A DNA stretch of 64,000 nt from Mobula hypostoma (Eukaryota): the NCBI RefSeq assembly GCF_963921235.1, contig NC_086101.1, positions 31,806,001 through 31,870,000 on the forward strand. The letters are read 5' to 3'. The translations under genes were made by a program, and so were the position numbers. Below are positions 1-64,000 of this stretch, one piece after another; position 1 is the first letter of the stretch, and every line of letters begins with the position of its first letter. The notes below the pieces were generated by a model. That model did no database searches. It saw only the letters and a program-made list of their open reading frames with translations, and was not told the DNA's origin.

Positions 1-1629
1 AGCCTGATGGCTGGTGTCGATGATGTGCTGTTCTTTCTCCAGAATCTCTGACCACGACAGACCAGTTCTATCCTACATCTTTCCAACAACTCCGCATTGC
101 AATGTCGGCCGACCCAAAACCTGCGGCTGAGAAACAATCCCCATCAGTGACTGGGTCAGAGCTGTACGTGCCAGGAACACTCAGCAGATCGGTCAGCATC
201 TGCAGAAAGAGAAACAGTTGATGGTTCTGGTGCAAGACCTTTGTCAGATCGGACGCTAGTTGGAGATCCTCAATGTGTGGAAAGTTGTGGGGAGGGATGT
301 CGTGTAAAATTGTGTTCCGTCACGGAGCGTGGTAAAACTCCTCGGGGTATATCAATATATAAATATGGCTTGGAGCAAATTGCGTTTTGAGACTCTGGGG
401 AACCCGAACAGAGGCGGTGGATGAGCGATGATCAGATTTAAGGCCAATTGGCCTGATTCTCTACGCCTCGTATTTACAGTCCCTCCACCTCAGTCCACCC
501 TCCTCTCTATTTTTTATTCATTTAGAACTATAACCCATCTGCCTTTACCCCCTAACTCCCTAATATTCCCCCTCCCTCCAACCCTTCCCCTCCCCTAGCT
601 TAACCTGTCGGTAATCCTTAACCTCTCCTCAGTTCACCACTTACTTCGCCTCAACCCTCCCCTTCTCTTCTTTATACTGGAGATTTTCGCTCTTCACTCG
701 GTCCTGATGCCGGCCTGATCCTGAAGGTCTACAAATTGCTGAACAATCACCCATTCCCCCCCCCCGCCCCCACCTGTACTGCTCAATCCGAATCCGAATC
801 GGAATTAGAATCAAATGCAAGTTTAATATCACTGGTATATGTCATCAAATGCCTTGTTTTGCGACAGCAGTACGGTGCAATACTTTATAAAAACTATGAA
901 TTACTTTAAAGAATACAGATTGTGGGATGATGCTGCGGATATACGGGACGGATTTGATTGGGGCAGAGTGGGATAGGGTGGGGGGGGGGATCTCTCGCCG
1001 CCGGCCAGGCGGAGTCTTTGCGCCTGTTGGTGAGGCGTGGGGATGAGGGATACCGCCGGATACCGCTGGGCAGTGTGCTCCGGAAACCCCTACCCCATTG
1101 TGCCCATTGAGTCGTTCTGCGGTTTCTGCAGCACATTGCGTGCTGACCTCTGCCTTCTGGTCAAAGGTGTTGGCGAGGATAGCGAACATTGTGCCAAAGA
1201 CCAAAAAAAAACATAGAACGCTGGGTTAATTCAGCAGGTCAGTCCGTTGACCTCAACTAGGCCTAAAAACGTCCCACTCCCCACGTGGTCAAAATAAAAC
1301 TAAATAACGTGGTCTAAAATACCCTAACCATCGAAGTGGCGCGTCTTTCATTATCTTGGTCCATGGGGAGAAAACACATGCCGGGTGATCGACCCTGGCT
1401 CGGTCGCCTGGGCGAGCGTGCCTAATGTTCGAAGACCCGAGGCTGCTACCAGGATAATGGAGCCAAGTGGTTTTGGGCCAGGTTAATGAAAGACGTGGTG
1501 CAGGTCGAAGTGCCAGGGTTAAGTGACACAGAATTGCCTGTAATTAGATCTCAGTCCGTTCTTCAGCATTTGAGAACACGAAACACAGTTTACTTCTAAA
1601 AACCACGTTCTATTTTTTGTTTACAAGGT

Positions 1630-1757
1630 CAGCGGAGAGCGCGAACGCAGTCCCCCACTACCACAAATTCCGCAGTCGAGTATCCCGCATTTGGGGACAT
1701 CGCAGGCGTCAGCACACCCGGAGTGCAATGGGATAGCCTCGTCCTGGAACCTCGGCC
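1630..1757 (-). pseudogene. RNU1: U1 snRNA 3' portion (nt 37 to end), interrupted by Tx1 insertion
   Basis: Reverse complement reads GGCCGAGGTTCCAGGACGAGGCTATCCCATTGCACTCC...AATTTGTGGTAGTGGGGGACTGCGTTCGCGCTCTCCGCTG. It is identical to nt 37-163 of the intact copy at 21411 except for a 1-nt indel. U1A loop, SL3, Sm site and SL4 are present. The retroelement poly(A) abuts it directly. Confidence 0.96.
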
Positions 1758-2133
1758 TTTTTTTCCAAAAATACTTTATTCAGAAATATTACAAAATAAA
1801 AATAATTACATACAAGAAAAGAAAACCATTCGTTGACTGTAAGTCCTTATTCAATACAGTTATTAACAATAAAATTTTGCGTTGACTCTCTGTTCATTTA
1901 CAAATGAAAGATGTTTACAGTAAATCATGCGTTTACTCTCAACCCTTGGTCAAGAGTTAAAACTTATTAACAATCAAAATTTTCAACAATAAAGGCAGGC
2001 AATGGCTGTAATATTTTCCCAAATTAACAATTCCACCCACTCCTTGGGCACCATGCTGATTATCTGTCCACACCGCTGATGAGGGTAGGTCTCCTCCCCA
2101 CCCAACCTCTCCCCCTCCTACGGGTGATGAACG

Positions 2134-5100
2134 TTAAACTGTGGTCCTTCCCCACCGGGCCCTTGCGGTGGCTGCACCGAGTTTCAGTGCGTCCCTCAGC
2201 ACGTACTCCTGCAGCCGAGAATGTGCCAGTCGGCAGCATTCTCCCACGGACATCTCCATGTGCTGGTAGATCATCAAGTTTCGGGCCGACCAAAGAGCGT
2301 CTTTCACCGAGTTGATGATCTGCCAGCAGCACCGGATGTTTGTCTCCGTGTGCTTCCCCGGGTACCGCCCGTAGATCAGAGAGTCCTCTGTTACGCAGCT
2401 GCTGGGCACGAATCTTAGTACTGTCCCTTCCATTCTCTTCCACACCTTCTTTGCGAACCCACAGTGTGCAAAGAGGTGGGTCACAGACTCCACCCCATTA
2501 CATTCCTCCCGTGGGCAGTGGGGTGCGGAGACGACGTTCCGGGCGTACAGGAGGGCTCTGACTGGGAGGGCCCCTCTCACCGCCAGCCAGGCGAGGTCTT
2601 GGTGCCTGTTGGTGAGATCTGGCGATGAGGCATTTTGCCAGATGAACTGGACGGTCTGCTCAGGGAACCACCCCACTGTGTCCATCTCGTCCTTCTCCTG
2701 CAGTGCCTGCAGGACATTACATGCCGACCACTGTCTAATTGCCCTGTGGTCAAATGCGTTGGTCTTGAAGAATTTTTCTACGAAGGACAGGTAAGGGGGC
2801 AACGACCAGCTGACAGCGGTGTTACGCGGGAAAGAAGCCAGACCCATCCTTCGTAGCCAGGGCGACAGGTAAAACCTAGGCACATAGTAGTACTTTGTGC
2901 CCACGTATCTGGGATCCACGCACAACCTGATGCAGCCACACACGAAGCTGGCCATCAGGGTGAGGGCGAAGTTCTTGCCCCCATTGTCCAGGGACTTGTG
3001 CATGGCGGTCCGTCTCACCCGCTCCATCTTGGATCCCCAGACGAATCTGAAGACAGCCCGGGTGATTTCCGAGCTGTAGGAGCGGGGGACGGGCCACACC
3101 TGCGCCAAGTACAGCAGCCCTGAGAGCACCTCACACCTGATGACCAGGTTCTTGCCCGTTATCAACAGGGAGCGCCCTCCCCACAGTCCCAGTTTCTGTT
3201 TCACCTTGGCAGTCCGCTCCTGCCAGTTCTTGTTGATCGCCTCAGTCCCTCCGAACCAGATCCCCAACACCTTCACGTGGTCAGATCTGATGGTGAAGGG
3301 GACGCTGGATCGGTCGGGCCAGTTGCCGAAGAGCATGGCTTCGCTCTTCGTGCGGTTGACCCTGGCCCCCGACGCTAGCTCGAACTGTTCGCAGATGCCA
3401 ATCAACCTGCGAACTGACCTCGGATCAGAGCAGAAGACGGTGACGTCATCCATGTACAGGGAGGTTTTCACTTGGGTCCCTCCACTGCCTGGCAGCGTCA
3501 CCCGTCTTATGCCCTCATCCCTCCTGATGGCTTCTGCAAAGGGTTCTATGCAGCAGACAAACAAGACAGGGGAGAGGGGACAGCCCTGCCTGACTCCAGA
3601 CCTGATGGGGAAGCTGTCTGTTTCCCACCCGTTGACCTGGACTGCACTACGGATGTCTGTGTAGAGCAGTCTGATCCAATTCCGGATTCCCTCCCCAAAT
3701 CCCATTTTGGAGAGCACGTCCGCCATGTACGAGTGCGATATCCTGTCGAAGGCTTTCTCCTGGTCCAAGCTGACCAGGCAGGCGTCCACCCCCCTGTCCT
3801 GCACGTAGGCGATGGTGTCCCTCAGCAGCGTGAGGCTGTCTGAGATCTTCCTGCCTGGTACAGCACAGGTTTGGTCTGGGTGGATCACCTGTCCCAGAGC
3901 AGACTTGACCCTGTTGGCGATAGCCTTGGACAGGATCTTGTAATCCATATTCAGGAGAGAGATGGGTCTGCAATTCCAAATGTCCTCCCTTTCCCCCTTC
4001 TGCTTGTAGATGAGGGTGATGATGCCCCTCCTCATGGACTCAGACATACTGCCGGCCAGAAGCATAGCGTTGTACACTTCCAGCAGGTCTGGGCCCATCC
4101 AGTTCCACAGAGCCGAGTACAACTCAGCCGGTAAGCCGTCGCTTCCGGGAGTCTTACCCGACCCAAAGGAACGGATGGAGCCTGTCAGCTCGTCCAGGGT
4201 CAGTGGCTGATCCAGACTCTCCCGCTTGCCGTCGTCTAAGACCTGCGTGATAGACGACAGGAAGTTGCGGGAGGCTGTGGATTCTGTGGCCTTTTCGTCG
4301 TACAGACCGGCATAGAAGGACTTGCAGATCCTCAGTATGTCGGTCTGCGAGGACGCGACTGAGCCGTCCTCTTCCTTAAGGTTGTGGATCACAGAGCTCC
4401 CCCTGTGCACCTTTTGGAAGAAGAAGCGTGAGCACGTCTCGTCCTGCTCCACGGTTTGGACCCTTGATCGGAAGATGATCTTGGAGGATTCGGCGGCGAG
4501 GTTATGGGCTTGCCGGCCCCTTCACCTCTCGCAATTCCTCCCTGACATCCACCCCCTTCGACTGCAGGAGGAGAAGTTGCTGCAACTCTGTCTGGAGTTT
4601 ACGCAGTTCCCTCTGCTCCTGCCTTGCCTTCTGGATACCCTTGCGAATGAAGAACCTCTTAATGTTCTCCCTGGTGGCTTCCCACCAGTGAACCGGGGAA
4701 TCAAAGACGGCTTTCAAGGTTCTCCAACCTGTGTACTCCCTCTCTAGTTCCTCGATGTTCTCTGGGGTCAGCAGCTTAACATTCAGCTTCCAAGTCCCCC
4801 TGCCTGCCTTCTGGTCCTCCCGTAAGCGACAGGTGGCTCTCAGAAGGCAGTGGTCAGAGAAAGACACCGGCGTGACGTCGGTGGACCTGACCGTGAGGGA
4901 CTCAGACAGGAAGAGGAAGTCGATCCGGGAGCGGGCTGAGCCGTCCGATCATGTCCAGGTGGCTTGCGGCTGTGCTCCACCTGTGGGGGTGCCAAAGGCA
5001 TCGCGCAGCTTGGCAGTCTTTACTATTTCCCTCAGGAGTCTGGAGGTACTGTCCAGCCTGCCGGGCCCTCCAGCCGCATCAATGGTGCAGTTGAAGTCTC

Positions 5101-5516
5101 CGGCCAGAACGACCGGCTGGGACGTCACCAGCAGCTGTGGGAGCCGCTCGAGGTCGGCCAGCCGCTCGCTCCGCACGGGGTAGGCGGACACGTTGATCAG
5201 CCGGAGCGGAGTGCCCCGGTATTTGACGTCTGCTACCAGGAGGCGCCCCGCAACCACCTCTTTAACTTGGGTGATTGAGAAGTTGCCTCCCCGCAGCAGA
5301 ACCCCCAGGCCAGAAGCGCGACCATCGTTGCCCCCCGACCACACCGACAAACCCTGGGACCACCACCGTGACCACCGTCGATAACTCCTGAGGTGCGGCA
5401 GACCGCACTCCTGCAGGAAGGTCACGTCGGCGTTCACGGTGTTCAAGTACCGAAGCGCGCTGACGCAACGTCCAGTACTTTTCACGAACGTTTAAGGACG
5501 CCATTTTAAGGTCCAT
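2134..5516 (-). pseudogene. Tx1 ORF2 (AP endonuclease, reverse transcriptase, C-terminal CCHC), disrupted
   Basis: ORF pieces 5516 (MDLKMASLNV), 4949-5485 (FLQE, GDFN), 4502-4867 (SDH) and 2134-4452 (PGSDG, QGCPLSP, YMDD, CPREEC..HLFAHC). Frameshifts near 5485 and 4500 and an in-frame TGA at 4949. Confidence 0.93.
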
Positions 5517-5523
5517 CACCTTT

Positions 5524-7185
5524 TTATAAATCCTCGTTCTCTTCTTCCCCGTCTGGAGGCCTCATACCCACAGTCTTGGTGAAGTCTTCCACCTGCTGAG
5601 GGTTCAGGTACTGCTGGTACTCCCCGCCAGGGAGGGGCGCCACCGGTTCGGCACCAAATGGAACCTCCGGGGGCGCCCCTCCATCTGGCCGCAGACCACC
5701 AGAAGTAATACTGCTCCCGGATTCCCGGACCTGAGAGACTCTGCTGATCCCCCCATCCTGCGACTGGGGGGTGGCTAGCAGACCTTCACTCTTCCCCTGA
5801 CTCTCCTCTGCCCGATTAACCCGCCTCTTCCTCTGTCGGGGTTTCTGGCCACCCCCACCGCCCTCCTCCTCCGAGGAAGACAGGTGCTCAGAGGACGAGT
5901 GATGCTCAACCTCTCTCTTTTTAGAGCTCCCCAATTTGTCCGCCCTTTGTCTTTTTGGCGGCATCTTTAGGGTCTTTTTCCGTTTCGTGACCACCCTCCA
6001 CTTTTCCTCTTCCCCCTCGGCCCTCCCCTCTTCCATTGACTCCTCCTCATCAAGCGGGGGGTCTTGGGTGTCCTGCAAGGTGGAGGGGGCGCTCAGGGTG
6101 GGCTCTTGTCCCTCCATCGCAACCTGCGTCTCCTCTACAGAGACGGCGGGCACTTCCACTCCAGCTGGGGCTATCCCGATGTCATCACTACCCCTGGCCA
6201 CCTGTGCATAGGAGCCCACCCGTTTCGGACAGGTCCTATAAAGGTGGCCCGCCTGCCCACAGAGGTTGCAGGATTTGGCCTCCGTACAGTCTTTGGTAAG
6301 GTGACCCTCCACCTTGCAGTTTCTGCACACCACAGCCTTACACTGGGCCGCGATGTGCCCTGCCTTGCCGCAGTTTCGGCACAGTTTCTGTTGCCCGGCG
6401 TAAACCAGGTAGCCCCGGTTCCCTCCGATCGCAAAGACTGAGGGTGGGTGGATGACAAAGCCATTGGTGTCCGTCCTTAACTTAACCCTGACCTGCCGTT
6501 TAGATGTCCAAACCCCCAGAATGTCGTCAACGTCCTCACACCCCCACACTCTCTCTGCATAACGTGCTAGGAAAGTGGGAACGTCGACGACAGGTACATA
6601 GGGATTAAACATGTGTACCGTAACTGTTCTCTCCTGCGACCCCTCGGCAAAGAGAGGTTGCACTTTAAATAGCGACAGCGGCGCCTCGCTCCCCTTCTTG
6701 GAGAAACACTGGCGCATTTTCCGCCACCCCTCGGCACGCCGGAAGGTGACATCATAGTAACTCGGGAAATCCTGCACACAGTACAGATCATCTACCTTAA
6801 AGCCGCAGCAATCGAAAAGCACCTTACGAATGAAGGTAATCCGATTGAAGCCGTTGCCATCCTTCAGATCCTTGACAGTCATTCGCACAGTGTTCTTGAT
6901 ACCAGCTCCACGAGCGGAAGGGCTTGTCTCCCCCGACTTCCTTCTCGGTGCGCTGGACTCCCCAGCTCTCTTCGTCGATTCGCTGCTCTCCGCAGCTCTC
7001 TTCCCCGAATCGGGGTTCTCCTCAGCTCTTTCCCCGGAATCGGGGTTCTTTTCAGCTCTCTTCCCCGATTCACTGGTCTCCGCAACTCTCTGCACCGATT
7101 GGCTGGACTTTCCAGCCGCCTTCTTCGCTACTACTCCGGATTCTTCAGTCTGAACCATTGATGCTTTGGACGCTACAGCTCTCAT
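5524..7185 (-). CDS. Tx1 ORF1 gag-like RNA-binding protein, 553 aa, intact
   Basis: Open ORF from a true ATG. Three CX2CX4HX4C knuckles (CRNCGKAGHIAAQC, CRNCKVEGHLTKDC, CNLCGQAGHLYRTC), an RRM-like region and a basic/acidic C-terminus. It ends 7 nt before the ORF2 ATG. Confidence 0.93.
   Translation of the reverse strand: MRAVASKASMVQTEESGVVAKKAAGKSSQSVQRVAETSESGKRAEKNPDSGERAEENPDSGKRAAESSESTKRAGESSAPRRKSGETSPSARGAGIKNTVRMTVKDLKDGNGFNRITFIRKVLFDCCGFKVDDLYCVQDFPSYYDVTFRRAEGWRKMRQCFSKKGSEAPLSLFKVQPLFAEGSQERTVTVHMFNPYVPVVDVPTFLARYAERVWGCEDVDDILGVWTSKRQVRVKLRTDTNGFVIHPPSVFAIGGNRGYLVYAGQQKLCRNCGKAGHIAAQCKAVVCRNCKVEGHLTKDCTEAKSCNLCGQAGHLYRTCPKRVGSYAQVARGSDDIGIAPAGVEVPAVSVEETQVAMEGQEPTLSAPSTLQDTQDPPLDEEESMEEGRAEGEEEKWRVVTKRKKTLKMPPKRQRADKLGSSKKREVEHHSSSEHLSSSEEEGGGGGQKPRQRKRRVNRAEESQGKSEGLLATPQSQDGGISRVSQVRESGSSITSGGLRPDGGAPPEVPFGAEPVAPLPGGEYQQYLNPQQVEDFTKTVGMRPPDGEEENEDL
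6960..7140 (-). repeat. 30-bp coding tandem repeat in ORF1 N-terminus (5-6 copies)
   Basis: cagctctc or variants at 6963, 6993, 7023, 7053, 7083 and 7113; encodes SGKRAEKNPD/SGERAEENPD/SGKRAAESSE units. Confidence 0.9.
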
Positions 7186-7395
7186 CTCCGATCCACTGCC
7201 GCCCTCAGCCCTCAGCCCTCTCCTTTAAATCGCTGGTCTTCCCAGCACTGCTTCCCGATGTACTGGTCTTACCAGCCATCCAACTTCTTGCTCAGGCACC
7301 GCACGTTCGGCAGTGCCCTCACCGCCCGATCCTCTCTCCGCGAAGGATCTCTCCGTTCCGAGAACGGCAGAGACCGCTACGTTCTTAGAAGAACG

Positions 7396-7445
7396 ATGGG
7401 ATAGTCTCGTCCTGGGAGAACAGCCTTCGCGATCACCGTCTCCCC
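7396..7445 (-). other. U1 snRNA-derived head (stem-loop I plus start of SL2) at the 5' end of Tx1 copy A
   Basis: Minus strand reads GGGGAGACGGTGATCGCGAAGGCTGTTCTCCCAGGACGAGACTATCCCAT, which aligns to U1 nt about 15-66. It folds as GGGAGA-CGGT[GATCGCGAAG]GCTG-T-TCTCCC. Confidence 0.88.
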
Positions 7446-7462
7446 GTCCTGGAACCTCGGTC
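7446..7462 (-). repeat. Target-site duplication of copy A (U1 nt 37-53)
   Basis: GACCGAGGTTCCAGGAC matches GGCCGAGGTTCCAGGAC at 1757-1741 with one mismatch. Confidence 0.9.
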
Positions 7463-7589
7463 TTTTTTTTCAAAAATACTTTATTCAGAAATATTACAAA
7501 ATAAAAAGAATTACATACAAGAAAAGAAAACCATTCGTTGACTGTAAGTCCTTATTCAATACAGTTATTAACAATAAAAATTTTGCGTT
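7463..7589 (-). mobile_element. Tx1 copy B, severely 5'-truncated (about 125 bp of 3' end plus poly A)
   Basis: Near-identical to the copy A 3' terminus (1765-1885). Preceded on the minus strand by a second U1 TSD, GGCCGAGGTT(C), at 7590-7600. Confidence 0.9.
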
Positions 7590-7600
7590 GAACCTCGGCC

Positions 7601-8008
7601 TTTTTTATCCAAAAAATATTTTATTCAGAAATATTACAAAATAAAAATAATTACATACAAGAAAAGAAAACCATTCGTTCACTGTGAGTCCTTATTCAAT
7701 AGTTATTAACAATAAAAATTTTGCATTGACTCTCTGTTCATTTACAAATGAAAGATGTTTACAGTAAATCATGCGTTTACTCTCAACCCTTGGTCAAGAG
7801 TTAAGACTTATAACAATAAAAATTTTCAACAATAAAGGCAGGCAATGGCTGTAATACTTTCCCAAATTAACAATTCCACCCACTCCTTGGGCACCATGCT
7901 GATTATCTGTCCACACCGCTGATGAGGGTAGGTCTCCTCCCCACCCAACCTCTCCCCCTCCTACGGGTGATGAACGTTAAACTGTGGTCCCTCCCCACTG
8001 GGCCTTGC
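7601..8008 (-). mobile_element. Tx1 copy C, 5'-truncated (3'UTR plus end of ORF2)
   Basis: Near-identical to 1758-2165. Its poly(A) is followed by U1 nt 37-47. Homology stops at about 8008. Confidence 0.9.
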
Positions 8009-8484
8009 ATATGTTTGAGTTCCTTAATTGTCATGGAGGTGTTAAAAGTCAGACGAACTTCAAGCTGACAGCCGATTTATTTTGATAGTAGTAAAGACAA
8101 TTGTCCCTTAGTTTCACAAGCTTCCATTATGCCTGTCTCACCTGTCTTCTCCGTCCTCGTTGTGTAAAGGGAGACTATGCTTTAGGAAGTCCTATCTGTA
8201 AAAGTCTCATTACAGATGCCTCACTTGTCTGGCCTGAGCTCACACTGCCTCAGTCACCCAGGCCTATCTTGCCTGTAGTAAGCAGAGGTATCTCCGACAG
8301 TCTCACTTAACTATAGCCGCCCCAGACTGTCCTTGCCTGGATGTTGCTTTCGGTCTCACCTTACCACAACGTTCACACTGAATAGTAGGCATCTTTGCTC
8401 CTGGATAAATTCACTCAATGGTAGGGAGGGATTTGGCTCACAGGACCTGCTCTGCAATGTTCCCTCCAATTTCTAATGACCAGT

Positions 8485-10205
8485 TAGTCAGTAGGAAGTC
8501 TATCCGGGGGAGCGGGCTGAGTCGTCCGATCGTGACCAGGTGGCTTGTGGCTGCGCTCCAACTGTGGGGGTGCCAAAGGCGTCGCGCAGCTTGGCTGTCT
8601 TCACCGTTTCCCTCAGGAGTCTAGAGGTACTATCCAGCCTGCCAGTTCGTCCAGCCTGCCGGTTCGTCCAGCCGCATCAATGAAGTCTCCGGCCAGAGCG
8701 ACCGGCCGGGACGGTCAACAGCAGCTGTGGGAGCCGCTCGAGGTCGGCCGGCCGCTCGCTCCGCACGGGGGAGGCGGACACGTTGATCAGCCGGAGCGGA
8801 GTGCCCCGGTATTTGACGTCTGCTCCCAGGAGGGAGCCCCGCAACCACCTCCTTAACTTGGGTGATTGAGAGGCTGCCTCCCCGCAGCAGAATCCCCAGG
8901 TCGGAGGCCCGACAATCATTGTCCCCCGACCACACCGACAAACCCTGGGACCACCTCCGGTAGTTGCCGCACTGTTGGAGGAAGCTGACGTCGGCATTCA
9001 GTGTTCAAGTACTGGAGCGCGCTGACGCAAATGAGAACGTTTAAGGACGTTAGCTTAAGGTCGTCAACCTTTACAGATCCTCGTCCTCCCCCTCGCAGTC
9101 CTGAGCCCTCATGCCCACGGCCTTGGTGAAGTCTTTCCACCTGCTGTGGGTTCAGGTACTGTGGGGAGGCAGTGCCGGCTCTGAACGTGGAGGGTCTCCC
9201 GGGGCTGCCTCTCCTTCTGGCTGCAGGCCGCCAGATGCGCTACTGCTCCCGGTTTCCCGGAGCGGAGCTGAGGGGCTCTGCTGATCTCCATCTCCTGTAT
9301 TTCGGGAGTGGCAGGCAGACTTTCACCGTTCTCTCGACTCTTGCCCACCTCTTCCTCTGCCGCCCACCGCCTTCCTCCTCCGAGTTGGACAGGTGACCAA
9401 AGGATGCTTTTAGATTCCACTGCCGTTTCTCCGTCGGCTGCCTTTTTGGCGGAGCCTTCTGGGCCATTTTGCGGTTAGCAACCACGTTCCATGCTCTTTC
9501 TTCCCCCATCAGTCCCCCCCCCCCATGACCCCTCCTCGTCAAGCAGTGGGTCCCGGGTGTTCTGCAAGGGCGGGGGGCTCAGGGTGGATGCGTCTTCCTC
9601 CGTTGTTTCTGGAGGCGCCTCTTCAGAGGTGACGGGAACCTCCAAACCCGCCGGAGCCTCTTCGATGTCATCACCTCCCCTGGACACCTGTACGTAGGAT
9701 CCCGCACGTTTCGGACAGGCCCTGTACAGGTGGCCCGCCTGCCCGCAGAGGTTGCAGGACCTGGCCTGCGTACAGTCCTTGGCGAGGTTCTTACACACCA
9801 CAGCCTTGCACTGGGATGCGATGTGCCCCGCCTTGCCGCAGTTGCGGCACACCTTGGATTGCCCGGAGTAAACCAGGAAGCCCTGGTTGCCTCCGATTGC
9901 GAGGACTGAGGCTGGGTGGATGTCAGCCGCTGGCATCCACCCTCAGCTTCACCCTGACCTGCCTTTCGCTGCTCCATATTCCTGGATTGTCGTTGACATC
10001 CACACTTTTGCCCACATACCGCGCCAGGAATGTGAGGACGTGAACGACTGGTACATAGGGGTTGAACATTTGTACCGTTACCGTTCCTTCTTGCTGCGTT
10101 GCGTCGGCGAAGAGGGGCTGTGCGACAGCGGCGCCTCGCGTAAATATTGTAATTTCTGCCGGCCTGCGGCATGCGACGTCACTGTAACCGGCGAAATCCT
10201 CCGCC
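8485..10205 (-). mobile_element. Degraded Tx1 copy E (part of ORF1 plus endonuclease region of ORF2)
   Basis: ORF pieces 9475-9936 (CRNCGKAGHIASQC, CNLCGQAGHLYRAC), 9923-10219 and 8677-8997 parallel copy A ORF1/ORF2 with many frameshifts. Confidence 0.9.
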
Positions 10206-10304
10206 TTGACCCACAGCAATCCATTATGAAGGGTCTCGGCCCGAAACGTCGACTCTTCCCGTAGATGCTGCCCGGCCTGCTGCCTTCCACCAGCACATTG
10301 TGTA

Positions 10305-10530
10305 CCAAGGCCGTTGGGGAAGGACCAGTTTAGGGTTCGTCACCCGCGGCAGTGGGAGGGGTCGGGCGGTGAGGAGTATACCGCTCATCAGCGGTGTGCA
10401 TAGATGAATCAACATAGTGCCACAGGAGTGGCTGGAAAGGTATAGACGGTAAAGGAATGCGAATCAACGCCTGGTTGTATTGTAAATAGGTTGTATTCCT
10501 GACTAGGGTTTGAGAATCAAGGGATAATTT
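10305..10530 (+). mobile_element. Tx1-family 3' fragment, opposite orientation
   Basis: aaggccgttggggaaggacc...catcagcggtgtgcatagatgaatcaacatagtgcc resembles the ORF2 end and 3'UTR of copy A. Confidence 0.6.
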
Positions 10531-10774
10531 ATTGCAACATCTTTATTTTGAACTAGACAACGAGGTGACCCGTGGGGCACCCTTTGAAAGAGTCAAAACA
10601 GAGCTGCCCTGCCCTTTTGCTCCGCTTGCTGTCGCTGAGCCTGGCCGTGCTCATGGGTCGTGGTGTCGCGTACCGATTTCCATAATGGCGGATCGGCTCT
10701 CGAGTAAAAGTTGATTTTGGCGAATGAGCAATTTATGCTAATATATAACCCTGAACTTTGCCTGTATTCTGTAA

Positions 10775-11425
10775 TTTTTTAAATTTTTTTTCTCCAAAAA
10801 TACTTTATCCAGAAGTATTACAAAATAAAATTATATACATATAAAAAAACATTCGTTGACCCTGAGTCCTTATTCAATAAATAGTTATTTACAATAAAAT
10901 TATGCGTTGACTCTGTTCATATACAAATAAAAGATGTTTACAATAAATCGTTCGTTTACTCTCAACCCTTGGTCATGAGTTAAGACTTTACAATAAAATT
11001 ATCAACAATAAAGGCAGGCGTTGGCCCTAATTTTTTTCCAAATTAACAAATCCACCCACTCCTGGGGCACCATGTTGATTCATCTGACCACACCGCTGAT
11101 GAGGGTTAGTCTCCTCCCCACCCAACCCCTCACACTCTCACGGGTGATTAACCTTAAACTGTGGTCCTTCCCCACCGGGCCTTCGCGGTGGCCGCACCAA
11201 GCTTGAGTGCATCCCTCAGCACGTCCTCCTGCAGACGAGAGTGAGCCCGTCGGCAGCATTCAGTCACGGACATCTCCATGTGCTGGCAGACCACCAAGTT
11301 TCGGGCCGACCAAAGCGCGTCTTTCACCGAACTGATGATCTGCCAGCAGCACCGGATGTTTGTCTCCGTGTGCGTCCCCGGGAACAGCCCGTAGATCAGA
11401 GTCCTCGGCAACGCAGCTGCTGGCG
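10775..11425 (-). mobile_element. Tx1 copy D, 5'-truncated sister subfamily, non-U1 site
   Basis: ORF 11154-11411 matches the ORF2 C-terminus (..ATAKARWGRTTV); the 3'UTR resembles copy A. Flanked by the 8-bp direct repeat TTCTGTAA (10767-10774 and 11426-11433). Confidence 0.88.
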
Positions 11426-11579
11426 TTCTGTAAATTAGCGCATTTTAAGCCGATTTAGCTCTTTAAAAAAATGCCGCTGTAATGCACCGTTTGCGCTAAC
11501 TAATCGGAGGTCACAAACAGACAAGGAATCAACTAATGGTTTTTGTAAAGAATTTTACTTCGAATCCTTCTGACTAAAG

Positions 11580-12260
11580 TATATTTTATTGGGGGGAGAA
11601 ATTCGGGATCCACACACAACCTGATGCAGGCACATATGAAGCCGACCCTCAGGGTGAGAGCGACATTGGAGACATTTTTCCCCCGTTGCCCAGGGTGCCG
11701 CCTTCTAACCACGAACACTCAATCTGACGGCGTTCTTGATTCCAGCCCCACAAGTCGAAGCTCTGATCTCCCCAGCCTTCTTCACCGATCACTGCTCTGC
11801 CTCGCCATCCTCTTTTCCATTGCCGTTGGTGGGGGAAGTCCAGGCTCCGCCCCTGCATCAGCCGGAGATCGTGTTCCCTGCCTTCGTTTTCTCTACCCTA
11901 GTAAGGACAGTTGGTATAGCCGCGCTCTAACAAGAACGCCTGAGCGCTGGGAATCGCATCAGCACCAGACCTTCCTCACCACCTTCGTTCCCTCTGCCCT
12001 AATAAGAACAGTTGGTATAGCCGCTCTCTAATAACAACGGCGGAGCGCTGGGAATCACATGGAAACCCAAGCTCCACCACTGCGAAGCCGTCGCCGTCGC
12101 CGCCGCCGCCGCCCCGTGTTCCGATAAGAGACTCTCGGCGTAGCCGCTCTAATAAGAACGGCTGGTCTCAACCAAAAGGGCGAGAAACACCCGGATCGCC
12201 GAGTTCTAAAACCTTCGTTCTCCAGAACACTAACAGTTCTCCCAAACCCTGCGCACACCC
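11580..12260 (-). mobile_element. Internally deleted Tx1 derivative F (5'UTR, ORF1 N-terminus, short ORF2 piece)
   Basis: About 11700-11880 encodes KKAGE..GAGIKNAVRLSV (copy A: KSGE..GAGIKNTVRMTV). 11600-11690 encodes GKNVSNVALTL..CIRLCVDP. There is an AATAAA at 11585-11590 and a roughly 101-bp duplication in the 5'UTR. Confidence 0.65.
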
Positions 12261-12839
12261 TTCCAATCGAATGCATCTCACCTTAATATCAACACGAGCT
12301 GTAGTTGCAAAACGTCCATGGATTCTTCTTACTTGAACTAGTTTAAACACAAATATTCCTGAAAGCTTTAACTTTCCTTTCTTGTGACTGACGACTGTCT
12401 TTTAACGAGTCGAAATTTACTTATATTTGCATATAGGATGCAGCTCTCCGACGATGCCACCTGCACTTCTGAAGCTGCCCACTAGGCGTCAGGGCGCCCC
12501 AGGTTTTCTTTAAGCATGTGACTGGGATCCGGTCGGAGATCTTGTCCGCCCTGAGCCTCTGCAACCCAGCCTCGTTCTGTTCGCCGTTTAACGACCATAA
12601 GCCATTGGAGCAGAATTAGGCCATTCAGCCCATCGACTCTGCACCGCCATTCCATTGTGGCTGATTTATTATCCTTCTCAACCCCTCTCTCCTGCCTTTG
12701 CCCCATAACCTTTGACACCCTTACACTTTAAATGACTTGGCCTCCACAGCTGTCTGTGGTATGGAGTTCCACAGAGTCACTCTCTGTCTAAAGAAATTCC
12801 TCCTCATCTCTGTTCTAAAGGGACAATGCCCTTGAATGG

Positions 12840-13260
12840 AAAGGTCTACAGAAAGTGGTGGTTACAGACCAGTCTATTACGGGTAAAGCCCTCCCAGTCA
12901 TTGAGCACATCTACACAAAGCCTTGTGGCAGGAAAGCAGCATCCATCATCAAGGCCTCCACCCAGTCATGCTGTCCTCTCGTGCTGCTATCATGGAGAAT
13001 GTACAGGAGCCTTAGGACCCACACTACCAGATTCAGGAACAGTTATTGCCCCTCAACCATCAAACTATTGGACCAGTGGGAATACTTTCACTCATCTTAT
13101 CACTGAACTGTTCCCACAATCCATGGCCTCACTTTAAGGGACTGCACAACTCATTTTATCGATATTTATGATTATTTATTACTGTAACTTTGTTCTTTTT
13201 TCTCATTTTGTATTTGCACAGTACATTGTCGTTTGCACGTTGCTTGTTTGTCTCTCCAAT
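12840..13260 (+). mobile_element. Rex1/Babar-type LINE 3' fragment
   Basis: Encodes remnants such as ITGKALPVIEHIY..KAASIIK and YRSLRTHTTRFRNSY; the same family recurs at 31-33, 49.5-51 and 54-55 kb. Confidence 0.7.
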
Positions 13261-13644
13261 CACGACCGGCATTTCACTGATGCCATATTCCTGCTTGTAA
13301 TTACCGGGAAGAGGCCAGGTCCTTGGGTGTCTTTAAAGCGGAAATTGATGGGTTCTTGATTGGACATGGCTTCAAAGGTTACAGGGAGAAGGCCGGGAAC
13401 TGGGGTTGAGGAAAGAATGGGATCAGTCATGATTGAATGGTGGATCAGACTCGATGGGTCAGATGGCCAAATTCTGCTCCTGTGTCTTATGGTCTTATTA
13501 CTGCAAATGTCCGCAAATGATTCTGAGGGTTGCATATGCTGACATATACATACTTCAGTAAATTTACTTTGAGCTGTGAAATCTGATGTCCATCCATTCT
13601 GAGGCTGTGCCCTCTGGTCCTAGACTCCATCACTAAAGGAAACG

Positions 13645-14033
13645 TATTGAAACGTATAAAATCCTAAAGGGATTGGACAGGCTAGATGCAGGAAGATTGT
13701 TCCCGATGTTGGGGAAGTCCAGAACGAGGGGTCACAGTTTGAGGATAAAGGGGAAGCCTTTTAGGACCGAGATTAGGAAAAACTTCTTCACACAGAGAGT
13801 GGTGAATCTGTGGAATTCTCTGCCACAGGAAACAGTTGAGGCCAGTTCATTGGCTATATTTAAGAGGGAGTTAGATATGGCCCTTGTGGCTATGGGGGTC
13901 AGGGGGTATGGAGGGAAGGCTGGGGCGGGGTTCTGAGTTGGATGATCAGCCATGATCATAATAAATGGCGGTGCAGGCTCGAAGGGCTGAATGGCCTACT
14001 CCTGCACCTATTTTCTATGTTTCTATGTTTCTA
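13645..14033 (+). mobile_element. CR1 LINE 3' end
   Basis: RT tail (SRTRGHSLRIKGKPFRTEIRKNFFTQRVVNLWNSLP) and a terminal (TTTCTATG)n repeat. Confidence 0.9.
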
Positions 14034-14239
14034 AACATCCTCTTCACATCCACTCTAGTAGGCCTTTCAGGATTTGAAAGTGTTCAGTGAGATCTCCCCT
14101 CGTTCTTCTAAACTCCGGTGAGTACAGGCCCACAGCCATCAAGTGCTCCTCATACATTAACCCTTTCATTCCCAGAATCATTCTCACAAACCTCCTCTGG
14201 ACCCTTTCCAATGTGATCACTTCTTTTCATAGATAATGG

Positions 14240-17200
14240 GCCCAAAAGTGACCATAATATGATAAGCTTCAATCTACAATTTGAGAGGGAGAAGGGAAAC
14301 TCGGAAGTGTCAGTATTACAGTTGAACAAAGGGAACTATGGTGCTATGAGGGAGGAGCTGGCCAAAGTTCAATGGAACAATACCCTAGCAGGGATGACAG
14401 TGGAACAGCAATGGCAAGTGTTTCTGGGAATAATGCGGAAAGTGCAGGATCAGTTCGTTCCAAAGAGGAAGAAAGATCCTAAGGGGAGTAAGGGGAGGCC
14501 GTGGCTGACAAGGGAAGTAATGGACAGTATAAAAATAAAAGAGAAGAAGTATAACATAGCAAAGATGAGTGGGAAGCCGGAGGATTGGGAACTAAAAAGG
14601 CAATATGCGGAGAAAAAATAAGGTATGAAGGTAAACTAGCCAAGAATATAAAGGAGGATAATAAAAGCTTCTTTAGGTATGCGAAAAGGAAAAAAATATG
14701 TAAGACCAAAATTGGGCCCTTGAAGACAGAAACAGGTGAATTTATTCTGGGGAACAAGGAAATGGCAGATGAGTTGAACAGGTACTTTGGATCTGTCTTC
14801 ACTAGGGAAGACACAAACAATCTCCCAGATGTAATAGTGGCCAAAAGACCTAGGGTAATGGATGAACTGAAGGAAATTTATATTAAGCAGGAAATGGTGT
14901 TGGATGGGCTGTTGGGTCTGAAGGCTGATAAGTCCCCGGGACCTGATGGTCTACATCCCAGGGTACTTAAGGAGGTGGCTTTAGAAATTGTGGGTGCATT
15001 GGTAATCATTTTCCAATGTTCTATAGATTCAGGATCAGTTCCTGTGGATTGGAGAGTGGCTAATGTTGTCCCTCTCTTCAAGAAGGGAGGAAGAGAGAAA
15101 ACAGGGAATTATAGATCAGTTATCCTGACGTCAGTGGTGGGAAAGATGCTGGAGTCAATTATAAAAGATGAAATTACAACACATCTGGATAGCAGTAACA
15201 GGATTGGTCAGAGTCAGCTTGGATTTATGAAGGGAAAATCGTGCTTGACTAATCTTCTAGAATTTTTTGAGGATGTAACTCTGAAAATGGACAAGGGAGA
15301 GCTAATGGATGTAGTGTACCTGGACTTTCAGAAAGCCTTTGATAAAGTCCCAAATAGGAGATTAGTGGGCAAAATTAGGGCACATGGTATTGGGGGCAGA
15401 GTACTGACATGGATTGAAAATTGGCTGGCTGACAGAAAACAAAGAGTGGCGATTAACGGGTCCCTTTCGGAATGGCAGGCGGTGACCAGTGGGGTATCGC
15501 GGGGTTCAGTGCTGGGACCGCAGCTGTTTACAATATATATTAATGATTTAGATGAGGGAATTAAAAGTAACATTAGCAAATTTGCCAATGACACAAAGCT
15601 GGGTGACAGTGTGAAATGTGAGGAGGATGTTATGAGAATGCAGGGTGACTTGGACAGGCTGGGTGAGTGGGCAGTTGCAGTTTAATGTGGATAAATGTGA
15701 AGTTATCCACTTTGATGGCAAGAACAGGAAGGCAGATTATTATCTAAATCAGCGGTCCCCAACCACCGGGCCGCGGACCAGCACCGGGCCACAAAGCATG
15801 TGCTACCGGGCCGCGAGGAAACGATATGATTTGGCGATATGTGTCAGCTACACCTTTCCTCAGTCCCTGTCACGCACACTGTTGAGTTTGAACACATGCG
15901 AGGTCATTACCCTGGTGTCATCTATGTCAGCACGGGAAGGAGATCAACTCCTCGAGCTTGCAAATGACAGCGGGCTGAAAAATATGTTTGACATAACATG
16001 TCTGCCGGCATTTTGGATCAAAGTAAAGGCTATATATCCTGATATGGCCATGAAAGCACTGAAAACGTTGCTTCCATTTCCAACCTATCTCTGCAATGAA
16101 TGCAACGAAAACTAACTTGCGGAATAAACTGGACATAAGGAACTCCCTTCAAGTATCGCTGTCTCTCGTCACCCCTCGATAAGACCGTCTTGTCGCAGGG
16201 AAACAAGCCCAGGGCTCCCACTGATTCAGCGATATTGGTGTGTTGCAATGATTTTATATGTTCATACGGGGAAAATATGTGCTGTGTGTTTAATATTAAA
16301 TTCATTAGATAAACCCTTTTAGAAACGAAATTGAGTGTATTAGCCACTTATCACCTATATTCCAGTTGCGATTAACACCCCCCCCCCGCCGCCGCCAACA
16401 GAATTGGCAAAAACAATTTTTAAGAAATTGGCACGTAAACGTATGCACAAGTTACGCAAGGCTTCATGGTCATTGTAGTCTTTCTCGTGGTAAACCCAAC
16501 GTATTTGACTGCTACTCTTGTACGTTGGCAACCCTACCAGCCCCCCACCCCCAGTCGGCCAGTCCGCAAGAATACTGTCCATGTGAAACCGGCCCGCGGT
16601 ACGACAAAGGTTGGGACCCCTGATCTAAATGGAGTCAGGAAAAGGGGAAGCACAATGAGATCTAGGTGTTCTTGTGCATCAGTCACTGAAAGCAAGCATG
16701 CAGGTACAGCAGGCAGTGAAGAAAGCTAATGGCATGCTGGCCTTCATAACAAGGGGAATTGAGTATAAGAGCAAAGAGGTCCTTCTGCAGCTGTACAGGG
16801 CCCTGGTGAGACCACACCTGGAGTACTGTCTGCAGTTTTGGTCTCCAAATTTGAGGAAGGACACTCTTGCTATTGAGGGAGTGCAGTGTAGGTTCACAAG
16901 GTTAATTCCCGGGATGGTGGGACTGTCATATGTCAAAAGATTGGAGCGACTGGGTTTGTATACACTGGAATTTAGAAGGCTGAGAGGGGATCTTATTGAA
17001 ACATATAAGATTATTAAGGGATTGGACACGCTGGAGGCAGGAAGCATGTTCCCGTTGATGGGTGAGTCCAGATCCAAAGGCCACAGTTTAAGAATAAGGG
17101 GTAGGCCATTTAGAACGGAGTTGAGGAAAAACTTTTTCACCCAGAGAGTGGTGGATATATGGAATGCTCTGCCCCAGAAGGCTGTGGAGGCCAAGTCTCT

Positions 17201-17380
17201 GGATGCTTTCAAGAAAGAGATGGATAGAGCTCTTAAAGATAGCGGAATCAAAGGTTATGGGGATAAGGCAGGAACTGATACTGATTGTGGATGATCAGCC
17301 ATGATCACAGTGAAGGGCAGTGCTGGCTCGAAGGGCCGAATGGCCTACTCCTGCACCTATTGTCCATTGTCTATTGTCTA
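14240..17380 (+). mobile_element. CR1 LINE ORF2 (RT) to 3' end, split by a hAT insertion
   Basis: ORFs 14259-14621, 14585-15685 (KSPGPDG, GKSCLTNLL, DFQKAFDKV, FANDTKL) and 16674-17294. The 3' tail is ctattgtccattgtctattgtcta. Confidence 0.93.
15750..16622 (+). mobile_element. hAT (Charlie-like) non-autonomous DNA transposon
   Basis: TIRs CAGCGGTCCCCAACC / GGTTGGGACCCCTG, perfect 8-bp TSD ATCTAAAT (15742-15749, 16623-16630), and a hAT dimerisation remnant FWIKVKAIYPDMAMKALKTLLPFPT. Confidence 0.93.
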
Positions 17381-17968
17381 TAAAAGTGCTCCCAATGCTC
17401 CATGTGTGATCTGACCAGTGCCTTACAAAGTCTCGGCATTTCATCCTTGCTTTTACACTCTAGTCCTCTCGAAATGAATGTCAACATTCCACTTGCCTTC
17501 CTCACCACCGACTCAACCTGCAAGTTAATGTTCAGGGAATGCCGCACAAGGAATCCCAAGTGCTTTTTCACCTCTGATTGCTGAATTTTTCTCCCTGTTT
17601 TGAAAATAGCCTGTGTTTTTATTCCTCTATCAAAGTGCATAATCATACATTTCCCTTCACTCTATTCCATCTTTCACTTCTTCGTCCAATCTCCTTATCT
17701 TCCTAAGTCCTTCTGCAGACACTCTGCTTCCTCAACTCTACCTGCCCTCTACCTATCTTCATATCACCCGCAAACCCAGCCACAGAGCCTTCAATTCCAT
17801 TATGCAAACCATTGATATATAATATGAAAAGAAACAGTCCTAACAACGACCCCCATGGAACATCACTAGTCATTGGCAGTCAACCAGAAATGGCCTCCTT
17901 TGTTCCTGCCAGTCAGCCAATATTCCATCAATGCTAGTATCTTTCCTGTCATACCGTGGGTTCATATC

Positions 17969-17969
<1 letters not shown>

Positions 17970-18000
<31 letters not shown>
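17970..18000. repeat. (TG)n microsatellite
   Basis: Pure TG run of about 15 units. Confidence 0.95.
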
Positions 18001-18001
<1 letters not shown>

Positions 18002-18488
18002 GTAACGAGTCTTTCTAAAGCTGTGGGAGGGTTGTGTCTCCACATTAACAAGAGCTGGTGAGCAGACACTCAGTAGTACCAGCCCACTGTTCACAGCCAG
18101 TAGAGATCTCAGTGAACAAGTACTGGCCCTGCTACTTACCAAGGGAGTGCACTGCATTTCTGATTGTAACTGTGTACTGTATATTGTCAAGTCTTTCTTC
18201 CACACAGACACTGCTGCCCAGGTTTGGGATCTGGCTGGATTCAGACTCAGGACGATCCATCTCAAAGTCCAGTGCTGATACCACTAAACCACTGGCTGGC
18301 CCTTCACATACTGACGAAAAATCGACTGTCCACTCTTTTCCACAGATGCTGCCTGGCCTGCTGAGTTCCTCCAGCATTTTGTGTGTGTTGTTGGGCTTTC
18401 CAGCATCTGCAGATTCGCTCTCGTTGGAACAGAAGTAGAGAGGTATGGTATTTGGGTTCGTTGTCTGTTCAGAAATCTGATGGCAGAG

Positions 18489-18912
18489 ATGGATCTCCAT
18501 CCCGGTGAGAGGATTCTGGTCAGTTTGGAGTCAGGGAGTGATGGATCTCCATCCCAGAGTGAGGATTCTGGACAGTTTGGAGTGTGGGAGTGATGAATGT
18601 CCATCCTGGAGTGAGGATTCTGGACAGTTTGGAGTGTGGGAGTGATGAATGTCCATCCCGGAGTGAGGATTCTGGACAGTTTGGAGTGTGGGAGTGATGG
18701 ACGTCCATCCCGGTGAGAGGATTCTGGACAGTTTGGAGTGTGGGAGTGATGAATGTCCATCCCGGTGAGAGGATTCTGGTCAGTTTGGAGTGTGGGAGTG
18801 ATGAATGTCCATCCCGGTGAGAGGATTCTGGTCAGTTTGGAATGTGGGAGTGATGGATGTCCATCCCGGTGAGAGGATTCTGGACAGTTTGGAGTGTGGG
18901 AGTGATGGATGT
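18489..18912. repeat. 52-bp minisatellite, 8 copies
   Basis: ccatcc at 18497, 18549, 18601, 18653, 18705, 18757, 18809 and 18861; unit ccatcccggtgagaggattctggacagtttggagtgtgggagtgatgaatgt. Confidence 0.95.
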
Positions 18913-19159
18913 CTGTGAGGATGCTGGAGAATTTGGTGTGGGAGGTGGCGGATGTACAGAGGGGAGTGTTCACTGAATTGGAGGGTCATAGGGATTCCTG
19001 TACAGTAGAGAAACTGAGTGATATTGTACACAGTTCTCTGACAATGGTGACACAGGTAGGGAGAGCAATGGTCTTCGGTCAGGATATTGACGGCTGGAGT
19101 TGGGATGTCATGTTACAGTTGAACAAGACGTGGGTGAGGCCAGTTTTGGTCTAATGTGT

Positions 19160-19930
19160 TGTCATGGTCCAGTCCGTGAAGTCCATATTCCGGTTCACAG
19201 TCCGGTCCATCAACCCTTGCTCCAGGTTTTCCTGTCTACCATTTCTGTCCTTGTTTAGCTCTAATTGAGGCAGCTGATTCTCGTTGGGGCTGGCTGCATA
19301 AATACCTCCAGAGACCAGGGCATGGCTGCTGGATTGTTCTTGTCCTTACTCCTTGTATCCCTTCCTCTGCCTCCTGTTTCCTCCCTGAAGCCCTGCCTTG
19401 TCTTGCCGGTAACTCTCACCTCACCTGAAGTTCTCATCTTGCCTTGCTTTGCCAGCAGCCTTTCCTTGTCTTGCTGTCTGGTCCTGGAGCCACCCTGTAC
19501 CTAGCTCCCTTCCTGTTCCTTGCCTCCACCCAGGTAAGCCAGGCTGTCTCGCCGTTACCTGGGGTTGGTTCTGTCCCTTCCTGTCCCTTGCCTCTGTCGG
19601 GTGGTGATCCACACCCTGCCCAGGAGGAGCCTGCCTAGCCTCAAGCCTCAAGTCTCCTGCCTCCGGCCTCCAGCCTCACCTGTAGATTTCTGCCTCGCCC
19701 TTGCCTAGATCTGAGGTTCGAGTCAGAGGCAAGACCCAGGTACTGGGTCCTTGTCCTGTCTCTGGCTCGGAGTCCAAGCCCGGGCTCCTAGCTCCCTTGT
19801 TCAGTCCTGTTCCAGGTTCCTGGTTTTCCTGTCCATGTCCTTGCCATCGCCTTGTATCCTAGTCCTGTCCCTAGTACTTCAGTGTCTGTGTCTTGCACTT
19901 GGGTCCGTTCCCAGCCACCACCTTATGACA
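19160..19930 (+). mobile_element. Solo LTR (Gypsy-like) inserted in a CR1 remnant
   Basis: TGTCA...TGACA termini, imperfect 5-bp TSD tgtgt/tgtat and a TATA-like gcataaata near 19296. The flanks join into CR1-like sequence. Confidence 0.7.
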
Positions 19931-21212
19931 TGTATACACATCCGGTCATCCAGGAGTTAAACCAGGAAAGGTGCAGATAAGATTTATTTCCCGAGAATGG
20001 TGGTTTCATTTATTAGGAGTGATCGGATGATCTGAGATTGTTTTTCCCCAGAGCAAATGAGACTGAGTGATAACCTTGTTTAGAAAATCACGAGGGCGTA
20101 GTGGATGGTGGCAAATTTCCCAAGGCAGTGGAGTCTAAATCTGAGACAATGGTGGATAGGGAGAGGGGATCTCCCACCCACTCTCCTCACTCCAGCCCCA
20201 GACTAGGACGGCAGGGTCTGGGCCCGAAACGCCGACGACACTCTTTTCCATAGATGCTGCCTGGCCTGCTGAGTTCCTCCAGCATCTTGTGTGTGTCGCT
20301 CCGATTTCCAGCATCTGCAGATTTTTTTTTCAAGTGCACAACCAGTACAGATAACTCACACACAACACACAAAGTGATATTACGATAAATGAACTAAGAA
20401 ATAACAAGGTGCACACGTTACTGAGCAAACAGTGGAAGACTACTGGCACTTCATGCGCGATGAGACCGAGATGCGGTACGGACCTGCTGGGTAGGTCTTT
20501 CGATTGGATTTCAGTCCGTGATATTGCTGCGATGCTGACCCCAGTCGTCATCTGTAAGAAACGTTTCCCGGCAGGTGAGTTTACCTTCATTACGAACAAC
20601 ACAGCCGACCACATTTAGCTCTTTGTACCCTCACTGACTGCTTGGATCACATCGATTCCCACTGCGAGCAGCTGGGAGCACAGCACCGATCCTGCAGCAG
20701 GGATAAATCACAGCCTCTTCCCTAATCAGGAGGTGTACGTCTCAAAGCCATGGCAAATGTTCACCATTACCCGTTCCACCTCATAGTTTTTCATCCGGTT
20801 TTCTCTGGCACTGCAGTCAAAGCCTGCCCCGATGCTTAACCAGGTTCAACCCCCAGCTTTAGATGGTCACAACAATTTTGCGAGGTTTTGGTCACTTCCC
20901 GGTGGGGACTCTGAATTCATTCTTTCCGGTGACCAGAACAGCAACTCATTGAATCTTCAATACACGGAGAAACTCCAAGACCCCGGCTTTTCTCCAGGGT
21001 GCCCCAGCCGTGACTGCGAGTTCGCAGTACGAGCCTGGCGGTCTGGGCGAGCAGAACGCGGCCGGGCAGCGAGGCTGAGCGCACAGGAGCCGCGGACACC
21101 ACTCACACGTCCCGCAGCCGCTGAATAAAACCGCGGAGTGGTGTGACACCTCGTGGTCAGTGTTAAAATTGCAGCTGGGTCGTCAGAGAGGCTATTTCCT
21201 TTTATGGAAAAT

Positions 21213-21220
21213 ATGCAAAG
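21213..21220 (+). promoter_or_regulatory. Octamer-like motif (possible snRNA DSE)
   Basis: ATGCAAAG, one mismatch to ATGCAAAT, about 195 nt upstream of U1 +1. No convincing PSE was recognised. Confidence 0.3.
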
Positions 21221-21410
21221 AAAAAGCGGGTGCGAAATGTCTAAAAGCTGCAGTAATTTACAAGAGACGAATATTAACTGGAGGAGGTACATGCGTGTGT
21301 AGTCTTCTGGTTGTGTTGAGGGAATGAAAGAAAATGTTTGAAATTGCTGGTCGTGAGGATGGTAAGGAGTGATGAGCATGATTGGCCGGGGGTGAGGAGA
21401 CCGGGGTATC

Positions 21411-21573
21411 ATACTTACCTGGCAGAGAACCGTTGGTGATCCGGAAGGCCGAGGTTCCAGGACGAGGCTATCCCATTGCACTCCGGGTGTGCTGACGCCT
21501 GCGATGTCCCCAAATGCGGGATACTCGACTGCGGAATTTGTGGTAGTGGGGGACTGCGTTCGCGCTCTCCCTG
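21411..21573 (+). ncRNA. RNU1: U1 spliceosomal snRNA (variant), full length 163 nt
   Basis: ATACTTACCTGG 5' end, SL1-SL4 all foldable, U1A loop ATTGCACTCC and Sm site AATTTGTGG; colinear with vertebrate U1. Confidence 0.97.
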
Positions 21574-21580
21574 ATCTTCA

Positions 21581-21593
21581 ATTGAAAACTAGA
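21581..21593 (+). terminator. snRNA 3' box-like element
   Basis: ATTGAAAACTAGA, 7 nt after the U1 3' end, resembles GTTYN0-3AAARNNAGA. Confidence 0.55.
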
Positions 21594-24500
21594 ATCCGAC
21601 TCGTTATCTTCACAACTCCACTTCCTGCGAGTCCCTTTTCCTCACCTACTGGTGTCTGGGCATCGCGGGCCGGTTCCTGTGCCCTGTAATGGCTGGGTTT
21701 TAGAATGCCCGGAGGTTGGTGACTCAAAGTTTTTTTGAGGGGATGGTTCCCATCACAAATAATGGCGCGACCGCACCGTCACACCAGGGGACCGGGGAAG
21801 GGACTAAACGGGCAGGGAGCAGTGTGTAGGCGATGAGGTAACTGGCGCCCGGAAAGGTGTTTCACGGAATAGACACCTGTGATCGGAGGCACAATGAGCA
21901 ACTCTGCTCCAGTTCACCAGCTGAATCTTGTCACTGCAGCCTCAGGTGCATGTCCATCTCCCCTATAATGCCTATAGTGCTCCCTCTCTGCACACGATCT
22001 GGCACATCTCCCTCAGACCACCTCTTCCTCACTTAAACTCCACGATCATTCATGTCTTTTCAAGGCTGCGGATAGATTTTAAATTTTAGGAGAACCAGAC
22101 AACATGGGGCCAGGAATTAATGATGGGGAATTCTAAAATGGCAGAGGTTCTACCTTGATCTCACTGGCAGATCGCGGAAAACATCTCAATAATGGAATCT
22201 TCATCACGAGAAGCAAGGTATAAGGCAAACTATTTTGGGGCAAAGGTAAGTACCCAGGATATGAGGGTCTGTATCCTGGGCTCCCGAAGCACATCGCTGT
22301 AGAGTCAATGATTCACCAAAATTCCCTGGATTCTCCGGAGAGGTCCTAGAGCATTGCAACACCACCATTCAAGGAAGGAGGGAGAGAGAAGTGGGAGCCT
22401 GTAGATCAGTTACTGGGAAAATACTGGACCAGCATCAGGACACTTAGAAAAAAGGCAGAATCAATGTGACTTTATGAAAAGGAAATTGTGTTTGAGAACA
22501 TTTGTCAGACATTTGTGAGGATAGATAGGGGGTCCAATGATATACTGTTTCTGGGTTTCCGGATGCTCAGTATAAAAACTTCCTGCACAAGACATCACAG
22601 GGTTAGCGGTGACAGATCATCTTGGAGAGAGCGGTGGGAGTGTAACAGAGGACAGAGAGCCGTGATCAGTTAAACTGGTGAGTGTTCACAGGGGCTGAAA
22701 CCTCTGATGCTGATGATGTGAATGCAGGGACTGAGTGCATTGTAGCCCGATCTACTGGTGATACACAGATATGTGGGGCAGCACGATGCAAGGGGGGCAC
22801 GAAGAGGGATATGGAGAGGAGAGGTGAGGTGAATGGGCAAGGTGTTGGCAGGTTGAACGTAAGGAAGGGAAAACCTGAGTTTACTGACTAGCGAGGCGGG
22901 AGGTGGGGGTGGGGATGAAAAGACAAGTTTCCATAAACGCCGCCTGGCCTGCTGAGTTCCTCCAGCACTTTGTGTGCGTTGCTCAGTTTTCCAGCATCTG
23001 CAGATTTCCTCTTGTCTGGGATTGAACTCTGGCAGGGTGTTTTCCCAGGGTAGGGGTGGGGGTGAAGGAGATCTGGAAATAGTGAGCAGAGTCCCGGAAT
23101 GATGCCTGTATCATGCGGCTGTGAGGTAGAATTCCTTCCCTCCGCGGGGTGAGGGAGGGGCGACTTTCGAAATCTCACCCCCAGGGAGTGGTGGAGGCAG
23201 AGTCGGTCAACACCTTCAAGTTGGAGACTGACAGATATCGAAACTGCATGGCGGTCGAGGGGTCCGGGGAGACCACAGGAAGGTGGTGTGGAGGCCAAGG
23301 TCGAATCAGCCAAGACCTTTTTGGAGTGGCAGAGCAGGCAGGAAGGGCCGAATGGTCTGACACTGGCCCACATCCTTGTACAGACAGAACTGGAAAGGCC
23401 GAATGGACAGTCCTGGACAATATCGTTGCACAAACAGCCATGGAGGGTCGGGTGATGAATGGGAAGAGCACTTGGTTACCTGATCCGTTCCAGGCTGGAC
23501 ACCGGGGACGGGCAGAGTCAGTGACCACAAGGAGCTGAACAACGAACAGGGGCGGGGTAAATCCCCGTTCAGCAGCCGGGCACACCTGGGGAGGAGGTGC
23601 TGGAGTGGGGAGCAGTGGGCCTCGGGAGGGGTTGGGTGGTGTGGTGACAGGGTAATCGAGGTGGAAGTAGTGAGGGGAAACAGGAGCGAGGAGACCAGGA
23701 TGGGAAGACACGTTTAAAGAGGGAAGGGTCACTATGGGCTCAGAGTGAGAATAATATCTAAAAGAAAATGAGTGAAGTTGTTAATGGGACAGAGACATAT
23801 GGCAAGATTTGGAAATACATATCCTGGTAATATATTCATTTTTAAACAATACTTTTTATCAGGTGGATCTCTCCAACAATTCAACAGCTAAATCCTTACA
23901 ACACCGATTACATTCCAAGTAGACAGTTAGCACCTTATACACCAGGGAGTGGTGATCTGGACGCAGTGTCCCCAGGTAACTGCACACCATAACAACACTG
24001 ACGCAGTGGCCTTTAGCAAATGCCACGCACTGAAAGAAGCTGCCTGTGATGCTGCGTGAGACTTCAGCACACCTGAGTCACCCTCAGACCCAGTTCATGG
24101 CGAGCAGGAGGCTGCCATCCCCAGAGAGCAGCGAGCAGGTAAAGAGGGGGCCAAACCCGGCAGAGTGCTGTGCACAGGGTGCCGCTTCAGAGCAGGGCAG
24201 CGGGCCGCTGATCGCTCCACTGGGCGAGGGTAGCGCAGGGGGTCGGAGATAGGGCTGCGCGTCGACCTTTGGAAAGGGCTGCTGGAGGGGGGAGCGAAGT
24301 GAGGAACTGAGAGCAGCGCAGACACTGTGGACCAATCTCTCGCATTCTCAGAATCAGTAACCGGGCACAGTCCGACTCCGGGCATGAACGGAGATCACAG
24401 CGGACGGCTGTGAGCTGAATATTACATCCCGGTGGTAGATGCGTGACGACACATTCCAGTGTGCAGAGTGACGAGGCAGTGGGATCAACTTAAACAGAGG

Positions 24501-24789
24501 AGAGGGGTGACGGGACAGCAGGGTCTTTATCTGAACGACAGCACCGTGCAGGTCTGTGGTGAACACGGCGGGGCGGGGTGAAACCTCCCAAAACAGCTGG
24601 TGGATACATTCTTCTACAAAATGGCACCTCTCCTGCATTTCTTCTGTTCCTGACGATGGCTGCCGGCTTTAACCACGAACAGCGGCGTGACAGACTCTCT
24701 GGCGCGATAACCTCCACCCACAGGTAATCCCGCAAAGCGATTCTTCGGGCGTGCGAAACCGCAGGGAGTAATCGGCGGCCCAACCTGCG

Positions 24790-25600
24790 CAGTCGCCATC
24801 TTCCCCGCTGTGCTTTGTCTGATGTTGTAACAAGTATCTAAAACTCTTGAACCTCTTTTGGCACAGGGCTGACTGAAAGGCTTTCTCCTCAGCGTGATGC
24901 TGCGTTAGATTACTGGACGTGTAAAAGCACTTTCTGCGCACTGAACATGCAAAAGGCCTCTCCCCAGTGTGGATGTGTGAAATCTCTTCTCACACACTGC
25001 GCACCTGGGCCTCTTCTCCCCGGTGTGAACCCGTTGATGCTCGATCAGGTAACCAGACCGGGAAAACCGCTCCCCGCACACAGTCCATTCGAAAGGCTTC
25101 TCTCCGGTGTGAATCTTCTGATGCTGGGTCAAAAGACTGGAGGTAGAGAACCGCTTTTTACACGCAGCACATTCAAACGCTTCCCCATCCGCCTGGACCT
25201 GCTGATGTTGGATCAGATTACTGGACGTGTGAAATCTCCTCGCACGCACGCTACATTCACACGGCTTCTCGCCCGTGTGAATCTGCTCGTGTTTGCTCAG
25301 GTCACAAGCTCTGTAGAACTTCCTTGAGCACAGAGCACAGGCAAACGTCTTCTCGCCGCTATGAATTTTCCGTGTTGAATAGGAGTACTGGATGTGTGAT
25401 TTCTCTTCCTGCAGACGATGCACTCGAAAGGCTTCTCTCCGGTGTGAACCCCCTGGTGCTTGGTGACCTCGCTGGAGGAGTGAAACCGCACCTCGCAAGA
25501 GGCGCACTCGAAAGGCTTCTCCCCGCTGTGGATGCGCAAGAGCGTGTCCAGCGAAAGCGCTTCCCGCACGCGTGGCACGGCGAGGCGTCCCCGCACCGAC
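24790..25600 (-). pseudogene. C2H2 zinc-finger array (about 10-11 fingers), frameshifted
   Basis: HSGEKPF/HTGEKPF linkers are spread over ORFs 25359-25733, 25297-25596, 24905-25636 and 24669-24941 in different frames. Several fingers lack Cys or His (CSVR, WTVC, HQQVQ). Confidence 0.85.
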
Positions 25601-26307
25601 TGCCCAGGAACTGCCGGCTGCAGTCAGCTGCTCCACCGGCTCTCTGCATAATCCTCGTCAGTGTTTCGCGTTTGTTTCGTCTTGTCCTGTAATCCATTCT
25701 CTGCAGCCCGGGATGTCTCCCAGACAAGAGCAAAAGGAATCAGTGATCAGCTGGGAATGTCGGGAAAACCGGTTTCGGGGAAAGGGATTCAGTGAGGAAA
25801 GGAACACACATCAAAGTTGCTGGTGAACGCAGCAGGCCAGGCAGCATCTGTAGGAAGAGGTGCAGTCGACGTTTCAGGCCGAGACCCTTCGGTGAGGTAA
25901 GGGATTATTTACGTGAGCTGGCATAGACAGAGGAAGGCCGATTGGCCTTCTCCATCATATAAAATTATGATCTGACTGTAACCTTAAACCCATAAGCCTG
26001 TCCATCTGTTCACCCCCTGCTAGTCACGTATCTACTCACTTCTGTCTTTAAAAAGATTCAAAGACTCTGCATACACTGGTCTTTACCAAGATCATAACTC
26101 TCTGACAGAAAGACACGATAGCTTTTCGCTCTGCCTCAACCGGCTGACCTCATAGTTTTAAACACTGGCCCTTGGTCCTAGATTCGAGGAAGGTGATTCT
26201 AGATTCAAAAGGGAATACAAGTTGGGGGCACAAGACACTGCGGGTGCTGGAAGTGGGCAGCACTGTGCAAAGTGCTGGAGGAACTCAATGTGTCTGGCAG
26301 CGTCTGT

Positions 26308-26557
26308 GGGCGACACGGTGGTGAGCATCACGCTGTTACAGTGCAGGTCACCTGCGTTCAACTCCTGACACTGCCTGTAAGGAGCCTGTACTGTCCATTC
26401 TCCCCGTGACCATGTGGATTTCCTCCGGATGCTCCAGTTTCCTCCACATTCCAGAGACGTAGGGGCTGGTAGATTGATGACGTGAGCGTAAGTTGCGGGA
26501 GGCGTGGGTTCGTTGGACTGGAGGGACCTGTTACCATATTGTATCTCTAAATTAAAA
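26308..26557 (+). mobile_element. tRNA-derived V-SINE (HE1-like)
   Basis: ggcgacacggtgg..cgctgttacagtgc..gttcaactcc head and central ttctccccgtgaccatgtggatttcctccgg..ctccagtttcctcc V-domain. Confidence 0.7.
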
Positions 26558-26719
26558 TGTTCAAGTTCTGGGCAGGGAAATGCACAATCAACGTTTTGGG
26601 TAGAGACCCCTCATCATGACTGAGTGACGGAGAGGTTACGTTATTTGTCTCATAACTCAAAGACCCCGAGATCAAATCTCACTATGAAGAAATTCCTTCA
26701 TTCAGACAGGACTAATATA

Positions 26720-27945
26720 ACCATATAACAATTGCAGCACGGAAACAGGCCATCTCGGCCCTTCTAGTCCATGCCGAACTCTTACCCTATCCTTCCCCCT
26801 CCGACCTGCACTCAGCCCATAACCCTCCATTCCTTTCCTGTCCATATATCTATCCAATTTAACTTTAAACGACATCATCAAACCTGCCTCAACAACTTCT
26901 GCTGGAAGCTCGTTCCACACAGCTACCACTCTCTGAGTAAAGAAGTTCCCCCCATGTTACCCCTAAACTTTTGTCCTTTAACTCTCAACCCATGTCCTCT
27001 TGTTTGAATCTTCCCCACTCTCAATGGAAAGAATCTAACCACGTCAACTCTATCAATCCCCCTCATAATTTTAAACACCTCTATCAAGTCCCCCCCCCTC
27101 AACCTTCTATGCTCCAAAGAATAAAGACATAACTTGTTCAACCTTTCTCTGTAACTTAGGAGATGAAACCCAGGCAACATTTTAGTAAACCTCCTCTGTA
27201 CTCTCTCAATTTAGTAAACCTCCTCCACTACTCTCTGGCATCTCCCATCTAGCCACCGCCGAATGCATTTTACTACTTCCATATTAATGCCTAATGATTG
27301 AACCTTCCTAACTAACCTTCCATGTGGAGCCTTGTCAAAGGCCTTACTGAAGTCCATATAGACAACATCCACCGTTTTACCCTCATTAACTTTCTTAGTA
27401 ACCTCATCAAAAAATTCAATAAGATTTGTCAAACATGACCTTCCACACACAAATCCATATTGACTGTTCCTAATCAGACCCTGTCTATCCAGATAATTAT
27501 ATACACCATCTCTAAGAATACTTTCCATCAATTTACCCACCACTGACGTCAAACTCACAGGCCGATAATTGCCAGGTTTACTCTTAGACACTTTTTTAAA
27601 CAATGGAACCACATGAGCAATACGCCAATCCTCCGGCACCATCCCTGTTTCTAATGACATTTGAAATATTTCTGTCAGAGCCCCTGCTATTTCCACACTA
27701 ACTTCCCTCAAAGTCCTAGGGAATATCTTGTCCGGACCTGGACACTTACCACTTTTATATTCCTTAAAAGTGCCAGTACTTCCTCTTCTTTAATTCTCAT
27801 ACTTTCCATAACTACCCTACTTGTTTCCTTTACCCTACACAATTCAATATTCTTCTCCTTAGTGAATACCAAAGAAAAGAAATTGTTCAAAATCTCCCCC
27901 ATCTCTTTTGGCTCCGCACATAGCCGTCCACTCTGATTCTTCAAG
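26720..27945 (-). mobile_element. CR1 LINE RT fragments
   Basis: ORF 27211-27711 (PGNYRPVSLTSVVGKLME, SCLTNLIEFF, DFSKAFDK) and a 3' tail at 26720-27180. Confidence 0.9.
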
Positions 27946-28103
27946 GGATTATTTGGAATTTTCTACCCTGGAGGTTAATGATCTGGAATTAACACCAATC
28001 TGTTGGGCCTGGGTGAAAAAAAAATGCAGATGCTGGAAATCTAAAACAGAAACAGAAACTGTTGGAAAAGAATTTAGCTGGTCGGGTCCAGAAGGGTCTG
28101 TGA

Positions 28104-28740
28104 CATAGTTCCCTCTAAGCTGTGCGCCTGTGCGCAAGCACACACGGTTTTCAACCAGCGCACAAAGGAAATTAATGTGGGCACAAAAGGTTACTTACCT
28201 AAAATAACGTAGTAGTTAATAATTATACTTATTGAAAATAATCTTTTAGCTAACTGTTTCTGTTAACTAGTTAGTCGGTTTTTCAAATACCACAATGCAC
28301 GTCACTAATTTACGTCACCTCACCTATCCTGTTCCAGTTTGTACAGCTGCATCACGGCGGCAGCTATGTTTGGCGGACAGTGTTCATATCGCAAAGTTTA
28401 CAAAGATCTGTTTCAAATCCTGTAGATAGCTTACTAAGTTTTTATTGGAAAAAATATTGATTCACTATGTCGAATTCAAAAGAAGCGAAGGGTGTGAAGC
28501 GCAAAAGAACTGCAAATTTGTTTAAAGTTGAATGGCTTAACAAAATAGTAGAAACTGCAACACGGAAAGCTCATGAGGTCATGAACGTTCAGCTACGAGA
28601 AATATTTATGTACGATTCAGAAACTCGAGTTATCTGTTTGCATTGTCGTGATGCGAAAGTTGCTGGAGAATTTGCTAGTGGAAAGAAGTGAGATGATATT
28701 TGGAAACTTGACTTTTTGAAGTGTCATTTGGCAAGTAAAG
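28104..28740 (+). mobile_element. hAT transposon 5' end with TTF-type zinc-finger transposase N-terminus
   Basis: TIR-like CATAGTTCCCTCTAAG; ORF 28467-28691 (FKVEWL..CLHCRD..FASGKK) continues past a stop as DIWKLDFLKCHLASK. Confidence 0.7.
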
Positions 28741-28749
28741 CGCCACGGT

Positions 28750-29805
28750 TAACCACACAAAAAGTGAGACCTTGCTCTTCGGCAACTGACCCAGCCGATC
28801 CTGTACCCCCTTCACGGTCCGGTGCTGGGGATCTGGTTTGGAGGGGCTGAGTTGGGCAAAGAATTGGCTGCAGTGACTGGGAAGGTGAAGCAGAAATTGG
28901 GTCTGCGGGGAAGATGCTCCCTATCAATAACTGGGAAGACTCTGGTCATCAGGTGTGAGGTGCCCTCAGAGCTGATGTACTTGGTCCCTTGCTCCTCCAG
29001 CTTGGGAATCACTTGAGCTGCCTTCAGGGAATCCAAGGTGGAGGAAGTAAAACAGGTCAGTGCACAAGTCCATGGACACTGCGGACAAAAACATACCAAT
29101 GGCACCCTGACCCTGATGACCCCCTTCATGAATGGTTGCATCAGGCTGTGTGTGGAACCGAGGAAGTGAGCATCAAGTTCCACTATGTGCCGAGGATCTA
29201 CCTGTCCCGTGTTGCGAAGATGTTGCCGGCCTAGTTGTCCTTATTAGCTCAGTACTTTTTTAAATTTCTGTTTTTGCATTACTTACTTAATTTAACTATT
29301 TTTATATATAAAATATAAATTTACTGGGATCTTGTTTTTTTCCCGATATTATCATGTATTGCATTGTACTGCTGCCGCAAAGTTAACAAATTTCACGACA
29401 AATGCTGGTGACTCTGATACTGAATTACTCCAGCCCGTCACCTTTGACTACAAGGCCATCAGCATGGGTCAGCACAGAGCTTCTCGAAAACGCTGCAGGG
29501 AAAGGACTCGATGGACACGGCGGGGTGGCTTCCTGAGCAGACGGTCGGAACCATCTGGCTCACTGCCAGATCCCACCGGCAGATAGCGTGAACTTGCCTG
29601 GCATGCAGTGAGAGGGGTCCTCCCAGACTGTTCCCTCCTGCTTGTCCGGTTCGTCACTCCTGCTGTGCGCTGCCCAAGGGACGATGGAGGTGAGGTTTGC
29701 AAAGAGGGTGTGAAGAAAGATGCGAGGGCCTGTGTCACAGTAGTTCAACCCAAGTGTCGCAGAGGACTCTCTGCCGTACAGGCTGTTCCCAAGGACGGAC
29801 GGAGG

Positions 29806-29853
<48 letters not shown>

Positions 29854-30290
29854 GACATCTATGTTGTTCGCAGATCATTAACTCAGTGAAAGACGCTCTT
29901 TGGTCAGCCTGAAACTCGTTGATCTGCCAGCACATCGAGATTTCCATGGAAGAAAGCTGCCATCTGACCTAGTCCAGGCTGCAGGAGTACGTATTTGCTG
30001 AGGGACACACTGATGCTTGGGGCAGCCACTGTAAGGGCTGGGTGGGGGAAGGACTGGGTGGGGAAGGACCACAGTGTAAAATTCTTCTTGTGCTGGAGAG
30101 GGAAGGGCTGGGTTGGAGGAGAAAGCCCCTCCGTTACTACTGTAGCAGTGTCCCACCCCAGGGAGCAATGAATGCATTGGAACAGAACAGAAAGCATTGT
30201 CTATGGATGTAAAGAATAAAAACGCATTCAACTGTTTATCCTTGTAAATAATTTATTAAGAATAAAGTTTATTCTGTTTAAAAAAAGTAG
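28750..30290 (+). mobile_element. Degraded Tx1-family ORF2 3' half and 3'UTR, with (CA)n at about 29810-29852
   Basis: LGIWFGG..KVKQKLGL..SITGKTLVIRCEV and QIINSVKDALWSA. AATAAA plus A-run near 30263-30288, followed by non-U1 sequence. Confidence 0.85.
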
Positions 30291-31099
30291 TGTACCACCC
30301 AGAGGACCACATGAGTGACAATGTTGCTATTGGCTTTAAAAAAATATAACTGAGGATTGTCTACTAGTAAGTAAAAAGGTGTTGCAAAGTTTATACTTGT
30401 AAATATTTTTATTCTGAATAAAGTATATTTTTATAAAAATAGAAATTCCCCTCTAAACCCCATTCACTTTATTCAAACCAAATCACTTTTCCAAAGTGAT
30501 TTAACTTTTGAAAAGCAGCATTATATAGTCCAGCTTCTGCCGTGACAGCAGTGACTTGTCACTAAACCCAACCAGAAAGGTAAACACCCAAGTGATAGAT
30601 TTCCCTGTAGAATAAGGGTTCCCAGCCTGGGGTCTGTGATATTGGTCCATGGCATGAGAAAGGTTGGGAACCTTGGCATAGAAAAAGGCCCAGCCAAGGA
30701 TTACACTCTTCCACCCAAGTTTTCTTCATCAACATCCCACCGTCGATCAGATTTCCTGCAGAGGAGGAGGGGAGTGGGAGAGAGATTGATATAGTGAGAC
30801 AAACCCACAGAAACTTCCGTAGTCAAGCTTCCCCCAATACTGACAGTGAAACCCACTGAAACCACCCACGCAACAGTGAGGATAATGTCTCGGCATTCCC
30901 AATTCCCAATATCCACTGTAATGTAACCCGGATATCCTCCCGCTCCCCCACCATCCCATCTAACAGCCTCACCCCATAACTCCCCATCACAACACCCCAC
31001 AACCCCCGCAAGACGGCAGTGGTGTGGAACCCCGGTCACAAACTGCACGAGAACCAGGAACACGATTCCCTGGAATCAAGCGAAGCCACAGCCCGTTCA

Positions 31100-33200
31100 G
31101 AATCACTGGCATATGTTATGAAATTTGTTGTTAATGCGGCAGCAGTACGATGCAATGCATAATAAGAACGACAAATATAAATATATATTTAAGAAGTAAA
31201 ACAAATAGTGCAAAAAGAGAAAGTAAAAATATTGAGCTGGTGTTCATGGGTTCGATGTCCATTCAGAAATCTGATGACAGAGGGGAAGAAGCTGTTCCTG
31301 AATCATTGAGTGTGTGCCTACAGGTCCTGTACCCGCCTCTGATGGTAGCAATGAGAAGAGGGCATGTCCTGGGTGATGGCAGCCCTTACTGCTGGATGCC
31401 ACCTTTTTGAAGCATCACTTCCTGAAGATTACCTGGATGCTGGGGAGGTTAGTGTCCATGATGGAGCTGATTGAGTTTACTTTCTGCATCTTATTCTGAT
31501 CCTGTACAGTACCCCCCACCCCCCACCATACCAGGTGGTGATGCAGCCGGTTGGAATGCTTTCCACGGTACATCTGCTGAAATTTGCCAATGTCTTTGGT
31601 GACAATATCAACATTCCTCAAACTGCTAATGAAATATAGTCACTGTCATGTCCTCTGTCGACCTGCATCAAGATTTTGGGCCTGAATAGATTCTTAGGGC
31701 TGTTGACATCCAGGGACTTAGAATTGTTCAGAATCAGATTTAATTTCACCGGCATAGGTCATGAAATTTGTTAACTTTATGGCAGCAGTGCAATGAAATA
31801 CATGATAAATAAATATATAGGAAAAAATTGAGTTACTTTAAGTATATATATGTCTATTAAATAGTTAATTTAAAATGAGTGGTGTGGAATAATGGGAATA
31901 AAAAAAGTAGTGAGGTAGTTTTCGTGGGTTCAATGTCCATTTAGGAATCGGATGGCAGAGGGGAAGAAGCTGTTCCTGAATCGCTGAGTGTGTGCCTTCA
32001 GGCTTCTGTACCTCCTACCTGATGGTAACAATGTGAAGAGGGTGGTGGGGATTTTTAAAGATGGACACTGCCTCCTAAGGCATCGCAACTTGAAGATGTC
32101 TTGGATACTACGGAGGCTGGTACCCTTGATAGAGCTGACTAATTTTGCAAGTTTCTGCAACTTATTTTGATCTTGTGCAGTAGCCCCCCGCCCCCCACCC
32201 CCCATACCAGAGGGTGATGCAGCCAGTCAGAATGCTCTCCACAGTACATTTGTAGAAGTTTGAATGTTTTAGTTGACAAACCAAATCTCCTCAAACTCCT
32301 AATGAAATATAGCCGCTGTCTTGCCTCCTTTATAGCTGCATCAATATGTTGCGTCCAGGTTAAGTCCTCAGAGATATTGACACCCAGGAACTTGAAGTTG
32401 CTCACTCTCTCCACTTCTGATCCCTCTATGAGGATTGGTTTGCGTTTCCTCGTCTTGCCCTTCCTGAAGTCCACAAGCAGCTGGTTAATCTTACTGACAT
32501 TGAGTGCAACTGAGTTACATTAAGTATATATATGTCTATTAAATAGTTAAATTAGTTGACTACAAGGTTGTTGCTGTCACACTACTCAACTAACTGGTAT
32601 GTCTCCCTCCTGTACACCCTTTCGTCACCATCTGAAATTCTGCTGACAATGGTTGTATCATCAGCAAATTTATAGCCACACAGTCATGGGTGTAGAGAGA
32701 GCAGAACAGTGGGCTAAGCACACGTCCCTGTGGAGCACCAGTGTTACTTGCCAGTGAGATGGAGATGTTTTTTCCTAACCGCTCAGATTGTGGTCTTCTG
32801 TTTAGAACGTCGAGGATCCAGTTGCAGAGGAAGGTACAGAGGCCCAGGATCTGTAGCTTTGTGAACAGGACTGTAGGAATGATGTGTTAAGTGCTGAGCT
32901 ATAGTCAAACAAACAGCATTGTCCAGGTGATCCAAGGCTGCGTGGAGAGCCATTGAGATCACGTCTGCAGCAGACCCATTATGGTGATGGGCAAATTACA
33001 GTGGGTCCAGGTTCTTTCTGAGAGGGGTGTTGATTGTAGCCATGACAAGCCGCTGAAAGCGTATTATCACCGCAGATGTGAGCACTACTGGGTGATAGCC
33101 GCTGAGGCAGCTCACACTGCTCTTCTTGGGCACTGGTATAATTGTTGCCCTTTCTGAAGGCAACAATCAATTCCTTAGTTTTAGTGACATTGAATACGAG
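31100..33200 (-). mobile_element. Cluster of Rex1/Babar-type LINE fragments
   Basis: Repeated 3' tails (LLPSGRRYRSLKAHTQRFRNSFFP) and RT pieces (FKFLGVNISEDLTWTQHI). Confidence 0.75.
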
Positions 33201-33466
33201 GTTGTTGCTGTGACACCACTCAACCTCGCTCCTGTACGCCTTCTTCTCACCATCTGAAATTCTGCAAACAGTAGTTGTGTCATCAGCAAATTTATAGATG
33301 GCATTTGAATTGTGCCATTTATAAATTCCAAGGGTGAGATGCTGTGGGACTGGTTACTGCCCATCTCAGAGTACTAGTTCCAGTGCCCAGACTGTGCTGT
33401 AATGACCAGCTCAGTGACAAGAGCTGGGAAAACGAGCATTGACCAGAGCCCAACACAGTTCCTACC

Positions 33467-33513
33467 TCAGGCCACGTCGGAGGAGTTGGGAGAGGATTCT
33501 TCTTTGTCAGAAG
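33467..33513 (-). CDS. MHC class I gene 1 last coding exon (TSDKEESSPNSSDVA*)
   Basis: Acceptor ttcacag; TGA then G|gtagga donor. Paralogous to 57323-57369. Confidence 0.88.
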
Positions 33514-33693
33514 CTGTGAATGAAAGGACAGGCAGGAAAACATTTACTACCAATGTAGTGCAGACACGGAGAAACAAAGACATATGCACACACTGTACAG
33601 ACACAGGTTAAAGTCTGTAGAGATAAACAAGCACAGATACAAAGACATGCACACAGACAGCCCCAGATCCCTTAATAAGATATGTTAAACATA

Positions 33694-34379
33694 CACTCAG
33701 TGGCCTCTTTATTAGGTCAACCTGCTTGTTAATATAATCAGCCGACTTTGTGGCAGCAACTCAAACATAAAGGCAAGCATGAAAGAGGTTCAGTCGTCGT
33801 TCAGACCAAAGGTTCATTTATTATCAAAGCATTTTGCAGTATACAGTTCTAAGATTCGTCTTCTCCAGACAGCCATGAAACAAAGAAAACCATGGAAGTC
33901 ATTGAAACAAAGGCACCCCCCCCCCACTTCACACAAAAAAGAAATAAAATCCTGCAAACCCCAAATCCCCTTCTTGCACACAAAATACTAACAGGATGGG
34001 GAACAATTGTGATCAAAGTGACTTTGACCGTGGAATGATCGTTGGTGCCAGATGAGGTGGCTTGAGTATTTCAGAAACTGCCAATCTGTTGGGATTTTCA
34101 CTCAAAACAGTTCTAGAATTTACAGAGAATGATGAAAATCAACATCGAGTGAGCGGCATGTCTGTGGGAGAAAACACCTTGTTAACGAGAGAGGTCAGGG
34201 GAGAATGAGCAGACAGGTTCAAGCTGACAGAAGAATGAGGTTAACTCAAGTAGCCATACGTGTGGAAAACCAATGGTGTGGAGAGGAGCATCTCTGAACA
34301 TACAACACATTGAACCTTGAAATGGATGGACTACAGCAGCAGACTATTCCAGGTGTACTTAATGAAGTGCCAGTGAGTG
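33694..34379 (+). mobile_element. Tc1/mariner non-autonomous element in a gene 1 intron
   Basis: TA TSD, TIRs CACTCAGTGGC../..GCCAGTGAGTG and an HTH remnant DFDRGMIVGAR..SISETANLLGFS. Confidence 0.85.
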
Positions 34380-34426
34380 TAACTACTGCAACACGACCAT
34401 CCAGACGTGATTTATAGTGAACTTAC

Positions 34427-34456
34427 TTCTGGTGGGATTGTAGCCGCTCTCCCCCT
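34427..34456 (-). CDS. MHC class I gene 1 cytoplasmic exon (EGESGYNPTR)
   Basis: tttacag|...|gtaagt, 30 nt, conserved GYNP motif. Paralogous to 57622-57651. Confidence 0.88.
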
Positions 34457-34999
34457 CTGTAAACTACAGAGAAGGCTCCCATGTCCCGAGCATATAACCT
34501 TGTATGCTCAATACCGGATGCACCCAGTGAGCTCTGAACCCCATTCAAACCATAGTCCAGATAGAAGTTGGGAAAGCATTAACTTTCCCAGCCCACTGCA
34601 ACACCAATGAGACATCTCTCCGTAAAAGACTGAACAAAGTTGGCGGGAGACCGGGTGGGAAGGGGGAGGTCCGCAGTGACCATTTACTCGGATACTGTCC
34701 CCATCAGGTCCATCAGGTGGGAATATACACAAGGATGAGAAGCACAGATGAGGCAGGGAGGAGAAACCATTTCCCCAGGGCAGAAGTCTAAGAACGAGGA
34801 GCAACTGAACCTGAAACAACCTGAGAAAAGATTTTCCCCAGGAGGAGACTGGAACACACTGTGTGGGGGGATGGTGGAAACCCTCATATCATTGAAGTCG
34901 GATCTAGAGAGGCACTTAATTACCAATGTACAGAGAGATACAAAATGGGATCAGTCTGGACAGCAGGGGACAAGGGCTTCATACTGTACCATATGACTC

Positions 35000-36960
35000 T
35001 TGGTCATAGAGTCAGTACTGGGGAAGAGAGAGACAGGTTCTAGGGAAGGTGGGACCTGCACAAAAGAGCCAGTTTGCACCTGAACTGGAAGGGGGCTAAT
35101 ATCCTAGTGGGAAGGTTTGCTGGTGCTGCACAGGGATAGTGGATGAGGGGGTTTTAAACTAGAATTGCAGGGGGATGGGAATCAGATGTCGCTAAGATCT
35201 CAGAGAAAGTCAGGAATCAAAAGTCTGAGCATGGTGCAACTAATGTCCTGAGTTGTAAGCTGTGTATATTCCAACACAAGGAGTATCATGGGAAAGGCGG
35301 ATGAACTCAGGGCATGGGTTGACACAATTATAATATTGTAGCCAATAATGAGACTTGGTTACAGGAGAGGCTGGACTGGCAGCTCAGTTTTCTGGTGTTT
35401 TGTTGATTTTGGGCACGACAGTGGGAGGGTTTAAAGGAGAAGGGGTCGTGTTATTGTTCAGGGAAATGTCACAATAGTGCTCAGTCAGGACAGACCGGAG
35501 AACTCGACTAGTGAAGAATTATGGGCGGTACTGAGAAATAAGAAAAGTATGATCGCATAAATAAGGCTATATTACAGACCACCAAACAGTCCGATGGAAC
35601 AAATTTGTAGAGAGACTGCAGACTGTTGCAAGAAACACAAGATTGTTACAGTAGGTTATTTTAACTTTCCACATATTGACTGGGAATCCCATAGTTTAAG
35701 AGGACTAGATAGGATAGAGTTTGTCAAACGTGTCTGGGAAAGCTTCCTTAACCAGTACATAGAAGTCCCAATAAGTGACTGTGTGATACTTGATCTGCTA
35801 TTGGGGAATGAGACAGGACAGGTGACAGAAGTTTGTGTAGGGGAACACTTTGCATCTGGTGATCACAGTGCCATTGGTTTCAAAGTAAATATGCAAAAAG
35901 ATAGGTCTGGCCCGCAGGTTGAGATTCTAAATTGGGGTAAGGCCAATTTTGATGGTATCAGAAAGGATCTGGCAAATGTGGATTGGAACAGGCTGTTTTC
36001 TGCAAAGATGTACTTCAAAAGTGAAATTTTGAGAATACAAAGCTTGTATGTGCCTGTCAGAATAAAAGGTAAAGATAACCAGTGCAGGGACCCTTGGTTT
36101 TCAAGAGATATTGAGGCTCTGGTTAAGAAAGAAAAAGGAGGTGCCTAGCAGATATAGGCAGGTGGGAACAAAAGAGGTGCCTTTGGAATACAGGAAATGG
36201 AAGAGAACACTTAAGAAAGAAATCAGGAGGGCTAAAAGAATGTGTGAGATTGCCTTAGCAGACAAGGTGAAGGAGAATCCCAAGGGATTCTACAGATCCT
36301 ACGCCCCTCTTCCCTCCGGGAGAAGGTTCAGGAGCTTGAAGGCTCGTACGGCCAGATTTGGGAACAGCTTCTTTCCAACTGTGATAAGACTGCTGAACGG
36401 ATCCTGACCCGGATCTGGGCCGTACCCTCCAAATATCCGGACCTGCATCTCGGTTTTTTTTGCACTACCTTACTTTCCATTTTTCTATTTATGATTTATA
36501 ATTTAAATTTTTAATATTTACTATAGATTTGTAATCCAGGGAGTGGGAAGCGCAGAATCAAATATCGCTATGATGATTGTACGTTCTAGTATCAATTGTT
36601 TGGTGACAATAAAACATAAAGTATAAAGATATGTTCACAGTAAAAGGATTGCAAGAGACAAAATTCTGTAAGATCACAATGGTAATCCATATGTGGTGCC
36701 AAAGCAGATGAGGGAGATCTTAAATAATTTTTTTGCATCTGCATTTACTCAGGAGATAAACGCAGAGTCTCTAGAAGACAATATGGCATCAACTTCATGG
36801 GCCCTATACAGAGTACAGAGGAGGAGATGTTTGCTGTCTTGAGGCAAATTAGGGTGGATAAATCCCCTGGGCTTGACAATGTGTTCCCTCAGTCCCTGTA
36901 GGAGGGCAAGTGCAGAATTTGCCGGGATGCTGGCACAGAGATTTAAAACATCCTCACAGA
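35000..36960 (+). mobile_element. CR1 ORF2 endonuclease/linker relic interrupted by a Rex1-type tail (about 36300-36625)
   Basis: ORF 35594-36148 (VGYFNFPHIDW, LDLLLGNETGQV, SDH-like GDH) and 36111-36407. Confidence 0.8.
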
Positions 36961-39900
36961 GCCCTGTTGGCAGCTGATGGAGTACCATCTGCTCCTACCC
37001 TGTTTACTTAATTGTCTCCGACCAGTCTTTTTTTTTGAAACTTTATTATAATACTTCAATACTGCTTTGCTATGGCTGGGAAAAGAACAAAAGCTTCTGC
37101 AAAAGCAAGGGAAACAGAAGATGAATCCCAGTCACTTTGGATTCAATCAGTGACTTCCTTAATCGGCAAAAATTGGAATTTTCTGAGGAGTTTCAACGAC
37201 TTAACGGCAAATTGGTTAAAATTAAACAAACTTTATCTGAGCATGAGAACCGAATTCAGGAAAATACTGCGAAGCTGGTGACACTTGAAGAGGATGTTGA
37301 CGATACAATTAAACTCTGCAAAATGTTATCTATCCAATGACAAAATGATGAAAAGGATCATCAGTCTAGAAAATAGAAACAGGAGAAATAACTTGTGAAT
37401 TCTGGGTCTTGAAGAATTAATTGAAGGCGCTGACCCTACGAAGTTTTTTGCAAACTTTCTGAAACAGTTATTCCCTGCTTTATTCACTTCTGAGCCGAAG
37501 CTCGATCGAGCTTATGGATAACCGACGTTGAAGCCATTGTCGGCGGCGGCAAGACCCAGATCGGTAATTCTAAGCTTTCATGAATTTTGTATTAAGGGTC
37601 TTTTAATTCGCCATACCCGTCGACAAGGAATGATCGATTTCCAAAGTTACAAGGTTAGATTTGTGGAAGACTACTCGCCTGAAATTATGGCTGATCGCAT
37701 AATTATAAAGAAGTTATGTCGGAATTTTATAATAAAGGATATTAAACTATCCCTTCAGATTCCTGCCCGTCTGAGTATTGTTTTGAAGAACGGATTGCAA
37801 AAAAGAATAAGGTCAGTTGAAGAAGCAAAAGCATTTCTGAAGGATGAAGTCTAAAACTGTTATACTTCTTATTTGATCAATTTTTTCTTCTGTTAATATG
37901 AATTTGAAATAAGGTTTCATTACGCTTACGTTTTGGCTGTTCATATATTGTCTTTTGTTGTATTTTCTTTTGATACATTTTTATTATATCCCTTTTTGAG
38001 GCTTTATTTTAATACAGCTCTCTTTGAATTTGTTTAAACTGATCCTTTTATATTTTTGAATACTGAGTTATTTTTCTTTTTATGTTGTGTCTTGGTAGGG
38101 ACATGATGACCTTGTAGGACCGGAGTTTTTGTCAACTGATTTTTTGGGGAGGGAACTTGGTTCTTAGCTCGCTGACTGCCTATTGGTCAGCTTTCTCACT
38201 TCGTTTGGGGGAGGGGGTAGTGCCTATTTTTCTCTGGGAGCTGTGTTGGGCTGACTATATGATTGCTTGTTTGAATGCATTACCTTACGGTTTGTTTTCT
38301 AGTTTTAATAACTTATGGCCAGATCTTTTAATTACATGTTGATTGGTATTTAAAATGGTGCAAAATATTAACTTATTTAGTTTGAATGTGAAAGGGCTGA
38401 CTCACCCCATTAAATGGAACAAAGTGTTTGCTTATATTAAAAAATTAAAAGCACCCATTATTTTCTTAGAAGAAACGCACATACGCAGCTGTGATAGCTT
38501 ACGTTTTTTTTTACTCGGTGGAAGGGTATGCAATTCCATTCTTCGTTTAATGCAAAATCACGTGGAGTTTCGATTTTTGTAGATAATACAGTTTCCTTTG
38601 TTCAGCATAAAGTTGTGTCAGACCCTAATGGTCGATTTGTTATTGCATCAGGGAGTTTCAACAGTAAATTGATTGTTTTTGCTAATGTATATGCCCCCAA
38701 TCCAGGATTTTTTGAACGTCTATTTTCATTTTTGCCAGATTTGTGTACTTACTCCCTTGTGATGGGAGGAGATTTCAGCTGCTGGTCAGATCCAGTATTA
38801 GATCGCTCATCTATTAAACCAGCCACATTTAATAAATCAGCTTTGTTTATCCAATCCTTTCTAACTAAATGTGGTACAGTTGATGCCTGGCGTTTTCTCC
38901 ATCGGACTGACAGGGTGTATTCTTTTTTCTCTCATGTTCATCATTCTTATACCAGGATTGATTATTTTTTTTATTGATAGTCAAATGATTCCATTTGTTC
39001 AATCGATTGAATATAAAGAGATTGCTATTTCTGACCACTCTCCTGTACTTCTATCTTTAAATCTTCCTGATCCTATCCCTATGAGTAGATTTTGGCAATT
39101 TAATTTAACTCTGTTATCTGATGAGGCCTTTTTAAAATTTATGGAGAATCAAATTACTCTCTTTTTTTGAAGAAAATACGTTGGAAGAGAAATCTAGTCT
39201 TATTACATGGGATACTTTTAAAGCATACATCCGGGGTCAAATTATTTCTTATATTGCAAACATCATTAAAAAAGCTAACAAAGAGAGAAATGAACTAGCC
39301 AATCAGTTAAAACAACTGGACCATAAATATACTTCGGTACCCGATCCTGAAACACATAAGAGACATATTGAAACTAAAACTAAATATGATATTCTTCTAA
39401 GGTATCCAATTGAAAGCCAACTTTTAAAAGATAGAAGTCAATTTTCTATTCATGGAGATAAAACTGGTAAATTACTTGCTAATCAATTGAACCCTTTTAT
39501 AGCCAAGCAGTAAATTAAAGAAATACGTAAAATTAATGGGGACATGACAACTGACCACCTTGAAATTAATAACACTTCTAGGGAATTTTATTTTGAATTG
39601 TATAGTTCTGACTCTGTTAATGATAATATTGCAATGAATAATTTTTTAGACCAGTTAAATATTCCTACTCTTTCGATAGATGATCATAGGCAATTGGATC
39701 AACCAACTTCCCAGGAGGAAATAGCCTAGGCTATTCGAGAATTGCAGTCTGGGAAATCCCCAGGACCCGATAGATTCTCTGGAGAGTTTTATAAAGCTTT
39801 TTCCTCCTTGCTTATACCACATTTATGTTCTACCCTTACAGATTCCCTTAAGGTAGGAAGATTGCCGCAGTCTTTTTACGAAACTTCCATTTTGCTCATT

Positions 39901-40553
39901 CTCAAAAAGAATAAGAATCCTACTGAATGTTCTTCGTATAGACCTATCTCTTTACTCAATTTTGATACTAAAATTTTATCTAAAATGTTGGCTCGCAGAC
40001 TTGAAAATGTTATATCTTCTATAGTATCGGATGATCAGATGGGACTTATTAAAAATTGATATTCCCATTTTAATATACGGCATTTGTTAAATGTTATGTA
40101 CTCTCCATCTAAGGAAATATCGGAATGTGTGATATCTTTGGATGCGGAGAAGGCTTATGACAGAGTTGAATGGAACTATCTATTTACATCCTTGGAAAAA
40201 TTTAATTTTAGACCTAATTTTATTCATTGGATTAAATTACTTTATCTATCTCCCTCCACTCGGGTTCTTACTAATTTTCAGAATTCTAAACCCTTTAAAC
40301 TCCAATGTGGAACTAGACAAGGTTGCCCTTTGAGCCCTCTGCTTTTTGATTTGGTATTAGAATCCTTTGCAATTGCTTTTCGAGAGTCTAAAGAGATCAT
40401 TGGTATTTTAAGGAGAGGTACTATTCATAAAGTATCACTCTATGCTGATGAATTATTGCTTTTTGTATCTAATGTTACAACCTCCTTACCATTTGTGTTC
40501 CGTTTACTGACTAATTTTAGTCCGTTCTCAGGATACAAATTAAATTTACAGAA
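36960..40553 (+). mobile_element. L1 LINE (ORF1 plus ORF2 EN/RT), frameshifted and 3'-truncated, antisense in a gene 1 intron
   Basis: ORF1 coiled-coil/RRM pieces at 37072-37854 (NRNRRNNL, RPRSVI, EDYS). ORF2 from about 38357 (SLNVKGL, NVYAPN, SDHSPV, KSPGPD, GTRQGCPLSP, YADELL). Confidence 0.92.
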
Positions 40554-40925
40554 GAAAGTGGCATCACATGTAGATAGGGTCATAAAGAAAGCTTTTGTTA
40601 TACAACATTATGAGGGGTAGAGAGAGGGTAAATGGAATCAGGCTTTTTCCACTGAGGTTGGTTGGGATGGCAGCTAGAGGTCATAGGTTAAGGGTGAAAA
40701 GTTTAAGCAGAATACGAGTGGCAACTTCTTCGCTCAGTAGGACGTTAAGAGTGTGGAACAAGCTACCATCACAAGTGGTGCATGTGAGCCTAAGTTCAAT
40801 TTTTATGAGAGGTTAGGGCATGGATTGAAGGGGTATGGAGGGCAATAGTCTCGATGCAGCTCAGTGGAAGTAGGCAATTTAAATGGTTCGGCGAAGGGCC
40901 TGTTTTCTGTGCTGTACTTCTCTAA
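40553..40925 (+). mobile_element. CR1 3' end
   Basis: RGHRLRV..RVWNKLP and the terminal gggcctgttttctgtgctgtac. Confidence 0.75.
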
Positions 40926-41191
40926 AAGACTGGGGGAAGATGGATAACGATTTGACTGACCCGACAGTCAGGGGGAAGGAGAGGGAGAGCAGAGTGCTAG
41001 GGATAACACAGATGTCATTATATCAGCAAAAGGGAAGGTGGTCAGCAATAGGAAGGACATGGGATGGGCGAGGAGGGGGAGGGTCTGAGGACAGGGCATC
41101 CTTTTGTGTAGAGAGGCTGGAGTGCTGAGAGGACATTCTCCTTCCCAAACTCACTTCCCCTGGGGAACAGTACATCTCCCTCCAGTCCTAC

Positions 41192-41299
41192 CTTTCTTCT
41201 TGTAGAAGGGATAACTCACAACGTCAGCGAAGACGACCAGGATCACCAGGACCACGAGCACAGCAATGACCATGAGAGGTATATAGCTGGACTTCAGAA
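41192..41299 (-). CDS. MHC class I gene 1 connecting peptide/transmembrane exon
   Basis: ggccag|VLKSSYIPLMVIAVLVVLVILVVFADVVSYPFYKKK|gtagga; 108 nt, phase 1-1. Confidence 0.9.
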
Positions 41300-41561
41300 C
41301 TGGCCAAGATTCAGAGAAACAGTCGGTTAGGCGCAGGGACCGAGATTCCCAGTCTGTTTCCACACCAACTTTCCCCCACCTTACACCCTTCTGTCCAACA
41401 GAGGGAGACTGACTTGCCCGGTCTTTTCATCCTATTCAAGGCCCACCATCCTGTCTTTGCACCTCTGACCCCCCTCCCTCTATCCACGCCAAGGCCAGTG
41501 GTCACCAGTGCTCCCTCTCTCTCCCTGCCTCTGTACCACCCCACTGGTGAGTGTCTCTTAC

Positions 41562-41834
41562 CCAGGAACAGGACGAGGGGCTTGGGGAGACCCCGGTGTT
41601 CCACCCGACAGGAGAACTTGGAGAACTTTCCTGTGTCCGTGGGCTGCACCTGCACCGTCCTGGTCAGCTGGTAGGTGTTGTCGTGATTGGGGAGGATCCC
41701 GTGGGAATGGGTCTCCTCCAGGATCCGGCCGTCCCGCAGAATAGTCACGTCGATGGACTGAGGGTAGAAGCCGGTGGCCACACAGGAGAGGTGGCGGTTA
41801 TCCAGTGAGGTGATAAAGGAGACTTCGGGGGGAT
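41562..41834 (-). CDS. MHC class I gene 1 alpha3 (Ig C1) exon
   Basis: LSCVATGFYP..ILPNHDNTYQL..FSCRVEH; ctgcag| and |gtaaga; contains a 9-nt KFS duplication. Confidence 0.95.
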
Positions 41835-42009
41835 CTGCAGTGAGAGGAGACAGTGCGGGGGGTACTCGCATAAAAACACTGATCCCTCCACTCACTTACT
41901 GACCCTACCCCCCAGACATGCATAACACACACGGAAAACTCCCAGGACACGCCAACCCACCATTCCACCCCCACTCCACAGACACACACCGGACGCCAGC
42001 ACCACTTAC

Positions 42010-42282
42010 TGGGCTCCAGGTGACTCTCCCCATCTTGAATGTACTTCTTCAACCACTCGACGCAGGTCTGCTCCAGGTATCCCTTGAACTGCTGGTTCCT
42101 GGCCGTGTTCTGGTCCCACTTGTCCTTGGTGATGACACCCCAGGGCACAGGGGTCACCCACACCATCCGGTCCTTGTCGAAGCTGATCAGGTCCGACCCG
42201 TCCCAGCTGTACTGCATGAACCCGGCGGTGGTCCCGTCGTCATGGAGCTCACAGCCATACATCAACTGGATAGTGTGGATCC
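42010..42282 (-). CDS. MHC class I gene 1 alpha2 exon
   Basis: GIHTIQLMYGCEL..WDGSD..TKDKW..GYLEQTCVEWLKKY; splice sites intact. Confidence 0.96.
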
Positions 42283-42423
42283 CTGGAACACACCGTCCGT
42301 CAGTGTGGGCTGGGAGTGGGGTGGGAACCGTCCCCTTTTCCCACAAGTGCTGTTCCTCCCTCGCTCATCCGCCACCTGACACATCTCCACACCCACTCTG
42401 CCCCCACCTGGTGTCCCACTCAC

Positions 42424-42684
42424 CGCCCGTCTGGTTGGTTCGCTTCTGCAGTGTCTGGATGTCAGCCTTGAACCCCGGCTCGTTGCCCCGCAGGTTCTGC
42501 GTCTCACGCTCCCAGTAGTCGGGGTCCTGGCTCTCCGCCATCCACCCCCGCCGGGGCACCATCCGCCCCAGCACACTGTCGTGGTAAACAATCTGCTCCT
42601 CGTCCACGTACCCGACCACCACAAACTCGGGGACCTCTGGCACCGGGGTCACCGCCGTGTAGAAATAACGGAGAGAGTGAGAGC
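42424..42684 (-). CDS. MHC class I gene 1 alpha1 exon
   Basis: GSHSLRYFYT..GYVD..DYWERETQ..RTNQT; ttccag| and |gtgagt. Confidence 0.96.
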
Positions 42685-43129
42685 CTGGAATTGGAGCAGA
42701 GAGTCAGGGAGGCCTCGAGACCCCGAACCCCATGATCAGGGTCCGAAAAACCAGGGGGGGCCCGTGGTATAACTCTGAACCCCCGAGTAAATCAGGGTCT
42801 CCATCGCAACTGACCCCTCACCCAATGAGCCATGTGAGTCCCACCTGGAGACAGCTGCAGTTTCCTGGATGACCTGCGTTGTGGGGTCCATGGAACACGA
42901 CATGTTCAGCAGGGCCGGATGGGTTAAATCACTCTCTGTCTCTCTGAGCTCTGTGAGGGCGATTGAAGCACAGAAGCGAGACCAGAGGGCGAGCGCCAGC
43001 TGCCTGTCTTTTGGTCGGTTACTCTGTACCTGAGAGGGAAAGGCTTGCTCCTGTATCCGGCCCAGAAGAGTATTGTCCAGGTTTCTCTGTGCTCTTTGGA
43101 TTTGGACTTTGGACTAATCTCTGATCTTC

Positions 43130-43520
43130 TCGTTGTTTTGTGGGGGAGGGGGATTTGAGGGTCGACATGCCTGATCTATTTTGCTGTTTTTTTTGTACGG
43201 GGGGGGAAGGATTTCGGGGTTGATGTGCCTGATCTGCTTTGTACATTTTTTGCATGGGAGGAGGGATTTGGGGGTCAACGTGCTTGATCTGTTTCGCTCA
43301 TTTTTTTTTGTGTGGTAGGAGGGATTTGAGGGTTGAAGTGCCTGTTTCTTTTTCTTTGTGGGGAGGTGAGATTTGAGGGTTGAAGTGCCTGTTTCTTTTT
43401 CTTTGTGGGGAGGTGAGATTTGAGGGTTGAAGTGCCTGTTTCTTTTTCTTTGTGGGGAGGTGGGATTTGGGGGTTGAAGTGCCTGTTTTTTTTTGTGGGG
43501 AGGTGGGATTTGGGGGTTGA
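43130..43520. repeat. 47-bp tandem repeat (4 good plus several degenerate copies)
   Basis: gagggttgaagtgcctgtttctttttctttgtggggaggtgagattt at 43328, 43375, 43422 and 43469. Confidence 0.9.
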
Positions 43521-46500
43521 TGATCGTGCTGCCTTTCTCTCTTGGTTTCGTTGCTACCTGGAGAATTGAAGAATTTCAGAGTTGTGTACTTTGATAATAA
43601 ATTGAACCTTTGAGGTTTTTGAGTGTTTTGTCTCCACGTGGAAGGGACTGGGGATAAAGGATATGGAGGCTAAGGCAGTGGTCTGCACCTCCTGCAGGAC
43701 ATTGGAGATCAGAGACTTTGTAATATCCCATTGACTATCCCTGCAGAAAGCGGGTCCAGCTACTGCTCGGGGCAGACCACGCCGAGTACCTAGACTCATT
43801 ATGAAGCATTCCAGCTGCAGAGAATGTGATAGGAGGTTTGGTTAGTCAGTCAATACCATCACAGGTCCAGAAAGAGGAGGTGGATGACCACTAGATAGGG
43901 CAATAAGAACAGGCCAGTAGTACTCGGAGCTCCTGTGGCCACTGCCCTCTCAACTATGTCGGACACTGCTGGGGAAGATACCTCAGAGGAAAGTGGTAAC
44001 AGCAGCCGAGATTGTGGCATCATTGTTGGCTCTGATATTGGTGGATAAAGTTACAGTAAAGAGTAGTGGCCTTTGTTAAGTAAAGCTGTTCTGTGGCTGA
44101 GAGTGAGACCCGAGGATGGTGTACTGCCTCCCTGGTGCCAGGGCCTGTGATTTCTCGGACTGCGTACTGAAAGGTCTGAAGGGGGAGAGAGCAAAGCTAG
44201 AGGTAATTATAAATGTTGATACTAAAGCTACAGGTAGAAAGAGGGGTGAATTCCTGCAGAGGACCTTTAGGGAGATAGGAGAAGGTAAAAAGCAGGAACT
44301 CTATGGCTGTAATCTCAGGATTACTCCTGGAGCATCGTGCTTGTGAGGGTGGAGACCAGGACAGGACAGATGAGTATATGCCTGCACAGTCAGTCACAGC
44401 GCAAAAACAGGCACTGCAGCTCAACTGGTCCGTACTGACCAGATTCCCGTCCAAGCCAGTCCCATTTATCCCTCTAAACCTGTCCAAGTCTGTTTGAATG
44501 TCATTAATTCACTTGCCTCAGCCACCCTCTACTGGCCGCTCCTCCTCATATACTGATCACCCTCAGGTTCCTAATAAATCTCTTCCCTCTATATCCTCTA
44601 GTTCTTGATTCTCCAATTGTGGGAAACAGACTGTACATTCACTCTATCTGTGCCCCTTAAGACTTCATATACCTCTACAAGATCACCCCTCATTTGCCTA
44701 TGCTCCAATGAAAATAAGTCCTAACCTACTCAGACCCTCGAGACCTGGCAACATCCTTATGAGTCTCCTCTGAACTCTTTCCAGTTTAAGGGCATCTTTC
44801 CTATTGTATAGTGACTAAAACTGAACACAATATTCCAGATGCAGTTGTTCAATATGTTGGTGAGGCTGCAAAATAACATCCCAACTTCTAGGCCTGATGA
44901 AGCCCAGCATATCAAAAGCCACCTTCGCCACTCTGTGACACCACTTTCAGGGAACCATGTACTTGTATTCCTAGATCCCTCTGTTCTACAACACACCCCA
45001 TGGAACTTCCTACTCTATTTGACTTTCCAAAGTGCAACTCCTTGAACTTAAAAAATTCAACTCTATTTGCCATTCCTTGGCCCACTTACTCAATCGATCA
45101 AGATCTCTCTGTAAATCCTGATCTTCACAGTCATCAGCACTAGCTATATTAGTATTATTTATTAACCATTCCCTGTACCCTCTCTTCAAAATCATGAAGG
45201 AATTAGTGCAGGAGGGAGGGCTTTAGCTGTCTGGATAACTGTCATTCCTTCTGGGGCAGTTGGGACCTGTATCAGAAGGTCAGGTTACACTTAAACTGGA
45301 GGAGGACCAATATCCTTGCAGAGAGTACTGCTTGCACTACTCAAGAGAGCTGAAACTAAGTTGATTGGAAGTGGGAAACTCAGTAGTGGTGTGACAGTAA
45401 TTGCAATCATGGAAATGTGGTTGTGGGAAGGACAGTTTCCAAGTAAAGAAGTTTCAGATGTGACAGTGGAATGACAAAGATGAGAGGCAGTTGAACTGCC
45501 TATTGAGGAGAAAATCACTGCGGAGGAGATTCTGAAGAGATTTTCCAGTGAAGCCATATCTGTAGAATTTAGGAATAAGAGAGGGGTGGTCAGTTTGCTA
45601 GGATTACATGAGAGGCCTCTCTTCCATAAATTTGAATTAGGATGGATATGTAAACGAGTTGCAGAAATGTGTTAGAGTTATAGTAGTGGGGATTTTATAT
45701 TCCCCAGTATTGAGTGAGATCAATTCAGTGCAAAGAACTTAGATGGAAGGAAATTTGTTACGTGTATCCAAGATAGTTTATTCATACAATACATGGAGAG
45801 CACTGCCAGAGACCATGCTGCACATTTAGCGTACCCAGGAAATGAAATCAGGCCTGAGGTGGAAGTGTTCGTGGGAGGATGCTTTGGGAACAATGACCAT
45901 AATTCTGCAAATTCCAAGGTAATTATAGGAAGGGTTCCCAAGTTAAGATCCTGAACAGATGGAAAAGTAATTTCACTGGTGCAGGAAAAGACCTGACAAA
46001 GGTAGGATGGGAGAAGATATTTGCAGGTAAAACAATAGCTGACGATTGGGAGGATCTTAAAAGGAGTTAGTTCAGGGCCATTTAGGAAAGGGGAAAGGCA
46101 AAGATAGCAAGTCGTCCTTGGATGAGGAAGGACAGACGTTTTGATCAGATGGAAAAGAGGCGGCGTATGGCAAGAACTTATAAATACAAGTGATTCTGAA
46201 GACGCTGGAAATCCAGAGTGACGCACGCACAAAAATACTAGAGGAGCTCAGCAGGTCATGGAGTTTCTATGGAAGGGAATAAAGAGTCAATGTTTTAGGC
46301 TAAGACATTCAATACGTTCCCTTGGCATATGGTACGTGAAGGAAACTGGAATCAAGCAAACTCTTGTGTCATAGAGCAACACATTACCGAAATAGGCAAG
46401 TTGGCCCCACTTGTCCATGCCAACAAAAATGCCCAATGGATAGACCCATTTCCCTGTGTTTGACCCTATTCAAACCTAGAGGATGCAGACATGAATTTAA

Positions 46501-47604
46501 GAATGGGATTGGGCGAGAGGTGGGTGACATCTGAGATTTGCTGCCGGAGAAGGTGGTGTAGTCAGATGCAAACACTACATTTGAGGCACTTAGACAGACA
46601 CTCAAGTAGGCAATGTGTAGAAGGATACAGGCATGATGTCGACAAATGGGTCAGCACAGTTCTGATGGGCCAAAGGCTTCATTTCAGCACTTTACTTCGT
46701 TAGCTAACAACAGGCAGCCAGGAGTTCCCCAGCAGGTAAGCAGGAGGATCTCTGTAGGGGCAGGAGGTGGTCTTTGTGAATCTGGCATCTCCACAAGGAT
46801 GGGAGGTGTGCAGGTAGTGGATTCTGCAGGGACAGCGGGTGGGTCCCTGCAGAGGTTGGAGGTGGACAGGGGTTCGATTCTATGGAGGTAGGGTCTTTTC
46901 AGGGGCGGGAGCTTGGCAGGGGGAGTCTGAGTCTGCAGGGGCCATGGTACTCCATGGTGGTTGGAGACGATGATCTGCTAACATCCTAGACACTTCCCCC
47001 ATTTCTGTGGGCTACCAGCTGCTCTGGTCTGCTTGGGAGAGTCACTGACCTCCCGAACTTTGATATCTCTCTACCCAACTAATACTGGCTGGGAAAACCA
47101 TCCCAGTATCGCCCACCCGACCCTGCAGCTGAAATCCCTGGGAGCACCCCACACCCCACATACTGTCTCCCGTCATTCCACGGTCTGAACACAGTTCCAG
47201 TTGAGTCCTGGCCATTTTTCACCATGATCTTGTACCCTGTGCCTCTCTGTGTGAATCTCAGGAGTATATCAACAACTGCCCGTAACAGGCCCTGACCTGC
47301 CGGGACTTTGTCTACTTACACCAGCTCCCTTTGGTCTGCACAACCTCAGTTCCACCATTTAACCTCTCTCCTCTCTGCCAGGATGCTTCACCTCCTTACC
47401 TCCTGTACCCCAGTTAAGCTGCTTTACACTATCCGGTAAGAATCCTCTCTCTGTCCCCTGGCCATCCAAGCTGTGTAAGTGTCCCCTGCACGCTCGTGTC
47501 TCAGTCATTAACGTGTCCGGAGGCCACAGTGCTCCAGCACAAACACAGTTCAGTGCGAAAGTCTTTACATGGCTGGAGTGCCTAAGAGTTTTGCACCGTA
47601 GTAA

Positions 47605-48150
47605 AGTAAAGTAGAAATGAAAAGAAGAATTGCCATTGCTAAACCCAACTTCCAAAAAATGAATCCCATTTTTACCAACAGACACATTTCTATGACAACA
47701 AGGCTTCGGCTACTGAAATGCTACATCTGGACAATCTTGCTGTGTGCTTCCGAAACATGGACTATAACACCAGAACTCCAAAGAAACTTAGAAACAATAG
47801 AAATGTGGTTTCTTAGAAGAATGCTGAAAAGATCATGTAGAGATAGGGTAACTAATGCGATAGTACTTCAAAGTGCCCATACAAAAAGATCTTTAATGAG
47901 AACATTAACTGAGAGGAAGCAAATTCCTGGGCCATGTCATCAGGAAGGTAGAAATGGAATGCCTTACATTCCTGGGCCGTATGCCTGGGAAACGCGGAAG
48001 AGGAAGGCAAAGAAGAAAATACATGGACACTGTGAAAGAACTAACAGATCTAAGTGTGCGAGATATCATTGACGCTGCATGGGATCGTTCGATGTGGAAA
48101 GCCGTGATCACCCGAGCGTGTAACGTGCAAGGCGCACGAAGAAGAAGATA
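47605..48150 (+). mobile_element. RTE LINE 3' fragment
   Basis: RRIAIAK..RLRLLKCYIWTILLCASETWT..EMWFLRRML..GRMPGKRGRGR; (GAA)n tail. Confidence 0.88.
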
Positions 48151-48968
48151 GTGATTTTATGCATAGCACTGTACTGTTGCCGCAAGAAAAAAACAAATTT
48201 CATGACATATGTGAGTGATGATCAACCTGATTCTGATATGGGTCTCTACTGTGGACTGAGTGTGAAAGGGGCAGGGAGAGCGGAGGGAGCAGGAAGAAAC
48301 AGATAGATATTCTGTAGTGATCAGGAAACCAATTGTTTGGAATCAAATGGCCTTGCCTGGTGTCTCAGGGCGGAGTGTGTCTGCACTTGCACCACCCACC
48401 GCCCCTGGCTCTCCTTCTCTGCCACTTGTCCCGTACCCCTCCCGCGGCGCTCCACCCTCGTCATTCCCAACAGCCTCTGCTCTCGCCAGTTTGACAAACT
48501 CCTTCTCCACTCCACTTAAACAGGTAGAGTACTGTGCAAGAGTCTCAGGCTTCCCAGCGGTAGATATGTTCCCAAGAAAAGTGCATAGTACTGTAAAGGG
48601 GACTGAATGGGCTCTTCCCGTGCCACCCCCGCAAACCCCAGTGCTAACCAGATCCCTGGTGTCCCACTGTCCACTTGTTCAGTGACACTGTTCCGGCCCA
48701 GGTCAGTGAAAGTGCCGAGGTTATTCCACCTCTCCCCGCCCTCTTCACCCCGTGCGCAGTTTCTAGATTACAACCCCTCCCCTCCCACCCCCACCCCCAC
48801 CCCCAAGCTGAAACCCACTGAGCTCAGGATGAGCGGTATAGGACCCTCACCCCAGATCAGGGCCTGTTACCGTCTCCCCAGCGGCTCAAACCCTATCGGG
48901 GGGGATGTGACCCTGTGTCCAGCCTGTCACTGACCGGGATCTGGGTGCCCCGCTGACTTCTCACCCAC

Positions 48969-49017
48969 CTGCGGAGGTCCCTCCACAAAGGAGGACCAAC
49001 AGTAGTAGCCGCGACAT
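48969..49017 (-). CDS. MHC class I gene 1 leader exon (MSRLLLLVLLCGGTSA)
   Basis: ATG, 16-codon hydrophobic signal peptide, phase-1 donor CAG|gtgggt, directly downstream of a class I-type promoter. Confidence 0.9.
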
Positions 49018-49159
49018 CGTCACTCTATCATTGTCAGCGCCGTCTCAAGTTTCCCAGTCCCCCGCCAGCGCACGGTGCGATCCAACTCGGCTCACGGCCG
49101 CCGAAAGATCTTCCTATCCTGCCCGGCGCCGGGCGGGCTCATCCCCGGTCTGCGTGTCG

Positions 49160-49275
49160 ATTGGTCCGCGCGATACCGTGACCCAATCGAGATTCGTACC
49201 TGCTCTTCATACCTGTTTGCGTCATTGGTCTCCAGGCGGAGCAAATCGAATCGCTTGGAAACCTTTCATTCAGGG
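49160..49275 (-). promoter_or_regulatory. MHC class I proximal promoter: X1/X2(CRE)-Y(ATTGG)-CCAAT and possible ISRE
   Basis: Minus strand: RFX-like CCGCCTGGAGACC (49239-49227), TGACGCA (49224-49218), ATTGG (49187-49183), CCAAT (49164-49160) and an ISRE-like GAATGAAAG near 49265-49273. Confidence 0.7.
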
Positions 49276-49499
49276 CCAGAGCTATAATTCGCATCATTTG
49301 TTGCCGGGGACGGTGGAGCGAGTGGAGACTGCATTGACAGAAACTTTCATACTCCAGTCCACGACAGAGATCCACCTGGGCCATTTACTCCCGATCAGCT
49401 CACAGAATCTGGCATCCCACAGTGCATTATCTCACACTTAATTTGATTAAATTCTGCCTGCCTCAGCTCCAGTCAATCTTCCATCTGAGTTATTCATTC

Positions 49500-51000
49500 C
49501 TTCAAAGTTCAAAATTCAAAGTAAATTTATATCTGCATATACAACCCTGAGATTCATGTTCTTGTGGGCGTTTACAGCAAATGCAAAGAAGCACAGTAGA
49601 ATCAATGAATAACCAGACCCAACAAAAAGGACAATCAATTTGCATAAGACAACAAACTGTGCAAATGCAAAAAGAGAAAAATAAAATAATAATAATAAAC
49701 AATAAATATCAAGAACATGAGATGAAGAGTGGCTGAGCATTAAGTCCATCGGTTGTGGGAGATGTTCAGTGATGGGGTGAATGAGGTTATGCCCGGTGGT
49801 TCGGGAGCCTGAGAGTTGAGGGGAAGTAACTGTTCCTGAACCTGGTGATGTGGGCCCTGAGGCTCCTGACCCTCCTTTCTGATAGCAGCAGCAAGAAGAG
49901 AGCACAGACTGGATGGTGAGGGTCCTTCCCGGTGGATGCTGCTTTCCTGTAACAGCACTCCATGTTGATGTGATCAATGGGAGGGCTTTACTGTGTTGGA
50001 CTGGGCCTTATCCACTATTTTTGTAGTCTTTTCCCTTTAAGGCATTGGTATTTTCATACGAGGCCATGATATAACCAAACAATATACTCCTCCACCACAC
50101 GCCTACAGAAGTTTGTCGAAGTTTTAGATGGCATGACGAATCTTTGCAAACTTCTAAGAAAGTAGAGGAGGTGCTATACTTTATCTGCAATGGTACTGAT
50201 GTGCTGCACTCAGTACAGATCCTCTGAAATGGTAACACCGAGGAATTTGAAGTTGCTGAGCCTTTCCACCTCTGATTCCCCGATGAGGACCGGCTCATGG
50301 ACCGTGGGTCTCCTCCTGCTGTAGCCAATAATCAGATCTATGATCTTGCTGACATCGAGAGGTTGTTGTCGTGGCACTAGTCAGCTAGGTTTTCAGTCTC
50401 CCTCCTATATGCTGATTTGTCACCATCTTTGGTTCGGCTAACAACAGTGGTTTTATCGCCAAAGTTAAAAATGCATTGGAGCTGTGTTTAGCATCACAGT
50501 TCATAAGTGTAAAGTGAGTAGAGCAGGGGGCTAAGCACACAGCCTTGTGGTGCACCCGTGCTGACAGTGATTGTGGAGGAGATGTTGCTAATCCGAACTG
50601 ACTGGGGTCTGCATCTGAGGAAATAGTGGATCCAGTTGCACAGGAGGTATTAAGACTTAGGTCATGAAGCATATTGATTAGTTTTGAGTGGGTGATAGTA
50701 TTGAATGCCAAGCTAAAGTCAATAAAAGACATCCTAGTGTATACATCTCTGTTGTCCATATGTTCCAGGATTGAGTGAAGAGCCAATGAAATGGTATCTG
50801 CTGTTGACCTCTTGCAAGGGTGGGCAAATTGGAGCAGATACAAGTCACTTCTCAGACAGGAGTTGATGTGCTTCATCACCAACATCTCAAAGCACTTCAT
50901 CACAGTGGATGTCATTGAAGCAGGTTACCGTGTTTTTCTTAGGCACTGCTTGAAGCAGGCGGTAACCTCAAGAAACAAGAGGTTAACATTATAAGTGAAT
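49500..51000 (-). mobile_element. Rex1/Babar LINE RT and 3' end
   Basis: ORF 50385-50915 (TSTVMKCFE..QFA..RSTADTI..FIDFSLAFNTI). Confidence 0.85.
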
Positions 51001-54000
51001 ACTCCAGCCAGTTGATCAGTCCAGGACTTCACTACTCAGCCAGGGCTGGGTGCTTCTGTGGGTTCACCCACCTGAAAGATGCTTTCATGTCAGCACAGAA
51101 TCACTGGGGGCCGTGGGATGTCATGATGGTGTCTCCATGTTTTGTTGCTCAATGCGAGCATAGAAGGCATTGAGCTCATCTGGGAGTGAAACCTTGTTGT
51201 CACCTATGTCACTTGGTTTCACTTGGTACGTGGTGATAACCCTGCTACAACTGACGAGCATCCTTCAGTGATTCAAGTTTTGTCCAGAATTGCCACTTGA
51301 CACACACTACCATGCCTGGACTACCCCAACCCCGTTTTCTGGGGATCGTATGTATTTAACTTAGTCACTTAACTGATCTGGTCCTCAGCAGATTGTGGCT
51401 CTCATAGTTCATCCAGGGCTCCTGGTTGGTGAAGACTCTGAATGATTTTGTGGGAACACACTTGTCTATGATCCTTGACTCTTGCCCTAATCCTCGACGT
51501 TTCTTGATCCTTAGATGTCGTCGTTGTTAGGTCACATCTGGAATTTCCAGTTGGCGGACGATTTCCCTCCACACCGCTCTGACATATTGGGAACTCATGT
51601 ACTCGGCAAGTTACAGCAGTAGTTCGCCTTTGCCTTCTGCCGGGTGAGTTTAAAGAGATCACCACCTCTTGCAGTGGATGGCCAGGATGTCTAAGTGCCT
51701 TGTCGTGCTCTTAGCGCTCCACAATGCCTGCTGGCCTGCCTTCTTGACCGTTGGACCATTATTTGGTCTCTTCCACTCAATCCACCATGGCCAGACTTCA
51801 CACGCTGGGACAGGCAGATCCCCTACCTCACCGAGGGTCGAAGACTCCTCGGCTACCCTCACCTGATTTGGCCCGTCTGCCGAGACGGTTTACCGGGGTG
51901 TGGCCGCTGCACGTGGTACAGCTGCTTGGAGCCACAGGTGAGAGCTGAGTGCCAGCTGGGGACCAAAGGTGGTCAAGTTGCCCTAAAAAAGGGCATGGCA
52001 GGCCCCCCCCCACCAGAGGTGCTACCCCTCCCTAGACACCCCATACACCCTGATCCTTAGATGACCTTCTTTATTGTCTGTAACTGCACCAAATACTGTG
52101 CTATTGAGGTATTTTACAAATAACAAAGGTCCCAGCAATGAACCCTGTGCTACATAGTTACAGACTCAATCAGATAAACACCCATCCACCACCACGCTCT
52201 GCCTCCGACCACCAGACCAAACTCTACACCCAGTTCACCAATACAACTCAGATCCTGAGCCTCTCGAGCAGCTTACCGTGCAGGATCTTCTCAAAAAGTT
52301 TACTGATCCATGTAAATCATGTGAACCAGTTTACCTTCATCAATTCTCTCATAAAGTGCATCAAAAATGAAACAGATTGGATCAGTGATACATAATCTCC
52401 TTTTCTTAAAGCCGTGCTGACTTCTCATCAGTCCCTGCCTTTCCATGTGAACTTAAATTCTGCCCCTCAGCGCCTTCTCCAGCACTGATGGAAGGCTCAC
52501 GGTCTGTATTTTCCTGGCTTCTAAGGTGGCCCATTTTAAACAAGGGGACAACACGAATCATCCCCCACTTTTCCAGTACCTAAGCTGCAACCCTCTTCAT
52601 CAGATACCAACTATTTGCTGGGGAGGGCATATGGGAACAGTGGGGGGAGAGCACCCAGTGGGAAGGATGTGCTGGTGATGAGCTGATGGAGAGTGTGGGG
52701 GAGTGCGGGAGTGGGGAGAAGCTCAGTGGTCGGGGACTCTTTGAGGCATTCGGATAGAAAGGTTTGTGTGAGGTAGTCTGATTTGAGCAGAAGGAGAGAC
52801 AAAGGGACAGGGGATAGGTTACTTGAAACTGGGGAACTGAATGTTCATACCCTCAGGTTGTAAACTCCTCATGGGGAATATGTGATATTGTCTTTTAGCC
52901 TGACAAATGTGTTGAAATTCTTTGAGGAAATAACAGGAAGGATAGACAAAGAAGAGTCAAAGGTGGATATTGTTCACTTAAATTTTCAGAATGTCTTTGA
53001 CAAGATGCCTCACACGAGGCTGCTTAGCAAGATACGAGCCCATGGTATTACAGGAAAGGTGCTAGCATGGATAGATGACTGGCTGACTGGCAGGAGGCAG
53101 AGAGTGCGAATAAATGGGGACTTTTCTGGTTGTTCTGCAGCAGTGTGCAAGGGGACCACTGACAGAACTGTTGGCATTGTGGCCAAATTTACAGTCAATA
53201 CAGACAGGTGGAGGGGCAGGTGGTGTTGAGTAGCAAGGAGCCTGAAGAAGGGATTTTACCTGCTGACTCTCCCCACCAGTGTTTCCCCAAGCAGACTAGC
53301 ACAAGTTTGTTCTCTTTCCCCTTCCTGAAGTCAACAGTCAGCTCTTTTGTTTTCTGGTGCACTATTTCCCCCAAGGTTATGTTCACGACCAGGAATTTAA
53401 AGGGTGCTACATTGTGTCCGTTCTGCCACTGGCCTCAACTCCTCTGGGCCAGTTCCCACGGCTTTCAGACCCTCGACTGTGCAAATATTTCTTTAACTCG
53501 ATCTGAACCATCTCTAATGATCCAGCCCCCACTACTCTGGGGCTGAGGCCTCTAATGATTCACCACCCTCTGTCAGAGGAAGCCGGCCCAGAGCTCAGCT
53601 TCAAATTACTGCTTTCTGTCAGATGGATCCTGTGGGCAGGGTGTCCCAGAGGCATATGGTCATCACTCCCACGCCAGGACTGCCCAACGCCCCCCCATGG
53701 AATCTCACTGTGCAGGGATCACCCACTCTTTGAGAGCCATGCCCTTTCCACAACCCTAGACTTCCAAGGTAACAGGGCTTCTCCAGAACGTGACTCCTCC
53801 CTGCTATGCTCTAAAATCAAATTGAAATGTGTAAGACAAAGTGGTGTTAGCTTGCAGCATTTTGAGAAAGTTAAGGGAGAGGGGGAAGGGGAAGGATAGG
53901 GTGAGGGCCATGAAGGAGTGGGAACTGCATGAATGCTTGTCAGCGTTCTGCCAATCAGCTCATTTATGATGGTAGGTATTAGTTTGTATCCTGAACTGCT

Positions 54001-54199
54001 ACTTTATTAACCATTTGTTTTTCTTTCTGTATTTTATGTTTTATGGAACTTCAATAAAGTGATGTATTGTGGTTTAACACATGTTCAGTGTCTTTTTTGG
54101 TTGTGAATATATACGCAAATGTCTACTGCTGAATCAAGAAAGAACAAAATGATTATAAGGAGGTGGCATGGCTCTGATGAGCTGAATAGCCTTTTGTGT

Positions 54200-55210
54200 G
54201 GTAGGGAGTAATCCCTCCAACCTGCCTCAGTAACTGTACTCCAGTGGGAGAATAGTCAAGCTGAGGACAAGAACTACCGGGCCTGACCAGATGTCAACCA
54301 GAGTAAGTGATGTTGGTGTTTGGGATCAGGCTGCTGGAATGCCCTGGATTCAGGGTGAGGCGGTCTATCTCTCACTGCTGCCCAAATATGCTGCAAGTGC
54401 TGGTCATTCCTCAGCCCTGTTTGGCTGCATTCAGTCCAGATGTGCTCAGTAGTGGGGAGGACTTCACCTGTGATGGACTGGGCCATATCCACTACTTGTT
54501 GTAGCATTTTCCACTCAAGGGCATTGGTATACTCATATCAGGCTGTGATGCAGCCAGTCAATATACCCTCCACTATAGAGGTTATAGAGGTTTGTCAAAG
54601 TCTTAGAGGTCATGCTGAATCTTCGTAGAGGTGTCTCTGTACTTTCTTCGCAGTTGGACTTCAGTGTTGGGCCCAGGACAGGTCCTCCAAAATAATAACA
54701 TAGGGGAGTTTAATGTTGTTCAGCCTTTCCACCTCTGATCCTCCGATGAAGGCTGGCTAATGGACCTCTGGTTTCCTTCTCCTGAAGTCGATAATCAGCT
54801 CCTTGATCTTGCTGACACAGTGTGTGGCACCACTCATCCAGATTTTCAATCTCCTGCCTATATGATGATTCGTCACCACCTTTAATTCGGCCTACAGCAG
54901 TGGTGTCATCAGCAAACTTGAATATGGTATTGGAGCTGTGCTTAGCCAGACAGTCATATGTGTAAAGCGAGTACAGCAGGGGGCTAAGGACACATCCTTG
55001 TGGAGCACCTGTGCCGATGGAGATTGTGGAGGAGATGTTGTTGACAATTCAAAGTGACTGGGGTCTGCAAGTGAGGAAATCGAGGATCTAAATGCACAAG
55101 GAGATATTGAGACCAAGGTCTTGAAGCTTATTGATTAGTTTTGAGGGGATGATGGTATTGAATGATGAGCTGTAGTCAGTAATAAGCATCCTGATTTTAA
55201 CTTCAGGGAT
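54200..55210 (-). mobile_element. Rex1/Babar LINE fragment
   Basis: [23 protein letters not shown] and downstream RT remnants. Confidence 0.8.
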
Positions 55211-57322
55211 TTTAAATTCAAGGAAATCTGCTGTGTGAGCAAACTGGAACAGCCCCAGTCTCAGTAATGAACCCTGCACAAGAGGATTGTCAGAAATCAG
55301 TGTCTGTGATCTCCAGGGAGGTGAAATGACATGATTGCACTAGACAGGGTGCAGAAGTTCACAAAAATGTTGTCTGGGGTGGAGCAGTGTGGCTGTAAAG
55401 GAGAGAATTGATAGCCCCTTTGGAGTGGAGGATGCTGAGGGGAGACCTGATAGAGGTACAAAATTATTACAGGCAAAGACAGGGTAGTCCATATGTGAAA
55501 CCTTCCCCATGGCAAACATGTCTGAAACTAGAGAGATGGGGTTCGGGCAACGGTGAAGAGGGGATATGGGGAAGAATTTTCACACAGGCAGTGGGGGGGG
55601 GGTGGTGGTTGGAATGTGGGACACACCCCCTGATGGGGTGGTGGAGGGAGAGAATCTCACAATATTTAAGAAATACCCAGACAAGCATTTGAGTCAGCAA
55701 GGCAGAGAAGGTTGTGGACGAAGTGTCTGTGAGTGGGAATAACATAGATGGGTCATTGATGGTCAGCATGGACACAGGTCCACCGAAGAACGCATTTCCA
55801 TGCTGTAGGACTGTGGGGTAGCCAGCAGACTCTGGACACTTCGCCACCAAACAACAAATCTCACAACATATGCCAGTGATATTAAACTTGATTCAAATGG
55901 TGCAATTAAACAATTCCTTGACTTCCACCCTCACATAAGGTAACATAAACATGGTCTTTGTCAGCTCTCTGCCTGGTCACTGTTGCCCCAGCAGTAACCA
56001 CTCCTTGTGTTTTCTCACCCACCCGCCCACAAAGGCAGCCCCTCCCTCACTCTTAGGCAGCATGGAGCTGGACTAAGTATCAGCCAGCACCTCTTTAAAT
56101 CCCTGCCACACATCACTCCCACTTTGTCCAGAGACCTGGTGGCTGCATCCTTCAAATCCCAATGTTCCCAACACCACAATCTTTTGCAGTCAGGAAGATG
56201 GAGTACATGTCGACTTTATTTGGATTCAGTATTAAAGAGCCTTGACAGTAAAGCACAAACAAACACTTCCCTCCCTACCTCCCACTCCCCCGGCATAAAA
56301 GTCACATTTCCAGATCTCCCTGTGATCACCCCCACAGCCCATGGGTCAAAGTGACACCTTAACTCCAGGACCTACCACCCACTCCCCTCCCATCCCACAG
56401 GGGCCAGAAGCCACTCTCGGTCAACAGTCAAATTGACTGAATGAGCAAATCTATTCACCCAGCTGTGAGTCTCCAGATGCTGACCAGGACTGAGCTGTGG
56501 GTCACAGCTGTTCCGCACTAAACCCCTTCACTTCATCCCAAACACATTAAAGTGATTCAGCTTTCAGCTTTCTATGAAAAGCAGCATTATAGTCTGGCTC
56601 CTGCAGTGAATCAGCAAATTATCAGTATTCCCAAGCATGTGGGTCAATGCCCAAATCAAAGGTTAACTCGTTAATCATCCGAAGCCCCAGGATTACATTC
56701 TGTTCCCCTTGATCTCTTCATCAACATCTTGCTGTGAATTGAATTTTCTGCAGAGAGGGAGAGAGATGAGGAGAGATAGTTATAGAGTGAGGCAAACCCA
56801 CAGAGACATCAACAACAAAGCTCCCCAACACTGACAATAAAACCCACCGAAATGCCCCACCCATCACTGGGAATAATATCCAGCGATTCCCAGTTCCCAA
56901 CAACTACTGCAATATAATCTAGACACGGAACCCATCCTGCACCACACCACACCCATAAAAAACCCATCTTCCCCAGCACCATAAACCCCCCACAACAACC
57001 CACCCTCCACACCCCCGACTTCCCCCTACAACACCTGAGCACACCCCTGGCCACAAAACACCAGTGGGGGGCAACCCTGGGAAGAAACAGCATTTCCAGT
57101 GACAAACTTCAGGAAAACTGGGCACTGGATCCTTGGAATGGAACGGAGCAGGAGGCCATTCCCAGGGTGAGGTGCTGTGGGGACTGGTTACAGCCCATCC
57201 CACAGTTCTGGTTCCGGACCGGGGTTTCTCAGTGCCCAGACTGTGCTGTAATGACCAGCTTCAGCTCCAGTGACAAGAGCTGGGAAGCCCAGCATTGACC
57301 AGAGCCCAACACGGTTCCTACC

Positions 57323-57369
57323 TCAGGCCATGGCAGAGGAGTTGGAGGAGGATTCTCCTTTGTCAGAAG
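57323..57369 (-). CDS. MHC class I locus 2 last coding exon (TSDKGESSSNSSAMA*)
   Basis: ttcacag| acceptor, TGAG|gtagga donor; the 3'UTR exon acceptor is at 56747, paralogous to 30755. Confidence 0.88.
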
Positions 57370-57621
57370 CTGTGAATGGAAGGACAGGCAGGAAAATATT
57401 TACTACCAATGCAGTGCAGACACGGAGAAACAAAGACAGCCACATGCACACCATACACCACTGCACAAACACAGGTGTATACAGATAATCACACATACCG
57501 ACAGAGACATGCACAAAGGTGTTGCACATACACACACGTGGAACCCCTGTTCTATTGAAGAAACCCAGTGAACATGAACAATGTCACACAACCATCCAGC
57601 TGTGATTTATAGTGAACATAC

Positions 57622-57651
57622 TTTTAGTTGGATTGTAGCCATTGTCCCCGG
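57622..57651 (-). CDS. MHC class I locus 2 cytoplasmic exon (AGDNGYNPTK)
   Basis: tttttcag|...|gtatgt, 30 nt, GYNP motif. Confidence 0.88.
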
Positions 57652-58740
57652 CTGAAAAACACAGACAGATGGTGAGAACGGTCCCACATCCCCAGCATAT
57701 AAGCATTGGCAGGAGATCCCAATCAAACAGAACTCATGGTACAAGTTGTGAAAGGAGACACATCCAACAGGATCACCAGGTGCCCGAACTCATTGTAAGG
57801 CCATGAGACGGAACAAAGCTGGAGTGTGACAGAGTGGTCAGTGGGAGGTTTGGAGTGACCATTTACCCTAATACTGACCCTGACCCTGGTCAGGTTCACC
57901 AGGTATGGATGCACACGGTAATGAGAGGCTCAGGTGGGGCAGGTAGGAGGAACTGATTTCCCGGAGCAGAGGAGTCCAAGATCAGAATCTGTCAGTGAGG
58001 AGCAAGATCACTGGAAGTGACCAGAGGAAGGAATGGTTCACCCAAACCCAGAGGGTGGCTGGAATCAAACACACTGAAGAAGTGGAGAAGGCAGACTCGC
58101 ATATCACTGAGGATAGATCTAGACAGGTATATGAATAACCAAGATAGAGATGGCAAGGAAATGGGATCAGACATGCAAATATGTGATCATTAATGAGAGG
58201 TCAGGCCGAAGGAACTAATTCCATACAGTCTGACTCGCTGACTCTTGCACTGGGGGAAAGTAGAGCACAAAGTTACAGTTAGTCTATGAGATGATAAGAG
58301 GCAGAGATAATGTGGACAACCAGCTTTTGCCTTAACCAGGAAGCAACGCCTAATACCAAAGAACATCTTTTTAAGGTGATTGCAGAAAGTGTCGGGGCGA
58401 TGTCAGAGGGGAGCATGGGACACTGCTGTGGTCGTGATGGAGACTGACACATTAAGGACAGTTCAGAGACTCTTAGTTAGGCACATGGATGAAAGAGAAA
58501 TGGACAATTTGTGAGAGGGATGTGTTAGATTGACCGTGGAGTGGGTTAAGAGGTCAGCACAATTTTGTGGGCCAAAGGGCCAATACTGTGCTATACCGTC
58601 CTGCTCCATGACCCTACAGAGAGAGGCCAAGACAACACGGATACTGTTATAATGGGAGAAGGAAAAGTGGTGGGGAATTGTGGGGTGAAGATGGGTGACA
58701 TTGGATGCCCAAGTACCGCACAACCAGTGGTGTTTCTTAC

Positions 58741-59004
58741 CGAGGAACAGGACGAGGGGCTCGGGGAGACCCCGGTGTTCCACCCGACAGGAGAACTTTG
58801 CTGTGTCCGTGGGCTCCACCCGCACCGTCCTGGTCAGCTGGTAGGTGTTGTCGTGATTGGGGAGGATCCCGTGGGAATGGGTCTCCTCCAGGATCCGGCC
58901 GTTCCGCAGAATAGTCACGTCGATGGACTGAGGGTAGAAGCCAGTAGCCACACAGGAGAGCTGGCGGCCGGCCTCGGAGGCGGTGAACGAGACTTCAGGG
59001 GGAT
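58741..59004 (-). CDS. MHC class I locus 2 alpha3 exon (downstream module)
   Basis: 264 nt, open, ccccag| and |gtaaga. Confidence 0.93.
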
Positions 59005-59203
59005 CTGGGGTGGGAGAGAAAGAGGAAGCATTGAGTGGAGGTAGGAAGGGGATGGGAAGAGGAGACTGCGTGGGGGGTGTTGCAGAGGAGGTGGCGGGGC
59101 TGGTGAAGGCGGCAAGGGGTGGGCAGGGGAGGGTGGAGATGGGGGTTGCAGACACTGACTTCCACTCCCTGGCATACACATTGACCCCACCCCACGCACT
59201 CAC

Positions 59204-59476
59204 TGGGTTCAAGGTGACTCCCCCCGGCCTTGACATATTTCATCAGCCATTCGATGCAGGTGTGCTCCAGGTATCCCTTCCAACCCTGGTTCATGGCCAT
59301 GTCCCGGTCCCACTTGTTCTTAGTGATGATACCCCAGGGCACAGGGGTCACCCACACCATCCGGTCCTTGTCGAAGAGGATGAAGTCTGACCCGTCCCAG
59401 CCGTACTGCAGGAACCCGGCAGTGGTCCCGTCGTCACGGAGCTCACAGCCGGACATCCTCTGGAGAAAGTGGATCC
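59204..59476 (-). CDS. MHC class I locus 2 alpha2 exon (downstream module)
   Basis: GIHFLQRMSGCEL..DFI..TKNKW..GYLEHTCIEWLMKY; 273 nt, splice sites intact. Confidence 0.94.
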
Positions 59477-59559
59477 CTGGAACACATCATCCATTGGCGA
59501 GTTGTGGGGCTGTGGACAACTTTCCATCCTGCAGATGTGGCTTTTATTTCCACTCCCCC

Positions 59560-61100
59560 AGGCAGAACCAATATACACCCCACACGTTCCCCCACCGTTC
59601 ACAATCCCTACTGTCACCGCTGAACAGACCCCACCATCACTTCTTCACCGCAACCCACCATTGACCCATCCCTACCATCACCTTCCATGTCACCCCTCAC
59701 CTCCAACACGGTCCCCACCCACATCCTACCATCACTCTCTCTCCCCACCACTGCATCTGACTCCTGCCCCGTCTCTAACATCACCCCACCCCTCCCCACC
59801 CTGTATGATCTCTACTATCAGCCCCAAGACAAAACCTACCATCACATCCGTCTCCAAAATCCCCACTGTCACCCCCCCACAATCCCTGTCATCCCACCAC
59901 CACAAATCCTTATGTCACGCCCACCAGCCCTACAATTCCCACCACACCCCACCCCATATGGTCCCTAACATCACTCCCTCCCCCCTCACACCCGCACTCT
60001 CCCCCATCACCTCCCACACCACTGCACATTCCCTATCATCACCCCCTCATTCAAACATTCTTTATTGTCAACACCCTACCCCCACACTGCCCCTACTCTC
60101 ACCCCCACACCCGCTCAAAACCTACCATCAACTGTCACCCCCACACGATCACCATTGTCACCCCCGCCAGCCCCACAATACCTAACATCACCCCTGCCAC
60201 CCCTTGCAAAATCACTGACGACACCCACACCATCCCTCCCAGAGCCCCCTGTGCATCCCCATGATCGTTAACGTCACCCCTGCACAACCGCATGATCCCT
60301 AACGTCACCCCTGTACACACCCAGGATCACTAACTTCACCTCTGTACATCCCCATGCTCACTAACGGCACCCCTGCACACCCCCATGATCACGAATGTCA
60401 CCCGTGTACACTCCCAAGATCACTAACGTCACCCCTGTACACCCCCATGATCACTAACGTCTCCCCTACCATCCCCAACAATCCCCAACACCCCGTCACC
60501 ACAATTTCTAATGTCATCCCTGCCATCCCTCCCACATACCCTAACATCACCCCTGCACCCCACAATCCCTAATGTTGCCCCTGCTAACAACCACCATCCC
60601 TCACTTCACAGTCCACAATCCCTAACGTCACCTCTACCACCCCCCCATGATCCCTAACGTCACCCCTGCTGTCCCCCACAATCCCCAACAACACCCCTCC
60701 AACCCCAAGATCCCTAACATCACCCCTGCCATACCCAACAAAGCCCAACAACACCCCTGCCACCCAATCCCTAATGCCATCCCTGCCACCTTTCCCATGT
60801 GCCCTAACGTCACTCCTGCCACCCCACAATCCCTAATGTCACCCCGGCTAACACCCACCATCCCTCACTTCACAGCCCACAATCGCTAATGTCACAGCCG
60901 GCACCCCCACCTCAGTCCATTGCATGACCCCCACCCAATCACTACCATCATCTCCACCACCCCACAAACCCCACCGTCACCTTCCACACCCCTCCCCACC
61001 CCACCATCTCTACCATCAGCTCCCCCAACCACCGAAACCGTGCCTGCCATCACCCACCTAATCCCCACAACTGTGTGTTCCCCTCTGCCACCCCTCCCCG
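59560..61100. repeat. C/A-rich degenerate minisatellite in intron 2 with recurrent CCCTAA
   Basis: Units such as atccctaacgtcacccctg recur many times between 59960 and 60890; strong C over G skew. Repeated again at 63230-64000. Confidence 0.9.
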
Positions 61101-61120
61101 CAGCATGGTTCCCCACTCAC

Positions 61121-61381
61121 CACTCGTCTGGTTGGTCCGGTACATGAGGGTCTGGATTTCGGCCTGGGCCCACTGCTCATCGCCCTGAGAGATCCTTGTC
61201 TCCCGTTCCCAGTAGTCAGGTCCCTGAGTCTCCGCCATCCACTGCTGACGGGGAACCGACCGTCTCAACTCACTGTCGTAGTAACTGATCAACAACTCAT
61301 CCACATACCTGACGGTAATGAACTCAGGGACCCCCGACCCCGGGGTCACCGCCGTGGAGAAATAACGGAGAGAGTGAAAGC
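61121..61381 (-). CDS. MHC class I locus 2 alpha1 exon (downstream module)
   Basis: GFHSLRYFST..DYWERETR..RTNQTS; 261 nt; ttccag| and |gtgagt. Confidence 0.94.
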
Positions 61382-62388
61382 CTGGAACTGGATCTGAGAG
61401 TCAGAGAATAACTTATATCTGAAACCAGGACCCTGAGGCCCAAGATGCCGGGCTTCACCCCCAACCCCCTGAGAGAATCAGAGTCCTAAAACCAGAGAAT
61501 CAGGACTGTCCCCTCACCCCAAGGGGCATTTCAGCTGCACCTGAAGACAGTGAGAGTCCAAATCCCTGATCACATCTGCAGATCCCTGGCTGAGTTGCCT
61601 ATATCCATGAGCTGTGGTGTCCCAACCCGGTGATGGAGCGGGGTTATGAAACAAGACACGTTCACCCGGACCAGACTGGGTTCAATCATCAGTGTGTCTC
61701 TCTGAGCTCAGGGTAAGTTGCTCTGTGAGGATAGGGATGTGCTCAGTGCAGGTGGGAAAACTCCCAATCGGGGTGAGGACTCGTACGTGCTCCCTCCCTG
61801 GTTTAGTTTCTCCCTGCTGTCAGTGGAGAGACCAGCTGAGAACTGAGGTCAGGCCGAAGGAACTAATTCCATACAGTCTGGCCCGCTGACTCTTGCACTG
61901 GGGGAAAGTAGAGCACAAAGTTACAGTTAGTCTATGAGATGATAAGAGGCACAGATAATGTGGACAACCAGCTTTTGCCTTAACCAGGAAGCAACGCCTA
62001 ATACCGAAGAACATCTTTTTAAGGTGATTGCAGAAAGTGTCGGGGCGATGTCAGAGGGGAGCATGGAACACTGCTGTGGTCGTGATGGAGACTGGCACAT
62101 TAAGGACAGTTCAGAGACTCTTAGTTAGTCACATGGATGAAAGAAAAATGGACAATTTGTGAGAGGGATGTGTTAGATTGACCGTGGACTGGTCTAAGAG
62201 GTCAGCACAATTTTGTGGGCCAAAGGGCCAGTACTGTGCTATACCGTCCTGCTCCATGACCCTACAGAGAGAGGCCAAGACAACACGGATACTGTTATAA
62301 TGGGAGAAGGAAACGTGGTGGGGAATGGTGGGGTGAAGATGGGTGACATTGGACGCCCATGTACCGCACAACCAGTGGTGTTTCTTAC

Positions 62389-62652
62389 CGAGGAACAGGA
62401 CGAGGGGCTCGGGGAGACCCCGGTGTTCCACCCGACAGGAGAACTTTGCTGTGTCCGTGGGCTCCACCCGCACCGTCCTGGTCAGCTGGTAGGTGTTGTC
62501 GTGGTTGGGGAGGATCCCATGGAAATGGATCTCCTCCAGGATCCGGCCGTCCCGCAGAATAGTCACGTCGATGTACTGAGGGTAGAATCCAGTGGCCACA
62601 CAGGAGAGCTGGCGGCCATCCTCGGAGGCGGTGAACGAGACTTCAGGGGGAT
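62389..62652 (-). CDS. MHC class I locus 2 alpha3 exon (upstream duplicated module)
   Basis: 264 nt, open, splice sites intact; 10 nt differences from 58741-59004. Confidence 0.92.
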
Positions 62653-62874
62653 CTGGGGTGGGAGAGAAAGAGGAAGCATTGAGTGGAGGTAGGAAGGGGA
62701 TGGGAAGAGGAGACTGCGTGGGGGGTGTTGCAGAGGAGGTGGCGGGGCTGGTGAAGGTGGGAAGGGGTGGGCAGAGGAGGCGGCAAGGGGTGGGCAGGGG
62801 AGGGTGGAGATGGGGGTTGCAGACACTGACTTCCACTCCCTGGCACACACATTGACCCCACCCCACGCACTCAC

Positions 62875-63147
62875 TGGGTTCAAGGTGACTCCCCCCGGCC
62901 TTGACATATTTCATCAGCCATTCGATGCAGGTGTGCTCCAGGTATCCCTTCCAACCCTGGTTCATGGCTGTGTCCCGGTCCCACTTGTTCTTAGTGATGA
63001 TACCCCAGGGCACAGGGGTCACCCACACCATCCGGTCCTTGTCGAAGAGGATGAAGTCTGACCCATCCCAGCCGTACTGCAGGAACCCGGCAGTGGTCCC
63101 GTCGTCACGGAGCTCACAGCCGGACATCCTCTGGAGAAAGTGGATCC
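62875..63147 (-). CDS. MHC class I locus 2 alpha2 exon (upstream duplicated module)
   Basis: 273 nt, open; 3 nt differences from 59204-59476. Confidence 0.93.
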
Positions 63148-64000
63148 CTGGAACACATCATCCATTGGCGAGTTGTGGGGCTGTGGAAAACTTTCCATCC
63201 TGCAGATGTGGCTTTTGTTTCCACTCCCCCAGGCAGAACCAATATACACCCCACACGTTCCCCCACCGTTCACAATCCCCACTGTCACCGCTGAACAGAC
63301 CCCACCGTCACTTCTTCACCGCAACCCACCATTGACCCATCCCTACCATCACCTTCCATGTCACCCCTCACCTCCAACACGGTCCCCACCCACATCCTAC
63401 CATCACTCTCTCTCCCCACCACTGCATCTGACTCCTGCCCCGTCTCTACCATCACCCCAGCCCTCCCCACCCTGTATGATCTCTACTATCAGCCCCAAGA
63501 CAAAACCTACCATCAACCGTCACCCCCACACAATCACCATTGTCACCCCCGCCAGCCCCACAATACCTAACATCACCCCTGCCACCCCTTGCAAAATCAC
63601 TGACGACACCCACACCTACCCTCCCGCAGCCCCCTGTGCATCCCCATGATCGTTAACGGCACCCCTGCACAACCACATGATCCCTAACGTCACCCCTGTA
63701 CACCCCCATGCTCACTGTCACCCCTGTACATCCCCATGATCCCTAACATCTCCCTTACCATCCCCAACAATCCCCAACACCCCGTCACCACAATTTCTAA
63801 TGTCATCCCTGCCATCCCTCCCACATACCCTAACATCACCCCTGCACCCCACAATCGCTAATGTTGCCCCTGCTAACAACCACCATCCCTCACTTCACAG
63901 TCCACAATCCCTAATGTCACCTCTACCACCCCCCCATGATCTCTAACGTCACCCCTGCTGTCCCCCACAATCCCCAACAACACCCCTCCAACCCCAAGAT

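Follow-up and report, generated by a model that had tools for sequence, protein, structure and literature searches.

The retrotransposons and transposons reported in U snRNA genes are only Keno and Utopia, both in U2, together with Dada-U1 and Dada-U6 (Kojima and Jurka 2015, PMC4640811), and retrotransposons targeting genes of this type are few, being represented by the first two. In U2, the flank of Keno and Utopia insertions starts at nt 39 (PMC4640811). Keno is described as a Tx1-clade element specific to U2 snRNA genes (Kojima and Fujiwara 2004, after PMC4494074 and PMC4640811). Many families of this clade are target-specific and some carry heads derived from U1 or U2 (PMC4494074), a family being taken as target-specific when more than 20% of its flanks are the same sequence (Kojima 2015, PMC4494074). 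LINEs of this kind serve as models of safe-harbour integration and of the persistence of selfish elements in multicopy genes. No retrotransposon targeting U1 was found in the literature that we searched, in line with a preliminary description of the locus presented here, according to which no U1-specific Tx1 family is known to have been described. The window analyzed is a stretch of 64,000 nucleotides of the Mobula hypostoma genome (contig NC_086101.1, positions 31,806,001 to 31,870,000). Three elements are stacked in it at a single nucleotide of a U1 gene. They may represent the first U1-preferring retrotransposon, although the subfamily has copies at other sites too and a pile-up alone is no proof of targeting.

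Three stacked copies in a U1 snRNA gene

The stack and the U1 loci of the window, in window coordinates, are made up of the following features.

1609-1617, minus strand: snRNA 3'-box-like motif (AAAAATAGA), 13-21 nt past the end of the interrupted U1
1630-1757, minus strand: U1 snRNA gene fragment, nt 37-164, flanking copy A on its 3' side; over nt 35-160 the match to the intact U1 is 100%
1758-2133, minus strand: A7 tail (1758-1764) and 369-nt 3'UTR of copy A, with AATAAA at 1780-1775
7445-7462, minus strand: U1 nt 37-54 (G38A) between copies B and A, the upstream copy of the target-site duplication
7463-7591, minus strand: copy B, A8 and 121 nt from the end of the 3'UTR, 99.2% identical to copy A
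7590-7600, minus strand: U1 nt 37-45 between copies C and B (to nt 47 if a 2-nt microhomology, TC, is counted)
7601-8008, minus strand: copy C, A6 and ca. 400 nt of the element 3' end, its 3'UTR 98.1% identical to copy A
21411-21574, plus strand: uninterrupted U1 of the same variant with an empty target site, preceded ca. 190 bp upstream by an octamer-like motif (ATGCAAAG) and followed at 21585-21593 by a 3' box

Three element 3' ends are found on the minus strand, each finishing in an A-run of 6-8 nt that is followed by U1 from nt 37, and all three are oriented as U1 sense. Copy A (7444-1758) is a Tx1-like LINE of full length, whereas copies B and C are truncated at the 5' end. The preliminary description had read the three ends, their U1 flanks and their orientation in this way, and BLAST together with a reading of the minus strand confirmed the arrangement to the nucleotide. 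In copy A the 3'UTR leads into A7 (1764-1758) and then U1 nt 37-164 (1757-1630), in copy B the 121 nt of 3'UTR lead into A8 (7470-7463) and U1 nt 37-54 with G38A (7462-7445), and in copy C the element 3' end leads into A6 (7606-7601) and U1 nt 37-45/47 (7600-7590). Against the intact U1, nt 35-160 aligned with 1759-1634, nt 39-54 with 7460-7445 and nt 35-47 with 7602-7590, in every case at 100% identity. Because U1 nt 35-36 are themselves AA, the insertion point is ambiguous across nt 34-37, the interval to which the cut had already been assigned.

The order along the stack is C-U1(37-47)-B-U1(37-54)-A, i.e., tandem insertions with target-site duplications between them, an arrangement that is not by itself diagnostic of a target-specific Tx1 family. 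Only one founding U1 insertion is demonstrated at this locus. The three junctions share one position but belong to a single locus, and they need not correspond to three U1 hits. A tandem duplication of the end of copy C as the origin of copy B was ruled out, since B is 99.2% identical to A and only 95.7% to C. The 5' flank of copy C, from 8009 onward, is not U1, and neither the 5' half of U1 nor the U1 promoter was detected upstream of the stack by BLAST or Rfam in the window.

Rfam recovered the uninterrupted U1 on the plus strand (21411-21574, 142 bits), the empty target that had been predicted, and a match on the minus strand at 1630-1789. It should be noted that the apparently full-length alignment of the latter is forced; a mimicry of U1 nt 1-36 by the element tail was rejected, as 1834 of 2000 shuffles scored equally well. 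With 30 instances across 128 kb, the 3'-box-like motif has a P of ca. 0.006 of occurring within 25 nt, and the same type of motif stands behind the intact U1 (21585-21593). Since a 3' box follows the U1 part of the copy A flank, the target was gene DNA, and a retro-copied snRNA is an unlikely source of this 3' U1 part. Comparison of the two U1 loci detected no conserved flanks outside the gene.

Structure of the element and its copies at other sites

Copy A was compared with a second M. hypostoma copy (L001) and is organized as follows.

2134-5519, minus strand: ORF2, its frame broken at least three times within the endonuclease/linker part, with an APE piece at 4949-5485
2134-4452, minus strand: open RT and zf-RVT piece of ORF2, 772 aa
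5524-7185, minus strand: ORF1, intact, 553 aa, with two ZCCHC3-type RNA-binding domains and CCHC zinc knuckles
7186-7393, minus strand: element-specific 5'UTR, also present in L001
7394-7444, minus strand: U1-like 5' head, approximately nt 14-68 of a different U1 variant, the same segment being found in L001

Pfam identified Exo_endo_phos (an N-terminal APE), RVT_1 and zf-RVT in ORF2, and RBD_ZCCHC3_1st, RBD_ZCCHC3_2nd and zf-CCHC in ORF1, which is not of the L1 Transposase_22 type. The RT piece is 42% identical (416 bits) to a zebrafish protein named "transposon TX1 149 kDa" at NCBI and scores 225 bits against human L1 ORF2p; a protein atlas gave no informative name for the element proteins. 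Judging from these domains and pairwise RT scores, the element does look like a two-ORF LINE of the L1/Tx1 group, ca. 5.7 kb in length. ORF2 is frame-broken in copy A and has one break in L001. The 5' head is 81% identical to the intact U1 over 42 nt and folds as the stem-loop I hairpin with the loop GAUCGCGAAG. In L001 the head consists of U2 nt 1-29, starting at nt 1, fused to the same U1-like segment, which travels with the element, being present both in the window copy and in L001, where target-site duplications flank the insertion.

L001 has a 3'UTR 98.4% identical to that of copy A, lies at an ordinary non-U1 site with a 9-bp target duplication and has no U1 tail. The preliminary description had proposed following the flanks of the 3'UTR, and this survey did bring up non-U1 copies: besides L001, 10-11 contigs in each of two related genomes continue past the poly(A) end into varied sequence that is not U1. 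The contig set left out contigs matching human DNA and, with U1 nt 113-160 identical to the human sequence, U1-flanked contigs may be hidden from it. An estimate that <5% of the copies lie in U1, based on word depth (40-92 for the U1 flank vs 350-4800 for the 3'UTR), was dropped due to the same exclusion. Two further candidates (L002 and L003) were discarded as members of other subfamilies or too short. There were 0 matches to more copies in the metagenome and viral collections searched, and no match to the Tx1-U1 junction alone in the sequencing runs. Two other insertions of the window are relevant here.

10787-11423, minus strand: related copy E, 3'UTR 89% identical to copy A; its site is not U1 and probably carries an imperfect 11-bp target-site duplication, AATT(T)ACAGAA
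30261-30445, plus strand: comparison stack at a non-snRNA site, an older Tx1 3' end with A7 (30261-30286) immediately followed by a 5'-truncated Tx1 3'UTR (30287-30445)

The second of them is a case of tail stacking without an snRNA gene. The A-run is short, 6-8 nt, in every copy, L001 included. When target-site duplications are taken at their maximal length, the U1 site, CCGG/AA, resembles two generic sites, GGGT/AA and CGCT/AA. A Tx1 relative from another organism, 45% identical, adjoins a U3 snoRNA gene; the orientation is sense, and a 3' box follows.

Origin of the stack

We consider that there is about an even chance that U1 is a preferred but non-exclusive target of this element. The element is best read as a LINE subfamily of the Tx1 group that is young and belongs to mobulid rays. 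Its tail is a short A-run, its 5' head derives from U1, and it spreads over many genomic sites through target-primed reverse transcription, the one that appears preferred, though not exclusive, being the 3' edge of loop I in one U1 snRNA gene variant. A bottom-strand nick between nt 34 and 37 would place the element in U1 sense. At this locus a real U1 gene was hit and two more copies were then added at the same junction, each with a target-site duplication of the initial 10-18 nt of U1 flank, which rebuilds the site. We infer that U1 is hit more often than by chance, and the cause could be either an endonuclease preference for CCGG/AAGG or homing by read-through RNA. By our estimate, which takes Tx1 copies at a few thousand and U1 DNA at some 10 kb, a chance Tx1 hit in any U1 gene is rare, ca. 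0.01-0.05 expected genome-wide. Counted for the preference were the exact sense junctions, the gene context with its 3' box, the duplicated U1 37-45/47 and 37-54 segments, the parallel between position +37 and the Keno and Utopia sites in U2, the U3-adjacent relative and the many target-specific families of the Tx1 clade, of which some have U1 or U2 heads. Counted against it were L001 at a generic site, the heterogeneous non-U1 flanks, the likeness of the U1 site to generic ones, the missing 5' half of U1 upstream of the stack and the fact that generic re-insertion at A-tails makes the same stack.

Poly(A)-primed LINEs often insert at resident A-runs, and a less probable, though still sizeable, alternative is that a non-specific Tx1 landed once in U1 and that two later copies entered at the 5' edge of the resident A-run, with no targeting at all. 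Each re-insertion would have duplicated the A-run and the first 10-18 nt of U1, in the order C, then B, then A, which fits copy C being the most diverged and A and B being 99.2% alike. L001, a generic insertion of the same subfamily, the heterogeneous poly(A)-end flanks, the tail stack at 30261-30445 and the match of the U1 site to the S-rich/AA pattern of generic sites all speak for it. Given Tx1 copies in the thousands, that one of them should land in a multicopy RNA gene of some kind is not improbable, counting all the families that a reader might flag. However, U1 specifically would be a rare hit, the sense orientation and position +37 parallel those of Keno in U2, and the relative next to U3 argues in the same direction. 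A rather improbable alternative, RNA-guided homing, would have U1-resident masters producing read-through transcripts that end in U1 from nt 37 onward, the tail pairing with nicked U1 DNA or serving template jumps, so that the nt 37 junction would be inherited from the RNA and not set by the endonuclease. The uniformly short A-run in all copies, including L001, suggests that the tail is copied from a template and not added after transcription. The junctions do not differ from one another, although the element inserts as a generalist, and other site-specific LINEs gain specificity when they are co-transcribed with their target genes (discussed in PMC4494074). Against such RNA guidance, L001 lacks a U1 tail and staggered nicks explain the flank duplications equally well. 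Finally, the preliminary description had put forward a U1-specific Tx1-clade family. An L1/Tx1-group LINE in a U1 gene stands, but its strict site-specificity is contradicted by L001 and by the heterogeneous flanks of the 10-11 contigs per genome, and we regard a family with essentially all its copies in U1 genes as very unlikely, even considering the three junctions of the window and the U1-flanked contigs that the human-matching filter may hide.

A broader and tentative possibility, to which we give well under an even chance, is a Tx1 lineage homing to the exact nucleotide in Pol II snRNA-type genes, near their 5' end (U1 nt 34-37 here, U3 in the relative), whose master copies, resident in such genes, would exploit the strong external promoters as well as the 3' boxes. 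If true, this would be the first U1-targeting retrotransposon, and it would explain why 5' heads derive from snRNAs and why many daughter copies are dispersed and promoterless. Returning to the preferred but non-exclusive U1 target, it would, if correct, add a new target to those known for retrotransposons and, together with the U1/U2 heads, provide a testable link between the residence of master copies and the transcription of promoterless LINEs. If the U1 hit was a chance founder, the locus is a clear but ordinary case of LINE tail stacking.

Comparison with known systems

A close parallel is Keno, like the window element an APE-type Tx1-group LINE in a Pol II snRNA gene, ca. 37-39 nt from the RNA 5' end and with a precise 3' junction. 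The differences are that the target here is U1 instead of U2, the two sites having no sequence similarity, and that many copies lie outside the target. The crocodilian Tx1-Mar families (Tx1-2_Crp, Tx1-4_AMi and Tx1-11_Crp) and SINEU (Kojima 2015, PMC4494074) have a U1- or U2-derived 5' end, as do the window copy and L001. However, Tx1-Mar families prefer a Mariner transposon and not snRNA genes, whereas here one headed copy is located in a U1 gene. Utopia (NeSL clade, U2, with weak specificity in reptiles) resembles this locus in that only some copies are snRNA-flanked, insertions are in tandem and the upstream gene fragment is often missing (PMC4640811), but it has a restriction-like endonuclease, belongs to a different clade and targets U2. 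Zebrafish Dada-U1 likewise lands in the multicopy U1 genes and forms tandem insertions parted by target-site duplications, although it is a DDE DNA transposon and enters U1 at a different site, with the duplication GCGAAT (PMC3706591).

A stack of element copies at an interrupted U1 gene

Two U1 matches were recovered from the window with Rfam, one complete at 21411-21574 (+; 142 bits), the other at 1630-1789 (-). The latter only appears full-length: its alignment is forced, and shuffled sequence resembles U1 nt 1-36 as well as the element tail does. When the intact U1 was searched against the window by BLAST, three pieces were returned, all beginning at U1 nt 35-39. In the 5' to 3' direction of the minus strand, three copies of a Tx1-like LINE follow one another in the order C, B, A, each with an A-run and then U1 from nt 37. 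The coordinates, orientation and empty site reported in the preliminary description were correct by Rfam, BLAST and this minus-strand reading.

Features of the stack (all on the minus strand)
1759-1634: U1 piece, nt 35-160, 100% identity (BLAST)
7460-7445: U1 piece, nt 39-54 (BLAST)
7602-7590: U1 piece, nt 35-47 (BLAST)
8008-7607: copy C, ~400 nt of the 3' end, A6, then U1 nt 37-45/47
Between copies C and A: copy B, 121 nt of 3'UTR, A8, then U1 nt 37-54 with G38A
7444-1765: copy A, full length, A7, then U1 nt 37-164
5524-7185: ORF1 of copy A, 553 aa, open, with two ZCCHC3-type RNA-binding domains and CCHC knuckles

Target-site duplications (TSDs) account for the short U1 segments between copies. 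The interrupted U1 3' half has a 3'-box-like motif 13-21 nt downstream (P ~0.006), as does the intact gene, which suggests that the target was gene DNA and not reverse-transcribed snRNA. BLAST and Rfam found no U1 5' half or promoter upstream of the stack in the window, and there is no flanking homology between the two U1 loci. Upstream of copy C come unrelated repeat-like DNA (8009-8492) and an older co-oriented Tx1 fragment (8493-10139; 73% to copy A, ORF1-EN part, truncated on its 3' side), neither stretch containing a U1 5' half.

The element and its snRNA-derived head

At least three frame changes interrupt the ORF2 of copy A, in which APE, RT and zf-RVT are still detectable. Its RT piece scored 416 bits (42% identity) against a zebrafish protein named “transposon TX1 149 kDa” by NCBI and 225 bits against human L1 ORF2p. 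We accept the element as a Tx1-type member of the L1/Tx1 group, as judged from domains and pairwise scores. Its nearest protein matches, at 92% and 89% identity, belong to Mobula, which places the window in a mobulid or a near relative. In related genomes, the last ~150 nt of ORF2 (2134-2300) have a contig word depth 10-100x that of the 3'UTR, and many contigs part from the element exactly at the ORF2 stop codon (loose ends at 2138), which together suggest several abundant Tx1 subfamilies with a common ORF2 end and different 3'UTRs.

The ~50 nt at the start of copy A resemble another U1 variant from nt 14 to 68 (81% over 42 nt) and fold as a stem-loop I hairpin with a loop, GAUCGCGAAG, near the usual U1-70K loop. 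The same U1-like segment is present in a full-length, 95% identical copy in Mobula hypostoma (OY992599.1, here L001; L001:8311-13771), with ORF1 intact and a single frame break in ORF2. There, U2 nt 1-29 precede it, fused at a GATCA microhomology (L001:8311-8375), and the head begins exactly at the TSD, indicating that the snRNA-derived head belongs to the transposing unit. Such heads are already known from some crocodilian Tx1 families and SINEU (Kojima 2015, PMC4494074), which resemble both copies in this respect. The element head (7394-7444) retains a well-paired stem-loop I and near-consensus loop; in the “intact” U1 variant (21421-21475), stem-loop I pairs poorly and the loop (GAUCCGGAAG) departs from the consensus. 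A third U1 variant (…GATCATTAAGGTGGTTCTG…) was seen in organism B contigs, with a loose end at 1747.

Specificity for U1 and origin of the three junctions

The preliminary description proposed a U1-specific family, a claim contradicted by copies of the element elsewhere. The L001 copy, whose 3'UTR is 98.4% identical to that of copy A (copies A and C share 98.1%), lies at an ordinary non-snRNA site; a 9-bp TSD, AATAATTGA, bounds the whole unit, and no U1 follows its A8 tail. Contigs of four related organisms were aligned to the element-U1 junction and, in two of these genomes, 10-11 contigs each passed from the A-run into mutually different non-U1 flanks (loose ends at 1758, agreement 0.46-0.48). 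In copy E, a related copy in the same window (10787-11423, -; 89%), the flank is again not U1, and a TSD is probable. By these sequences the subfamily is not strictly U1-specific, and strict specificity keeps hardly any probability. The low contig depth at the U1 flank gives no share of copies in U1 and was not used as such, because human-matching contigs had been dropped and the U1 3' part is human-identical.

Three junctions are not necessarily three hits on U1. In a first model, three rounds of U1-specific nicking at nt 34-37 would leave TSDs of 10-12 and 18 bp. In a second, nicking would be generic, at the 5' border of a resident copy's A-run, so that the A-run is duplicated together with the 10-18 nt of flank next to it, and the copies would have inserted in the order C, B, A. 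Both models yield the same structure. A chance founder in U1 followed by such tail stacking is possible, if rather unlikely. In line with the second model, copy C is the most diverged, with A and B 99.2% alike; two older-subfamily Tx1 3' ends stand directly in tandem at 30261-30445 (+), where there is no snRNA gene; and, when the TSDs are taken at their maximal length, CCGG|AA at U1 resembles the two generic sites, GGGT|AA and CGCT|AA. Consequently, only one founding U1 insertion is proven at this locus. A further head-to-tail stack of the same family was seen in a different species (organism E, run X14, joint 2082 to 1758), where an A-run and AAAGG are joined to a 5'-truncated copy starting within the 3'UTR. 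Against a chance founder stands the rarity of a Tx1 element landing by chance within a U1 gene, an argument weakened by the look-elsewhere effect across many multicopy gene families. RNA-guided homing via read-through transcripts appears improbable.

A preference of the subfamily for U1 is the leading reading, at about even chances. Besides that rarity, it draws on the target specificity common to many Tx1-clade families (Kojima 2015, PMC4494074) and on a relative with 45% amino acid identity from an unrelated organism (L007:4158-4397, = L008; Logan SRR5149520/SRR5149418). This relative ends in AATAAA and an A5 run, followed directly by U3 snoRNA in sense orientation (Rfam, 122 bits), well aligned from ~nt 23-40 onward, with a perfect snRNA 3' box, GTTTTGAAAAATAGA, behind; it may be a U3-gene-associated Tx1, at a single locus in a contig that is possibly RNA-derived. 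If the preference is false, the locus is ordinary; if true, the element falls among the target-preferring Tx1 elements already known, its specificity being weak. No U1-targeting retrotransposon was found in the literature searched, Repbase lying outside the search. Kojima (2015) gives U2, U5, 5S, satellites, microsatellites and transposons as Tx1 targets (PMC4494074), and the only elements listed by Kojima & Jurka (2015) are Keno and Utopia (U2), Dada-U1 and Dada-U6 (PMC4640811). The reading of a U1 preference also leads because the element, inserted in sense orientation ~37 nt downstream of the 5' terminus of the RNA, mirrors Keno and Utopia, whose U2 flank starts from nt 39; in Utopia the upstream gene fragment is likewise missing, a precedent for the absent U1 5' half of the stack (PMC4640811).

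Follow-up and report, generated by a model that had tools for sequence, protein, structure and literature searches.

The 5' end of a retrotransposon that interrupts a U1 snRNA gene in the stretch of DNA analyzed here (the window, 64 kb, C12:31.806-31.870 Mb of the 3.48-Gb genome that was searched) is itself a piece of U1. This 50-nt piece, the head, is carried by every 5'-complete copy of the element, has moved with the element body to a site outside snRNA genes, and in one copy is contiguous with a genuine U1 promoter. Insertions of the family recur at U1 nt 36-39. The head is probably a leader derived from the target, co-transcribed or 5'-transduced from a source copy that resided in a U1 gene. 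A U1-headed Tx1 LINE is a known kind of element; what is new is that a headed LINE inserts in U1 genes and that one copy has continuity between head and promoter.

The window element (el1) runs on the minus strand from 7445 to 1758 and is a non-LTR retrotransposon of ~5.7 kb with ORF1 and ORF2. It and its neighbors are laid out as follows.

7396..7445, minus strand: head derived from U1 nt 17-66 of a canonical, L006-like type; its G at 7445 also belongs to the preceding 18-mer
7414..7445, minus strand: hairpin resembling stem-loop I, with loop GAUCGCGAAG and 10 bp that include two G-U pairs; a single U is bulged
7374..7395, minus strand: start of the element body, palindrome CGTTCTTCTAAGAACG, directly after U1 nt 66; kept in 5/5 5'-complete copies
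7186..7395, minus strand: 5' UTR, from the head to the ORF1 ATG
5524..7185, minus strand: ORF1, 553 aa, two ZCCHC3-type RNA-binding domains and CCHC zinc knuckles; 30-nt repeat near the 5' end
4949..5485, minus strand: ORF2 piece with an apurinic-type endonuclease domain, apart from the RT piece
2134..4452, minus strand: ORF2 piece with RT (RVT_1) and zf-RVT domain
1758..2133, minus strand: 3' UTR and A7 tail; last 203 nt 96-100% identical in at least 40 dispersed copies
1630..1757, minus strand: 3' flank, abutting the A7 tail; nt 37-164 (the end) of the local variant U1, with 100% identity to 21445-21570 of the intact variant gene
1630-1789, minus strand: disrupted U1
21411..21574, plus strand: variant U1 gene, intact (142 bits), used as the standard for the local target type
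7445..7462, minus strand: 18-nt piece of variant U1 (nt 37-54, GACCGAGGTTCCAGGACG), apparent 5' TSD
7463..7589, minus strand: el2, truncated upstream monomer, last ~120 nt of the 3' UTR and A8
7590..7600, minus strand: GGCCGAGGTTC, variant U1 nt 37-47, identical to 1747-1757; candidate true 5' TSD of the composite insertion
7601..8006, minus strand: el3, a further 5'-truncated copy, ~400 nt of the 3' end and A6, stacked at the same U1 site

The domain layout, with RNA-binding and CCHC motifs in ORF1 and endonuclease, RT, and zf-RVT domains in ORF2, fits a Tx1-clade LINE. The protein relatives are vertebrate endonuclease (APE), RT, and zf-RVT proteins, one of which is automatically named 'transposon TX1' (42% identity), and the best named match is from Mobula hypostoma (92%). 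Judged by these relatives, the element is likely a Tx1-type LINE of a cartilaginous fish. Its ORF2 is broken in the window copy, since the endonuclease and RT pieces lie in separate ORFs. A tandem repeat of ~30 nt at the start of ORF1 (window 6950-7080) spans ~700 bp in the L002 copy (L002:1860-2560). Older related Tx1-type fragments, 74-89% identical and in both orientations, lie around U1 genes at window 9442-11423 and 28875-29992. Elsewhere in the window, an 84-nt periodic repeat at 24895-25536 resembles a C2H2 zinc-finger array on the minus strand, and tandem repeats occur with periods of 52 nt (18429-19000), 31 nt (60215-60498 and 63600-63728), and 47 nt (43302-43536).

Read on the minus strand from 7445 to 7396, the head is GGGGAGACGGTGATCGCGAAGGCTGTTCTCCCAGGACGAGACTATCCCAT. 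It aligns to U1 nt 17-66 without gaps, close to the span of about nt 15-66 given in a preliminary description of this DNA, and the head region matches U1 genes at E values of 3e-11 to 4e-7 in the whole-genome search. The Rfam U1 model (RF00003) yields a local match over model positions 17-47, with 15.1 bits and an E value of 0.08; because this score is far under the gathering score of 69.5 bits, the head is a fragment of U1 and not a gene. The best-matching U1 paralogue is the type of the gene at C12:118.88 Mb (L006, loop GATCACGAAG), with 46/50 positions identical, as compared to 43/50 for the main cluster type (loop GATCATTAAG) and just 38/52 for the local variant U1. That cluster, at C12:12.37-12.59 Mb, holds at least 15 genes, L008 and L020 among them, spaced 7-9 kb apart and with the SL1 loop GAUCAUUAAG. 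The usual SL1 loop of vertebrate U1 is GAUCACGAAG. Contigs of putative RNA runs contain U1 with a GAUCAUU loop, so this type appears to be expressed. The proposal that the head came from a U1 paralogue other than the local one is therefore borne out. Alignment of the heads and U1 types likewise agrees with the claims that its stem is unlike that of the local variant U1 and that it falls outside the local target sequence, and the near-cognate cut site described within it (GCGAAG/GCTGTTCTCCCAGGACG, the slash marking the cut) is present. A few bases past U1 nt 66 (window 7374-7395, minus strand) are still similar to U1 nt 67-76.

The hairpin formed by the head has 10 bp and a 10-nt loop, and its energy of -12.5 kcal/mol compares with -12.3 kcal/mol for the real U1 SL1 of the main cluster. 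It had been described as a perfect SL1-like hairpin; the hairpin stands, but with a 1-nt bulge and two G-U pairs it is not perfect. Relative to shuffled sequences, the z-score is -1.6 for the hairpin and -0.4 for the full 50 nt, and on these values the suggestion that the head holds more structure than chance was rejected.

The genome contains at least 338 candidate 3' ends of the element family, but just five copies with a 5' UTR. In all five, the U1 piece ends at nt 66 and is followed by CGTTCTTCTAAG (TGTTCTTATAAG in L005), and the palindrome at the start of the body is kept, in L005 in the form TTCTTATAAGAA. The sequence leading up to this boundary takes several forms. In the window and at L002 (C12:21.16 Mb), poly(A) and GACCGAGGTTCCAGG(A/T)CG precede U1 nt 17-66. 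The L003 copy (C22) begins with U2 nt 1-29, joined at a common GATCA to U1 nt 33-66. At L004 (C12:12.43 Mb), the head comprises U1 nt 1-66. The L005 copy (C2) has U2 nt 1-29 followed by U1 nt 33-49; a loss between two CCCA repeats has removed nt 50-65. The 5' UTRs of the window, L002, and L003 copies are mutually 95-96% identical, whereas those of L004 and L005 are 79-80% and 76-77% identical to the others. A head carried by copies whose 5' UTRs are 76-96% identical must be old and inherited. Divergence of the head between copies is about that of the neighboring 5' UTR, and the loop differs by lineage (GAUCGCGAAG, GAUCGUGAAG, and GAUCACGUAAG, with GGUCGUGAGG in a second species, species B). 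Aligning the 5' ends of the copies, as the preliminary description had proposed, revealed a common head; in the stem, a double change from C-G to G-U preserves one pair, and the loop is not conserved. Protein matches were also used to look for 5' ends in other species; the related locus L092 (80% identical in ORF2) has no 5' end and no U1.

Two of these copies bear directly on how the head travels. The L003 copy, 5.46 kb long, sits at a non-snRNA site, and U2(1-29), U1(33-66), the body, and A7 all lie within a duplication of 7-8 bp, (A)ATAATTG. Because this whole unit, head included, is flanked by a TSD outside snRNA genes, the head was part of the retrotransposed RNA. The L004 copy is internally deleted and lies inside a genuine unit of the U1 cluster, in the order U1 promoter, U1 nt 1-66, element, A9, U1 nt 40-164, and 3' box. 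Its promoter region (-509 to -17) is 89-91% identical to those of neighboring units. A source copy transcribed from a U1 promoter would be expected to have this layout. The U1 nt 1-66 segment is 83% identical to cluster U1, versus 95% for the 3' U1 part. A later insertion of 430 bp at U1 +1 (L004:1056-1484) has its own 13-bp TSD, GGGATATTTATCT, and ends in ~150 bp of inverted-repeat (MITE/SINE-like) sequence.

The head is also found in species B, whose contigs are ~91% identical to window 7006-7404 and continue on the minus strand as TGGTCGTGAGGGTGGAGGTTCTAGGACGAG, then CTATCCCAT, then the body. Over the 30 nt of head that are visible, it matches the variant-type U1 at 24/30 positions, versus 19-21/30 for the canonical types, and it again joins the body at nt 66. 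These 30 nt are suggestive of a boundary that was kept while the U1 type of the head changed, which would fit conversion from targets or re-copying of the head from them, since re-copying predicts an exchangeable U1 type behind a fixed boundary.

Insertion into U1 genes is recurrent. Pattern counts together with reading of individual loci revealed at least seven poly(A)/U1 junctions at U1 nt 36-39, in three U1 types, and reversed-pattern controls gave none at nt 36-39. These junctions are at window 1757, 7462, and 7600 (the last belonging to el3), C12:21160397, C12:31802305, C12:12595719, L004, and L046. Those at C12:31802305, 3.7 kb before the window, and at C12:12595719 both fall at the SL1-loop site, one in a variant U1 and the other in the main cluster. 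L046 is a stacked insertion (L046:1709-3200) in which a 3' end and poly(A) are followed by GGCTGTTCTC (L006-type U1 nt 37-46) and then by a copy, 96% identical, whose truncation point falls inside ORF2. A search for insertions that hit the head gave none; in L046, GGCTGTTCTC precedes a 5'-truncated copy, not a head. Since 27 of the 30 inspected 3' ends lie at unrelated sites, the family has a preference for U1 and not a strict specificity.

The immediate 5' surroundings of the window head require a separate account. The head had been placed inside the TSD, and the 18-mer next to it (7445-7462) does resemble one, matching the 3' flank at 17/18 positions. The assignment is doubtful, because the 18-mer recurs at L002, again with the G-to-A change and again joined to U1 nt 17, at a locus where neither flank is U1; the upstream monomer there measures at least 1180 nt and has non-U1 DNA beside it. 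Pattern counts detected no poly(A)/U1 junction at the expected 3' end of L002. A segmental duplication of the window and L002 loci was also considered and was rejected for the 5' side, where the flank of L002 (L041 1-540) has no similarity to the window. This recurrence without U1 flanks indicates that the 18-mer was probably inherited rather than made at the window locus. The junction of 18-mer and head is most simply explained by a tandem source array, via a transcript that would have read through two monomers, although a DNA-level copy or gene conversion may also have produced it. The 11-bp GGCCGAGGTTC at 7590-7600 and 1747-1757 would then bracket a composite window insertion made up of el2 (~120 nt of 3' UTR), A8, the 18-mer, the head, el1, and A7. 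A variant U1 gene would have received this unit at nt 36/37, with a TSD of ~11 bp, and el3 would have been stacked later. In this arrangement, el2 is probably what 5' truncation has left of the upstream monomer in a dimeric read-through retrocopy.

These observations allow us to propose how the head arose. An ancestral or source copy would have resided in a U1 gene of the canonical type, joined to it after nt 66 on the 5' side and at nt 36-39 on the 3' side. Possessing no promoter of its own, it would have been read from the upstream snRNA promoter of that gene, giving an RNA that begins with U1 nt 1-66. The leader would be reverse-transcribed with the element and so carried along to each new insertion site. 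Where that site is a U1 gene, the end of the cDNA that is complementary to the leader could pair with the 5' half of the target, producing a seamless junction between U1(1-66) and the element; at diverged or non-U1 targets, the leader would be truncated on arrival or re-joined by microhomology. The window copy has a leader truncated to nt 17-66, which probably arrived within a read-through retrocopy of two tandem elements that was itself truncated at the 5' end (el2, A8, 18-mer, head, el1). Co-transcription with the target and homology-assisted 5' joining have been discussed for R2 and proposed for SINEU/Tx1 (PMC4494074). Among the functions that the preliminary description listed for the head, homology with U1 loci aiding 5' integration comes closest to this explanation. 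Several null results weigh against this explanation. Same-species contigs over 7396-7427 are plain U1 snRNA and not element transcripts, and none bridges head and body. Neither a U1 5' half nor a promoter was found upstream of the window array or the L002 array, and no intact master copy in a U1 gene was found in the genome. The higher divergence of U1 nt 1-66 in L004 relative to the 3' part also counts against a target-derived leader, as do the position of 27 of 30 inspected 3' ends at unrelated sites and the U2 pieces of L003 and L005, which start at nt 1 of an snRNA and join through GAUCA microhomology.

Such U2 additions are what template switching onto snRNA predicts, and the same mechanism could have made the original U1 head. 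The RT of an ancestral Tx1, at the 5' end of the element RNA, would have jumped onto U1 snRNA and copied it to the cap, and the chimera would have become a master whose head was inherited passively, with the U2 pieces added likewise. Consistent with this proposal, the U2 pieces begin exactly at U2 nt 1 and join at GAUCA (U2 nt 25-29, U1 nt 28-32) in two copies that are 76% identical, which suggests recurrent events; the L004 head begins at U1 nt 1; and recurrent U1/U2 5' additions, with occasional microhomology, are described for Tx1-mobilized SINEU and for Tx1 families (Kojima 2015, PMC4494074). Indeed, U2 nt 1-29 at L003 (1625-1709, minus strand) and L005 (1459-1528, plus strand) probably reflects recurrent microhomology-guided 5' addition, as in crocodilian SINEU. 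For the U1 head itself, however, we regard template switching as unlikely. Every copy, and species B as well, has the junction between U1 and the body at nt 66; U1 nt 1-66 in L004 is contiguous with a genuine U1 promoter and is not duplicated beside the target's own 5' half; and an element that inserts in U1 genes has a simpler source for its head. A chimera of the L1 type, in which the snRNA part begins at snRNA nt 1 and junctions vary from event to event, fits poorly as well: the window head starts at nt 17, the junction is invariant, and only the U2 additions agree with that pattern. The possibility that the head is a single event, whether a one-off template switch, which the preliminary description had allowed for, or co-duplication of a neighboring genomic U1 fragment, is refuted. 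Only one exact copy lies within the window, which is as this would predict, but the head is present in four other genomic copies and in a second species, and its type is unlike every U1 gene in the window.

The preliminary description had also raised the possibility of a fixed snRNA mimic, an SL1-like hairpin kept by selection to bind U1-70K or other U1 snRNP proteins, to protect or localize the RNA, or to guide the RNP to U1 loci. The heads of the window and L002 copies are as stable as the real U1 SL1, the C-G to G-U double change preserves one stem pair, and the head persists in lineages that are 76-80% identical. Each of these points would suit a mimic, yet the reading is less probable still than template switching. 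Loop residues differ in each lineage, U2 nt 1-29 replaces the 5' arm in L003 and L005, nt 50-65 are also lost in L005, and the L004 hairpin is weak (-5.8 kcal/mol). The head has diverged in step with the adjacent UTR, its z-scores are not exceptional, and a strong hairpin occurs in only two copies, which share one junction by descent. A related and more speculative idea, which we likewise consider improbable, is that the U1 leader acts as an adaptive guide: nt 1-66, with an SL1 still able to bind U1-70K, would bring the element RNA to U1 loci or sites of snRNP assembly, where the cDNA end would integrate by homology. If so, target choice would be partly encoded in the RNA and could be reprogrammed by swapping the head (U1 types, U2).

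The element has close parallels among known retrotransposons. As the preliminary description stated, snRNA-headed elements exist: crocodilian Tx1 LINEs carry a U1 head (Tx1-2_Crp, Tx1-2B_Crp, and Tx1-4_AMi) or a U2 head (Tx1-11_Crp), and whether such heads arose by template switch (template jump) or by 5' transduction was left open (Kojima 2015, PMC4494074). Like the crocodilian headed Tx1, the ray element, itself likely an autonomous Tx1-type LINE, has a U1-derived 5' terminus and, in some copies, U2 added 5', and its heads likewise contain the SL1 part of differing U1 types, a swap also reported in SINEU-2 (PMC4494074). It differs in host, a cartilaginous fish here and crocodilians in PMC4494074, and in target, since the preferred target of the crocodilian families is a Mariner transposon, whereas the ray element is found recurrently in U1 genes and has one copy contiguous with a U1 promoter. 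With SINEU (SINEU-1/2/3, mobilized by Tx1-Mar) it shares U1/U2 5' heads, recurrent 5' additions, poly(A) tails, and probably Tx1 machinery, but SINEU are non-coding and shorter than 500 bp, whereas the ray element is ~5.7 kb long and has ORF1 and ORF2. Its recurrent use of one position in a multicopy gene and its tandem stacking recall Keno, a Tx1-clade LINE specific for U2 snRNA genes, and the R2/R1-type LINEs that are transcribed together with their targets, and the models invoked for those elements, dependence on the target promoter and homology-assisted 5' joining, are also those invoked here. Unlike them, the ray element targets U1 (SL1 loop, nt 36-39) rather than U2 or rDNA, and its specificity is loose, with 27/30 3' ends elsewhere. 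The only elements listed as targeting snRNA genes are Keno and Utopia (U2), Dada-U1, and Dada-U6, and as of 2015 only Dada DNA transposons were reported to target U1 (PMC4640811). No later report of a U1-targeting LINE was found in the papers searched. L1-mediated snRNA/L1 chimeric retrocopies such as U6/L1 (Buzdin 2002 and Garcia-Perez 2007, as cited in PMC4494074) resemble the L003 configuration in that a piece of snRNA heads a LINE sequence and a single TSD surrounds both. By the same account, those chimeras are dead-end single events with variable junctions and a 5'-truncated L1; here, the junction of U1 and body is fixed and is inherited across diverged subfamilies.

The finding suggests that U1 genes are a preferred target of this LINE. 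A U1-headed LINE, probably of the Tx1 type, caught in U1 genes, together with the continuity of head and promoter in L004, gives a concrete and testable origin for such heads, in which the head would be the co-transcribed 5' half of the target. This result does not change the field, but it is useful for transposon biology and for the annotation of ray and shark genomes.

What the first reader, a model, noticed from the sequence alone, without database searches (positions are those of the whole stretch)
57323..64000. MHC class I gene with a tandemly duplicated alpha1-alpha2-alpha3 ectodomain, spliceable in frame
Seen: a 3648-bp head-to-tail duplication with breakpoints in intron 1 and in the intron after alpha3. 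Between the upstream alpha3 (62389) and the next alpha1 (61381) there is only about 1 kb of intron with no leader, TM, stop or promoter that I could find. All exons are phase 1-1 with intact GT-AG, so alpha3-alpha1 joins as ..LFL|GFHSLRY. Both alpha2 copies keep F123, T143, K146, W147, Y159 and Y171. The upstream alpha1 and leader would lie beyond 64 kb. Inference: a single-chain class I with two (or more) peptide-binding platforms, or an alternatively spliced cassette. I know of no such architecture for classical-type class I.
Basis: partly seen in the sequence, partly recalled or inferred. Interest (0 to 1): 0.8.

Follow-up and report, generated by a model that had tools for sequence, protein, structure and literature searches.

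The report
Tandem-ectodomain, anchorless MHC class I gene
This devil-ray MHC gene places three complete class I antigen-presenting modules behind one signal peptide and has no membrane-anchor exon; manta, stingray and sawfish genomes hold the same layout, so it probably encodes a secreted multi-headed MHC molecule that I could not find described in the literature, although no transcript or protein has been seen yet.

Summary
Window 58197-60711 and 61845-64000 are a head-to-tail duplicate (93-96% identical, sharp breakpoint at 58197/61845). It carries intact alpha2 and alpha3 exons twice and one internal alpha1. All exons are phase 1 with AG/GT, and no leader-like or transmembrane-like exon lies between the units.

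The window is Mobula hypostoma. RefSeq already models this locus as LOC134346730 (XP_062904366.1, 838 aa): leader, three alpha1-alpha2-alpha3 cassettes, no transmembrane segment, then a 15-residue hydrophilic tail. The window holds cassette 3, most of cassette 2 and the 3' exons.

Single-leader, anchorless, multi-cassette models also exist in M. birostris (3 cassettes), Hypanus sabinus (2) and Pristis pectinata. I checked the Pristis locus on its DNA and found 3 cassettes. In Pristis, exons of two cassettes differ by 3.0% with no indels, against 7.7-9.4% and 44 gap events in introns, which indicates selection on the coding sequence.

Double-ectodomain models that I checked in perch and wall lizard are annotation chimeras; the ray loci are not.

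Still missing is any transcript or protein evidence. The best reading is a secreted, multivalent, classical-type class I chain (about 0.6). Rivals are an inert unequal-crossover by-product or alternative cassette use. The neighbouring window's notes describe this same locus; the scan has nothing on other DNA.

The parts
63148..64000 (-). 3' part of intron 2 of cassette 2, cut by the window edge. It contains a 31-nt minisatellite at 63631-63747.
   Evidence: It is homologous to 59477-60711 of cassette 3.
62875..63147 (-). Alpha2 exon of cassette 2 (GIHFLQRMSGCEL...SHLEP), phase 1-1.
   Evidence: Pfam MHC_I matches profile positions 91-177 at E 7e-22. It matches XP_062904367.1 residues 284-375.
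62389..62652 (-). Alpha3 (C1-set Ig) exon of cassette 2, ending ...PLVLFL with donor G|GTAAGA.
61382..62388 (-). Hybrid inter-cassette intron. 62388-61845 is the 5' part of the intron after alpha3, and 61844-61382 is the 3' part of intron 1. The duplication breakpoint is at 61845/61844. In-frame acceptor AGs lie at 61395-94, 61389-88 and 61383-82.
   Evidence: The breakpoint is shown. No leader-like or transmembrane-like ORF was found.
61121..61381 (-). Internal alpha1 exon of cassette 3 (GFHSLRYFSTAV...TNQTS). The RefSeq model starts it at 61393, which adds the linker DPVP.
   Evidence: Pfam MHC_I matches profile positions 2-89 at E 3e-21. It is 100% identical to XP_062904367.1 residues 463-554.
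59477..61120 (-). Intron 2 of cassette 3, with a 31-nt minisatellite (60246-60467 and 60613-60873).
59204..59476 (-). Alpha2 exon of cassette 3.
   Evidence: It differs from the cassette-2 copy at 3 of 276 nt.
58741..59004 (-). Alpha3 exon of cassette 3.
   Evidence: It differs from the cassette-2 copy at 10 of 264 nt, 4 synonymous and 6 non-synonymous.
57652..58740 (-). Intron after the last alpha3, the place where a transmembrane exon would be expected. None is present.
   Evidence: tblastn with conventional ray class I proteins found no transmembrane hit. The hydrophobic scan found nothing. The segment of the conventional Pristis gene that holds the transmembrane exon has no counterpart here.
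57622..57651 (-). A 30-nt cytoplasmic-type mini-exon (AGDNGYNPTK) with intact AG and GTATGT. The RefSeq models of this gene skip it.
57323..57369 (-). Coding part of the last exon, (A)SDKGESSSNSSAMA followed by TGA. It is hydrophilic and offers no anchor.
   Evidence: It is homologous to the tail exon of the Pristis locus.
56215..56220 (-). The only AATAAA/ATTAAA found in the 2.3 kb scanned downstream of the stop codon. This is a candidate polyadenylation signal.
   Evidence: by pattern only.

Best explanation
The window holds the 3' two-thirds of a real, MHC-linked class I gene of Mobula hypostoma, LOC134346730. The gene has one leader exon, three tandem alpha1-alpha2-alpha3 cassettes joined by hybrid introns (5' end of the post-alpha3 intron plus 3' end of intron 1), no transmembrane exon and a short hydrophilic tail exon.

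Because every exon is phase 1 and every splice site is intact, ordinary consecutive splicing yields one 838-residue open reading frame. After signal-peptide removal the product would be a soluble chain of about 93 kDa carrying three classical-type peptide-binding platforms. Each platform would presumably pair with beta2-microglobulin.

Shown here:
- the gene architecture and its intactness;
- the absence of leader and transmembrane exons between and after the cassettes;
- the retention of all peptide-terminus anchors;
- the same layout in three other batoids;
- coding-sequence constraint on the duplicated cassettes in Pristis.

Inferred only:
- that the multi-cassette mRNA is the main product;
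- that the protein folds, loads peptide and is secreted;
- that its role is avidity-based engagement of TCR/CD8 or NK-type receptors by a natural multivalent peptide-MHC.
For: 1. Architecture and splice logic are established.

2. Window exons match XP_062904367.1 at 99-100%. Isoform X1, XP_062904366.1, is leader + 3 cassettes + tail with no transmembrane-like stretch. The gene spans 21,427 bp, and the next class I gene starts 8.3 kb downstream, which is exactly the leader I found at 49017.

3. Equivalent models exist in M. birostris (836 aa) and Hypanus sabinus (573 aa, with a conventional class I gene 8.4 kb downstream). The Pristis pectinata locus L001 has one leader, three cassettes with canonical splice sites, no transmembrane or extra leader exon, and a tail exon.

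4. None of the 11 cassettes in the four species has a stop codon or frameshift.

5. In Pristis, cassettes 1 and 2 differ by 3.0% in 792 nt of exon with 0 indels. Their introns differ by 7.7-9.4% with 44 gap events in about 3.4 kb. Non-synonymous changes are 10 of 23 against about 70-76% expected (p 0.0007-0.007). Pairwise omega is 0.13-0.24.

6. Among about 150 retrieved class I proteins, the alpha1-helix motif EQWAQA occurs only in the Mobula and Hypanus multi-cassette proteins. LLISYY occurs only in their internal cassettes, plus M. hypostoma cassette 1. Mobula and Hypanus cassettes form a clade in the best tree. This supports an origin before those families split.

7. Each cassette aligns end to end with the crystallised nurse-shark classical class I 6LUP at 55-57% identity (E 5e-103), with the anchors, Cys pairs and NQT site kept.
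Against: - No transcript or protein evidence could be reached. A search for alpha3-to-alpha1 fragments found only genome-annotation models and nothing from transcriptome assemblies.
- RefSeq pipelines do build in-frame class I chimeras, because all exons are phase 1. Examples are Perca (a 177-kb model spanning TAP and proteasome genes), Podarcis (a skipped transmembrane exon, units 22 kb apart) and Hypanus P0004. The protein models alone therefore prove little.
- Within the window the two cassettes are too similar to show selection (13 exon differences, 8 non-synonymous, p 0.17-0.35).
- The junctions differ between lineages: DPVP or none in Mobula, an AGNKGYNPTK mini-exon in Hypanus, and a 10-codon extension of alpha3 in Pristis.
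- A single clade of all multi-cassette genes is rejected (AU p 0.0004). Pristis cassettes group with a conventional Pristis gene. The layout is therefore either convergent or overwritten by gene conversion.
- Gene conversion from functional paralogues could mimic purifying selection.
- Hemitrygon, skates and Narcine showed no such model among the hits.
Confidence: 0.6

Rival explanations
1. The locus is an inert by-product. A class I copy lost its transmembrane exon and became functionally dead or irrelevant, and unequal crossing-over then amplified its ectodomain exons. The open frame persists only because all exons are phase 1 and the copies are young or homogenised. The RefSeq proteins are mere concatenations.
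For: - Cassettes cluster within each species and are 96% identical in the window.
- There is no measurable constraint between the two window cassettes.
- The junctions differ between lineages, and the Pristis gene groups with its own conventional gene.
- Annotation pipelines demonstrably create chimeric class I models.
- No transcript evidence was found.
Against: - All 33 cassette exons in four species are intact, with canonical splice sites wherever DNA was available.
- In Pristis, exons are 2.5-3 times more conserved than introns, with 0 indels against about 10 expected at the intron rate, and omega is 0.13-0.24.
- Lineage-specific motifs shared by Mobula and Hypanus, together with the conserved synteny, imply long persistence.
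- All peptide-anchor residues are retained.
Confidence: 0.22
2. The gene is a cassette-choice gene. One promoter and leader serve three alternative ectodomains, and splicing usually joins the leader to a single cassette and that cassette to the tail. The result would be several single-headed, anchorless class I proteins rather than a multi-headed chain.
For: - Any subset of cassettes is in frame.
- RefSeq lists isoforms that skip single exons or combine cassettes differently in both Mobula species and in Hypanus.
Against: - Skipping whole three-exon cassettes needs a dedicated mechanism, and consecutive splicing is the default.
- The cassettes are nearly identical (4-10 residue differences), so choosing among them would add little diversity.
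- No isoform with only one cassette is among the retrieved models.
- Pristis internal cassettes carry a 10-codon extension exactly where a linker would be needed, and the last cassette lacks it.
Confidence: 0.13
3. The duplication is an assembly artefact: a falsely duplicated or haplotype-merged class I gene.
For: MHC regions are prone to mis-assembly, and the window shows only two partial units.
Against: - The window has no N runs.
- The copies differ by 3-4.5% in introns, by a 23-nt indel and by minisatellite length.
- Three distinguishable cassettes are modelled in each of two Mobula assemblies. The same design is seen in the Hypanus model and, on DNA, in the independent Pristis assembly.
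Confidence: 0.03

Closest known systems
Classical (UAA-type) elasmobranch MHC class I heavy chain, e.g. nurse shark 6LUP and conventional ray class I (XP models P0007, P0019)
   Same: - Each cassette is a complete alpha1-alpha2-alpha3 ectodomain, 55-61% identical to these proteins.
- The exon phases are the same.
- All peptide-terminus anchors, both disulfides and the N-glycosylation site are present.
- The locus is MHC-linked, with class II genes 250-410 kb away according to scan notes.
   Different: - It has three ectodomains in one reading frame instead of one.
- It has no connecting-peptide or transmembrane exon.
- The alpha1 helix carries a lineage-specific EQWAQA motif.
Naturally soluble class I molecules: mouse H2-Q10 and HLA-G5/G6 (from my own knowledge, not tested here)
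   Same: They are class I chains with a signal peptide but no functional membrane anchor, and are therefore secreted.
   Different: Those are single-headed, and they lose the anchor by a transmembrane-exon mutation or by intron retention. Here the transmembrane exon is absent from the gene and the ectodomain is triplicated.
Engineered peptide-MHC multimers and single-chain class I constructs (e.g. PDB chimeras 2QRI, 6APN listed)
   Same: They carry several class I parts, or several pMHC units, in one soluble reagent. Multivalency raises avidity for TCR/CD8.
   Different: They are man-made. The single-chain constructs link peptide, beta2m and one heavy chain, not heavy-chain ectodomains in series.
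RefSeq computational models XP_062904366.1 (M. hypostoma), XP_072115023.1 (M. birostris), XP_059826596.1 (H. sabinus) and XP_051899585.1 (P. pectinata)
   Same: The first is this very gene, and the others are its counterparts. All are leader + 2-3 cassettes + tail without a transmembrane segment.
   Different: They are unnamed predictions ('uncharacterized protein', 'hereditary hemochromatosis protein homolog'). The Pristis model uses only parts of the three genomic cassettes. I found no publication on them.
Multi-unit class I gene models in teleosts, lizards and frogs (e.g. Perca XP LOC120571311, Podarcis P0094)
   Same: The predicted proteins join alpha3 directly to a second alpha1.
   Different: The two I checked are chimeras of separate genes. 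The Perca model spans 177 kb across TAP and proteasome genes. The Podarcis model skips a transmembrane exon right after unit 1, and its units lie 22 kb apart. The ray loci have no such exons between cassettes.

Membership tests
MHC class I heavy chain (ectodomain) | Alpha1/alpha2 peptide-binding platform (Pfam MHC_I) followed by a C1-set Ig alpha3 domain | tested here: met
   PF00129 matches at E 3e-21 to 7e-22 and PF07654 at E 2e-12 to 4e-14 on the window exons. There is a full-length match to 6LUP.
MHC class I heavy chain (ectodomain) | Conserved disulfides (alpha2 C101-C164 and alpha3 C203-C259 equivalents) and an N-glycosylation site at the end of alpha1 | tested here: met
   C98, C162, C197, C252 and N84-Q-T are invariant in all cassettes.
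Classical-type (peptide-presenting) class I | Invariant residues that hold the peptide termini (human Y7, Y59, Y/R84, T143, K146, W147, Y159, Y171) | tested here: met
   All eight are present in the three M. hypostoma and three M. birostris cassettes. Hypanus has H at position 7.
Classical-type (peptide-presenting) class I | Type I membrane protein with connecting peptide, transmembrane and cytoplasmic exons | tested here: not met
   No transmembrane exon is found by tblastn or by the hydrophobic scan anywhere in 57323-64000. The RefSeq protein has no transmembrane-like stretch. The neighbouring gene does have one at about 41300.
Classical-type (peptide-presenting) class I | High polymorphism, ubiquitous expression, beta2m and peptide-loading-complex dependence | not testable with these tools
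   No population, expression or biochemical data were accessible.
Secreted (anchorless) class I, as in H2-Q10 or soluble HLA-G | Signal peptide present, no membrane anchor, no GPI-type hydrophobic C-terminus | tested here: met
   The leader MVLRLLLLALLCGGVSA is in XP_062904366.1, outside the window. The C-terminus ASDKGESSSNSSAMA is hydrophilic.
Secreted (anchorless) class I, as in H2-Q10 or soluble HLA-G | Protein demonstrably secreted | not testable with these tools
   This needs expression or plasma proteomics.
Single-transcript tandem-ectodomain class I (the proposed new variant) | No leader, promoter-proximal exon or transmembrane exon between cassettes, with splice-competent hybrid introns | tested here: met
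   for the window. for Pristis.
Single-transcript tandem-ectodomain class I (the proposed new variant) | mRNA that actually joins alpha3 of one cassette to alpha1 of the next | tested here: inconclusive
   Only RefSeq predictions show the joint. No transcriptome-derived fragment was found.

The most novel reading that the evidence does not exclude
Batoids make a natural, secreted, multivalent peptide-MHC class I: two or three classical-type peptide-binding platforms in one polypeptide, each with beta2m. The design would be maintained by selection in Myliobatiformes and would have arisen again, or been kept through gene conversion, in sawfish. It would act as a high-avidity soluble ligand for TCR/CD8 or NK-type receptors, for example in tolerance, decoy or feto-maternal roles in these live-bearing fishes.
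Probability: 0.4. Interest if true: 0.85.

Novelty: new variant of a known kind. Interest (0 to 1): 0.68.

Why it matters
Every textbook MHC class I heavy chain has one peptide-binding platform and is usually membrane-bound. A germline-encoded chain with three classical-type platforms and no anchor would be a new way of using the class I fold. Immunologists build pMHC multimers artificially to gain avidity, and this molecule would be a natural counterpart.

It would raise three testable questions. How do three platforms load peptide and beta2m in the ER? Which receptor reads a soluble multivalent pMHC? Why did rays keep or re-invent the design?

It is also a practical warning. Similar-looking models elsewhere are annotation chimeras, so genomic inspection is needed to tell them apart.

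Tried and rejected
- **Transcript evidence.** A word-indexed search with the Hypanus alpha3-alpha1 piece returned only single-unit proteins. An exhaustive HMMER search with the Mobula alpha3-linker-alpha1 piece returned only genome-annotation models. Neither settles the question.
- **Fetching the Mobula and Hypanus loci.** This failed. The isoforms are not on record, or the assembly files are too large. The cassettes beyond 64 kb, and dN/dS between the two Mobula species, could therefore not be examined on DNA.
- **AlphaFold2 of a two-cassette segment.** With a 7-row alignment the mean pLDDT was 47.9. The model is unusable and no fold search was run.
- **Shared junction or deletion breakpoints between Mobula and Pristis.** Introns are not alignable at this distance. 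Only exons, the mini-exon region and the tail exon align, so a common origin of the duplication or of the transmembrane-exon loss is neither shown nor excluded.
- **Stem-branch dN/dS in Pristis by parsimony.** There were too few changes to say anything: 3 synonymous and 12 non-synonymous, against 3 and 10 on the conventional branch.
- **Literature.** Six full-text searches found nothing on tandem-ectodomain class I or on Mobula MHC. The library lacks most subscription journals, so this is not proof of absence.
- **Rejected idea 1.** I considered that the Pristis DLPEPIPQLH extension comes from the transmembrane exon. It looks instead like a tandem repeat of the last 10 codons of alpha3 (GLPEPLILLR then DLPEPIPQLH), followed by the normal donor.
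- **Rejected idea 2.** I considered that double-headed models in other vertebrates are precedents. The two I checked are chimeras.

Full report
**What is in the sequence**

A self-comparison of 50-64 kb shows one strong direct repeat. The matches are 58197-59879 with 61845-63554 (95.9%), 60116-60365 with 63501-63747 (92.8%), and 60339-60711 with 63631-64000 (93.6%). The repeat runs off the window edge. The window contains no N.

The repeat ends abruptly at its 3' end. The two copies are identical up to ...GGCCTGACCTC (58197/61845) and unrelated after that.

Translating the minus strand shows MHC class I exons:
- an alpha1 exon at 61381-61121;
- alpha2 exons at 63147-62875 and 59476-59204;
- alpha3 exons at 62652-62389 and 59004-58741.

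Each exon has an AG acceptor and a GT donor and sits in phase 1. Pfam confirms MHC_I and C1-set domains.

The 1005 nt between the upstream alpha3 and the internal alpha1 hold no leader-like ORF. The only leader in the window, MSRLLLLVLLCGGTSAG at 49017, belongs to the next gene. The interval also holds no transmembrane-like hydrophobic ORF.

The alpha1-proximal part of this interval is homologous to intron 1 of the neighbouring class I gene (61646-61709 ~ 42890-42951). The interval is therefore a hybrid intron made of the start of the post-alpha3 intron and the end of intron 1.

**Downstream of the last alpha3**

No transmembrane exon exists below 58741. tblastn with conventional ray class I proteins finds none. 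The hydrophobic scan finds none, although it does find the neighbour's at about 41300. The stretch of a conventional sawfish gene that carries the transmembrane exon has no counterpart here.

Two features remain:
- a 30-nt mini-exon, AGDNGYNPTK at 57651-57622, with both splice sites intact;
- the last exon, (A)SDKGESSSNSSAMA plus stop, at 57369-57323.

**Whose gene it is**

A protein search placed the exons among batoid class I sequences. XP_062904367.1 of Mobula hypostoma (LOC134346730, isoform X2) matches the window exons at 99-100%.

Its longest isoform is XP_062904366.1, 838 aa. Its layout is:
- a leader;
- cassette 1;
- the linker DPVP;
- cassette 2;
- the linker DPVP;
- cassette 3;
- the tail ASDKGESSSNSSAMA.

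It has no hydrophobic segment after the leader. The called gene spans 21,427 bp, so the leader lies about 14.7 kb beyond the window. The next gene (336 aa) begins 8.3 kb downstream, which coincides with the leader at 49017.

The window therefore holds all of cassette 3, cassette 2 without its alpha1, and the 3' exons. The DPVP linker arises because RefSeq uses an AG 12 nt upstream of the canonical acceptor. Three in-frame AGs, 6 nt apart, precede alpha1.

**Other species**

Equivalent anchorless, single-leader models exist in M. birostris (836 aa, three cassettes, plus four exon-skipping isoforms) and in Hypanus sabinus (573 aa, two cassettes). In Hypanus isoform X1 the cassettes are joined through an AGNKGYNPTK mini-exon. 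A conventional class I gene lies 8.4 kb downstream there, as in Mobula.

For Pristis pectinata the DNA was available (L001). It has one leader, three cassettes with canonical splice sites, and no other leader-like or transmembrane-like ORF. Its mini-exon donor is mutated from GT to TT, and a tail exon follows. Cassettes 1 and 2, the ones followed by another cassette, end alpha3 with a 10-codon extension that cassette 3 lacks.

Four independent assemblies with the same design make an assembly artefact very unlikely.

**Are such models trustworthy?**

Not by themselves. Many vertebrate annotations contain multi-unit class I models. The two I checked are chimeras:
- the perch model spans 177 kb across TAP, a proteasome subunit and several class I genes;
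- the wall-lizard model skips a transmembrane exon that sits right after its first alpha3, and joins units 22 kb apart.

The ray loci are different. The DNA between cassettes contains nothing to skip.

**Function or debris?**

Within the window the two cassettes are too alike to tell. Alpha2 differs at 3 of 276 nt and alpha3 at 10 of 264 (4 synonymous, 6 non-synonymous). Introns differ by 0.5-4.5%.

The sawfish locus is informative:
- Cassettes 1 and 2 differ by 3.0% over 792 exon bases with no indel.
- Their introns differ by 7.7-9.4% with 44 gap events in about 3.4 kb, so about 10 indels would be expected in the exons at that rate.
- Only 10 of 23 lineage-specific changes are non-synonymous, against 70-76% expected (p 0.0007-0.007).
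- Pairwise omega is 0.13-0.24.

None of the 11 cassettes in the four species is broken. All Mobula cassettes keep the eight residues that hold peptide termini, both disulfides and the glycosylation site. Hypanus has H at position 7. Each cassette aligns end to end with the nurse-shark classical structure 6LUP. The caveat is that gene conversion from functional paralogues could import pre-filtered variation.

**History**

In a maximum-likelihood tree the cassettes cluster by species, even between the two Mobula species that both have three. This indicates concerted evolution.

Mobula and Hypanus cassettes form a weakly supported clade (50/87). Forcing all multi-cassette genes into one clade is rejected (AU p 0.0004), because the Pristis cassettes sit with a conventional Pristis gene that lies 1.2 Mb away.

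Two motifs argue that the Myliobatiform gene and its first-versus-internal cassette distinction predate the Mobula-Hypanus split. EQWAQA occurs only in Mobula and Hypanus multi-cassette proteins. LLISYY occurs only in their internal cassettes, plus M. hypostoma cassette 1, while the first cassettes of M. birostris and Hypanus have EEQI.

The sawfish version is either an independent invention or has been homogenised with local genes. Either way the design recurs.

**Mechanism proposed**

Consecutive splicing of phase-1 exons gives a single secreted chain with three near-identical, classical-type platforms. The cassettes differ at only about 4-10 residues. This points to multivalency rather than diversity, that is, a soluble high-avidity ligand for TCR/CD8 or NK-type receptors. 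This step is inference.

**What could not be done**

No RNA or protein data were reachable. DNA for the Mobula and Hypanus loci could not be fetched. AlphaFold2 on a shallow alignment failed, with a mean pLDDT of 47.9. Six literature searches found no description of such a gene.

**Verdict**

The gene is a new variant of a known kind. It is already present as unnamed RefSeq predictions but, as far as I could find, undescribed. Confidence that it makes a multi-headed secreted protein is about 0.6, and interest is 0.68.

Noticed in passing
window 49017-30400, minus strand: A conventional class I gene (336-aa RefSeq product) lies immediately downstream. Its leader is at about 49017, alpha1 at 42685-42425, alpha2 at 42283-42008, alpha3 at 41835-41563 with a 3-codon insertion (GKFSKFSC), and a transmembrane exon at about 41300. 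Regions homologous to the cytoplasmic and tail exons lie at about 34.4-34.8 kb and 33.3-33.7 kb. Intron 2 is only about 140 nt, but intron 1 is about 6.3 kb. It clusters with Hemitrygon P0010 and M. birostris P0005, apart from the multi-cassette clade.
   Followed up: partly
window 60246-60895 and 63631-63747: A 31-nt C-rich minisatellite (unit about CCCCTGTACACCCCCATGATCACTAACGTCA) sits inside intron 2 of both cassettes. Its length difference explains why the repeat offset falls from 3648 to 3289 nt.
   Followed up: partly
window 2134-7185, minus strand: An apparently intact LINE. ORF1 (553 aa) has ZCCHC3-type RNA-binding domains and zinc knuckles. ORF2 (772 aa) has reverse-transcriptase and zf-RVT domains. 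A further reverse-transcriptase fragment lies at 14585-15685 (+).
   Followed up: partly
window 24905-25636, minus strand: A 243-aa ORF with C2H2 zinc fingers. I did not examine whether it belongs to a gene or to a repeat.
   Followed up: no
window 50000-50735 and 54477-55192: A direct repeat of about 740 nt at 75% identity lies between the two class I genes. It is probably an interspersed repeat.
   Followed up: no
L001 (Pristis pectinata) 22257-22295 and 28973-29011: Alpha3 of cassettes 1 and 2 carries a 10-codon extension, DLPEPIPQ(L/V)H, that looks like a tandem copy of the exon's last 10 codons. The last cassette lacks it. It may act as an inter-cassette linker.
   Followed up: partly
Hypanus sabinus protein P0004 (no locus DNA): This RefSeq isoform has a transmembrane exon and a cytoplasmic mini-exon between alpha2 and alpha3, and again after alpha3. 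It is either another partial duplication or a chimeric model, and it shows how freely phase-1 class I exons are concatenated by annotation.
   Followed up: no
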